A stretch of DNA of 47,338 nucleotides. Origin: Candidatus Altiarchaeota archaeon. Its GTDB lineage: Archaea > SpSt-1190. A model generated the notes under the pieces. That model saw nothing but the letters and a program-made list of their open reading frames with translations, was not told where the DNA came from and ran no database searches. The DNA lies in assembly GCA_018220955.1 (NCBI GenBank), contig JAAOXV010000007.1:1-47338 (forward strand), in the 5' to 3' direction. Each line of letters opens with the position of its first letter. Position 1 is the first letter of the stretch. Position numbers and translations under genes: made by a program. Shown here one piece after another: positions 1-47,338 of the stretch.

Positions 1-435
1 CTTCACAATAAGAGCTATATTCTCTTTAAGTGAATCAAAGAAAACGAGCACATCTACATCATTCACAATCAAATTTTCGATTGACGGCACCTCATCAAAA
101 CTATCATCATGTGTTTGAACACAAGAAACTACTCTATCAACATAGTCTGTTGGCATCATCAAACCTGATAAGACATCTCTGGTTATTTTTACTCCTTTTT
201 TGATATGTTGTTCCTTGCTATTTTCGCTGTTTGATGAATAACCAATATCATGGAACTTGCCTGCCAGCTTGCAGACTAAAGGGTCAGCTCCAAGCTCTAT
301 TGCAGCTTGCTCTGCCAGCTCAGAAACCCGATTGCCGTGACTAACATAATACTGGGTCTTAAAAGCGTCATCTTCCATCCTATACTCGATTATGCTGTCT
401 GCGGTTCTGAATGCAAGTCTGATTTGTTCTTCCAT
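1..435 (-). CDS. HD-domain metal-dependent phosphohydrolase (C-terminus cut off by window edge)
   Basis: Not in the ORF track because it runs off the window. Hand translation of the minus strand from ATG 435..433 gives MEEQIRLAFRTADSIIEYRMEDDAFKTQYYVSHGNRVSELAEQAAIELGADPLVCKLAGKFHDIGYSSN...VQTHDDSFDE... and stays open to base 1. The H..HD..H..D spacing is typical of the HD superfamily. Confidence 0.6.
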   Translation of the reverse strand, partial: MEEQIRLAFRTADSIIEYRMEDDAFKTQYYVSHGNRVSELAEQAAIELGADPLVCKLAGKFHDIGYSSNSENSKEQHIKKGVKITRDVLSGLMMPTDYVDRVVSCVQTHDDSFDEVPSIENLIVNDVDVLVFFDSLKENIALIVK

Positions 436-489
436 TACAACTATTAAGTAAAATCAAATTAAATAGATTCGGATACTCAACCAAGACAG

Positions 490-497
490 TTAAAAAG
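490..497 (+). promoter_or_regulatory. TATA-like box upstream of tRNA-His
   Basis: TTAAAAAG is centred about 28 nt upstream of the tRNA 5' end, which matches archaeal TATA-to-TSS spacing. In AT-rich DNA a chance occurrence is possible. Confidence 0.3.
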
Positions 498-521
498 AGA
501 AAAGGGTCAGTACATCTAGAT

Positions 522-596
522 GGCCTGGATAGTGTAGTCTGGTTAGCATAGGGGACTGTGAATCCTCTGGCCCGGGTTCGAATCCCGGTCTAGGCC
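522..596 (+). tRNA. tRNA-His (anticodon GUG) with genomically encoded G-1
   Basis: Hand-folded cloverleaf. G-1 pairs with C73. Acceptor stem is GCCTGGA/TCTAGGC. Anticodon stem is GGGGA/TCCTC with loop CTGTGAA. T arm is CCGGG-TTCGAAT-CCCGG. Length 75 nt, followed by TTTT, no CCA. Confidence 0.9.
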
Positions 597-674
597 TTTT
601 CCAACGTGGTTTCCCGCGCTCGGGGTTTAGAAAGGGGCGGAGCCCCTTCTCCTGGACGAATCCCGGTCTAGGCC
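579..674. repeat. Exact 18-nt direct repeat: tRNA-His 3' end (579..596) copied at 657..674
   Basis: CGAATCCCGGTCTAGGCC occurs twice, 78 nt apart. The 60-nt interval carries two GC hairpins. Confidence 0.9.
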
Positions 675-761
675 TAGAAACTTTTAGAAAAAGTTTACCC
701 CCAAAGGGGTGTTTCATCAAAACTAAAAAACGCTTTTCTACTCAAGACTATCACTTATGAT

Positions 762-1925
762 GTGATTGGCTCAGAATACACGCTGCTGACACTGTTGTCT
801 ATTCTTACCGTCGGGCTCGTGATACCTGAACTATTTCAGAAAAATCGATTCCCGATTTCAATTTTCCTTATTCTGTTCGGCGCAATACTTGGGCCTAACG
901 GAATCGGGTTGGTCCAGCTTGATGGGACTATTGAGTTTTTCGGGTTTCTTGGCTCGATGTTTCTAATGCTTATGGCTGGAATGGAGGTCAAGTTCAAAAC
1001 ACTTCGGGTCTTTGGAAAAAGAATTTCATTGATGGCGGCTGCTAACGGGCTCATCCCATTCGCAGTCGGTTTTGTAATCACTCTTATGTTCGGCTATTCC
1101 CCTATGGTGGCCTTGCTTGTTGGAATAGTGTTTATATCATCATCTGTCGCGATTGTCGGCATCTCCATGGAATCGCTGGGACTCATGAAAAAACAAATAG
1201 GTAAGTCCATTATGGCAGCTACTGTTATACAAGACACGGCGAGCCTTATCCTACTTTCACTCTTACTACAAATAATATATCAGAAAACCCAGCTTCATCC
1301 ATTTACCTATCTGTTCGTGCTAATCATCTCAATAGCTGCAATAAAGCTCCTGTTGCCAAAGCTAGCTTCACGATTTTTGAACAAATCAAAACAAGAGTCT
1401 GGAATCTATGAGCGCGAGCTTATGTTTGTGATATCGGTTCTGCTCTTGGCGTCGCTCTATTTTTCAAGTATAGGTGTTCATTCAATCGTGGCCGCGTTCA
1501 TTATCGGGATTATATTATCTGATACCATAACCTCAAAAAGAATTCATGACAAATTACACACCATTGGTTATGGGCTCTTTATTCCAGTCTTCTTTTTCGT
1601 GGTCGGGATGGAGCTTGACATATCCTTGTTAGTATCGCTTGACTATCGTAATCTCTTTACTTTTGCCATAATAATCGGGCTTGTGTTATCAAAGGTTCTC
1701 AGTGGGTATATATCAGGCATATCTGTCAAATTCTCAAACCGCGAGTCATTGATTTTCGGTGTTTCATCAACTGTTCAGCTTACGACTACACTGGCAGTCA
1801 CTTATGCTGTCGCATCAGCCGGGCTGTTTGACAATGTTCTCACAACCTCTATATTGTTGTTATCTATATTCACCACAGCCTTATCCCCAATAGTGTTGAG
1901 CTGGTTATCAAAGGATATTTCTTGA
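762..1925 (+). CDS. Cation:proton antiporter (Na+/H+ exchanger family, CPA-type), no RCK/KTN domain
   Basis: 387-aa polytopic membrane ORF with a GTG start. Segments 'FPISIFLILFGAILGPNGIGLV' and 'SIVAAFIIGIILSD' resemble the Na+/H+ exchanger family pattern. Confidence 0.7.
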   Translation: MIGSEYTLLTLLSILTVGLVIPELFQKNRFPISIFLILFGAILGPNGIGLVQLDGTIEFFGFLGSMFLMLMAGMEVKFKTLRVFGKRISLMAAANGLIPFAVGFVITLMFGYSPMVALLVGIVFISSSVAIVGISMESLGLMKKQIGKSIMAATVIQDTASLILLSLLLQIIYQKTQLHPFTYLFVLIISIAAIKLLLPKLASRFLNKSKQESGIYERELMFVISVLLLASLYFSSIGVHSIVAAFIIGIILSDTITSKRIHDKLHTIGYGLFIPVFFFVVGMELDISLLVSLDYRNLFTFAIIIGLVLSKVLSGYISGISVKFSNRESLIFGVSSTVQLTTTLAVTYAVASAGLFDNVLTTSILLLSIFTTALSPIVLSWLSKDIS

Positions 1926-1969
1926 CATAAAACAATAAAGGATATTTAGCTGGCGCGAACCGGGCTCGT

Positions 1970-2521
1970 GTGAGCTATGACAAGCTGATTGATACAAAAA
2001 TTGACAAGGAAGTCAGACTTTTTCTGTCTGAGCTCAGAAAGCTCAAGCCAGCTAAAGCAGATCAAGCAGAAAAGAACTGGGAAGACTATAAGCCGCACAT
2101 AAAAAAATGCGAAAACAAACAAGAGATGGCGCTGATGTTGATGACCTTTTTCAAGCGAACACTCAAGTCAGCAAAGTCAGCTGAGCCAAAAAAGTTCAGT
2201 CAGTTTCGCTACAAGTCAGTCGGCCGGCTGATGAACAGTCTATTCGCACTCAGAATAAACAAGAACCAAGTTGGTGACTATGTTAAACACCTACACAGAA
2301 TCAAGGCAGAGGCAGGCGAAGAGCAATATGACAAAGAACAGTTTATGAAAGAGTATAATGCAGCTGAGAAAAAGAAGAGAATTAGTCTTGGTCAGATGCG
2401 GGAGCGGCTTAACCCAGCTGAACAACGAGCTGGTTTTGACTGGGAGAGGTTTGCGGCTCAAGGAGCGATTGTTTCTATAGGCTTGCTTGTGTTGGTCAAG
2501 CTGTTGAGATGGGTTTTTTGA
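1970..2521 (+). CDS. Hypothetical Lys-rich tail-anchored protein
   Basis: 183-aa ORF with a GTG start. It has a single C-terminal hydrophobic span 'GAIVSIGLLVLVKLLRWVF'. Its stop codon abuts tRNA-Val with 0-nt spacing. No recognisable family. Confidence 0.45.
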   Translation: MSYDKLIDTKIDKEVRLFLSELRKLKPAKADQAEKNWEDYKPHIKKCENKQEMALMLMTFFKRTLKSAKSAEPKKFSQFRYKSVGRLMNSLFALRINKNQVGDYVKHLHRIKAEAGEEQYDKEQFMKEYNAAEKKKRISLGQMRERLNPAEQRAGFDWERFAAQGAIVSIGLLVLVKLLRWVF

Positions 2522-2595
2522 TGGGGCCGAGGAGATTCGAACTCCTGACCTTCGCCGTGTGAGGGCGACGTCATAGCCAACTAGACCACGGCCCC
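2522..2595 (-). tRNA. tRNA-Val (anticodon CAC)
   Basis: The reverse complement is GGGGCCGTGGTCTAGTTGGCTATGACGTCGCCCTCACACGGCGAAGGTCAGGAGTTCGAATCTCCTCGGCCCCA. Acceptor stem is GGGGCCG/CGGCCCC. Anticodon stem is TCGCC/GGCGA with loop CTCACAC. T loop is TTCGAAT. Confidence 0.9.
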
Positions 2596-2618
2596 TATCA
2601 CAAGCTTTGTGACAATAG

Positions 2619-2626
2619 TTTTAAAG
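2619..2626 (-). promoter_or_regulatory. TATA-like box upstream of tRNA-Val
   Basis: CTTTAAAA on the minus strand is centred about 27 nt upstream of the tRNA 5' end. Confidence 0.3.
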
Positions 2627-2643
2627 CTTAACTTCCTCCAAGC

Positions 2644-3609
2644 TTGATGGAAGCAGTTGTGCAAGTCAAGAACCTGAAAAAAACGTACAAAGGAGGTATT
2701 ACTGCTATTGATGATGTGTCGTTCAATATCCAAAAGGGTGAGATATTCGGATTTCTTGGACCAAATGGTGCAGGCAAGACCACCACTATCAAGATTTTAA
2801 CCACCTTACTCAGGCCTACATCTGGCCAAGCAATAGTAGCAGGGTATGATATTTCAAAAAATTCGAACAAGGTCCGAGAAAATATAGGTATAGTATTTCA
2901 AGAGCCAGCTCTAGATGATAGACTAACTGGCAAGGAAAACCTGGATTTCCATGCACGACTCTATGGGATGAACAAAGCCGAGAGAAAACAAAGGATTAGT
3001 GAGGTACTTGAATTAGTCGGACTGACTCAAAGAGCAGACTCGCTTGTTAAAACATATAGCGGTGGGATGCAACGTCGACTCGAACTAGCTAGGGGCTTGA
3101 TGCACAAACCAACCGTGCTTTTTTTGGATGAGCCAACGCTTGGACTAGATGTTCAAACAAGACGGAAAATCTGGGATTATATACTTAGGGTGAAAGACAC
3201 AGAAAACATGACTATTCTGCTGACTACACACTATATGGAAGAGGCAGAGAAAGTCTGTGAGAGAATTGCGATTATTGATGCCGGAAAAATACTCAAAATA
3301 GGTACAACAGCCGAGCTGATTGGAACCTCGTGCGGGACAGTGCTGGAAGTGAAAACCGCTGACAAGATAAAAAATATCTCTGGCGTAAAACAAATCAAAA
3401 AAAACGGAGAGCGTGTTGACCTTGTTGTAAAAGACGAAAAACAAACCACCAAGATAGTCAAAGAGCTAATGAACAATTATGATATAATTGAGTTGAACAT
3501 CCGGAAAGCTTCATTGGAGGATGTGTTTGTTCAAATGACAGGCAAGAGCATAAGAGAAGAAAAACCGCAAAAAATGCGGGCAAGAATTCCAAGAGGGCAT
3601 GGACGATGA
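2644..3609 (+). CDS. ABC transporter ATP-binding protein (ABC-2/DrrA-like exporter subfamily)
   Basis: Walker A 'GPNGAGKTT', signature 'YSGGMQRR' and Walker B 'VLFLDEPTLGLD' are present. The ORF has TTG at 2644 and ATG at 2647; the ATG is more likely the start. Confidence 0.9.
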   Translation: MMEAVVQVKNLKKTYKGGITAIDDVSFNIQKGEIFGFLGPNGAGKTTTIKILTTLLRPTSGQAIVAGYDISKNSNKVRENIGIVFQEPALDDRLTGKENLDFHARLYGMNKAERKQRISEVLELVGLTQRADSLVKTYSGGMQRRLELARGLMHKPTVLFLDEPTLGLDVQTRRKIWDYILRVKDTENMTILLTTHYMEEAEKVCERIAIIDAGKILKIGTTAELIGTSCGTVLEVKTADKIKNISGVKQIKKNGERVDLVVKDEKQTTKIVKELMNNYDIIELNIRKASLEDVFVQMTGKSIREEKPQKMRARIPRGHGR

Positions 3610-4346
3610 ACAGGAATATCCAGTCAGTATATGTGATGTGGTGGAGAATCATGATACGTATGATTCGAGCAAAAGGCAGGCTGCTCGGCACAATGGTTCA
3701 ACCACTGTTTTTTATGGTCGCGTTCGGGCTCGGGCTTCGCGGGGTCGGTGGCAGCCAACTCAACTTCATTTTACCTGGTATCATCGCAATGAGTGCAATC
3801 ATGTCATCTGTTATGGCAGGTATTGGTGTTATCTGGGACCGAGAATTCGGGTTTCTCAAGGAAGTGTTGGTCGCACCGGTTTCAAGGGTGTCTGTCATAA
3901 TCGGACGAGCAGCAGGTGCAATCACAACCACAATAGTTCAATCAATCTGGCTCGGGTTTATTGCCATCATAATGGGTGCGGAAATCCAGTTAGCCGGGGT
4001 AATACCTGCTCTAATTTTTTTGATACTTACATCAACATTAGCAGTCGGAATCGGCCTAAGCTTTGGGAGTATTATAGATGATTTTGAGAATTTTCAGATT
4101 GTTCAAAATATCATAATAATGCCGATGACTTTTCTGTCAACAGCATTCATTAGTGTTGAATTCGCACCTAGCTGGTTGGCTTTGATAGTCAAGCTCAACC
4201 CATTCAGCTATGGTATTGATGGAATGAGACATTTTTTGACAGGTGCAGGCAGTTTCAATCCAGCTCTTGACTTGCTAGTCATCTCTGTCTGCGCAGCTCT
4301 TTCAATAATTGCAAGTGCCTGGTTCTTTGAAAGAATTGAGATTTGA
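3606..4346 (+). CDS. ABC-2 type transporter permease
   Basis: 246-aa protein of about 6 TM segments. Its start overlaps the ATPase stop in an ATGA, which suggests translational coupling. Size and hydrophobic layout are typical of ABC-2 permeases. Confidence 0.8.
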   Translation: MNRNIQSVYVMWWRIMIRMIRAKGRLLGTMVQPLFFMVAFGLGLRGVGGSQLNFILPGIIAMSAIMSSVMAGIGVIWDREFGFLKEVLVAPVSRVSVIIGRAAGAITTTIVQSIWLGFIAIIMGAEIQLAGVIPALIFLILTSTLAVGIGLSFGSIIDDFENFQIVQNIIIMPMTFLSTAFISVEFAPSWLALIVKLNPFSYGIDGMRHFLTGAGSFNPALDLLVISVCAALSIIASAWFFERIEI

Positions 4347-4390
4347 TGTCACTCGGTAATTATTTAATTCTGAAGTAGGATAAAATTTTA

Positions 4391-5761
4391 ATGAGTGTAA
4401 GTATAAAGCGATTAGACGGTCTTTTCACAGAGATACAGGAGATAAGATATGAAATAGCCGCAGGGCTCTGGGACACAGAAGAAAAAAGAAAAAGACTTGG
4501 GGAAAAACGTGATAGGATTTATGAAAAAAGCTGGGAGCTTGAGAAAACCTTGGTAAAAGACAAGTTACCTGGAAGAGATAAAAACTGGCTTGATAACTTG
4601 CTGATTAGCGGAGTGATTGAATTTCCATTGCAACCAGAAGGGGATGCGCTCAGACAGGAATTCAATGTGCCTGAATTCAAACAAATCATGATGGAAACTT
4701 ATTCTGATTCATTTGATAATCAGGATATTGCAAATCGGGTAGTTGAATTTGGCAAGGCCAAATCAGACCAAATTGAGAGCTATTTCAAAAACCTATGGGC
4801 TGCGTATGAACAAAAAGGAACTACGCTTCTAGATATGCTCTATTTGACTAGCTTACCTGAAACAAGATTTCTTGAATTCTTAGAGCTTGGAAAACAAAAG
4901 TCAAAAAAGCATTTTGATGAGCTAAGAACCAGTCTTGGCAGGAATCCGATTGTTTTTGATTCAAATAAGATTCTGGCCAAATATTACAAAATCCCTGTTG
5001 GTGATTTTCCAGATGTTACAAAGCTTTTGTTGGGCGGACTCAAAATTCCAGAAGAAAATATCATATATGACATTGAACCGCGATTAAACAAACAATCAGG
5101 CAGCTCGTGCTTTGCCATCAGGATTCCTGAAGATATTAGGCTCATACTCAACCTCTATGCCGCAGGTCCAGGTGCGCTCAGGACTATCCTACACGAAACA
5201 GGCCATGCAATAATGTATAGTCTTTTTGATAAAACTGATCCATTTGAACAAAGATGGCAGACTCCCTCTTATGTGAATGAAGGATGTGCAATCCTATTTG
5301 AGAGGTTGTTGGGAAATTCGGATTTTATTGAAAAAATAGGTTTGACAGAAAACCAAGAAGCTCTAAGAACATATGTTGACTTTTTGACCAACAAAACCAT
5401 TACTGATTATGCCTCTTATGCAACAGCTGAGCTTGAGATACATAAAGCTCAGCTAACCGGAGAAGCAGCAGACACAGCTTTTAAAAAAGCGATTCAAGAA
5501 TATCGTGGCTATAATCTTGATGGTGCCTTTTGGAGAGGACATCCACATATAGCCACAAGACCGCTCTATTCAATCAGCTATGTCGGAGGTAACCTAATAG
5601 CAGAGCAGATGGAAACGAACCTAACAAATAACTTTGGTCTAGATTGGTTTAGAAAACCAGAAATAAAACAATATTTGAAACAAAATTATCTTGAACCGGT
5701 CTTTGCTGAGCTTGATGAAATGGCGGGAGCGGGGGTCGAACCCGCGGCCTCTGGATTATGA
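4391..5761 (+). CDS. Putative HExxH zinc metallopeptidase (M3/oligoendopeptidase-F-like, short form)
   Basis: 'ILHETGHAIMYSLF' is followed by 'VNEGCAILFERL' about 30 aa downstream, giving HExxH plus a downstream Glu ligand as in the M3-type layout. At 456 aa it is shorter than classical PepF. The last ~40 nt overlap the antisense tRNA-CAU. Confidence 0.5.
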   Translation: MSVSIKRLDGLFTEIQEIRYEIAAGLWDTEEKRKRLGEKRDRIYEKSWELEKTLVKDKLPGRDKNWLDNLLISGVIEFPLQPEGDALRQEFNVPEFKQIMMETYSDSFDNQDIANRVVEFGKAKSDQIESYFKNLWAAYEQKGTTLLDMLYLTSLPETRFLEFLELGKQKSKKHFDELRTSLGRNPIVFDSNKILAKYYKIPVGDFPDVTKLLLGGLKIPEENIIYDIEPRLNKQSGSSCFAIRIPEDIRLILNLYAAGPGALRTILHETGHAIMYSLFDKTDPFEQRWQTPSYVNEGCAILFERLLGNSDFIEKIGLTENQEALRTYVDFLTNKTITDYASYATAELEIHKAQLTGEAADTAFKKAIQEYRGYNLDGAFWRGHPHIATRPLYSISYVGGNLIAEQMETNLTNNFGLDWFRKPEIKQYLKQNYLEPVFAELDEMAGAGVEPAASGL

Positions 5762-5794
5762 GTCCAGCGCTCTAACCGGCTGAGCTACCCTGCC
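5721..5794 (-). tRNA. tRNA with anticodon CAU (elongator Met or Ile2)
   Basis: The reverse complement is GGCAGGGTAGCTCAGCCGGTTAGAGCGCTGGACTCATAATCCAGAGGCCGCGGGTTCGACCCCCGCTCCCGCCA. The D arm is GCTC/GAGC. The anticodon stem is CTGGA/TCCAG with loop CTCATAA. G1:C72 argues against an initiator. The acceptor stem has an A4-C69 mismatch. Confidence 0.8.
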
Positions 5795-5815
5795 AGCTAT
5801 AAGATAAAAAAAACT

Positions 5816-5824
5816 GATTAAAAA
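5816..5824 (-). promoter_or_regulatory. TATA-like box TTTTTAATC upstream of tRNA-CAU
   Basis: Centred about 26 nt upstream of the tRNA 5' end. The same 9-mer occurs at the elp3/proS divergent promoter. Confidence 0.35.
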
Positions 5825-5826
5825 GC

Positions 5827-6303
5827 CTATCCATGATAGACATCGTTTGTCGAGCCCATTTCTGCAGTCTTCCATTTTTCTGCCAGGATGATAATAAAGC
5901 TCCGATAGACTGGCCTAATTTCCTTGATATATGTGTTAAACACGCTGTTGATTAGCTTGACTAGCTCGGCCTCCGGGTTTTTTGAGTCAGCTGCTTTATG
6001 CAGCTCAACCATATAGCTTCGCATCAAATAATGGACCTTGACAAACAAATCAGATACCTCTTGCTTTTTGTCTTTGAGAAACGCTTTGTCCTGCATAGAA
6101 TAAAAATTAGGCGGGGTGATAAAGACCTCTAGCTGTACTCCAAGGTCATGCAAATATCTGAACATCAGGCCAAGAACTGACTCAACATCTTTTACATCCT
6201 CTTCTTTCAAGCTGATAGGCATCTTTCTTAGCTCACTGAACACCGGAAGCTTTGGATACTTTTTCCTGAGCTTGTCATATGCGGTAATGACTTTTTCTTC
6301 CAA
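5827..6303 (-). CDS. Hypothetical protein (downstream of rpoH, same strand)
   Basis: 158-aa ORF lying 8 nt after the rpoH stop. No motif recognised. Confidence 0.5.
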   Translation of the reverse strand: MEEKVITAYDKLRKKYPKLPVFSELRKMPISLKEEDVKDVESVLGLMFRYLHDLGVQLEVFITPPNFYSMQDKAFLKDKKQEVSDLFVKVHYLMRSYMVELHKAADSKNPEAELVKLINSVFNTYIKEIRPVYRSFIIILAEKWKTAEMGSTNDVYHG

Positions 6304-6311
6304 TAAATCAC

Positions 6312-6722
6312 CTATTGATTCGCCCTTATCACAACTCGATAATACTTGGTCAATCCGGCAGTCTCACTTGTTCTGGTTATTTCAAGCACATCGCCAGGCC
6401 GTCCACCAACAAGCATAACCATGGGGTCACTCTCAGTAATTTTGGGCAGTTGCCATTTTGTGATCCCTCTTTGTTTGAGCAGTTTTTCTATTTCTTCATC
6501 TGTCAATTTTCTATGTTTAGGCGCCCACTTATGTTCTATCAAACTCTTCGCAATGCCTCTACTCTCCATAATATATTTTCGCAGCTCTGCTTCTGGCACA
6601 TTGTCAACCAAGAGCTTTATTAAATCAATTTTTTTTCCGCTTCGTTTTAGTTCATGCTCACCACAGAGCTGGACTATTCTCCTATAACTGAGCTTTGCAA
6701 GCATTCTTTCTAAATTGGTCAT
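6312..6722 (-). CDS. rpoH: DNA-directed RNA polymerase subunit H (Rpb5 C-domain) with N-terminal SAP/HeH-like extension
   Basis: The C-terminal ~75 aa 'HKWAPKHRKLTDEEIEKLLKQRGITKWQLPKITESDPMVMLVGGRPGDVLEITRTSETAGLTKYYRVVI' match the conserved RpoH/Rpb5 pattern. The N-terminal segment 'LAKLSYRRIVQLCGEHELKRSGKKIDLIKLLVDN' resembles a SAP motif. Confidence 0.8.
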   Translation of the reverse strand: MTNLERMLAKLSYRRIVQLCGEHELKRSGKKIDLIKLLVDNVPEAELRKYIMESRGIAKSLIEHKWAPKHRKLTDEEIEKLLKQRGITKWQLPKITESDPMVMLVGGRPGDVLEITRTSETAGLTKYYRVVIRANQ

Positions 6723-6753
6723 CTTGATTCGGTATTTTCGGTTTTTATAAAGG

Positions 6754-8091
6754 TTACAGGCGCTTGGTCATATACGGCCCAGCTAGTGAGTAACCAAGCT
6801 TGTGGAAATAGGGTCGAACACCAATACCGGCCAAAACTGCTAGCTGCTTATAACCTTGTTCAGTAGCTATCTCCTCTGCCCTGACCAATAGCTTTTTTCC
6901 AAGCCCCTTATGCTGCCAAACTCCGGGCTGGCCTATCCGTGCCTCTGGACCATATACACGAAGTTCTCTAACAATTGCAGAGTCCTGAAGTTCTGGCCTG
7001 ATAAAGCGGGTCAGTAGTCGAAGGCGCAGAAAGCCAATCAACCTGTCTTTTTGCTTATCTTCCCAGCTCAGAAAGATTTCTGTTGCACAACTCGCCTGGT
7101 ACTGTCGCTCTATCATCTCTGGTTCAAGCTCGGTCTCAGACAGCGCCTCCCTACATCTAATACATCTACACTTGGTATTCATCTCTTGCCAGACAAGCTC
7201 ACGTAGGTTACCCTTGTCAAGTCCTGCAATCGTGGCTGGAATCGGGACATCCCGCTGGATTCGCATTATTCTTACCCAAGGCGGTACAAGCTGCTTGGCC
7301 TTTGCAAGCAACTTAATTGTTTGCTCAGTTGTCGGCGGAACATATTTTTTCTTGCGCATCCAGCCCTCCAGCTCTGAACCAGGGACGACCAAGGTCGGGT
7401 AAATCTTGAGCATATCTGGCTGATATTGCTCAGCTGAGAAGATTTGTTTGAAGGCTGCCAAGTCTTTTTGTGGCGAAGAACCAGGTAGGCCGGTCATTAT
7501 ATGATAAACCAACTTAAGTCCTAAATCTTTTGCATCTCTGGTCGCTCTAACTGTTTCAGATGAGTCATGCCCACGCTTGACTAGCTCAAGAACACTGTCG
7601 TGTATAGTCTGCACACCTAGCTCAAGTCGAGTCATTCCAAACTCAAGTAACTGATTTAGCTGACCGAGTTGAGCATAATCAGGTCGAGTCTCAAAAGTTA
7701 ATCCAATCACACGATGCTTGGCTAACTCATTCAGCTCATGCGCTTTTTTCAAACTAGCTGAGCTTTGTTTGTTACAGGCATCAAAAATCTTTTTCACAAA
7801 GTTTTTCTGAAAGCTATGCGGAAAGCTATTGAAGGTCCCACCCATCACAATTACTTCCAGCTTGTCAGTCGGATGCCCATTCTCCTCTAGCTGAGCTATC
7901 CGTTTACTTGTGATTTTTTCTGGGTCATACTCATATCTGATTGCTCGACTGGCGGCTGGTTCAAGCCCAGTATAGCTCTGGGCGGCGTCTAGACCCCGGA
8001 AACAGTATACACATTCACCAGGACAGTCAAAGGCCGGTGCCATCACAGCTATGACAGCTACGCCGCTCAGGCTTCGTCTTGGCTTTTTCAC
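6754..8091 (-). CDS. elp3: Elp3-type radical SAM/GNAT tRNA U34 modification enzyme
   Basis: 'SGVAVIAVMAPAFDCPGECVYC' carries the radical-SAM Cys triad. 'EVIVMGGTF' is present. The C-terminal GNAT motif A 'QHKGLGKKLLVRAEEIA' is present. GTG start. At 445 aa it is shorter than typical Elp3. Confidence 0.85.
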   Translation of the reverse strand: MKKPRRSLSGVAVIAVMAPAFDCPGECVYCFRGLDAAQSYTGLEPAASRAIRYEYDPEKITSKRIAQLEENGHPTDKLEVIVMGGTFNSFPHSFQKNFVKKIFDACNKQSSASLKKAHELNELAKHRVIGLTFETRPDYAQLGQLNQLLEFGMTRLELGVQTIHDSVLELVKRGHDSSETVRATRDAKDLGLKLVYHIMTGLPGSSPQKDLAAFKQIFSAEQYQPDMLKIYPTLVVPGSELEGWMRKKKYVPPTTEQTIKLLAKAKQLVPPWVRIMRIQRDVPIPATIAGLDKGNLRELVWQEMNTKCRCIRCREALSETELEPEMIERQYQASCATEIFLSWEDKQKDRLIGFLRLRLLTRFIRPELQDSAIVRELRVYGPEARIGQPGVWQHKGLGKKLLVRAEEIATEQGYKQLAVLAGIGVRPYFHKLGYSLAGPYMTKRL

Positions 8092-8110
8092 ATACAGTCT
8101 TGGTTTGTTT

Positions 8111-8138
8111 GATTAAAAATACATAGATTTTTTTAATC
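8111..8138. promoter_or_regulatory. Bidirectional promoter: perfect 9-bp inverted repeat GATTAAAAA / TTTTTAATC
   Basis: The arms lie at 8111..8119 and 8130..8138. Each reads TTTTTAATC toward its own gene, with its centre 23-24 nt upstream of the start codon (elp3 GTG 8091, proS ATG 8157). This implies near-leaderless mRNAs. Confidence 0.45.
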
Positions 8139-8156
8139 CAGGCATAGCTGAATTGT

Positions 8157-9590
8157 ATGTCAGAAGAATTGGGAATCACTGCGAAAAAGGAAAACATGTC
8201 AGAATGGTATCAACAGCTCGTGCTGCGAGCTGGGTTTGCAGACTACTCTCCTGTAAAAGGCAGTATAATCTACCGTCCTTGGAGCTATGCAATTTGGGAA
8301 AAAATGATGGAAAGCTTTAATGCCGCTATCAAAGCGCACGGAGTAGAGAATGCATATTTTCCATTACTGATTCCAGAAAGCTTTTTGAAAAAAGAAGCAG
8401 AGCACTTTGCTGGCTTCACTCCAGAGGTAGCCTGGGTCACCATGGCTGGTGAGAACAAGCTGGATGAAAGGCTGGCAATCAGGCCGACCAGTGAGACTAT
8501 CATGTATTACATGTTCGCAAAATGGATTCAGAGCTATCGGGACTTACCGTTCAAAGTCAATCAATGGTGCAATATAATGAGATGGGAAACCAAGATGACC
8601 AAACCTTTCCTGCGTGGCAGGGAGTTTCTGTGGCAAGAGGGTCATACAGTTCACACAACCAAAACAGAGGCAGAAACAGAAGCAGAATGGGCTATTGAAG
8701 CCTACAAGAAGCTAGTGGAAGGGCTGCTGGCTGTGCCGGTCGTGACAGGCAAGAAGACTGAGTCTGACAAGTTCGCAGGAGCAGTCTATACCATAACAGT
8801 CGAATCTCTTATGCCCGATGGTAGGGCACTACAGATTGGAACTTCACACATGCTCGGTCAAAATTTCTCAAAACCGTTTGAAGTCAAGTTTCTAGGTAAG
8901 GACGAAAAAAATCATTATGCCTGGCAAACCAGCTGGGGTCTATCAACTCGCATACTCGGCGGGCTGATAATGGTGCATGGTGATGATAAAGGGGCGGTAC
9001 TGCCGCCAAAGGTCGCACCGATTCAGCTTGTGATTGTGCCAATTTTGTTTAAGGAAACTGAAAAACAGGTGATTGCTGAGTGTGAGAGAGTCAAGACTAA
9101 GCTTGAGAAAAAGGGCATAAGAGTCAAGCTAGATGACCGACCTGATTATAGTGCTGGATGGAAGTTCAATCATTGGGAGCTCAAGGGCGTACCACTCCGA
9201 GTAGAGCTTGGTCCAAAAGACCTAGAAAAAAAGAGCATAGTTTTGGTCAGACGAGACACTGGTGTAAAAACGAATGTCAAACAAGTCGAGCTGGTAAAAA
9301 CTGTTCTAGCTGAGTTAGACAAGATGCAAACTGATATGTTCGAAAAGGCCAAGGGCTGGCTTGATAAACACACAGTCAAAACCGAGAAAGCAGAAGAGCT
9401 TGAGGCAGCAATCATCTCAGGCAAATGGGCAATCTTACCACACTGCGCAAATATTGGATGTGAAGAAAAAATGACAGAAAAATTTGCTGGTGGACCAAGC
9501 TTAGTGATTGATAAAAAAATAACTGGAAAAATCTGTATCGGCTGTGGAAAACCTGCAAAATACTGGATTTATTGGGCCAAATCCTATTAA
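8157..9590 (+). CDS. proS: Prolyl-tRNA synthetase, archaeal/eukaryote type
   Basis: The N-terminus 'MSEWYQQLVLRAGFADYSPVKGSIIYRPWSYAIWE' and class II motifs are present. The C-terminal Cys-rich domain ends in '...WAKSY', the terminal Tyr being characteristic of this type. Confidence 0.9.
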   Translation: MSEELGITAKKENMSEWYQQLVLRAGFADYSPVKGSIIYRPWSYAIWEKMMESFNAAIKAHGVENAYFPLLIPESFLKKEAEHFAGFTPEVAWVTMAGENKLDERLAIRPTSETIMYYMFAKWIQSYRDLPFKVNQWCNIMRWETKMTKPFLRGREFLWQEGHTVHTTKTEAETEAEWAIEAYKKLVEGLLAVPVVTGKKTESDKFAGAVYTITVESLMPDGRALQIGTSHMLGQNFSKPFEVKFLGKDEKNHYAWQTSWGLSTRILGGLIMVHGDDKGAVLPPKVAPIQLVIVPILFKETEKQVIAECERVKTKLEKKGIRVKLDDRPDYSAGWKFNHWELKGVPLRVELGPKDLEKKSIVLVRRDTGVKTNVKQVELVKTVLAELDKMQTDMFEKAKGWLDKHTVKTEKAEELEAAIISGKWAILPHCANIGCEEKMTEKFAGGPSLVIDKKITGKICIGCGKPAKYWIYWAKSY

Positions 9591-10003
9591 GCTTTTTTCT
9601 TTTTTAGCTTAGCTGGTTTTGGCTTTGGCTTAACAGGCTCTGGTTCCTGCTTTTTGGCTTTTGCCTTTTTAGCTGATTCAAGCTCAAATTTGCTCATTAC
9701 AAGCCATCTCGGGTCCATCCCATAGAAATGCGAGTCAGTCGAGTTAGTCATCGCATGCAGCTGGTTGGCTATGCTCTGAAGCTCTTTTTGGTTCTTAATA
9801 GCTGTTATATTGATAAACACAACATGCCCCTCATCAAGAGCAGTTCTGACCTTTGGTAGGTCTGCTGTAGACAAAAGCCGAACTATGTTCACAGTAACTA
9901 GCTTTTCTGTCTTTGAAACATGTGGTCCAGATGGTAAAAATATATCTTCCCCGAAAAGTGCCAGTTTGGCTTTCTTAAACGCATTCTTTAATGACTCAAA
10001 CAT
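9587..10003 (-). CDS. sepF: SepF-like cell-division protein with Lys/Pro-rich C-terminal tail
   Basis: N-terminal amphipathic helix 'MFESLKNAFKKAKLALFG' looks like a membrane-targeting sequence. The core 'VTVNIVRLLSTADLPKVRTALDEGHVVFINITAI...' fits the DUF552/SepF pattern. The tail is 'KKAKAKKQEPEPVKPKPKPAKLKKKKA'. Confidence 0.55.
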   Translation of the reverse strand: MFESLKNAFKKAKLALFGEDIFLPSGPHVSKTEKLVTVNIVRLLSTADLPKVRTALDEGHVVFINITAIKNQKELQSIANQLHAMTNSTDSHFYGMDPRWLVMSKFELESAKKAKAKKQEPEPVKPKPKPAKLKKKKA

Positions 10004-10044
10004 ACTAAGGTTACTGTTAAATAGTATAAAAAGATTCGCCAGTT

Positions 10045-10380
10045 ATGGATAAGAGCATAGAAACTAGGTTAAAAGCAAGAAACCAGCTCACTCAGTTCTT
10101 TGATATAAAAAGACAGGCACTCCAAGCAGGTGGAATAATGGATTTTTCTTTTAAAAACCAGACCAAGCGGAGGTTGTTAAAAGAAATGAATGGCATAGCT
10201 AGAGAATTCGAGCTACGTGCAATGAAGTTGGCTGAGCAAGGAAAAGACCCGGCCGAGCTGATGGGAAAAGCAGAGAAAGCAATAGAGAATCTGAAAAAGC
10301 TTGTGGTACAAGAAATCCGGTCAAGGCCGATGGGAGACGAAGTTCATAAAGAACTGATAGACGAAATTAGCTCAATCTAA
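10045..10380 (+). CDS. Hypothetical helical protein
   Basis: 111-aa charged, probably coiled-coil ORF. No motif recognised. Confidence 0.4.
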   Translation: MDKSIETRLKARNQLTQFFDIKRQALQAGGIMDFSFKNQTKRRLLKEMNGIAREFELRAMKLAEQGKDPAELMGKAEKAIENLKKLVVQEIRSRPMGDEVHKELIDEISSI

Positions 10381-10415
10381 ACAAAAACATATAAAAATGG
10401 GTTGTTTAATCTATT

Positions 10416-11801
10416 ATGGCCGATTTAGAGGTCCTTAAAGGACATAACCCAGTAATTATTGAAAACAAGGTGCTTGATAGTGTGAAGGGCAGCAAGTTTG
10501 TGCTTGCGGTTGTGACAGCCACCAAACCGGATTTCTATAAGCAATGGCCGCTGATACCGGCAGCGGAAAAGCTGGGCGTGCCAGCCATTATCATCTATAC
10601 AGGTCAACACTATGATGAGCTACTTGGACATGGAATGAAGGAACTCGGTTTAGAAAAAAAAGTAGCATTCAATCTGCAGATTAGAGGGGGCTTGTGGCAA
10701 AAAGGTTATGAGCTTATGGCTAAGATGGGGGCTGTCGGAAAATGGCTGAAAACTCAGTATCCTGAAACCAAGTTTGTTCCAATAGTACATGGAGACACAC
10801 TTGCCGCTGGAATTGCTCCAATCGGTTGGAATTTCGCAACCGGGGATATGGCAATTCAGAATGAGGCTGGCCTTAGGGGGATGGCACCAAAAAATATGAA
10901 TTTCACTGATTTTGATAAGATGATAGAAGCTCAATGGACAGGAGACTGGTGCATTTCAAGACAAGAACCTTTTCCAGAACAATGGGACACATTTGTCTGC
11001 GGCGCCAGTGCTGGTATCGGCTTTCCACCACTTGAGATAAACAAGCAGCATTTGATTAGAGAGGGATGTCCAGACGACAAGCTGTTTGTGGTCGGGAACG
11101 GTGTGGTTGATGCGGTCGAGATGAAGAAAAACGAAAAGCGGGACAAATCAGTGTTCGACATTTATCCAAATCTGGAAAAATATGACAACTGGGTTAGAAC
11201 AGACATCCATAGGCGTGCAAACCTGAGTGAGCGGCGATTCAGTTCAGTCATAAACGGGATTGAGCTGCTTGTAAAATCTGGTCAGCCGGTTGTGATGATA
11301 GAGCTACCGGCAACCAAGTTCGCGCTTGAGCAACATGGATTAATGAAAAAGATAAAACGGCTCGATAAAGAACATGATAATTTTATGTATACTGATCTAT
11401 GGCAGAAGTACTCACATGTAATTGAGTTTCTTGTTTCTGGTAGATGTAAGGCCGTGCTGACTGATTCTGGCAGTATGCAGGAAGAACTCAACCATCTGGG
11501 CGTGCCAAGCCTGACTGTTCGATTCAATACTGATCGGCCAGAGACTGTGTTTGATGCTCATTCCAACCTGCTGGTTCCGCCATTTTCTGCAGAGTTTGTA
11601 GATGGATTTGTCAAGCATATACTATCTGATAATGATACAGTCAAGACTATGAAGAATGCGCCAAAACTCTATGGCAAAAATGTTAGTGAAAAGATAATCA
11701 AAATATTGCAAGAGCTTTGGGACAAGGACAAGCTGAAAACCATGAGAACTGTACCAGATGTGCTCGGGATTTTCGAAGACCAAGAGATTAAGTTTCTCTG
11801 A
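10416..11801 (+). CDS. UDP-N-acetylglucosamine 2-epimerase family protein (divergent, with insertion)
   Basis: 'TGQHYD', 'VHGDTLAA', 'NEAGLR', 'PFPEQ' and 'TDSGSMQEE...RFNTDRPETV' follow the order of the WecB/MnaA family motifs. At 461 aa it is longer than the usual ~370 aa. Confidence 0.7.
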   Translation: MADLEVLKGHNPVIIENKVLDSVKGSKFVLAVVTATKPDFYKQWPLIPAAEKLGVPAIIIYTGQHYDELLGHGMKELGLEKKVAFNLQIRGGLWQKGYELMAKMGAVGKWLKTQYPETKFVPIVHGDTLAAGIAPIGWNFATGDMAIQNEAGLRGMAPKNMNFTDFDKMIEAQWTGDWCISRQEPFPEQWDTFVCGASAGIGFPPLEINKQHLIREGCPDDKLFVVGNGVVDAVEMKKNEKRDKSVFDIYPNLEKYDNWVRTDIHRRANLSERRFSSVINGIELLVKSGQPVVMIELPATKFALEQHGLMKKIKRLDKEHDNFMYTDLWQKYSHVIEFLVSGRCKAVLTDSGSMQEELNHLGVPSLTVRFNTDRPETVFDAHSNLLVPPFSAEFVDGFVKHILSDNDTVKTMKNAPKLYGKNVSEKIIKILQELWDKDKLKTMRTVPDVLGIFEDQEIKFL

Positions 11802-11838
11802 TATAAAGAATAAATACGCGGCTAACCAGGATTAGCTT

Positions 11839-12723
11839 GTGGAGCTTCCAAAAGAACTGAGCTTGGGCGGGGCAGTGTTGTCCGGGGCCATGCTAATAAC
11901 TGGGTTCTTGCTCATACAGTCTGGTTTGTTCTCAGCTGCAATAATGTCACCTGACAAAACCATCCTAATCGGTATTGGGTTTCTTGCAGTTTTTTCTTCA
12001 CTTGCACTTATAGCAGGTATAAGCCATCTCAATCTGGTCTATTTTCTTCCTCTCTTGCTGCTCTCGCTCTTCTCGATTATGGGTTTTGGACTCTTTGCAT
12101 ACGCAGTCCTGGTGGCAAGAAAGCTCGGCTCGCTTGAAAAAAACATAGTCAAGACTAACTTGACCAATCTCGCTGGAGTAGCATATGGGTTACCGTATCT
12201 TATCCTAATCGGGCTGATGGTCTGGAACATTTACCCAGCTCTGTCATTTCAGATACCAGACCAAGTGGCTGACTTTGTAGTCGAATTCACTGAGCCAGTC
12301 AGTCCATGCCCGCTCGACATGACTGGTATCGAGTGTGTAGACTATTTGGTCGACAGCTACACTGAGCGACAATGTGGAACAGACACGATTTGCATAAACA
12401 TTATCAATTCACAGAAAGACATACTAAGAACACAGATGATTAATGAGATGAAGCTGACTATACCTGACTTTTCTGAAGATTCGACAGTCAGGGACTCTAT
12501 GAGGGCAACTGTTGTGGATACAATGAACAATATGATAACTCCGTACCAGGACGAGCTAAAGATTGTGGCAGCTGTGCTGGTTTTCCTGAGCATGGAGTTT
12601 ATTGGTCGGCTCTTGCAAGGCATAGCGTCGATTCTATCAACTCTTGGACTCAGGGCAATGGTGTCAAGCAAGCTGATTAAGGAAAAAACCATCAAAGTAG
12701 ACAAAACAGTTTACTCAATCTAA
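11839..12723 (+). CDS. Hypothetical polytopic membrane protein with Cys-containing loop domain
   Basis: 294-aa ORF with a GTG start. It has about 4 N-terminal TM segments, a soluble segment 'PVSPCPLDMTGIECVDYLVDSYTERQCGTDTIC', and further hydrophobic spans. Confidence 0.5.
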   Translation: MELPKELSLGGAVLSGAMLITGFLLIQSGLFSAAIMSPDKTILIGIGFLAVFSSLALIAGISHLNLVYFLPLLLLSLFSIMGFGLFAYAVLVARKLGSLEKNIVKTNLTNLAGVAYGLPYLILIGLMVWNIYPALSFQIPDQVADFVVEFTEPVSPCPLDMTGIECVDYLVDSYTERQCGTDTICINIINSQKDILRTQMINEMKLTIPDFSEDSTVRDSMRATVVDTMNNMITPYQDELKIVAAVLVFLSMEFIGRLLQGIASILSTLGLRAMVSSKLIKEKTIKVDKTVYSI

Positions 12724-14693
12724 ATTCGCAGATTGACTCTTCGTTTTTCTAGCTCACTGGTTAGCAGATTAACCCAAATCTTTTTGCGCTTATCTGTTTT
12801 GAAATAGGCATAGATAACATAAACTAGCTCTTTTGATACTGGTTTTATCCCCCACAAAGCCAACAGCTTGTCACTCGGTTCTATCAATGGTTTGAGTATT
12901 CTCCCTTCTGGTGGCTCGTTTTTCACATCTCCCTCAAATTCTGGCGGGCTAGAGGGTATTTTAACTATCGAGCTATATCTGCCAGACTTGATTTTCATAA
13001 GTCCAAGCCGGCTCATTTTGTTGAGCTGAAGCTTGACAGCTCTGGGTTCTGCACCAACTTTCTTGGCTATCTCAGATGGGCTACCTGTTTTTGACATAAT
13101 CTTAATTGCAAGCGGTGACAGGTTCTGAACTTGTTGAAGTCCTTTTGATCCAGCTACTTCACCGAAAATTCCGTCAAACAAGAACTCGCCTGTGCCATCC
13201 CTACCAACATACTTGATAAGCCAATAAGGCCAACAGACCTTTATCTTGGTCGTGAAATGTTCTTGCCTTATGAAAAGCAATTTATCCAACTTTTTCGCTG
13301 CTATCTTTTCTGCAGCTTCAATATCCATTCTATGTTGGACTATCGGAATTTTCCTTATCTCCTTTTCCGGCACTTTCATCAACTCTTTTTTCTGTTCTTG
13401 CTGCTCCTGCGTCTGAATAGGCTCATCTTCTAGCTCCAGCTCTGGTTTCTTAATCGCGAGCGCGCTTCGACCCTCATGTTGACTCATTCTCGGTCTTATA
13501 TGCAAAAAGTGTGTGCTTGTAGTCTCCCTATCACCAATAATCGCCTGACCAAGCCTAATTCCACGAATGAAATTCAGGTTCCACGCCTTTGGCATCCTGG
13601 CAGGCATTCGCTTTTTGACTGCCTTGATATCATCCTCAAACACCAGCTGGTGCACAAACATCAAGTCAAGCTGACTTAGAACTTCACTATTGATGGCAGA
13701 CGGTTGTTGAGTGGCGACAACAAGGGAACAACCCGGTTTTCTGCCCTGCTTGACATATTCAATCAAACTATCGCTTGCAGCCGTTTTTCTATCTTTTGGT
13801 ACAAGCGTGTGTGCCTCATCAATAAACAACCACACAGGCGGAAAAGAGCTCGGCTTTCCAAGTGCCTCTTTTCTTGACTCAGCTTTGCGTCGCTCAAGTA
13901 TCTTTCTTGCCAGAAGTCCCACTATTAGTGCTGCCACTGACTCTTCAAGAAACGAGGTATCAATAATCGTCATCTTTCCTGCCCGTGCAAGCATCTCAAT
14001 GCGAGTGGCTGTGTCGCTGAAAATGCCCCAACCCTTTGAGGCATCAAGCCTGGAAATCAAGCCTCTTCGAGTCTGTTTGCTGAACCCCCTTTCTTTGCTC
14101 TGAAAATCAGGGTCAGTCGAAATTATTCTTGTTAAGTCATCTACAGTATACCCATCTCCAGCTTTCTGAATTGTTAGGTCCAACAAAAGTCCGGCTGGTG
14201 AGAACCTGTCAAGGTCAAAAGTAAAACACCAATCCTGCGCTCTTAGCTCGCTTGGCTTTAATGAAAAAAACCCATCATAACTCTCTTTAGGCATGTTCTT
14301 TGCACCAACTGGCACAAGCACCCTCACATTTTTGAACGCCTTTGGGCTCATCTCCCATTCGGTCAGCGCCTCTATTTCCTTATCCATTCGGTTGACCAAT
14401 TTCATGCTCCAGAAAACCCCAATCGGGTCTATCACAATACTGGCGACTGCATCATTATGCTCGGCCAACTCCTCCATTACCACACCCATGGTATAACTCT
14501 TACCAGACCCTCTGGCTCCGCAGACAAACATTACATGAGGCTTAATCGAATCAATAAAGAGTGGTACGCCCTCGGATTTACCAAGATACATGGCCCGGTC
14601 TGCACCATATTTCTTTATCATACTCTTACTTCTTCCCAATATCAAGCTCACAATATTGCTTGAATGTTGTGGTAGAAATGCGTATCTGTCCAA
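12720..14693 (-). CDS. HerA/FtsK-superfamily (DUF87-type) P-loop ATPase fused to C-terminal winged-helix region
   Basis: Walker A 'CGARGSGKSYT' and Walker B 'VWLFIDEAHTLVP' are present. 'QGRKPGCSLVVATQQPSAINSEVLSQLD' matches the HerA/DUF87 core. The tail contains 'LSPLAIKIMSKTGSPSEIAKKVGAEPRAVKLQLNKMSRLGLMKIKSGRY'. The ORF starts at TTG 14693, with an alternative ATG at 14621. Confidence 0.7.
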   Translation of the reverse strand: MDRYAFLPQHSSNIVSLILGRSKSMIKKYGADRAMYLGKSEGVPLFIDSIKPHVMFVCGARGSGKSYTMGVVMEELAEHNDAVASIVIDPIGVFWSMKLVNRMDKEIEALTEWEMSPKAFKNVRVLVPVGAKNMPKESYDGFFSLKPSELRAQDWCFTFDLDRFSPAGLLLDLTIQKAGDGYTVDDLTRIISTDPDFQSKERGFSKQTRRGLISRLDASKGWGIFSDTATRIEMLARAGKMTIIDTSFLEESVAALIVGLLARKILERRKAESRKEALGKPSSFPPVWLFIDEAHTLVPKDRKTAASDSLIEYVKQGRKPGCSLVVATQQPSAINSEVLSQLDLMFVHQLVFEDDIKAVKKRMPARMPKAWNLNFIRGIRLGQAIIGDRETTSTHFLHIRPRMSQHEGRSALAIKKPELELEDEPIQTQEQQEQKKELMKVPEKEIRKIPIVQHRMDIEAAEKIAAKKLDKLLFIRQEHFTTKIKVCWPYWLIKYVGRDGTGEFLFDGIFGEVAGSKGLQQVQNLSPLAIKIMSKTGSPSEIAKKVGAEPRAVKLQLNKMSRLGLMKIKSGRYSSIVKIPSSPPEFEGDVKNEPPEGRILKPLIEPSDKLLALWGIKPVSKELVYVIYAYFKTDKRKKIWVNLLTSELEKRRVNLRI

Positions 14694-14729
14694 GCGAATC
14701 CTTTTTTACCAGCTCAGATAAATTAGAAA

Positions 14730-16340
14730 GTGAAGATTGAACAGCTGATGGCATCAGCAAAAACCGAGCTTGCAAAGCAGACAGGGTTGTCTGAGACTAA
14801 AATTCATTTTGGAACTGATAAGTTTGGTGACTTTGCGTCCAGTCTTCCAATAAGGCTCGCTAAATCACATGGAAAAGACCCAGAAACAGTCGCAAAAGAG
14901 CTAGCTAGGAAGATAAAGCTGAACGGACTGGAAGCAAAGACAGAAAATGGATTTTTGAACTTTTATCTGACACAGGAAGCAATCAAGCATAATCTGGCAG
15001 AGCTATTCAAGTTTCCGCAATCCGGCAAAACAGTTGTATTCGATTACTCATCTCCAAATTTGGCCAAGCCATTTACAGTAGGTCATCTACGCAGCACGGT
15101 TATAGCTGATAGCCTTCGACACCTGTTCGAGCTGTTTGGTTGGAAGACTATTCACATAAACTTTTTTGGTGATTGGGGTTTGCAGTTCGGTAAGCTAATG
15201 GCTGCCTACAAGCTCTGGGGTGGCGAGCTTGAACCAGAGCCAATAAAGAAGCTGCTCAAACTGTATGTCAAATTCCATAAACAAGAGGAAAATGACAAGA
15301 GTGTAGCCGAGGCTGGCAGAGTCTGGTTCAAAAAACTGGAGGACGGGGATGGTGAAGCACTGGCTCTGTTAGAACGATTCAAAAAGCTTAGTCTAGCTGA
15401 ATTCAACCGAATCTATGAAATGCTTGGCGCAAGCACAGACTATGTCTACGGCGGCGAAAGTCTGTTTGTAAAACATTCGATAGATTTGGTGGATGCGTTA
15501 GTCCAAAAAAGAATTGCGAAAAAAGATCAGGGAGCGATTGTTGTGCCGGTAGAAGGTCTACCACCGATGATATTGAGAAAGCAGGACGGTACGACCATAT
15601 ACGGTGCGCGAGACCTGGCTTCGGCAGTCTGGCGGATAAATGAATTCAAACCAGATTTGATGCTATATGTAGTCGGTTCAGAGCAGAGCTTTCATTTTAA
15701 ACAATGGTTTTCTGTTTTCAAAAAAATGGGACACAAAACACCGGTAGAACATGTAAAGTTCGGGCTGATTCGGTTGCCAGAAGGTAAGCTGAGTACCAGA
15801 AAAGGAAAAGTAATCTTTTTGGAAGACATAATTGAAGAGGCCATCACGCGAGTCAATATTATTATGAAAGACAAAGAAATAGCTGAGCCTGATGAGACAG
15901 CCAGAATAATTGCGGTCGGGGCTATCAAATTTGCTGACCTGAAAACCAATAGAACACGTGATGTTTTGTTTAGCTGGGATATGCTCAAGACCAATGGCGA
16001 GACTGGACCATATGTGCAATATGCGGCAGTGCGAGCCAAACGGATTTTAGAGAAATCAGACAAAAAACCCAAGTGGGGCGAGCTGGACTCAGCCGAGACA
16101 GAGCTGGCAAGAAATCTAGTGAAATTCAGGTTGGCTGTGTTGGATGCAGTGGCTGAAAGGCGGCCAGACTTGTTAGCTAACTATCTGCTCAAACTAACCC
16201 AGGGATTTAATGAATTTTATGAAACTTGTCCAGTTATTGGATCTGGCAGAGCTCAGAGACTCTATTTGGTTGAGCTAACACAAAAGGTACTTGAAACCGG
16301 GCTTGGACTATTGGGGATATCTGTTCCAACCGAAATGTAG
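14730..16340 (+). CDS. argS: Arginyl-tRNA synthetase
   Basis: 'DYSSPNLAKPFTVGHLRST' (HIGH-region variant), 'LSTRKGKV' and the C-terminal anticodon-binding domain are present. GTG start. Confidence 0.9.
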   Translation: MKIEQLMASAKTELAKQTGLSETKIHFGTDKFGDFASSLPIRLAKSHGKDPETVAKELARKIKLNGLEAKTENGFLNFYLTQEAIKHNLAELFKFPQSGKTVVFDYSSPNLAKPFTVGHLRSTVIADSLRHLFELFGWKTIHINFFGDWGLQFGKLMAAYKLWGGELEPEPIKKLLKLYVKFHKQEENDKSVAEAGRVWFKKLEDGDGEALALLERFKKLSLAEFNRIYEMLGASTDYVYGGESLFVKHSIDLVDALVQKRIAKKDQGAIVVPVEGLPPMILRKQDGTTIYGARDLASAVWRINEFKPDLMLYVVGSEQSFHFKQWFSVFKKMGHKTPVEHVKFGLIRLPEGKLSTRKGKVIFLEDIIEEAITRVNIIMKDKEIAEPDETARIIAVGAIKFADLKTNRTRDVLFSWDMLKTNGETGPYVQYAAVRAKRILEKSDKKPKWGELDSAETELARNLVKFRLAVLDAVAERRPDLLANYLLKLTQGFNEFYETCPVIGSGRAQRLYLVELTQKVLETGLGLLGISVPTEM

Positions 16341-16380
16341 GTCAGAATCAGATTTTTAAACCCTGGAATAGTAAAAAATT

Positions 16381-17454
16381 ATGGCTGAAACACAACAGTA
16401 TTTGGAGATAGCGGCTGAAAAGCTGGAAAAATATTATTCGCGTGATAAAAAATCAAAACTAGCTGCATCAAAAGATTTCTTGTTTATCAGTGATGGTGAC
16501 AAGATTACCACATATCAGTTTCCAATAAAAGATGACTTGAACAAGATTCCAGAAGCAGATAACAAAATAGTTTCTAATGACAGGTATGCTGAAACAGTTG
16601 AAATTACCGACAAAGGTCTTGATATGTATGTCACAAAAACAGTCGCAACCGGTGTTTGGGAATGGCAGAGAGAGCTGTTTGAGCAAGGCGAGCACGAGCC
16701 AAAACAATATGTGGCTAGTGCAGCACAAGAGCTAGCTGATTCTTTGGGGGATAGCGAGCTAAGCGTTCTGGGTCGAGGCGAGAAACTCTATGTCGGCGAC
16801 ACAAAAGGTATGGTAGTCATCTGGCTACCTGAAAAACCAGTTCTTCACAGGCTTTCAGAAGAACCACATGTTTATCCTGATGCCAATAATCCTTGGAAAA
16901 TCTCAGAAACAGAATATAACAATAAATGGCTCAAGAAGCTAGCTGAAAGACATGAAGAAACTCCGGAAGAATTTGTTCAACTGATTAGGTCGGTCGGTGA
17001 AAAACATCTTTCAGAATTTCAGAGACAACGGTTTAGCACTGTGAGTGATGAAGACGGAGAAATGCTGGCATATGGAATCCAGAGCACACTTGAATCCAAC
17101 GAATCACAGCTCAGCGCTGAATATAATGACGGTTTTCTAACAATTCGAGAAGCTGCAAAACTCGGCAAGCTGAGCTATCGGATTTGTGGTGACTATCTGA
17201 TTCTTGATGAAAAACAATCTGTTGGCACGCTCGGAATTGTTGAAGAGCTGATGTCTATCACAGGGACAGATGAAATCCATCTAAAATGGAAATATGGTCA
17301 AAGAATTCAGGAGATTGTGATTTCACCAAACCGAAAAAACAAGTATGCAGGCTGGAGAAGCTATCAAAACATCAGAATTCCTGCAATGAACGCGTTGATT
17401 GAACCATTTACCCAAATACTTGAAAAAGAGATTTCTGACTATATGAGCGCTTGA
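16381..17454 (+). CDS. Hypothetical acidic protein
   Basis: 357-aa ORF, Glu/Asp-rich, with no TM segment and no recognisable motif. Confidence 0.5.
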   Translation: MAETQQYLEIAAEKLEKYYSRDKKSKLAASKDFLFISDGDKITTYQFPIKDDLNKIPEADNKIVSNDRYAETVEITDKGLDMYVTKTVATGVWEWQRELFEQGEHEPKQYVASAAQELADSLGDSELSVLGRGEKLYVGDTKGMVVIWLPEKPVLHRLSEEPHVYPDANNPWKISETEYNNKWLKKLAERHEETPEEFVQLIRSVGEKHLSEFQRQRFSTVSDEDGEMLAYGIQSTLESNESQLSAEYNDGFLTIREAAKLGKLSYRICGDYLILDEKQSVGTLGIVEELMSITGTDEIHLKWKYGQRIQEIVISPNRKNKYAGWRSYQNIRIPAMNALIEPFTQILEKEISDYMSA

Positions 17455-17537
17455 ATCAGATAAAAATCCTCATCATCCAGAAGTCAGAGGGTGTTCACAT
17501 CATCACTGATTATGATTGGTTGTCTTAGTTAATAAGA

Positions 17538-17891
17538 TTAGTCCCGAGGCTCTATTGGCCTGCCAGGCTTCCAATCAGCTGTGCCGATTGACCAATACAT
17601 ATGCTTGGCGTCATAGATGTCTATGACTTGAAATTTTCCATTCCCTTGTTTTTTGATTGAGATATTCAAGCCCCTAGCAGCCAAGGGAAGTTCAGAGCCC
17701 ATAATTGGCTTATAGAGCTTTGAATAAGGTGTAGGTTTTCTTGAACAATATAGACCGAGCTCAACGAGCTCAGATTCAGAATAAGCGTCACCAAGCTGAA
17801 TCGAGTATTCAGATTCAGTCTTGCTCGGCATATCTAACAACATCCTTAGTATGAGTATCGATAACTTTGAGTTTTCCCTGATGTTCTTCAC
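17538..17891 (-). CDS. Hypothetical small protein, paralogous to the upstream 69-aa ORF
   Basis: Carries 'DAYSESELVELGLY' and 'GNGKFQVIDIYD'. The likely true start is ATG 17831 (MPSKTESEY...). The longer ORF overlaps the upstream ORF by 77 nt in the +1 frame. Confidence 0.45.
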   Translation of the reverse strand: MKNIRENSKLSILILRMLLDMPSKTESEYSIQLGDAYSESELVELGLYCSRKPTPYSKLYKPIMGSELPLAARGLNISIKKQGNGKFQVIDIYDAKHMYWSIGTADWKPGRPIEPRD

Positions 17892-18024
17892 ATCTAACTA
17901 TCTCATTATCTTTTTCAAACCAAGAATAGCCATAATGTTTGGTACCCCAAGCAGTATAACCCATACTTTCCAATTCTGCTGAGCTATAGACATTTTTTGC
18001 AATAGCTTTTTCACCGTTTGTCAT
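17815..18024 (-). CDS. Hypothetical small protein, paralogous to the downstream ORF
   Basis: 69-aa ORF carrying 'NVYSSAELESMGYT' and 'HQGKLKVIDTHT', the same two motif blocks as its neighbour. Confidence 0.45.
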   Translation of the reverse strand: MTNGEKAIAKNVYSSAELESMGYTAWGTKHYGYSWFEKDNEIVRCEEHQGKLKVIDTHTKDVVRYAEQD

Positions 18025-18064
18025 ACCACCGCTTAGTAGTTATATGCTTAAAAGACTATCTGAA

Positions 18065-18412
18065 CTACTTTTTGTATGATGATTTGTCTGAAGACTTGTC
18101 AGATGCTTTGTCTGGATTAAGGCCTGGAATCCATTTTAACTCTTGTGTAAATGAATCTCTCATCCAAAACCCATTTTCCGCTTCATAACGGGCTCTCTCC
18201 TGTTCACGTCCATGTCGTTCAATGTCAGCATATATTGCTTTTGTTTTTTGAAGTCCGTATTCTTTTATATGATCTTTGTGATACCATTTCCCATCTATAC
18301 GAACCATTCCTGCATCTTCATATCTTTTTACATGGTCTCCATCATTTCCCATATATTCTCTAGAAAATACAGAATTAAAAACCTGATTAAAGCCCTGCCC
18401 CGAACAGTTCAT
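18065..18412 (-). CDS. Hypothetical small basic protein with 'SDKSSDKSS' tail
   Basis: ORF immediately downstream of ileS. The likely start is the internal ATG 18352 (MGNDGDHVKRYEDAG...), because the 5' 26 nt overlap the ileS 3' end. Confidence 0.4.
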   Translation of the reverse strand: MNCSGQGFNQVFNSVFSREYMGNDGDHVKRYEDAGMVRIDGKWYHKDHIKEYGLQKTKAIYADIERHGREQERARYEAENGFWMRDSFTQELKWIPGLNPDKASDKSSDKSSYKK

Positions 18413-21239
18413 CCTTTATTTTCCATTCTTCGGTTGTTTTTCCTGCTTTTCCATAATTTATCTTAGATGCGCCGGTTTTTTGCATAAAGTCTGACTCGTG
18501 CTGTTGGATTGCAGCCAGTATAGTCTTGTCACCCCACACGCTCAGCTCTATCAGGTCCTGTGGCGAAAGCTGCGCTTTTTTTCTGAGCGACCGGACCCGA
18601 CGCGAAGCCTCTCGTACAAGTCCCTCTGCTATTTCTTCTAGTCCCATGGTTGAGTCAATTGTGAGCACCAGCTTGTCAAGCTTGAGCTTATCACCTTTAC
18701 AAGCTCCAAATTTTTTCACATTAGCTAGCTGGCTGATGATTTGTTCGACCAGTTCAGAATCAAATCCTGTTATTTGAACACATCTTATAGGATAACGAAG
18801 TCCAAGCTGGTTTGTGTCCCTATAAGCAAGAAGTGTCTCAACTATACCAAAGGCTTGAGCCATTGAAGCTTCAAGCTGAGTGTCTATCAGGGACTTATCA
18901 GCCACTGGGTAGCTGTCGAGAAACACGCTCTGTTCTCCACCCCATCTCTCAGCTAGCTCAGCATACATTTTCTCTGCTGCAAACGGCATCAAGGGTGCAA
19001 GTAGCTTGACCAAACTTGTGTGTATTTCTCTAATCACCCACAAAGCTGTGGTGTCTCCTAGCTTAACCCTTTCTTTTGCCAGTTTCATATAGGTCCTGCT
19101 AAAATCAGTTAATATGAATCTGTGAACCGACCGCACCGCCTGGTGCAGCTCATAGTTATCTATCCCATCTGTGAACTCTTGCACAAGCGAGTTGAATTTG
19201 CTTAAAACCCATTTGTCCTCGGTTTGCAAGCTTTCTTTGGCTGGCTCCTGATCAACATACCTAAGCAGGTATCTGTGGAGATTAGACCAAATATTCATCA
19301 TTCTGCCTATCTCCTTTTTTGCCCGATTCAAGCTAAATCTCAGGATATCCCAAGGTGAAGACTCCCATAATACATAGAAACGCAGCATATCTGGGCCAAG
19401 CATCTCGAACGCATCCATTGCGGTGATGACATTCCCTTTTGACTTGCTCATCTTCTCGCCTTTTTCATCCACTACCCAACCATGCATGCTGACTGACTCG
19501 AACGGAGCTTTGTCAAACACACCGGTCGATATGAATAAGAGCGTATAGAACCAACCGCGAATCTGGTCCTGACCTTCATTTATTCGGCTGACAGGAAATG
19601 TTGGCATACTACCAGTCGGGTGACCGACCGATGCAAACGGAGACGCACCAGAGTCATACCAAACATCAAGCACATCGAGTATCCTGCTCATGGACTCATC
19701 GCACTCAGTACAATCAAACTCAAGCGAATCGACTATGTCTCTATGCAGGTCGGTTATCTGTTTGCCGGTCAGCTTCTGCAGCTCCTTATGACCCTCAATC
19801 ACTCTTATATGCCCGTTCTTGCAAGTCCAGATAGGCAAAGGGGTATTCCAATACCTCTGACGGCTAAGAGTCCAGTCTGTAGCGTTTTCCACCCAATTAA
19901 TCATTCTTTGTTTAGCAAAATCCGGCATCCAGATGGTCTTCTCAATCTGTTTTAGCAAGCTTGGCTTTATTAATTCTGTCTCAAGCAACCATTGCTTGGT
20001 CAATCTAAAAATCAAGGGTGTTTTGCAACGCCAACATACAGGGTATCTATGTTGTGAGGTTTCAGAGCTCAAAAGAGCTCCTGTTTGCTTAAGTAACTCG
20101 ATTATGTCTTTGCTGGCCTTGCGAACAGGCCGGCCAACAAGTTTGCCTGCCTGTTCAGTAAAGAGTCCTTGATCGTCAACCGGGCTGACAGCCGGTAGCT
20201 TGTAGTGCTTGCCTAGCTCAAAGTCCTCTTGTCCATGTCCGGGCGCACAATGAACCACACCTGTACCATCCTCCATATTAACAAAATGCCCAAATTCTGT
20301 TTTGTCTTCTGTTTCTTTTTTGACAGCTATCTTTCCTGCTGCTTTTTTCTTTAGGACTGGCATGGATAGATAGACCTTGTGAGCGTTCCGATTCTTTGTC
20401 AGTTCTTGCTGAACTGGACAATCGACTACGGGCTCATAACCCACGCCTGCCAGTTTTTTCCCAGGAAACTCATCTACAACCTTATAGATTATTTCAAGTC
20501 GGTCCAGCTGTTTAACCAACTTTTTTGCCATCACCAGCTTGTCTTTCCCCACAGCTAGCTTGACATATTTTTCTGTGGGATGAACAATAAGCGCGACATT
20601 ACCAACAAGTGTCCAGGGCGTGGTGGTCCAAACAAGAATAGAAAAGTCTTTGTCTGTCTTAAACTTTACAAAAATACTCGGGTCCTCTAACTCCTTGTAC
20701 TCATCTGTCACTTCATACCCGCTCAACACTGTACTACAGTGCGGACACCAGTAAAACGGCTTGTGTCCCTGCTTAAGCAAACCCTTATCATACAGCTGCT
20801 TGATTGACCACCAGACCGAATCCATATAGCTAAGCGACAAGGTCAGGTACGGAGTCTCCCAACCAAGCCAAACACCCAGCTGTCTGTAAAAATCCATCCA
20901 ACGTTCCAGGTTTTCTGTTGCAAACCGCTTGCACTCAGTCATAAATTTGTGCATTCCAATCTTTTCTATGTCTGCCTTGCTCGAAATCCCAAGCTTTTTT
21001 TCAACCTTATTCTCTATCGGCAACCCATGTGTGTCAAAACCAGGCTGGATGAAAAGCTTGTGTCCCTGCATTGCTTTTGTTTTCATCAACAAATCCTTGA
21101 TAGTGATACCTCTCACATGCCCCATATGCGGATCGGCGTTTGGATACGGTGGCCCATCAAGAAGCCAGAAAACTGGGCCATCCCGCTCTTGAACATGCTT
21201 TATCAACCCAATTTTGTCCCATTTTTCCTGAATTTGCAC
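18387..21239 (-). CDS. ileS: Isoleucyl-tRNA synthetase
   Basis: 'PPYPNADPHMGHVRG' (HIGH), 'GFDTHGLPIE', 'WTLSRQRYWNTPLPIW' and 'KMSKSKGNV' are present. The ORF is open to GTG 21350. The first 37 codons look non-coding and would overlap the divergent gene. GTG 21239 gives 'MQIQEKWDKIGLIKH...', a typical IleRS N-terminus. Confidence 0.9.
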   Translation of the reverse strand: MQIQEKWDKIGLIKHVQERDGPVFWLLDGPPYPNADPHMGHVRGITIKDLLMKTKAMQGHKLFIQPGFDTHGLPIENKVEKKLGISSKADIEKIGMHKFMTECKRFATENLERWMDFYRQLGVWLGWETPYLTLSLSYMDSVWWSIKQLYDKGLLKQGHKPFYWCPHCSTVLSGYEVTDEYKELEDPSIFVKFKTDKDFSILVWTTTPWTLVGNVALIVHPTEKYVKLAVGKDKLVMAKKLVKQLDRLEIIYKVVDEFPGKKLAGVGYEPVVDCPVQQELTKNRNAHKVYLSMPVLKKKAAGKIAVKKETEDKTEFGHFVNMEDGTGVVHCAPGHGQEDFELGKHYKLPAVSPVDDQGLFTEQAGKLVGRPVRKASKDIIELLKQTGALLSSETSQHRYPVCWRCKTPLIFRLTKQWLLETELIKPSLLKQIEKTIWMPDFAKQRMINWVENATDWTLSRQRYWNTPLPIWTCKNGHIRVIEGHKELQKLTGKQITDLHRDIVDSLEFDCTECDESMSRILDVLDVWYDSGASPFASVGHPTGSMPTFPVSRINEGQDQIRGWFYTLLFISTGVFDKAPFESVSMHGWVVDEKGEKMSKSKGNVITAMDAFEMLGPDMLRFYVLWESSPWDILRFSLNRAKKEIGRMMNIWSNLHRYLLRYVDQEPAKESLQTEDKWVLSKFNSLVQEFTDGIDNYELHQAVRSVHRFILTDFSRTYMKLAKERVKLGDTTALWVIREIHTSLVKLLAPLMPFAAEKMYAELAERWGGEQSVFLDSYPVADKSLIDTQLEASMAQAFGIVETLLAYRDTNQLGLRYPIRCVQITGFDSELVEQIISQLANVKKFGACKGDKLKLDKLVLTIDSTMGLEEIAEGLVREASRRVRSLRKKAQLSPQDLIELSVWGDKTILAAIQQHESDFMQKTGASKINYGKAGKTTEEWKIKDELFGAGL

Positions 21240-21319
21240 ATTCTTCCGGATTCTACAGATTTTAATAGATTTGTCTTGACAAGTATAGAAAAAGTTAAAA
21301 CTCCAGAAGAGATACAAAT

Positions 21320-22525
21320 TTGATGGCAAATATACTAATAAAAAACGCACGCTGGATTTTCACGGCAGACCGGGTCCTACGAAACAAGGATATTCTGATT
21401 GAAAACGGAGTTGTAAGCGAGTTTGGTTCTGGTGAAGCAGATAGAGTCATTAATGGTGAAGATAAAATTGTGATGCCCGGGCTGATTAATTGTAATACTC
21501 AAACCAGTTTGAGCTCAAGTAAAGGACTGTCTGAACCAGAAAGGCTAAACCCAAAAACGGCGTTTCACTCTGCTATGATAGGTATACAGGATGCCATCAG
21601 CTCTGGAACTACCACAATTATTGATTCTGGCAGTTACCCAGAACAAGTAGCAAAGGCCATGAGAAAGTTAGGTGTGCGCGGATTTGTTGGTCAACTTATG
21701 TCTGATGGATTTGACCCTATCAAAAAAGAGGCACAGCTTAGGCGGACTAAGGAAAATCTGAAATTTATTGAGCGACTTAGTAACCCAAAAATTACTGGAC
21801 TGGTTGCGCTTGAATCACTAACCGATTGTTCAGACACATTAGTTATTGCAGCTAGGGAACTGGCTACAAGAAAACAAACAAGAATTAGCATGCCTGTCAG
21901 CAAAAACAAAAGTGAGGTTGAACTTGTCAGAAATGATAGGGGCGAAACACCACTCATGTATCTAAAAAAACTCGAAGTAACAAAAGGGCTTATGGCACTT
22001 GGCGGGAATAGCCTTACTGGGCGAGAAATAAGTATAGCAAACAGACATAAAACAACCATAGTTCATTGTCCTATTGCTGAGCTAAGAAACGGTTCAGAGA
22101 ATGCTCAAACTCACAAGCTAATGGAAAAAGGGGTGAATGTGTGTATAGGGACAGGCAGTCCAATCAAAAGCAATGCTGATATGTTTGAATCAATGAGGAT
22201 TACTGCGCTACTACAAAAAGAGCATGCAAACCCGTTTGAGATTCTGAGAATGGCTACAATAAGACCTGCTCAAATGCTTGGCCTTGATTCTGGAAGGATT
22301 GAACCAGGAAGCTGGGCCGACCTAATCTTGCTTGACCTAACTGAGCCAAACCTAAGACCGCTGACAACTTCAGAGCAGTTAATAAATCATTTAGTCTATT
22401 CAGCTAATAGAAAAAACGTGACAAGAGTAATCATTGATGGAGACTTGGTAATGCAAGACAAGCTTGAACCAGATGTTCATGCAAGGTTTTTGGAGGGAAG
22501 AGGGCGTTTGGTATGGGGATCATAG
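21320..22525 (+). CDS. Amidohydrolase-fold protein (MtaD/chlorohydrolase-like) with degenerate metal-binding motifs
   Basis: The family layout is present: 'ILIENGVV...IVMPGLIN', 'IVHCPIAELRNG', 'VCIGTGS...MFESMRITALLQK' and 'SGRIEPGSWADLILLD'. However, the HxH motif reads N-T-Q and the GTD Asp reads G. Start is TTG 21320 or ATG 21323. Confidence 0.65.
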   Translation: MMANILIKNARWIFTADRVLRNKDILIENGVVSEFGSGEADRVINGEDKIVMPGLINCNTQTSLSSSKGLSEPERLNPKTAFHSAMIGIQDAISSGTTTIIDSGSYPEQVAKAMRKLGVRGFVGQLMSDGFDPIKKEAQLRRTKENLKFIERLSNPKITGLVALESLTDCSDTLVIAARELATRKQTRISMPVSKNKSEVELVRNDRGETPLMYLKKLEVTKGLMALGGNSLTGREISIANRHKTTIVHCPIAELRNGSENAQTHKLMEKGVNVCIGTGSPIKSNADMFESMRITALLQKEHANPFEILRMATIRPAQMLGLDSGRIEPGSWADLILLDLTEPNLRPLTTSEQLINHLVYSANRKNVTRVIIDGDLVMQDKLEPDVHARFLEGRGRLVWGS

Positions 22526-22908
22526 GAACAAGCGTGAGGGCCAAAGTCATTGGAACTCTTGGTGAAAAAGAGCTGATAGCAAAAGTAGACACAGGCGCGA
22601 CACGAAGCTCGATTGATGCAGAAATAGCGGCTGAGACCGGACTCGGTCCAATTGTGTCAGTTAAAGGATACAAGTCCAGCTTAGGAAAAAAGCGGAGACT
22701 GATTGTGAAAGGCAAGATAGAGCTGTGCGGGAAAACCATAGAATCTGAGTTTTCTATTGCTAATCGAGAGCATATGAAATATCCGGTATTAATTGGTCTG
22801 GATATCTTGCGAGATCTAGATGTTATGATTGACCCGTCTATTCAAGGACCTGACCACGAGTGCTGCAGCAGGCAGTGTGAAGATAAAGAGAATTGTGTCT
22901 GCGAGTAA
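22513..22908 (+). CDS. Retropepsin-like aspartic peptidase (RimB/'Zn_protease' DUF785-type) with Cys-rich tail
   Basis: 'AKVDTGATRSSID' (DTGA) and 'YPVLIGLDILRDL' are present. The tail is 'HECCSRQCEDKENCVCE'. The start overlaps the preceding gene by 13 nt. Confidence 0.6.
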   Translation: MGIIGTSVRAKVIGTLGEKELIAKVDTGATRSSIDAEIAAETGLGPIVSVKGYKSSLGKKRRLIVKGKIELCGKTIESEFSIANREHMKYPVLIGLDILRDLDVMIDPSIQGPDHECCSRQCEDKENCVCE

Positions 22909-23361
22909 AAGCAAGGTCGAATAAACAGCAAGCAATTTCCAGAATAGTGGTCCTGAATTTTTCCAGGCGTCTATTATCTGCTTGTTTTCATAAAAACAGA
23001 GTGGAATAAGTGAAGTCCTGATAATGAGATAGAATGAGCCAAGATAAAGCAATTGAAACTTTGCATCAATAACAGAGAGATAAAAAGGAACAAGAATCAA
23101 TAAGTATGACAAAAATGCAAAAATGGTTGAACCAGTAAGGACAGACAGATATCTTTCAAGCGCTCTGTCAAAAATCTGCTCTGCCTCAAATCTTGGAAAG
23201 CTCTCTGCACACGAAAACAGGACCGAGATAAGCAAAGCAATTGCAAGCGGATAAAGAATAAATTCTGAGTAAGGAAAACTGATAGACTCAATCAAAGAAA
23301 ACAATAGAATATAGAGTGTGTAGAACAATAGCAAGTCTAACAGATATGTTCTGAACTTCAT
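22816..23361 (-). CDS. Hypothetical polytopic membrane protein, translationally coupled to SRP54
   Basis: 181-aa ORF of about 5-6 TM segments. Its start overlaps the srp54 stop in an ATGA. Its 3' end overlaps the convergent peptidase gene by 93 nt. Confidence 0.5.
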   Translation of the reverse strand: MKFRTYLLDLLLFYTLYILLFSLIESISFPYSEFILYPLAIALLISVLFSCAESFPRFEAEQIFDRALERYLSVLTGSTIFAFLSYLLILVPFYLSVIDAKFQLLYLGSFYLIIRTSLIPLCFYENKQIIDAWKNSGPLFWKLLAVYSTLLLLADTILFIFTLPAAALVVRSLNRRVNHNI

Positions 23362-24617
23362 CTCTTCAACCTCTTACCCATCATGAATGCCGGGTTTCTG
23401 CCTCGCTTGAGATTGCGCATCATTTTCCTCATTTTCTTGAACTCGCGCAACAATTCCTTTATTTCTTCTGCCTTGACTCCGCTCCCTTTTGCAATTCTAT
23501 CAATTCTTGACCGAGTCACTGTATCTGGTTCGTCCCGTTCAGCAGGTGTCATCGAGTTTATGACTGACTTGTATGTCTTCAGCTTTGCCTTTGAGTCAGC
23601 CACGGTTTTCTTGTCCAGGTCTGTCAACCCCACCATTTGAAACACTTTTTCGAGCGGACCTAGTTTGGTCATTGACTCGATTTGTTGGTAGAATGTTGTC
23701 AGCGTCAGCTTATCCAGGTCTTTTGGTTTTACCTCCATTCCGGTCTCTTTCACTTTTTCAATCAGGGTCTGCAAGTCCCCCCAACCCAATAAACGTGATA
23801 CATATCTGGCCGGGTTAAACTGTTCCAGGTCAGCGACACGCTCGCCAATACCAATAAACTTGACAGGCACACCTGCTGAGCTACAGGCAGACAAAGCCCC
23901 ACCTGCTTTGGCAGTTCCCTCCATTTTGGTTATCACCACGCCTGTGATAATGTTCTTGAATGCTTCCGCCTGTTTTCTTGTCTCATGTCCCATCTCAGCT
24001 GGTATGACCAACAGCACCTCATCTGGCTTGGCTTTTTTCACGATTTTTTTTGCAGATTCTAGTAGCTTTTTATCAAGCGCATCCCTACCAGCAGTATCAA
24101 TTATCACCGCTCCTTTTACTATTTCTTTCTCTGTCTTTAGCCCAATTGATTCACCAAGCTGGGTCAACTGTTCAAGTGCGGCCGGTCTATCGCGGTCAAG
24201 CGAGACAAGCACTGAATGAACTCCTTTCTTTTTTAGAAAATAACCTAGTTTTGCGGCTGTAGTGGTCTTTCCAGAACCATATAATCCAACCAGCACTATT
24301 CGCGTGTCTGGCTTGGTCTTTATTTCCCCTCCAACTCCCATTATCCCAGTCAGCTCGTCGTAAAACACCTTTAAAACATGCTCCTTGAGCGTGGTGCCTG
24401 AAACCGGTTTTTCATCAAGTGACTTCATTCTTATCTGCTTTGAAAGCTCGATAACTGTTCTAGGGTCTACATCCGATGCGATTAAAGCTCGCTGCATTTC
24501 CTTCAAAAGCTCATCAAGGTCTTTCTCACTTATACCCCCCTTGCCAGCAAATTTCTTGACTGCATCTCTAAGCCGTTTTCCAAATCCAGCTACCACGGTC
24601 AAAACAAAGCTAACCAA
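23358..24617 (-). CDS. srp54: Signal recognition particle protein SRP54
   Basis: N domain, G domain ('GLYGSGKTTTAAKLG', 'DTAGR', 'TKMEGTAKAGGALS') and M domain ('MTPAERDEPD', basic C-terminus) are present. The ORF starts at TTG 24617, and GTG 24596 is also possible. Confidence 0.9.
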   Translation of the reverse strand: MVSFVLTVVAGFGKRLRDAVKKFAGKGGISEKDLDELLKEMQRALIASDVDPRTVIELSKQIRMKSLDEKPVSGTTLKEHVLKVFYDELTGIMGVGGEIKTKPDTRIVLVGLYGSGKTTTAAKLGYFLKKKGVHSVLVSLDRDRPAALEQLTQLGESIGLKTEKEIVKGAVIIDTAGRDALDKKLLESAKKIVKKAKPDEVLLVIPAEMGHETRKQAEAFKNIITGVVITKMEGTAKAGGALSACSSAGVPVKFIGIGERVADLEQFNPARYVSRLLGWGDLQTLIEKVKETGMEVKPKDLDKLTLTTFYQQIESMTKLGPLEKVFQMVGLTDLDKKTVADSKAKLKTYKSVINSMTPAERDEPDTVTRSRIDRIAKGSGVKAEEIKELLREFKKMRKMMRNLKRGRNPAFMMGKRLKR

Positions 24618-24624
24618 TTATAAA

Positions 24625-27600
24625 CTATTTGAGATAAATTACGACTCCGACTACCATGAGAATCAATGCACCTATTGCAAAAGAAGTCTGCTTCAGCATA
24701 GACTCCCGGGCCGCATATTGTTTAAACCTGCCTATCGTCTGCTCCTTTGCCAGCTCTTCATTAAGCTCAATCAAAATCAACTTGGCCTGCTCAAACTTAC
24801 CTTGGTCAACAAAATCTCGTGCATCCCCAAGCTGATCAGCATAGAGTTGTTGTCTATTTGAGCTGAGATCATCAAACATCTCTTCCACATCCTCTAACAG
24901 GTACTGTACTTCTGTGGGTAATGGAAATGAAACATCTAGCACAAACATCCCTTCTTGCTTTTTATCTGGGTATTTTTCTGGGAAAGCAATCACAGCAATA
25001 TCAAAGATGCCTGGCGAGCTTGGTGGCTCAAACTGAATCGCCAGCGAGTAGCTAGACTGCTCTTTCAAAGCTCGGTGATACTCATCTATCTCAAGTTCAG
25101 AATCAAACATAAAGACATATGGGCCTGAATAATCCTGAGTAGTTATATTGACTGCAAAGCTGGCTGGCAGACCAAACGAAAGCTCGGTGCTTTGGTCTAC
25201 AAGAGACAGTATCGGTGTGACCACCTTTTTCTCAACCAGTATTTCAATACATTTTCGGTTGTTTGGGTCTTTTACAGATGAAACACAGAGAGTAAAGTTT
25301 CCGGGTCGGTCAGCTATGATAGTCAGGTCTTCGCTTTGTTGTAGGTCTATTGTCATCTCAGTATCTGATAAAACCATTTCAGATGATACAAGATAGCTGT
25401 CTGCAGTATTTCCTACATTGATTATAGTCACAGTCCCATATGTCTCATCATCAATCAGGTCAAGTGATAGGGAAATTGGCGTGATATCAAACTCATATAT
25501 CGGAGTATCTGACAAAATAATAGTTGAGCTGGCGCTTGCGATAATGTTTGATTCTAAATCAACTGTTCCATAAATATTGAACACTTGTCCTTCCTCACCT
25601 GCTGGAATCTCAATTGGCAAGGCTATCATCTTGATTTCATAACCAGACAAGGTCACGGTTTGGACAGGCGAGCTTATCTTTGCGTCAGCATTGCTTGTTC
25701 TAAACTCGACAGTCACATTGACAGTTGGCCCATCATTCTCTATAACAAAATATAGCTTGGCTGTTGCGCCTCTAGTTGGAACATAGGAGGTAGTCGGCGA
25801 GAAATAAGCACCAAGGAATGAAGGGATTATCACTTCTGTTGGCCAGCTTGAGATAAGCTGGTCATAGAAAGGTGCGGTTACTTTGATGATTAGCTCTGCT
25901 GGGCCGACATCTGCATAGACTGGTATTGGTGCAACAGGACTGTCGGTTGCAAGCGGTATCTCCATTCCTCTACTGGTATTCAGATACCAAGTATAATGAT
26001 AGCCAGTCACCAGATTTCCTAGCTCGTCCCGCACAGCCAAGATATCAAGTCCATACTCAAATGCAGGAAGAACTTCATTTGGTATGGCTGCAGAAACTGA
26101 GTTTAGTCTGCCATAAAATGAGATGCCTGAGTTGATGGTTGTTTCCAACAAGTAATCACCTGTGAATGTGCATTCAACTGCATGTGAACCAACACTAACC
26201 GTGGTCGGTGTTTGTAAGACTAGCTGGCCTGTTGCGATTTGGTCAATGTTGGGAATAAGTGTATCTGAAGCAATAGTCTGGCCAAGCTCGCAGCTCACAT
26301 CAACTGAGCCAAGCGTGCCGCCTACTGTTTCAAGTGAATCAGACCAAGCTGATACTGTGATAACTGGCGGATAGACTGAGCAAAAGCCGGCTGAGCCGCT
26401 TCTATAATAGCACTTGTCCTTTGCGATACTGGCTGTGATTGGATGATATACCTCTAGCGACAAACTCACATTCTTGGGCATATAGTCCATCTGTCGGACT
26501 TCATACTTGAGGCTGTTAATCCCTTTCGGCATTCCGTCTATATGAACAGTATATACGGTATCAACATTATATCCGTTGAATAGTGTCCTCCAGCTTGTGC
26601 CAGAGACATCTCGGACTGTTATGTTTCGCATGTCCTCCCATGGAACACCAACAAGCTCGTCCCACATAATTGAGTTTAGATTGAGCTGAAGTGTATAACC
26701 ATCTGGGTCATAGGTAACAACACCAGTACATTCAAATATTGTGCCAGTATCCTGACAGGAAAAGCTCTGGACATTGCTGGGTGCACCTAGTGCAGTTAGT
26801 TGAACACCATTAATCATGGTCCTGTCATAGTTCTTCTGACATTCATGGTCACACACAAATCCTAGTGCAACTGTTCCTACCTGATTTCCACCACAACCAA
26901 CTGCAGCCCCACAATATTCATAACAGGTCCTTCCCCATTCTGGGTGAACCAAACTTGTTTGTATTCCAGTATTGTATTGTGAATCACAACAGTCTTTGCA
27001 GATGCCTGGATTTTCTAGCTCGCTTCCAGCTATGCCTTCATCACAGCTACTATCACCACAGATGTCTGTGCAGGTTCCGGAGAATGCATAAGACCAAGGC
27101 ATCTCGCCAAAGTCACCATAACCATTGATTGACACAGCAGGTATTGGTTTGCAGAGTGACACTGTATCAAGTGTTCCATCCAAGTCAGTTCCTTTATTCA
27201 CATAAGCAAAACAGCTTGAATTTTGATAACAAATCCCACCATTGCCGGTTAGCTCGGTCTGGTCAGCCGAGCCAAATTGGTCAAGCTGGATTCCTGACTG
27301 GCAATTGGTACCGGTCTGGACAGATATTTCTGCTGAGCTCATTACAGAGTTAAGCGAGCTATCGATTAGCTCAACAAATATGATGGCACTGCCAGACTGA
27401 GCTGTGTCTATCACATCAGCCAGCGGAACAAGGAGTGCCTTAGCTGTGCCTGCTTCTTGAACCCTAATTGAATAGTTGTGTGGATAGGAATTAATATTGG
27501 TCAACAAATCAAATCTTTGCGGTTCTGTTCCGATTATGACATTAATAGTATCAGGCACGCCAGTAAGATAATCATCTGCATCATCAGTAAATTGGATTCC

Positions 27601-30600
27601 GAGGAAATAACCAGTACAGGTTTCGGCTGTGAAAGAACAGTCACCAGGTTCACAAACCCAATCAGACTCGGTTCCACTCTCAAAGGACTTGATGTCTGTC
27701 CAGCTATCATCCAAATCAATCTGGAAGAACGCACCAACATTGTCTGGGTCGGCGCAGATAAAGTTTGATGCGCAGAAAGGTAAACTAACTCCGCCTTCAT
27801 CAAAACAATCATCAGAATCCATACATGGTTCACTCAAACCACATTGGTCGCTGGTGGCAGAAAAAGCCAGATCGGTTTGGATATCATTAACTAGATATGT
27901 TGAGCCGGCTCTGTTGAACATTTCAAGATCAAACACTAGCTCTCTGTTGATGTTTGCATATGATGGGATAATCTGAATCTTGTTTCCTTTTGCCTGACAA
28001 ACTTTCCAATAATAACCATCTGATTTTTTTATCACTGATGTATCAGCATCAGTAAACTCAAACGAGTCTGTGGTTGTTCCGCCAGTCAGCTTCTTGTTAC
28101 CAACATAGAGCGGATGACTTGTTGAATCAAGTGTAAGCTCACAACCGTTCTCGCCACAGTGCGGGTCATATGGGATAAGCAGACAGGCATCATAAAGTTC
28201 GCAAGTATCTATCTCTGGAACTGGTTCACTGTTCCCTGGAACAAAGAATTCAAAATCAAAGTTAGTTGAATAGTCAGACCTTGGTTCACACCATTCAGTG
28301 CAGATTGAGTCACCTGCCTCGGATGACGAGCAGCTGAGGTCAGAACCACAGCTCACAAAGCAGCTTGTGTCATCATACTGACTCTGCAGGGGTATTCCGC
28401 AGAATATGTTTCTCATAAATCCAAGCGTTGCGGTGCCTTCACCAAGCTTTGTGTCGGTTATGCTTTTGTATTCGTTCATACTACAGCTAGCGTCCAACTC
28501 GGTTGAGACTGGCGCTTCACAACAGTCCTTGCAGACTGAATAAGATTCGTAAGTATCACAATCAGGTGAAACATCCATCAAGCCGGCGCTCAGGGTTATT
28601 CCATAACCAGTTATGCTAAACGTGCCAGATCTATCAGCAGTCCATCTACAAGTATATTCACAATCTGAATTACAAACGTCTGGCGAACCGTCATGCCCAT
28701 CACAGAAAGCGTCATAAACATTATTCTTCTCTGACCAGCTGGTTACATAATCAGCCACCCGAGCTCTGAAATAGTTACCAAGTTCACATTCTGACAAAGT
28801 TTTTCCAATATTGGTACATTCACCTATTTGAATAACATTGTCAGCTATGCTCATATTACAAATACCGAGACACTGAGTCGAACCAATACAGTTAGCCGGG
28901 CTGTCCTGATATGCAAAGGTCGCGATAAGCTGAGATTCAATGGTGTTCTCTACCGTGTTACTGCCTTCATCAGCTGAAATCACCCAATCACATTGAACAT
29001 CAATATTACAAGGTATCTGGATTTTGTCATCAACCGTGCACATGGTTTTTATCTCGTTTCTCGGCAGGTCAGCTGAATAATCAGCTGATTCACCGACCAC
29101 CTGGCTGTCGGCTGTTATTCTGGTTAGGTCTCTCACCACATAGCAGTTTCCAGGCGCATAATCATATTCAACATTTGACTCGTGTGGAAACCAGGCTGGT
29201 TCTGACAAACCCATTGTGAATTCTGCATCATTATATGGAATAAACTCGCCAACAGTTATCTTTGGGTCATCTGCGGTCGGCCACATATTTGGAACCCAGC
29301 CATATGTCTGTGTGCCTTGCACACAGGTCCAGCTGCCTGTGCTGTATGTGACATCTACATTCTTATCTCCATTGGTTGAAGTGAAGTTATAGCCAGGCAA
29401 CAAGCTAGCGGGTTCAAGATAACACTGCTGGTTAGAAGCACATCTGAGCAGCCAGCTCTGAATTATCTCGTTTCCGTTCGATGACTCAATCGGTGTAGTA
29501 GCTGTAAAAACCGTATATGTCCCAGATGGCATAATAACAAGATAGTCGCCTGTTATCGAACAGCTTGAGATTGTAGCAGATTGGCTGGTCGTGCAATCAC
29601 AGTTCCAATATCCACTAGCGTAACTGCAAGTGATTGTGTGAACATAGCTCGGATTTGTTGGAAGTGAGTTGAACTGGTATGTTCTATAGTCTGTTGTGCT
29701 TGCACTCACTATTGTAAGCTCTTGTGTGGTTGGAAACTGCCGGCCTGCTGTTTCCGCGTCACAGCTCTGTGTCTCGTCATCTGTATTCCCAACACAACTG
29801 GCTTCAGCTGCTATGTTAGAATAAATTATGCTGGACAAAGACTTTTGATAATAGTAGTTCTGACTTGTATCTATATCAGTACCCCTCCAGAAGCCGTTAC
29901 AGGATTCACAAACAGTGCTGAGTACATTCTCATCTGTCGTGATATCATCCCAATCTGATTCTGCATCACAACCAAAATTACCCCAGTAATAATCGCTTAA
30001 AGAATCCATTACACAAACATACTCTTCCTGCTTTGTTCCTTCTGCATCACAGATAGCCAAAACACCCTGGTCGGTTCCAGAATAATAACAAAGGCTTTCA
30101 TTCTTTGAATCAAGTGCATCATAATCCCAAAGCACTGCATTGTCTTCTTCTTCCAAGCTGGTGCTTGCAGTCCAGGACGGGTTTGACGCCTCTGTCTGTT
30201 TTATACAATGATAGCTTGAGTTATCTATTGTCTTTCTTGAACAATCACCTGTACTACACACATAATCTACACAAGAGGAATCAAGGGTAGGTGTACTGCA
30301 CACACAGATTAGAGCATTGTCTGGTCCAAAGGGACCATAACCCTGTGATGATATATCGATAACCCATTCAAGATGGTCTGATGAATCTTTTGTACAATAA
30401 TATCTGTCAGCGCCAACAGTTGCTCGTTCACAGATATTGTTCGCTGAACAGCTATGGAACTCGCCGTCATCATCGCAGAGAGCTTCGTTACCTCCTGAAT
30501 CAAAAATATCGCCTGATGTAAGCCAACCCTCGATTGTGCAATGATATGTATTTGAATCAATGGTTTCGCTCACCCCACAATTGCCGCCAGGTGGAGAATC

Positions 30601-31656
30601 ATCATTGCAGACAAATTTCTCGCCAGAATTACATAAGACTTCATAATGTGAATCACCGTCTGTATCATACTGAATATTCACACCGCTGGAGACCCAATGA
30701 TAATCATCATTTTGATAAACACAAGTATAATTTGTTGAACTCACGGTAATTTGACTACAAATGCTTCCAGAATTACAAATATTGTCCTCATTATCTAAAC
30801 ACACAATCTCATATCTACCATCGCCATCGTCATCAATTCTTGTTGGAGGACTGTCAACCCATTTCCAACCAGAGTCGTAACTGCAATGATAATCACCCTC
30901 ATTAGAACATGCATTATCTGAATTGCATTCATATGGATTACAGCTAGAATCACAATAGGAAGCTCCACTAGGTGAAAGCGAGCCAGGAGCAGCATCATCA
31001 CATAAGGGATCTGCGCCGCAGGCAGACTCGCATCTGTCAATGGTTTCACCCAAGCCACTGATATGTTCATCCCAGGTTCCAATAATCCTAGTGGCTATTT
31101 TACCATCGCATCCAACACAAGACGCATCAGAAGAAGACCAAAAGCTCCGTCCATAATATGATTCTTGTGCCGATGTCAGAAAAATTTTTTTCACATTATT
31201 ACCAATACGTGCAACAGTACAGACTTTACCGTTCCAGCTAACACCGGTAAGCTTTGGACAATAACAGCCACCAGAACATCCTGCATCTGTTATCTCGCCT
31301 ATTTCAGAAGTTCCAATTACGGTCGCATCATCATAATATGTAGAAAGAGTGCAAACTTGACTGGAACTAGCCCCAATAGAAGCCCAAACTCCTTCACCAT
31401 CAACATCACAACACGAAATTCCACACAAACCAGTATCATAAGATGAACCAAGTTCAATAGCCCCATCAGAATAAGTAGCGCCCTGAGAAAAGTCATCACC
31501 TACTTGACAAAGAACAGCATCAGTGTGTTCATCACATCCAAGACAACCACACCACCTTATTTTTCCTTCAAGGTCACAAACCCATGCGTACCCATATGTC
31601 CCAACTGCAAGAATTGACAAAAGAACAAGAATTCCGGTAAGACGGGGGCTTCGCAT
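24625..31656 (-). CDS. Giant cysteine-rich secreted/C-terminally membrane-anchored surface protein, unknown family
   Basis: The uninterrupted ORF is open to TTG 31674 (2,349 codons), and ATG 31656 is preferred. It has signal-peptide-like 'MRSPRLTGILVLLSILAVGTYGYA' and a single C-terminal TM 'FAIGALILMVVGVVIYL'. It contains tandem Cys modules and Ig-like Cys-poor C-terminal segments. No catalytic motif was recognised. Confidence 0.85.
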   Translation of the reverse strand: MRSPRLTGILVLLSILAVGTYGYAWVCDLEGKIRWCGCLGCDEHTDAVLCQVGDDFSQGATYSDGAIELGSSYDTGLCGISCCDVDGEGVWASIGASSSQVCTLSTYYDDATVIGTSEIGEITDAGCSGGCYCPKLTGVSWNGKVCTVARIGNNVKKIFLTSAQESYYGRSFWSSSDASCVGCDGKIATRIIGTWDEHISGLGETIDRCESACGADPLCDDAAPGSLSPSGASYCDSSCNPYECNSDNACSNEGDYHCSYDSGWKWVDSPPTRIDDDGDGRYEIVCLDNEDNICNSGSICSQITVSSTNYTCVYQNDDYHWVSSGVNIQYDTDGDSHYEVLCNSGEKFVCNDDSPPGGNCGVSETIDSNTYHCTIEGWLTSGDIFDSGGNEALCDDDGEFHSCSANNICERATVGADRYYCTKDSSDHLEWVIDISSQGYGPFGPDNALICVCSTPTLDSSCVDYVCSTGDCSRKTIDNSSYHCIKQTEASNPSWTASTSLEEEDNAVLWDYDALDSKNESLCYYSGTDQGVLAICDAEGTKQEEYVCVMDSLSDYYWGNFGCDAESDWDDITTDENVLSTVCESCNGFWRGTDIDTSQNYYYQKSLSSIIYSNIAAEASCVGNTDDETQSCDAETAGRQFPTTQELTIVSASTTDYRTYQFNSLPTNPSYVHTITCSYASGYWNCDCTTSQSATISSCSITGDYLVIMPSGTYTVFTATTPIESSNGNEIIQSWLLRCASNQQCYLEPASLLPGYNFTSTNGDKNVDVTYSTGSWTCVQGTQTYGWVPNMWPTADDPKITVGEFIPYNDAEFTMGLSEPAWFPHESNVEYDYAPGNCYVVRDLTRITADSQVVGESADYSADLPRNEIKTMCTVDDKIQIPCNIDVQCDWVISADEGSNTVENTIESQLIATFAYQDSPANCIGSTQCLGICNMSIADNVIQIGECTNIGKTLSECELGNYFRARVADYVTSWSEKNNVYDAFCDGHDGSPDVCNSDCEYTCRWTADRSGTFSITGYGITLSAGLMDVSPDCDTYESYSVCKDCCEAPVSTELDASCSMNEYKSITDTKLGEGTATLGFMRNIFCGIPLQSQYDDTSCFVSCGSDLSCSSSEAGDSICTEWCEPRSDYSTNFDFEFFVPGNSEPVPEIDTCELYDACLLIPYDPHCGENGCELTLDSTSHPLYVGNKKLTGGTTTDSFEFTDADTSVIKKSDGYYWKVCQAKGNKIQIIPSYANINRELVFDLEMFNRAGSTYLVNDIQTDLAFSATSDQCGLSEPCMDSDDCFDEGGVSLPFCASNFICADPDNVGAFFQIDLDDSWTDIKSFESGTESDWVCEPGDCSFTAETCTGYFLGIQFTDDADDYLTGVPDTINVIIGTEPQRFDLLTNINSYPHNYSIRVQEAGTAKALLVPLADVIDTAQSGSAIIFVELIDSSLNSVMSSAEISVQTGTNCQSGIQLDQFGSADQTELTGNGGICYQNSSCFAYVNKGTDLDGTLDTVSLCKPIPAVSINGYGDFGEMPWSYAFSGTCTDICGDSSCDEGIAGSELENPGICKDCCDSQYNTGIQTSLVHPEWGRTCYEYCGAAVGCGGNQVGTVALGFVCDHECQKNYDRTMINGVQLTALGAPSNVQSFSCQDTGTIFECTGVVTYDPDGYTLQLNLNSIMWDELVGVPWEDMRNITVRDVSGTSWRTLFNGYNVDTVYTVHIDGMPKGINSLKYEVRQMDYMPKNVSLSLEVYHPITASIAKDKCYYRSGSAGFCSVYPPVITVSAWSDSLETVGGTLGSVDVSCELGQTIASDTLIPNIDQIATGQLVLQTPTTVSVGSHAVECTFTGDYLLETTINSGISFYGRLNSVSAAIPNEVLPAFEYGLDILAVRDELGNLVTGYHYTWYLNTSRGMEIPLATDSPVAPIPVYADVGPAELIIKVTAPFYDQLISSWPTEVIIPSFLGAYFSPTTSYVPTRGATAKLYFVIENDGPTVNVTVEFRTSNADAKISSPVQTVTLSGYEIKMIALPIEIPAGEEGQVFNIYGTVDLESNIIASASSTIILSDTPIYEFDITPISLSLDLIDDETYGTVTIINVGNTADSYLVSSEMVLSDTEMTIDLQQSEDLTIIADRPGNFTLCVSSVKDPNNRKCIEILVEKKVVTPILSLVDQSTELSFGLPASFAVNITTQDYSGPYVFMFDSELEIDEYHRALKEQSSYSLAIQFEPPSSPGIFDIAVIAFPEKYPDKKQEGMFVLDVSFPLPTEVQYLLEDVEEMFDDLSSNRQQLYADQLGDARDFVDQGKFEQAKLILIELNEELAKEQTIGRFKQYAARESMLKQTSFAIGALILMVVGVVIYLK

Positions 31657-31677
31657 CCAGATTAGTAAAGCCAAACC

Positions 31678-31685
31678 ATATTTAA
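31678..31685 (-). promoter_or_regulatory. TATA-like box TTAAATAT upstream of the giant gene
   Basis: Centred about 25 nt upstream of ATG 31656, in the 47-nt gap after aEF-2. This would give a near-leaderless transcript and argues against the TTG 31674 start. Confidence 0.35.
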
Positions 31686-31721
31686 CTGTTTCTTTGGGCT
31701 AGAATCCATAAAAGCTGGTGA

Positions 31722-33923
31722 TTAGACTAAGAAAGCGCTTGCAGGAATCTGTTCTTTCATTCCTTTTCGCTTTCTTATCTTTAGTATAGTTGGTATCTGC
31801 AGCTCTTTTGGTAGTGGTTCGAATCGACTGTCTATCAGCGACCAGTAGCCCATACCGTTTGTAGCTGAACGAAGCTTGCTAGTAAAACCAAACATGTTTG
31901 ATACAGGCATATCTGACACAACAGCCACATTCTCTGCTGACTCCTGGTCAACCTCCAACACCCGACCGCGCCTGCCTTGAACCAGACTTGTAACTGCGCC
32001 CATATACTCTGTCGGAGAGTCTATCCTAATAGTCTGAATCGGCTCGTTCAAATGCGCACCAGCATCAAGCATCGCTTCCTTAATCGCATCCCGACTAGCT
32101 GGAATAATCTGAGCTGGGCCACGGTGAATGCTGTCCTCATGTAGTTTCGCATCTGTAATCAATATCTTCATTCCTGATGATTTCTCGCCTGCAAGCGGAC
32201 CTCTACCCAGAACATCATTCATTCCATGTATAGTATGGTCCATTATCTCACCCAAGTGAACAACTCCTCGGGTTGCATCAATCATGATATTACCGTTCTT
32301 GATGATGATGGCCTTTTTCGCTTGGTCCTTGCTCATTCCAGCAGCCATCAGTTCCTTGACTGTTCGCTCATCCTTGCCTTTTCTTATCACGCCTTCTGAA
32401 ATTTCGCCTGCGATTATTTTTTCATAAACTTCCTGTTCAATGGGTTCTATTTTGATATAGAGTTTATTATGCTTGTTTGGCGACTTGCCTTCTGCTGTCT
32501 TGGAAGTTCGGTCAACTGTCTCCCTAAAAACCACAATCGGTGGGCTTGACTTAACCTGCACTTTCCAGTCTCGAACAATAAACTTTTCTTTTATCTCCAA
32601 ATGCAACTCACCCATTCCACTCATCAGGATTTCGCCGGTCTCTTGGTTGATATCTATCTTGAGTGTCGGGTCTTCTTTTGACATCTTGATTAGAACTTCC
32701 ACTAGCTTAGGCAAATCTTTCGGGTTCTGTGCCTCAATTGCCTTGGTCACAACTGGTTCGAATATATGTTTGATTTCTTCAAATGCTTCCACATCCAGCT
32801 CATCCGATAGTGTTTCACCTGCTTGAGCAGACCTAAGTCCAACTACGGCAGCAATATTCCCAGCTGATAACTCCTCTACCGAAATTCGGAAAGGTCCTTT
32901 GTAAAAAGCCACTTGTTGAACTCGCTCCTTTGATTTTGAACCAATTAGATATACCTCTGAACCTGCTCTTAATCGACCAGAAAAAATTCTGGTAGTCGAG
33001 ACTTCGCCTGCATGAGGGTCATTCACTATCTTGGTGATGACTGCCATGAAAGGACCGTTCTCATTACAATCCATCATTGATTTGCCACGCTCGCTATCCA
33101 TATCACCTCTCCAAATTTTGGGTACACGGTATTTCTGTGCTTCGAGCGGGCTTGGAAGATGCTCAACCACCATACCAAGCACGGTTGTGTGAAGTGGTGC
33201 CGGTTTTGCAAGCTCATCCTGCTTATCATCTCGGTATGCATCCAATATTTCTTTGAAGCCCACACCACTTGATTTCATGACGACCATATTAGTCGCCCAT
33301 TTGTCAACAGCAGACCCAAAGCCAACTGTTCCTTGCGGTACACCGACCTGCCAGTCTTTCTTATGTTCTTCTGGTGCAAACTTCTCGATTAGCTGGTTTA
33401 CTTTTGTGATTATTTTTGCAAATCTCTGTTGCATCTCTTCTGGAGTCAGCTGCAGTTCTTTGATAAGCCGGTCAACTTTATTGATAAACAAAATAGGTTT
33501 CACTCGTTCACGAAGTGACTGGCGCAGGACAGTCTCTGTTTGTGGCATAGCACCCTCAACCGCATCTACAATCACCATAGCTCCATCAACTGCTCGCATA
33601 GCTCTGGTTACTTCACCACCAAAGTCTACGTGTCCTGGCGTATCTATCAAATTTATCAGATAGTCTATTCCACTCAGCTCATGAACCATGCTAACGTTTC
33701 CAGCATTTATTGTGATTCCCCGTTTTTGTTCTTCCTCATCAAAATCAAGCCATCTTGCCTCCCCTGCCACCGCCTCACTCAGCATGCCGGCGGCCGCAAC
33801 AAGCGAGTCGCTCAGCGTGGTCTTCCCATGGTCAATATGAGCGATAATACCAATGTTTCTGATTCTATCCTTGTTCTCCATCATTCCAACAATGATTTTT
33901 TTTAAATCTTTTTTCTTTGCCAT
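31722..33923 (-). CDS. fusA: Translation elongation factor 2 (aEF-2)
   Basis: G1 motif 'AHIDHGKTTLSD' and 'DTPGHVDF' are present. The diphthamide-site context 'HEDSIHRGPAQ' is present. Length 733 aa. Confidence 0.95.
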   Translation of the reverse strand: MAKKKDLKKIIVGMMENKDRIRNIGIIAHIDHGKTTLSDSLVAAAGMLSEAVAGEARWLDFDEEEQKRGITINAGNVSMVHELSGIDYLINLIDTPGHVDFGGEVTRAMRAVDGAMVIVDAVEGAMPQTETVLRQSLRERVKPILFINKVDRLIKELQLTPEEMQQRFAKIITKVNQLIEKFAPEEHKKDWQVGVPQGTVGFGSAVDKWATNMVVMKSSGVGFKEILDAYRDDKQDELAKPAPLHTTVLGMVVEHLPSPLEAQKYRVPKIWRGDMDSERGKSMMDCNENGPFMAVITKIVNDPHAGEVSTTRIFSGRLRAGSEVYLIGSKSKERVQQVAFYKGPFRISVEELSAGNIAAVVGLRSAQAGETLSDELDVEAFEEIKHIFEPVVTKAIEAQNPKDLPKLVEVLIKMSKEDPTLKIDINQETGEILMSGMGELHLEIKEKFIVRDWKVQVKSSPPIVVFRETVDRTSKTAEGKSPNKHNKLYIKIEPIEQEVYEKIIAGEISEGVIRKGKDERTVKELMAAGMSKDQAKKAIIIKNGNIMIDATRGVVHLGEIMDHTIHGMNDVLGRGPLAGEKSSGMKILITDAKLHEDSIHRGPAQIIPASRDAIKEAMLDAGAHLNEPIQTIRIDSPTEYMGAVTSLVQGRRGRVLEVDQESAENVAVVSDMPVSNMFGFTSKLRSATNGMGYWSLIDSRFEPLPKELQIPTILKIRKRKGMKEQIPASAFLV

Positions 33924-33951
33924 TGAATTTCACCTGATTTTTCTGTTCTCA

Positions 33952-34557
33952 CTATCTGCTAGCCTCGGCTTGTTTTTCCATCATATTCTTTCTATCAATC
34001 GCAAAGCTCTTAGCTGGGTCGTTCTCTGCAGCTGCCATAAGTTCTTCTGAAATCGCCTGAGCTGGAGTTTTCTTTGACCTAATAGCTTTCTGAGCAGAAC
34101 CTTTTGCAAGAAAAGACAAAGCTAAGTCAAGTCGTCTAAGCGGAGAAACATCAACACCAACTGGACTTCGCATACCACCAAACTCAACCGTAGTTACTTC
34201 TGCCCTAGGAGCTGAATTCTGGGCAGCATTTATCAAAATCTGTATTGGATTCTTTTTTGCTCTTTTTTCTATAATCTCAAACGCCTCCTCAACTTCTCTC
34301 ATAAGCATCATTTTCTTACCTGTATTCCTACCTGAACTGAAAAAATGTTTTTTTGACGCCTTGATATGACCGATTATCATTAGCTTGTTTATGAATCTCT
34401 CAACTATGTTATATTTCGCTCGTCCAAACTGACGCTTCTGATATTTGCCGCCGGTATGTGGAATAATAACTGGCTTGAGATTAACAAATTTCTGGAGCGA
34501 AGTGTCTTCAACAGCGACATTATAATCCCATTTTCCAAAAAGTTTGATTTCTTCCAT
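33952..34557 (-). CDS. rps7: 30S ribosomal protein S7 (uS7)
   Basis: The 201-aa sequence follows the archaeal S7/S5e pattern ('IIPHTGGKYQKRQFGRAKYNIVERFINKLM'). It sits in the canonical position after S12. Confidence 0.9.
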   Translation of the reverse strand: MEEIKLFGKWDYNVAVEDTSLQKFVNLKPVIIPHTGGKYQKRQFGRAKYNIVERFINKLMIIGHIKASKKHFFSSGRNTGKKMMLMREVEEAFEIIEKRAKKNPIQILINAAQNSAPRAEVTTVEFGGMRSPVGVDVSPLRRLDLALSFLAKGSAQKAIRSKKTPAQAISEELMAAAENDPAKSFAIDRKNMMEKQAEASR

Positions 34558-34558
34558 T

Positions 34559-34993
34559 TTATCTCCTCTTTTTCTCTTTCTTTCCTGTTCTTATCTGTTC
34601 TAGACTAACTCCATTAACCTGTATAACTTTGAAACGCACACCAGGCAAATCACCGAATGATCTACCTTTCCTACCACCAATCCCTTCTATCAAAACTTCA
34701 TCATGTTCATCGATTACGTTAATTGCTCCATCTCGTGGTGTAAAGGCAGTTACTTGTCTACCATTCTTAATTAGCTGAACGCGCACGCATTTTCGGATTC
34801 CTGAATGTGGCTGTCTTGCCTCTATTCCAACTTTCTCAAGTACAATCCCTCTTGCCTGCGGAGCAGTCTCGAGTGGGTCTTTCTTCCATCTTGTTCCATA
34901 AAATCTCTGCCGCCATGACTTTTGAAGCTTCCGGCTATTCTTACGCTTATTAATCAAACGCAGACCTGTGAAATACCCCCTAGATTTTTTCAT
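34559..34993 (-). CDS. rps12: 30S ribosomal protein S12 (uS12)
   Basis: '[43 protein letters not shown]' matches the S12/S23e signature. Confidence 0.95.
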
Positions 34994-35423
34994 TCTATTA
35001 CCTCTAATACATATTCCGGAAAGTGCCGACCAAGCAATAGTGAAATCAGCCTTTGGAGCTTCTTTCCTTCTCTTGTAAGCGTTTTCCTGAGTTGATGGTC
35101 TGCTTGAAGATTTATAACTCTTTCTCCACTGCTCTTAGTGGCGATATAGATGTTTTTCGGCTTTTTTGGAAAAATGATGTTTTTTATGAATTGTGATGGA
35201 TCTGAGGAAAACTCAACCAAACGAATCCGTTTTTTTATCAGAGCTTCTACCTTTTTTATGTTCATGCCCTTTTTGCCAACAGCCACACTGATTTTTCCTG
35301 ATTCTACCACATAAACAATCTCACTACCAAACTCAAAACAGTCAGTCGCACCAACACCAGTCAGACGACTAAATGCATTGAGATACCGAAAATTGTCATT
35401 GCTAATCTTTACACGCATCTTTA

Positions 35424-35427
<4 letters not shown>
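34990..35427 (-). CDS. nusA: Archaeal NusA-like KH-domain transcription factor
   Basis: 145-aa two-KH protein with '[30 protein letters not shown]'. It sits in the canonical slot between rpl30e and rps12, with an ATGA overlap with rps12. Confidence 0.8.
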
Positions 35428-39371
<3,944 letters not shown>

Positions 39372-39375
39372 TTTT

Positions 39376-41184
39376 TCACCTCTTATCCCTAAGCAACAGC
39401 TTAGGATAAATTCCGATTGTTATCAATTCTTGTAACATGATATGGAACGCATAACTAACCTCAATCCATTCGATATTTTCCCCACCACAGACTGAACAAT
39501 ATGCCTTGTCCTTCATATAATCATATATTGAAATAACCCCACAGCTCGAGCATACTGGAATTGTGGTCATATCTGAACTGAACCGCTCTTTCAACAATAG
39601 ACTGGCACCGTGCGAAACAAGACAATCCTTTTCCATTTCACCCATCCTAAGGCCACCAATCTTACTGCGACCTTCTGTTGGTTGTCTTGTCAAAACCTGT
39701 ATCGGTCCTCTTGCACGAGCGTGTATTTTGTTTGCCACCATGTGCCGAACTTTATGATAGTAAATCACGCCAGTGAAAATTTCAACCTGATATTTTTCAC
39801 CTGTCATTCCGTTATATAGCGTCTCTTTACCGCTCGGTTTCAGTCCATGTGAAATAAGAATTTGTCTTGCTTCTTTGATAGGGTCTCCATCAAAAGGAGT
39901 GCCGTTCATAATCTTGCCTGAAACTGCAGCAGCCTTACCAGTAAAGAATTCAATCACTTGTGAGAAAGTCATACGACTCGGGATACCATGTGGATTGGTT
40001 ATCATATCAGGAACAATTCCTGTTGATGTAAATGGCATGTCTTGATGCGGAACTACCATACCAATAACACCTTTTTGACCGTGACGTGAAGAAAACTTAT
40101 CACCAAGCTCTGGTATTCGGTCATCACGAACTCTTGTCCTAATGAGCTTTCTTCCTTCTACATTCTCTGCCACAACAACTGAATCAATCCACCCATGCTC
40201 GTCATGCCTAACCCGTTCACTTGTGTCTCGCCTAGATTCAACACCAATCCTAAACAAATTCATTGAACCCAGAAACCTTGGTGGTGATGTTCTTCCAACT
40301 AATACTGTATCTCCATCTGCCTTACTCTCTGGGTGAATAATACCATCTGTGTCAAGTAAAGCATAATGTTCTTCCAAAGTATAGCCTGCTAGGTCTTTTT
40401 CTGGCAATTCTATTTTGTCTTCCTGACCTCCAGGATATCGTTTTTCAATAACTGAGTATGGTCTAAAATAGGTGCTCCTACCAAGTCCTCGGTCAAGACT
40501 GGCCTGATTGAATACCATGCCATCTTCCATATTATATCCTTCCCAAGTCATCATGGCGACCACAAAATTCTGCCCAGCCGGGTGTTGGTCAAAGTTCAGA
40601 ATTTTATGCATATGAGTCTGCACAACCGGAACTTGTGGATAGTGAAGCATGTTTGAGAATGTATCAAACCTAATTGGATAATTGAGTGAATAAATTCCGA
40701 GTGCCTGCTTAACACCCTTACTGGTACCATAATTAACTCGGTCGCCTCTTGAGTAATTAGCATAAGGCACAAGCGAGCCAGGAACACCCAAAAGAGTCAT
40801 TGGATGTGGTTCAAGATGAGTGTGTTGTTTAGTCACGCTTTTTTCATCCAATGCAATAAATGCGTTCTCTTCTTCTTCTCCATCAAGGAACTCCACCTTA
40901 CCTGTCTTCAAAAGATCTTTCCAACCAATCTTGCCATCCTCAAGCTTTTTCAGGTCTTCTTTTTTCAAAAGCGGTTTTCCGCTTTGAACAACTATTAACG
41001 GTCGCAATACCCGCCCGGCCATTGTGTCAATTCTAACCTCTCGCCTAGATTCAATATATGCAACTGTTATCTCTGAATGGATTTTGCCCTTTCGTCTCAG
41101 ACCACGCAGATTGGCGACTAACTTTTCTGACTGTTTTTTGTCAAGTTTTCCAACTATCTTACCATTTACAAGAACATTAATCAC
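39376..41184 (-). CDS. rpoB1: DNA-directed RNA polymerase subunit B' (C-terminal half of split RpoB)
   Basis: 'GDKFSSRHGQKGV' and the C-terminal Zn ribbon 'CSSCGV...CSVCGG' are present. GTG start, overlapping the rpoB2 stop by 8 nt (GTGATTAA). Confidence 0.95.
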   Translation of the reverse strand: MINVLVNGKIVGKLDKKQSEKLVANLRGLRRKGKIHSEITVAYIESRREVRIDTMAGRVLRPLIVVQSGKPLLKKEDLKKLEDGKIGWKDLLKTGKVEFLDGEEEENAFIALDEKSVTKQHTHLEPHPMTLLGVPGSLVPYANYSRGDRVNYGTSKGVKQALGIYSLNYPIRFDTFSNMLHYPQVPVVQTHMHKILNFDQHPAGQNFVVAMMTWEGYNMEDGMVFNQASLDRGLGRSTYFRPYSVIEKRYPGGQEDKIELPEKDLAGYTLEEHYALLDTDGIIHPESKADGDTVLVGRTSPPRFLGSMNLFRIGVESRRDTSERVRHDEHGWIDSVVVAENVEGRKLIRTRVRDDRIPELGDKFSSRHGQKGVIGMVVPHQDMPFTSTGIVPDMITNPHGIPSRMTFSQVIEFFTGKAAAVSGKIMNGTPFDGDPIKEARQILISHGLKPSGKETLYNGMTGEKYQVEIFTGVIYYHKVRHMVANKIHARARGPIQVLTRQPTEGRSKIGGLRMGEMEKDCLVSHGASLLLKERFSSDMTTIPVCSSCGVISIYDYMKDKAYCSVCGGENIEWIEVSYAFHIMLQELITIGIYPKLLLRDKR

Positions 41185-42673
41185 TCTTGATGACCTCCTT
41201 GATTGATTTCTTGACTGTCCTGACCATAGCTTCTTCCTCTATTTTCTGACTGACCTTTGCCAAAAGTGCCAGATTTTTTCTGAGTCCAATATTCTGACCT
41301 TCCGGAGTCTCTGCCACACAAAGCTTACCCCAATGTGTAGGGTGAAGCTCTCTTGCCTCAAAATGAGGTTGACTTGATGTAAGCGGGCTCATCACCCGTC
41401 TCAAGTGCGACAGTGTGTCAAAATGATTTAGGCGCTGCAGATGTTGGCTGACACCGGTTCGACCACCAATCCAATATCCTGTTGCCATCGCACTCTGGAT
41501 TCTCGAAGTCAGTAGTTGTGAACGTACGATGGTTGATGGAGATGGTTCACGATTGCGCTTGATAGCTCGTTCAAGTGAATATTTGATATCGTTCACAAGT
41601 GTCTTAAACGCTGCACGGAACAGCTGTTCCATAAGTTCACCAGACATCTTGAGTCTCTTGTTTCCATAATGATCTTTATCATCTATAGTCTCTTTTCCAT
41701 AATGAACTCTTATCAGTTTTTCTGCTACCATTCCGATATAGCTGGCTTTTTCTGCCCTGAATTGTTTGCCGCGGCCTATATGAGGAAGCAAGTAATTATC
41801 CATCAAATATGATACTCGATTAACTCGGTAATCAATGCCTTGTCCAATCTTGAGTTTTTTACCAATAGCGTCCATTGCTTCTTCAGGAGTTTTTACTTCT
41901 TCAAGTGCCTCAATATTGACCATCACATCTTCAACATAACTCGGTGCATTTGTTATCGCGCTCACAATTTTCTGATCAGTATTTTCGCCGAGCGCCATTA
42001 ACATTATTGATATCGGTACTCGTGGTACTCGTGCCCATGACACATTGATGGTTCCGTCCTTCATTCGTTCAAACAAATGTGGAATTCTGAAACCTGGAGT
42101 CTCGCTGAAAATCCTACTTGATTCCTGGGCTGGTCCCGAACTCTTCTCAACTAAAGGTAAGTTCGGTATCAAATCTTCGATTGTGACTATTACTCGCTCT
42201 GTCCCATTTATTATAAAATAACCTCCAGGGTCGTCTGGGTCTTCCCCAACTTCCATTAACTCATCCCTACTTAATTCGTTTAACAAACACTTCTTGCTCC
42301 TGACCATCATTGGTAATCCACCTATCTCCGCCCAGACAGGTTCATCAGGATGTCCATCTTTTTCAACTATGATTTCCAAGTGTAGTGGAGCAGAATAAGT
42401 TATTTCCCTTATTCTTGATTCCATTGGATACAATAGAGACGAAGAACCGTCGGCTTCACGCACAACCGGATGCAATATCCGCAGGTTACCAAAATTGAGA
42501 TTATATGTCTCAAAACCACGCGGAGCGAGCAGAGGCTCGATTCCACCGACCTCTGAAATCACCCTTTTCATTCCATTTTCAAGAAAACTGTTGAAAGAGT
42601 CAATATGATGTCGGACTGTTCCATATTCATTAAAAAAGGCACTAGCAATCAAGGGAAAGGATTTCTTTATCAT
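41177..42673 (-). CDS. rpoB2: DNA-directed RNA polymerase subunit B'' (N-terminal half of split RpoB)
   Basis: N-terminus 'FFNEYGTVRHHIDSFNSFLENGMKRVI' follows the typical Rpb2/RpoB N-terminal pattern. Length 498 aa. Confidence 0.95.
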   Translation of the reverse strand: MIKKSFPLIASAFFNEYGTVRHHIDSFNSFLENGMKRVISEVGGIEPLLAPRGFETYNLNFGNLRILHPVVREADGSSSLLYPMESRIREITYSAPLHLEIIVEKDGHPDEPVWAEIGGLPMMVRSKKCLLNELSRDELMEVGEDPDDPGGYFIINGTERVIVTIEDLIPNLPLVEKSSGPAQESSRIFSETPGFRIPHLFERMKDGTINVSWARVPRVPISIMLMALGENTDQKIVSAITNAPSYVEDVMVNIEALEEVKTPEEAMDAIGKKLKIGQGIDYRVNRVSYLMDNYLLPHIGRGKQFRAEKASYIGMVAEKLIRVHYGKETIDDKDHYGNKRLKMSGELMEQLFRAAFKTLVNDIKYSLERAIKRNREPSPSTIVRSQLLTSRIQSAMATGYWIGGRTGVSQHLQRLNHFDTLSHLRRVMSPLTSSQPHFEARELHPTHWGKLCVAETPEGQNIGLRKNLALLAKVSQKIEEEAMVRTVKKSIKEVIKSD

Positions 42674-42708
42674 TTTATACCGCCTTCCCAGTAGTGGCTC
42701 CTAAACTG

Positions 42709-42716
42709 TTTATAAA
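42709..42716 (-). promoter_or_regulatory. TATA box TTTATAAA upstream of rpoB2 operon
   Basis: A palindromic TTTATAAA is centred about 40 nt upstream of ATG 42673 and is followed by purine-rich GGGAAGGCGG. Confidence 0.4.
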
Positions 42717-42914
42717 TCTTCCCAACTAAGCGTGAATTGAGCACTGTTGCTAAGCTGAAATGGTTCCTTTAAATGTTTTTTGATATACAACGCCAAAAAA
42801 CGTTCTTTTTTTGCAGAACTGTCGGTTCTGTTGAGTTCTGTCGAACAGTCAAACAATGTATGCACACTGGCACAATCAGGTGCGACTCTATAAACTACAC
42901 TCGCTCTACCTAGT

Positions 42915-43688
42915 GTGAAACTCATTAAAACAAGTGCAAAACAGATTTTCACGCGTACCAAGATTCCAGGGGTCAGCTGGGTACTAAACCAGTATGTCGG
43001 ATGTGAGCACGCATGCGGTTATTGTTATGCAAAATTTATGTGCAGATGGAAATCGCACGGAGCTTGGGGAAACTGGGTGGAGGCAAAGATGAATGCACCT
43101 GAGCTGGTGAAGGGTAAGCTTGTTACTGGCTCAGTTTTTATGTCAAGCATCAGTGATGCTTATCAACCGATTGAAAAAAAGCTTGAGCTGACACGAGCTG
43201 TTCTTGAGAATATGGACAAGCGAACTGAGCTGGAAGTATTGACAAAATCTGATTTGATTCTTCGTGACATAGACTTGTTCAACCAATTTAGCTCAATCAA
43301 TCTTGGCCTAACTCTCAACGGGTTTGATGCCAAAACCAAAAAAGCTATTGAGTCTGACACACCAAAACATGATAGACGGGTGAATGCACTACAAAAGTTG
43401 AAAAATGCTGGACTCAAAACATATGGATTCATTAGTCCAGTCATACCCGGACTTGTCGATATTCAGTCCATAATAAGTGAAACACGAAATTTTGTAGACT
43501 ATTACATAATCGAATTCTTGAACATGAGTGCAAGCGGACCCAAGTTCCGGCAATATTTGAAAACAAAGCATCCGATTGAGTTTGAAAAAACAAAGAACAA
43601 GGAAGCCCTATTACAACAGGCAAAGAAAATCAAGCAGCTTGACAGTAAGATCAGCACGGTAGTGCTACATCCATGGACTCTGGTGTGA
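42915..43688 (+). CDS. Radical SAM protein, SPL/'DNA repair photolyase' (COG1533-like) family
   Basis: 'NQYVGCEHACGYCYA' carries the CxxxCxxC motif in the family-typical N-terminal context. Length 257 aa, GTG start. Confidence 0.65.
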   Translation: MKLIKTSAKQIFTRTKIPGVSWVLNQYVGCEHACGYCYAKFMCRWKSHGAWGNWVEAKMNAPELVKGKLVTGSVFMSSISDAYQPIEKKLELTRAVLENMDKRTELEVLTKSDLILRDIDLFNQFSSINLGLTLNGFDAKTKKAIESDTPKHDRRVNALQKLKNAGLKTYGFISPVIPGLVDIQSIISETRNFVDYYIIEFLNMSASGPKFRQYLKTKHPIEFEKTKNKEALLQQAKKIKQLDSKISTVVLHPWTLV

Positions 43689-43750
43689 ATCCGAGATATT
43701 TTAAACAGAGTTTGTCCTTGTCAAATATCCGCTGCGGTGGATAAAAGTTT

Positions 43751-43823
43751 GGGCTCGTAGCTCAGTTGGTAGAGCACTGGGCTTTTAACCCAGTGGCCGA
43801 GGGTTCGAGACCCTCCGGGCCCG
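43751..43823 (+). tRNA. tRNA-Lys (anticodon UUU)
   Basis: The sequence is GGGCTCGTAGCTCAGTTGGTAGAGCACTGGGCTTTTAACCCAGTGGCCGAGGGTTCGAGACCCTCCGGGCCCG. Acceptor stem is GGGCTCG/CGGGCCC. Anticodon stem is CTGGG/CCCAG with loop CTTTTAA. Confidence 0.9.
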
Positions 43824-43824
43824 T

Positions 43825-44148
43825 ATGATTGATTTGATACTGCTTGGTCTGACTGGTTTTGGACTAGTCAAGTTCGGGTTTGTTTCCAGCTGGTTGATTG
43901 CGCTTGCTGCTGGTCTACTGATTGGCTTGTTCTTTGGCGGGTTCAGCTCAATAATCAAACTGATACCAGCAACGCTTGTATGTCTCAGCGTACCAATTGG
44001 ATGGGCGCTCGCAAATCAACCAGGTCTGTTGATAAGCTCAGGAATTACAGGACTGCTTTTATTAATCGGTTATGCAATCGGTGCAATGGTAGCTATGATT
44101 CTCACGCCAGTGAAGTGGATAATGAAGATTTTGAAAAAGATTTTCTGA
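43825..44148 (+). CDS. Hypothetical small membrane protein
   Basis: 107-aa ORF of about 3-4 TM segments, Gly/Leu/Ile-rich. Its ATG begins 2 nt after the last base of tRNA-Lys. Confidence 0.45.
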   Translation: MIDLILLGLTGFGLVKFGFVSSWLIALAAGLLIGLFFGGFSSIIKLIPATLVCLSVPIGWALANQPGLLISSGITGLLLLIGYAIGAMVAMILTPVKWIMKILKKIF

Positions 44149-44559
44149 CTACGCGCGGTCTCGGAATCGCAGCACGTTCTCATACACCCTTTTCCTGAAC
44201 TCGCCTTCTGCACTAAAAGTATTTTCAAACTCGCTGACATCAAATACATCAAGTGACTTACATACTTGTGAATATTGAGTCCAGATTTCCAGGTCTTGCT
44301 TTGAATCTATAACTATTAGATACTTCGGTCGTTCTGCCACAAGCTTATGTTCTTCTTCAGAACCTTGTGATACAACAGAAAATCTTAGCTCTTCACCACT
44401 GATTCTTGCTGGCCAATCAAGCCGGTCAAGATTGCTTATGCGAACATCATATTCACCAGAATCAAATTCATTATCAAGCAAGAGCATAACTCTAATAACA
44501 CTATAGTCAGAAGGAACAATCATCCCAACCATATCTGCATACTGCTCTTTTCCGCTCAT
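44149..44559 (-). CDS. Hypothetical protein coupled to the phosphohexomutase gene
   Basis: 136-aa ORF. Its start overlaps the upstream mutase stop in an ATGA. No motif recognised. Confidence 0.5.
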   Translation of the reverse strand: MSGKEQYADMVGMIVPSDYSVIRVMLLLDNEFDSGEYDVRISNLDRLDWPARISGEELRFSVVSQGSEEEHKLVAERPKYLIVIDSKQDLEIWTQYSQVCKSLDVFDVSEFENTFSAEGEFRKRVYENVLRFRDRA

Positions 44560-45842
44560 TCTATAATCAACCCTCTAATCGTGTTAATGCCTTTTGAGAA
44601 ACAGAGCTTGGCAGCCTTTTCTTTCGGCGCTTCTGCGAAAATTTTAACAATCGGTTCAGTTGTGCTTGCTCGAACAAGCACCCAACCGTCGTCGATAAAT
44701 GCTTTCACACCGTCGAGCAGGTCTGTTTCATACTCAGCTCCTAGCTGTTTTCTGGCTGCATCAACTGCCTTGTCTCTATCAGACACTGTGAACTTCTGTT
44801 TTATCTGATGATAAGCTGGAAACTCTGCATCAAGTTCAGTCAGGCTCTTGCCAGTCTTTTGCATTATGTCCAATAGCTCAAGTGTAGTTCTTGGCCCATC
44901 TCTCATCATGCTCCAATCAGGGTATATTATCCCGCCATTTTCTTCACCAGCCAGGTCTGCGCCGCTCTGCTTGATTTCTTTGATAATGAATCGTTCACCT
45001 ACTTTGGTCCTGATAACTCGGCGGGCGGATGTATCAACCACGCTTGAAGTACCTATGTTGGTTACAAGCAATCGAGTCTTCTTGTACTTGGCAATAATCG
45101 CAAGCGTTCTTGAACCATCAAGGAACTGGCCGTCTGATGTGACAAAGATTGACCGGTCACCGTCTCCATCATATGCAACACCCAAATCAATATCAGTGTT
45201 TGCCACCAACTGTTTTAGCTCAGTGATGTTTTTATCGACTGGTTCATATGGTCGAGCTGGTGGATGAGTCGGCGACGAATTTATCTCAATCGTGTTTATG
45301 CCGGCCTGTTTAAGCATTGTAGGGGCAAGAAAACAATTAGCTCCATTTCCAGAATCAACAGCAATCTTGATGTTTGTGTCAAAGCTGAACAGCTTGAGCA
45401 GGTCGTTCAGATAATATGATTGCAGGTTAGTCTTTTGATATCTACCACTGACCAGACCGGCGCTCGTATCCTGCATATTTTTTATCAAATCAGATACATC
45501 CTCACCAAGCTCATTCATTATTTTGAATCCAACAAACTCTGGCGGATTGTGGCTGGCTGTAACAGATATACTCCAAACCCCTTCACTTCTTGATAGTCTA
45601 GATAATAGCGGGGTAGGCACAATCCCTGTATCAATGACATCCGCACCAGATGAGATAAGCCCGCTTGTTAAAGCAAGCTTGATGGACAAAGAACCGATAC
45701 GGGGGTCCATTCCAATTATGAAATTCTTGTTGAGCGAGCCGATAAAGCGACCAACCCTAGCAGCATCCTCAACTGTTAAATCCTTGTTATAAAAACCACG
45801 TACGCCTGAGCCACTTATGTACATAGAAACTTGCAACTCCAC
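44556..45842 (-). CDS. Phosphohexomutase (phosphoglucosamine/phosphomannomutase family)
   Basis: Active-site 'TASHNPPEF', metal loop 'AYDGDGDRS' and sugar loop 'GEENGG' are present. The ORF starts at TTG 45842, and ATG 45824 (MYISGSGVRG) is more family-typical. Confidence 0.85.
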   Translation of the reverse strand: MELQVSMYISGSGVRGFYNKDLTVEDAARVGRFIGSLNKNFIIGMDPRIGSLSIKLALTSGLISSGADVIDTGIVPTPLLSRLSRSEGVWSISVTASHNPPEFVGFKIMNELGEDVSDLIKNMQDTSAGLVSGRYQKTNLQSYYLNDLLKLFSFDTNIKIAVDSGNGANCFLAPTMLKQAGINTIEINSSPTHPPARPYEPVDKNITELKQLVANTDIDLGVAYDGDGDRSIFVTSDGQFLDGSRTLAIIAKYKKTRLLVTNIGTSSVVDTSARRVIRTKVGERFIIKEIKQSGADLAGEENGGIIYPDWSMMRDGPRTTLELLDIMQKTGKSLTELDAEFPAYHQIKQKFTVSDRDKAVDAARKQLGAEYETDLLDGVKAFIDDGWVLVRASTTEPIVKIFAEAPKEKAAKLCFSKGINTIRGLIIE

Positions 45843-45869
45843 AATACTAAAAACCTTTTGTTTTTTGGT

Positions 45870-46241
45870 TTAATGCTTGTTATATGGATGATTTGGCTTT
45901 AGTACCCGAAACAGTTGGTCGAGCAGGACAAGTATAGTCAGCTGATGATTCAGTGTTAACTTACCCAATGATATGGACTGATCGTGCTTGACATCAATAC
46001 CATCTGGCCCACCAACAACAAAGGTCAAGTCTGTACTCATGTCTTTTTTGACAAGCTCGGAAAATGCGTTTGTGTTCAAGAGCTGACCTTGCTCATCAAG
46101 CAGAATTACTCTACCCTTCAAGTGTTTTTCTACTTCCTTAACAAAGTTTGTCTCAACTCCTGCTCTCTTAGCCAACTCAGCTATTGCATCTCTGTATGGC
46201 TGCTTTGGCCTTGACGGACAGACAATCCTAATTTTTGCCAT
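45870..46241 (-). CDS. rlmH: rRNA pseudouridine N3-methyltransferase RlmH-like (SPOUT), short form
   Basis: 'VILLDEQGQLLNTNAFSELV', 'FVVGGPDG', 'SLGKLTLNHQLTILVLLDQLFRV' and 'NHPYNKH' align with my recollection of E. coli RlmH ('IVTLDIPGK..', 'LIGGPEG', '[22 protein letters not shown]', 'NHPYHRE'). Confidence 0.8.
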   Translation of the reverse strand: MAKIRIVCPSRPKQPYRDAIAELAKRAGVETNFVKEVEKHLKGRVILLDEQGQLLNTNAFSELVKKDMSTDLTFVVGGPDGIDVKHDQSISLGKLTLNHQLTILVLLDQLFRVLKPNHPYNKH

Positions 46242-46270
46242 TTTGTCAATAAAGCTCTGTGCCTTAAATT

Positions 46271-46352
46271 TTTTTGTTCAAGGTTTTTTCTGCGGAAAAC
46301 CCCACGCACGGGGAAACCACTGTCTTTTTGTTCAAGGTTTTTCTGCGGAAAA
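46271..46352. repeat. 28/29-nt direct repeat pair flanking a GC hairpin in the tRNA-Ser 3' trailer
   Basis: TTTTTGTTCAAGGTTTTTTCTGCGGAAAA lies at 46271..46299 and TTTTTGTTCAAGGTTTTTCTGCGGAAAA at 46325..46352. They differ by one T. They are separated by 25 nt containing CCCCACGCACGGGG. Confidence 0.85.
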
Positions 46353-46358
46353 AGCTTG

Positions 46359-46438
46359 CGCCGGGGAAGGGATTTGAACCCTTGACTCCAAAGAGACCAG
46401 CTTTCCAGGCTGGCGCATTACCGCTCTGCCACCCCGGC
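46359..46438 (-). tRNA. tRNA-Ser (anticodon GGA), type II with long variable arm
   Basis: The reverse complement is GCCGGGGTGGCAGAGCGGTAATGCGCCAGCCTGGAAAGCTGGTCTCTTTGGAGTCAAGGGTTCAAATCCCTTCCCCGGCG. Acceptor stem is GCCGGGG/CCCCGGC. The D stem is 3 bp. Anticodon stem is CCAGC/GCTGG with loop CTGGAAA. The variable arm is CTC-TTTG-GAG. Confidence 0.9.
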
Positions 46439-46462
46439 ACAAGACAAACTGGGTTTTTCGCA

Positions 46463-46470
46463 ATAAATAG
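46463..46470 (-). promoter_or_regulatory. TATA-like box upstream of tRNA-Ser
   Basis: TATTTATT on the minus strand is centred about 28 nt upstream of the tRNA 5' end. Confidence 0.3.
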
Positions 46471-46524
46471 GTTTCTGGAAGGACAAAGTCTCATACATAG
46501 AAAAAAATAAAGAATAATGGGAAC

Positions 46525-46845
46525 CTAAAGGCTCCACATTTTTAGGGTATCTACTAGTATGTATAGCGCGATTATCGCTAGACCGAGTACTTCTGAAATT
46601 GTTCCAAAGAATGAGAACAATGACAAAAAGAACGCGCCCCAGGGGCTAATTACATATGGGGCGAACGAGTTTGCAAGTGTGTTGAATATTGCACCAGAAA
46701 AGGTGAATAACACTCCTGCAGCGAGCTTGCCCCAATCCATCTTTGGAAACTTAGCTTGGTTCCAAAGCCATGCAACAATCGGCACTAACAGATACGGTGT
46801 GTTTACTATCGTAGCCATCCATTCTGTCATAAAACATAACGGCAA
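46525..46845 (-). CDS. Hypothetical small membrane protein
   Basis: 106-aa ORF of about 3 TM segments. No motif recognised. Confidence 0.45.
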   Translation of the reverse strand: MPLCFMTEWMATIVNTPYLLVPIVAWLWNQAKFPKMDWGKLAAGVLFTFSGAIFNTLANSFAPYVISPWGAFFLSLFSFFGTISEVLGLAIIALYILVDTLKMWSL

Positions 46846-46878
46846 GAGCCGATATTTAACCTCTGTGTTTGTCGAATT

Positions 46879-47338
46879 TTACTGATTACGTTCTCTTTCA
46901 AGTGAGCTGGTAAACCGCATCTTGTTGCCAAGGTCTGTCACGCCACAGACTTGAGTTAGTTCATCATTACCTGTCAAAATTGCGTATGGATAATCCTCTC
47001 GGATTTCGTATGCTAATGCAGATTTTATATCAAGATTTCTCGACAACTCAAGATTCATGTGAATCTCGGGCGTTTCTTTAGAAAGTTCATAATCATGATA
47101 GATTTCGCCAAAAACACTTGTTTTCTCAACATATTTCTGGTTTTGAAGTCTGAGCATCACAGAGTATCCATCTTTGATCGGGAAAATCCACGGATGTAAA
47201 AATTTATCATTAATGATTCTTGCCTTAATTTCTTGCGGAAGCATATCATTCCCATCATCCGTGCTTATGATTTCGACATTTTCACGAGACTCATAATGAA
47301 TTGCCTTTAGACTTTTGCCGGCGCGTGAGTAAAAAATC
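46879..47338 (-). CDS. Hypothetical protein (N-terminus beyond window edge)
   Basis: The ORF track starts it at M 47244. My translation shows the frame stays open upstream to the window end (...IFYSRAGKSLKAIHYESRENVEIISTDDGNDMLPQEIK...), so the gene is probably 5'-truncated here. Confidence 0.45.
   Translation of the reverse strand, partial: IFYSRAGKSLKAIHYESRENVEIISTDDGNDMLPQEIKARIINDKFLHPWIFPIKDGYSVMLRLQNQKYVEKTSVFGEIYHDYELSKETPEIHMNLELSRNLDIKSALAYEIREDYPYAILTGNDELTQVCGVTDLGNKMRFTSSLERERNQ

Follow-up and report, generated by a model that had tools for sequence, protein, structure and literature searches.

SlaB of the Sulfolobales consists of beta-sandwich domains, a coiled coil and a C-terminal transmembrane (TM) anchor, and heavy N-glycosylation is usual in the archaeal S-layer proteins characterised to date. 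The bacterial adhesins SiiE and Bap and the MpIBP-type RTX ice-binding adhesin combine an anchored end with a long series of beta-sandwich extenders and a separate distal part; they are stabilised by Ca2+, contain few Cys, leave the cell by type I secretion and are anchored at the outer membrane. In DPANN archaea, putative S-layer or surface proteins with Ig-like folds have been proposed for Nanobdella aerobiophila (MJ1_0160 and MJ1_0707), Nanoarchaeum (NEQ300) and Micrarchaeum (Micr_00292); these hypothetical proteins of about 1000 amino acids belong to narrow lineages, were recognised only via structure prediction, carry a signal peptide, several Ig-like folds and in some cases a C-terminal TM helix, and are rich in N-glycosylation sites and not reported to be Cys-rich (bioRxiv 10.1101/2023.10.27.564410). 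An MSTP-like S-layer tile has been reported for other DPANN phyla (bioRxiv 10.1101/2024.05.28.596244). For the Undinarchaeota, the describers reported neither SlaA nor SlaB, and their sole "S-layer" match was an ArsR-type HTH protein (PMC7414124 supplement).

The 47,338-nucleotide stretch of DNA analysed here (the window) encodes a giant protein which, judged by its sequence, is the best candidate for the cell coat or host-contact protein of the Undinarchaeota. Like SlaA and SlaB it appears to place a large outer portion on a stalk, and functionally it would resemble the two fused in one chain, but it is encoded by a single gene, its outer part is sequon-poor and probably disulfide-rich, and PDB sequence and profile searches revealed no similarity to either protein. 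Compared to the four DPANN proteins, its family is two to three times larger, contains about 5% Cys at conserved positions and, in most members, no more sequons than expected; none of the four was among the relatives retrieved by an exhaustive search of 1.84 billion representatives. Unlike the bacterial adhesins, the protein is archaeal, Sec-type, anchored by a TM helix and, by prediction, rich in disulfides.

The gene context of the window is archaeal (split rpoA and rpoB, NusA-KH, S12, S7 and aEF-2). Its EF-2 is 67–75% identical to homologs in Undinarchaeota MAGs and at most 58% identical to those of other DPANN, which by this marker identifies the source as a small-genome, Undinarchaeota-like DPANN archaeon and agrees with the initial annotation, in which giant Cys-rich surface proteins were said to recur in small-genome episymbiotic archaea and bacteria. 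The giant gene has the following neighbours:

31722..33923, minus strand: aEF-2 (Pfam), upstream neighbour and member of the rpoB-rpoA-nusA-S12-S7-EF2 cluster; conserved 5' flank
23358..24617, minus strand: SRP54 (Pfam), downstream neighbour starting 7 nt past the giant-gene stop; conserved 3' flank
22816..23361, minus strand: small 4-TM membrane protein of 181 amino acids after SRP54 (translation and hydropathy)

EF-2 is followed by the giant gene in loci L001, L002, L004, L083, L084 and L087 (in L001 and L004 the EF-2 flank is the one shown), and the giant gene by SRP54 in L002, L083, L084/L085 and L087. The order EF-2, giant gene, SRP54, continued by the 4-TM ORF and IleRS, is common to the window, L002/L087, L083 and L084/L085. 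With one or both flanks, the arrangement recurs in six independent loci; the survey of synteny and coat candidates in the source genome covered the 47-kb window. In other DPANN, EF-1alpha follows EF-2 in place of the giant gene. The giant gene has a G + C content of 0.43 and native codon usage, with a CAI of 0.72 close to that of the EF-2 and Rpo genes, the codon-usage signal being weak. Identity to the relatives amounts to 71% for EF-2, 50–58% for SRP54, 49–55% for IleRS and 22–29% for the giant protein, whose N-terminus is barely alignable, a fast evolution of the kind seen in surface proteins. The giant gene is no isolated oddity: its family is small, is inherited vertically and keeps the same place in the genome.

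The coding sequence, its presumed promoter and its terminal features were located as follows:

24625..31656, minus strand: giant surface protein, 2343 amino acids plus stop codon TAG at 24625-24627; collinear homologues by exhaustive HMMER searches
31678..31696, minus strand: promoter-like element read from the sequence, a purine-rich BRE-like CAAAGAAACAG followed by a TATA-like TTAAATAT
31585..31656, minus strand: signal-peptide-like N-terminus, residues 1-24, MRSPRLTGILVLLSILAVGTYGYA (hydropathy), with putative cleavage before W25
24628..24687, minus strand: C-terminal TM anchor, residues 2324-2342, plus terminal Lys 2343 (hydropathy 2.0-2.4, AlphaFold2 helix, alignment)

The ORF extends without interruption over 24625..31674 on the minus strand (2349 codons counted from a TTG), and at 43% GC the chance of an equally long open frame is, by our own estimate, about e^-140. 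Since the TATA-like box ends 21 nt upstream of ATG 31656, this codon is a likelier start than TTG 31674, and the same spacing suggests a promoter belonging to this gene alone and an mRNA with no leader or almost none. An AAAGAAA..TTAAATA arrangement also lies 19–22 nt upstream of the start codon in the orthologous loci L002/L087, L001 and L086, and L083 and L084 have T-rich equivalents, so that a role of this element as promoter seems plausible.

The initial annotation had described a single minus-strand ORF more than twice as long as any other, with 116 Cys concentrated in the first ~1650 residues, a Sec-type signal peptide from ATG 31656 and a C-terminal hydrophobic span with a terminal Lys, and these points held. 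The second-longest ORF of the window has 987 amino acids. Counted from the ATG, the protein contains exactly 116 Cys, 110 of them up to residue 1643 and six later (1749, 1759, 1789, 1829, 2124 and 2136). Kyte-Doolittle analysis revealed only two hydrophobic spans, residues ~6-27 and 2324-2342. The call of a signal peptide is based on the n/h/c layout (an n-region with two Arg and a 14-residue h-region), G-Y-A at positions -3 to -1, and N-termini of the same kind in P0003, P0004, P0006, P0011 and P0016, which are complete relatives. The anchor has the family consensus YTxAxxGxxLIAVGxxLYLK with an alignment occupancy of 100% across the family, and matched no NCBIfam sorting-signal model such as PGF-CTERM. 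The N-terminal h-region and the single C-terminal TM span both recur in the relatives, and a type-I topology with a nearly entirely extracellular protein is thus supported by the predicted features. The protein has a net charge of -233 and is, as first described, rich in S (10.5%), D (8.7%), T (8.3%), G (7.8%), Y (5.0%) and C (5.0%); the many N-x-S/T sequons noted at that time proved to be only 13, compared to 19.8 ± 3.7 in composition-preserving shuffles (z = -1.9).

An exhaustive phmmer scan of the 1.84 billion representatives retrieved 11 relatives, all with E ≤ 2.5e-37, and no sequence fell between E 1e-30 and 1e-3. All 11 are giant or fragmentary, complete or near-complete ones ranging from 1029 to 3215 amino acids, and each of the four with a named source is listed as "hypothetical protein". 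Pfam, NCBIfam and PDB sequence and profile searches assigned the protein to no known family, and Pfam, NCBIfam and PDB searches with the whole protein and 10 sub-segments detected no catalytic or binding domain, in line with the initial annotation, which had recognised neither a catalytic motif nor a characterised family; full-length homology to a characterised S-layer or adhesin family was likewise looked for and not found. The family is tiny, without described relatives and so far confined to Undinarchaeota-like DPANN archaea.

Towards the membrane, the protein is predicted to form a stalk:

24922..26706, minus strand: about six beta-sandwich (Ig-like) domains in a row, residues 1651-2245, membrane-proximal stalk (AlphaFold2, Foldseek)
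24706..24915, minus strand: three-helix bundle, residues 2248-2317 (AlphaFold2 helices at model positions 609-623, 627-645 and 649-678)

From an input alignment of 11 sequences, AlphaFold2 modelled the last ~700 residues with a mean pLDDT of 80. In this model about six all-beta Ig-like domains are followed by a three-helix bundle and then by a TM helix, an arrangement shared with SlaB (tandem beta-sandwiches, a helical segment and one C-terminal TM span). The best Foldseek matches of this model in the PDB were tandem Ig arrays (hydin/central-pair, the S-layer protein SbsB, complement MG domains and titin; E 1e-19 to 1e-13), and neither a SlaA nor a SlaB chain was found among the best 50. An Ig-like C-terminal third is therefore supported by modelling. 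Of the CARDB/NEW3-type modules proposed initially, the beta-sandwich fold stood, but no family member scored high enough to pass the Pfam gathering threshold of CARDB, NEW3 or another Ig-like family; weak matches occurred in individual relatives (FixG_C, E 2e-4; HYDIN Ig, 3e-3; NEW3, 0.06, in one relative). The family has an invariant N-x-G-x(3)-D-x-Y signature (N2080, G2082, D2086 and Y2088), which we take to resemble the N-x-G motif of CARDB-type domains. The "charged helical stalk" of the initial annotation is acidic and was modelled as a compact, TPR-hairpin-like three-helix bundle and not as a long coiled coil, which also distinguishes it from SlaB. This bundle contains the family motif ..EEGxFEEA.., and its profile matched only weakly, to designed TPR-like helical repeats (E 1e-4).

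The remainder of the protein comprises a conserved and a variable Cys-rich part:

26707..29079, minus strand: conserved, presumably disulfide-rich core, residues 860-1650 (Cys conservation in long relatives)
29080..31584, minus strand: variable, Cys-rich distal region, residues 25-859 (poor alignment to relatives; length and module content differ)
29977..30969, minus strand: six tandem 4-Cys repeats of ~45-55 amino acids each, residues 230-560 (segment self-BLAST, motif listing, repeat HMM, alignment A5)

Among seven long relatives, 49 of the 53 core Cys are kept in 85% or more, at ~25% overall identity (55 of 59 from residue 860 onward, at similar identity), and the invariant Cys columns appear in alignments A2 and A4. 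It carries two related CxDCC...CxxxCG modules (~1033-1123 and 1529-1606), and segment self-BLAST aligned residues 1040-1097 with 1551-1613, an internal duplication. The core had no relative in the PDB or Pfam, and its AlphaFold2 model is unreliable (pLDDT 48); SiiE, Bap and the MpIBP-type adhesin were among the Foldseek matches of this low-confidence model, with TM-scores of at most 0.12. The Cys count is even in all seven complete family members, and together with the positional conservation of Cys this is more readily explained by structural disulfides than by free thiols or metal clusters.

Residues 25-859 share only 16–17% identity with the relatives at an alignment occupancy of ~0.63–0.66, 13 of 57 Cys are conserved, and tblastn matches to orthologues were weak or absent. 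The 4-Cys repeats follow the consensus C-x(7-9)-C-x(5-10)-C-x(8-12)-Y-x-C-x(5-12)-W and have no PDB relative. A repeat HMM detected six copies in the giant protein (E 1e-12 to 4e-22) and further copies in P0002, P0003, P0006, P0009, P0012 and P0016, but none in P0004, P0005 (an N-terminally incomplete record) and P0011. Between near-identical populations of one orthologue (L002, L087 and L082), differences that change amino acids are in excess. L002 and L087 differ at 17 positions in 12,113 nt, all in the giant gene (16 nonsynonymous, 1 synonymous), 15 of which lie within codons 125-726; L002 and L082 differ at six, all in codons 228-726 of that gene (5 nonsynonymous to 1).

We consider it about an even call that the giant protein belongs to the cell envelope, as a vertically inherited protein specific to this lineage that is anchored in the membrane with type-I topology and is most likely the main S-layer-type surface coat. 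Transcription would start at the gene's own BRE/TATA promoter and probably give a leaderless mRNA, and the abundant product would be exported via Sec with a cleavable signal peptide and tethered by the single C-terminal TM helix, essentially without a cytoplasmic tail. The three-helix bundle and the Ig-like domains would form a membrane-proximal stalk, ~20–25 nm long if extended, bearing the conserved ~800-residue core with ~26 conserved disulfides. The distal region beyond the core would consist of expandable 4-Cys repeats that vary between lineages and, by amino-acid replacements, even between near-identical populations. Anchoring and lateral packing into a lattice could be provided by the conserved C-terminal ~1000 residues, and the variable tip may be the exposed face meeting hosts, viruses or particles. 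The coat reading gains from the absence of SlaA and SlaB from the reported Undinarchaeota inventory, which leaves no other coat candidate, and from the conserved BRE/TATA-like element in several orthologues. Against an S-layer count the lack of sequon enrichment (13 versus ~20 expected) and the Cys content of 5%, which is unusual among S-layer proteins. The length range of the family, caused by the N-terminal two-thirds, would make a uniform lattice difficult unless the conserved C-terminal part packs, and the encoding of P0012 outside the EF-2/SRP54 context also counts against a coat.

A dedicated host-attachment adhesin or fibril, present as single molecules or small clusters whose Cys-rich repeats bind a host ligand from the tip of the Ig-like stalk, is possible but less probable, and is not mutually exclusive with a coat. 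The architecture resembles that of giant adhesins (anchor, Ig-like extender, variable distal binding region), the N-terminal region is modular and expandable, residues 25-235 have a sub-threshold match to Pfam Fim-adh_lectin (E 0.0055), and the Undinarchaeota are inferred symbionts (PMC7414124). The excess of replacements in the hypervariable N-terminal region is the one finding that bears, indirectly, on host attachment itself, which we regard as a hypothesis. However, the strict single copy and a fixed place between genes for translation and protein targeting, kept over deep divergence, suggest a core structural gene rather than an adhesin repertoire, and at least as much a core S-layer-type envelope protein as a dedicated adhesin; moreover, the complete short form P0011 (1029 amino acids) lacks the whole N-terminal region at the same locus, and the searches revealed no binding domain. 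An extracellular scaffold or enzyme that binds or scavenges, for example, polymers or metals, without a structural or host-contact role, is unlikely. Acidic archaeal S-layers have been proposed to concentrate cations, and the strong negative charge and the many CxDCC- and CxxxCG-type motifs would suit such a function, but no catalytic or binding domain was detected, and even Cys counts and near-total positional conservation favour structural disulfides. The metagenome-type contig and the extreme size of the gene for a small genome could raise the suspicion of a chimera, a pseudogene run-through, a recent mobile or viral gene or the target of a diversity-generating retroelement. This is effectively refuted by full-length collinear homologues in at least eight independent assemblies from different sources, which argue against a chimera or frameshift artefact, and by conserved synteny, native G + C content and codon usage, and housekeeping neighbours; neither a reverse transcriptase nor a template repeat is present nearby, and the variable sites, scattered across 1.8 kb, do not show the ~100-bp VR pattern.

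The 4-TM protein encoded after SRP54 had no Pfam or NCBIfam match and is weakly conserved in position (BLASTP E 5e-4 against a 192-amino-acid ORF of L002; 7e-6 between L002 and L083).

The minus-strand ORF at 24625..31674 runs through 2349 codons without interruption and is 2.4 times as long as the next-longest ORF of the window (987 aa). A TATA-like TTAAATAT, with a purine-rich CAAAGAAACAG before it, ends 21 nt upstream of the ATG at 31656. Since a TTG at 31674 would sit inside the box element, the ATG is the more likely start of this predicted giant gene, and residue numbers refer to the resulting protein of 2343 aa. At a distance of 19-22 nt before the start codon, a BRE/TATA-like element (AAAGAAA..TTAAATA) is present both in the window and in the related loci L002/L087, L001, and L086, with T-rich counterparts in L083 and L084, and this conservation points to a promoter of the gene's own and to an mRNA that would be leaderless. 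With EF-2, S7, and S12 as reference, the CAI of the gene is 0.72, in the upper range of the window and close to the EF-2 and Rpo genes (most others: 0.62-0.70). As proxies of high expression, this value, drawn from a sample of 47 kb, and the consensus-like BRE/TATA element are both weak signals. GC content and codon usage of the gene agree with the remainder of the window.

The encoded protein contains 116 cysteines, 110 of them up to residue 1643 and six beyond, and recounting confirmed the hand counts of the initial annotation. S, D, T, and G are its most frequent residues and the net charge is -233. The many N-x-S/T sequons mentioned in the same annotation were not borne out, with 13 observed versus 19.8 +/- 3.7 expected from composition; within the family, sequon enrichment is limited to the divergent members P0011 and P0012. 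Two hydrophobic spans only are present, at residues ~6-27 and 2324-2342, the second with a terminal Lys after it. A candidate N-terminal signal peptide, which would be cleaved on export, shows an n/h/c layout with G-Y-A at positions -3 to -1, and equivalent N-termini occur in the complete relatives. The C-terminal span was modelled as a helix and is kept in all family members, as expected of a C-terminal transmembrane (TM) anchor.

The giant gene forms the end of an archaeal transcription/translation cluster lying entirely on the minus strand (split rpoB, split rpoA, NusA-KH, S12, S7, aEF-2, giant gene), and SRP54 begins 7 nt past its stop codon. Further features of the window are as follows.

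39376-42673, minus strand: large RNA polymerase subunit gene rpoB, split into two ORFs with an 8-nt overlap
35681-39371, minus strand: large RNA polymerase subunit gene rpoA, split into A' and A''
22816-23361, minus strand: 181-aa ORF after SRP54, with four predicted TM spans
21320-22525, plus strand: amidohydrolase gene between the four-TM ORF and IleRS
6312-6722, minus strand: RNA polymerase subunit H (Rpb5 C-terminal domain) ORF, 136 aa
4391-5761, plus strand: 456-aa ORF with an HETGH (HExxH) motif

The EF-2 of the window is 67-75% identical to that of metagenome-assembled genomes (MAGs) that carry the label Undinarchaeota or, wrongly, 'Altiarchaeota' or 'archaeon', whereas identities to other DPANN archaea do not exceed 58%; on this marker, the source is an Undinarchaeota-like DPANN archaeon. 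The order EF-2, giant gene, SRP54, small membrane ORF, and IleRS is repeated in the loci L083, L084/L085, and L087, and 5' portions of similar ORFs immediately follow EF-2 in L001 and L004. The divergent member P0012 is located outside the EF-2/SRP54 setting. In other DPANN archaea EF-1alpha is usually next after EF-2. The adjacency of a gene for a secreted giant and one for a targeting GTPase, SRP54, was considered as a sign of functional coupling but is possibly a coincidence in a compact genome. The 181-aa four-TM ORF had no family assignment; small membrane ORFs weakly similar to it hold the same position in L002, L083, and L084, and it may be part of a conserved block with the giant gene. 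The amidohydrolase gene, whose TTG start overlaps the IleRS start by ~30 nt, is represented in L087 by just a 101-aa remnant with a weak Amidohydro_1 match and is absent from L083 and L084, and its place is thus a variable position inside an otherwise conserved synteny.

A first orthologue of the giant protein was obtained via synteny on contig DSCG01000037.1 (L002), where a 2452-aa ORF with 102 Cys and a predicted signal peptide and C-terminal TM helix lies between EF-2 and SRP54. It shares 27% identity with the window protein across residues 776-2343 (E 1e-156). An exhaustive phmmer search of 1.84 billion representatives with residues 1050-2249 as query retrieved 11 relatives, all with E <=2.5e-37, and no match between 1e-30 and 1e-3. 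Complete or near-complete members measure 2096-3215 aa; P0011 is a complete short form of 1029 aa, and two shorter fragments have 959 aa (P0008) and 903 aa (P0010). Source names exist for four members, in each case 'hypothetical protein', the others being unnamed. Word-indexed protein searches with the full length, a 12-sequence family profile, and residues 25-1049 returned the protein's own entry or nothing; they also missed known family members, and with the word prefilter (8000 candidates) saturated for this composition, their negatives are uninformative. A scan of metagenome contigs with the family alignment A1 recovered only duplicates of the L002 contig (L081 and L082), and a literature search found no papers describing the family. 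Judged from these searches, the giant protein represents a new family with no detectable relatives beyond a narrow DPANN lineage. Its general kind, that of large, lineage-specific surface proteins of archaea, is already known. Given independent homologues that are collinear with it, the ORF cannot be an assembly chimera, a concern raised in the initial annotation, and an artefact, a pseudogene, and a horizontal or viral origin are effectively excluded. By these comparisons, Undinarchaeota carry the gene stably in their gene set, in single copy and by vertical inheritance.

AlphaFold2 modelling of residues ~1640-2343 with an 11-sequence alignment (mean pLDDT 80) predicted about six beta-sandwich domains, a three-helix bundle (2248-2317), and the TM helix. 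In Foldseek searches against the PDB this stalk model matched tandem Ig arrays (hydin-type central-pair proteins, the S-layer protein SbsB, complement MG domains, and titin) with no particular family outstanding, and Pfam Ig-like matches in individual relatives were sub-threshold only. The core (860-1650) shares ~25% overall identity with seven long relatives, yet 49 of its 53 cysteines are kept in at least 85% of these; from residue 860 to the C-terminus, 55 of 59 are conserved. Two related CxDCC...CxxxCG modules lie in the core at ~1033-1123 and 1529-1606. The Cys count is even in all seven complete family members, which together with the positional conservation fits structural disulfides. 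The AlphaFold2 model of the core was unreliable (pLDDT 48), and its generic beta-sandwich Foldseek matches carry little weight. The N-terminal region (25-859) is variable, with 16-17% identity to the relatives and 13 of 57 cysteines conserved. It includes six tandem 4-Cys repeats of ~45-55 aa each (residues 230-560), which recur with varying copy number in six relatives; three others, including the N-terminally incomplete record P0005, yielded none. Differences in this region account for the length range of the family. Taken together, the predicted termini, stalk, and cysteine pattern are those of a surface protein with a type-I membrane anchor and stabilising disulfides.

In comparisons with the same genomes, identities were ~71% for EF-2, 50-58% for SRP54, and 49-55% for IleRS, but 22-29% for the core and stalk of the giant protein, whose N-terminus was barely alignable. 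Such divergence beside conserved housekeeping neighbours is the usual pattern of exposed surface proteins. At the DNA level, three near-identical populations of the L002 orthologue (L002 2542-9900, L087, and L082) were compared. L002 and L087 differ at 17 of 12,113 aligned nt, all within the giant gene (16 nonsynonymous, 1 synonymous; 15 of them in codons 125-726), with zero differences in EF-2, SRP54, and the spacers. L002 and L082 differ at six of 9,069 nt, each time within codons 228-726 (5 nonsynonymous, 1 synonymous). A binomial estimate gave a probability near 1e-10 for 15 of 17 changes falling within 15% of the aligned sequence, and this clustering indicates that the putatively distal part of the protein either is under diversifying selection or contains an imported tract of variants. 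Targets of diversity-generating retroelements (DGRs) have a short C-terminal variable region with adenine-directed changes, near a reverse transcriptase and a template repeat. The gene was rejected as such a target because its variable sites extend over 1.8 kb on the N-terminal side and comprise all base types, and because it is surrounded by housekeeping genes with no reverse transcriptase encoded nearby.

No known family accommodated the protein. Neither Pfam (whole protein, all 12 members, and ten sub-segments) nor NCBIfam gave a match above threshold, nor did the PDB, searched by sequence and with family, core, and repeat profiles; Pfam yielded no family at E<=1 for the whole protein and none but noise at E<=10 for the ten sub-segments. 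The resemblance to CARDB/NEW3 modules proposed in the initial annotation holds at the level of the beta-sandwich fold only: the window protein had no Pfam match to either, the best in the family was NEW3 with E 0.06 in 1 of 12 members, and no gathering score was reached. An S-layer tile of the MSTP/DUF1608 type, as reported for other DPANN phyla, was rejected because no Pfam S-layer tile domain matched in any of the 12 members. An archaeosortase/exosortase substrate (PGF-CTERM) was likewise dismissed: the PGF motif is lacking, and most members end in just one Lys or Arg as their tail. NCBIfam had no matches for the window protein and the relative P0016, no sorting-signal model matched, and the relative P0003 showed only a sub-threshold FimV_Cterm match (18.4 bits versus a cut-off of 30.65, E 0.0016). 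Possibly, the conserved end YTxA...LYLK acts as a signal of a type not yet described. The SPEARE giant proteins of Nanohaloarchaeota reportedly unite a serine protease, an adhesion, and a restriction-endonuclease domain in a single chain; here, no domain of a protease or nuclease emerged from Pfam or NCBIfam, excluding this type. For SlaA/SlaB, the halobacterial csg protein, and tetrabrachion, the full set of PDB chains, searched by phmmer and by profile hmmsearch, gave only helical-repeat noise or nothing, and membership was rejected for want of sequence or profile homology to solved members; archaeal S-layer chains were also absent from the top 50 Foldseek matches of the stalk model. In organisation, the last ~700 residues resemble SlaB (beta-sandwiches, a helical segment, and a TM helix), and the whole chain is in its logic like a fused SlaA/SlaB, although with no detectable homology. 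A further parallel is offered by the Ig-rich putative S-layer proteins of cultivated DPANN archaea, such as MJ1_0160 and MJ1_0707 of Nanobdella, which are ~1000 aa long, rich in sequons, and not reported to be Cys-rich (bioRxiv 10.1101/2023.10.27.564410).

The most likely reading, with about an even chance of being correct, is that the giant protein would be an envelope (S-layer-type) protein with an exposed, fast-evolving tip. It is favoured by the fixed position among housekeeping genes, the promoter-like element, and the 1029-aa short form, which still has anchor and stalk plus the C-terminal portion of the core. It is also favoured by the fact that no other coat protein has been identified in the phylum, since its describers found neither SlaA nor SlaB, and their 'uncharacterized S-layer protein (arCOG03418; IPR006454)' is a 307-aa ArsR-family HTH regulator with a PF05124 match in the supplementary table (PMC7414124), which is probably not a surface-layer protein. 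The sparse sequons, at odds with heavy N-glycosylation, the Cys content, unusual for S-layer proteins, and the highly variable N-terminal length argue against an S-layer.

The main rival, already proposed in the initial annotation, is a dedicated host-attachment adhesin, a possible but less probable role that would be compatible with an envelope protein. An enzyme or a scavenging function, for which no domain speaks, is improbable. More far-reaching, and rather doubtful in this full form, is the proposal that the family is the Undinarchaeota S-layer and a new structural class, in which a single giant chain would provide anchor, stalk, and canopy, ~58 disulfides would take the stabilising role of glycans, and the outermost 4-Cys repeats would form a host or virus recognition surface under diversifying selection. 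Large lineage-specific surface proteins are expected in DPANN archaea, and in kind the giant protein, with its inferred function, is no surprise.

Undinarchaeota are uncultivated DPANN archaea, for which the family offers a concrete phylum-wide, single-copy candidate for a coat or for partner contact. The protein would combine a conserved anchor, stalk, and disulfide core with a fast-changing tip, and through it what coats the cells and which surface part is under selection become testable, as does the idea that DPANN archaea use a disulfide-rich extracellular architecture in place of S-layers stabilised by glycans. Thanks to its fixed place between EF-2 and SRP54, the gene can readily be retrieved from fragmented MAGs, and strains or host ranges might be tracked by means of the variable N-terminus. 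The conserved locus, the putative disulfide architecture, and the localised replacement excess make the protein a good target for experiments.

Two minor observations concern other parts of the window. The RNA polymerase subunit H ORF carries an N-terminal extension of ~60 residues with a weak, sub-threshold SAP-domain match (E 5e-4); archaeal RpoH usually consists of the C-terminal domain only. The 456-aa ORF had no Pfam match, and its HETGH motif suggests a zinc metallopeptidase-like protein.
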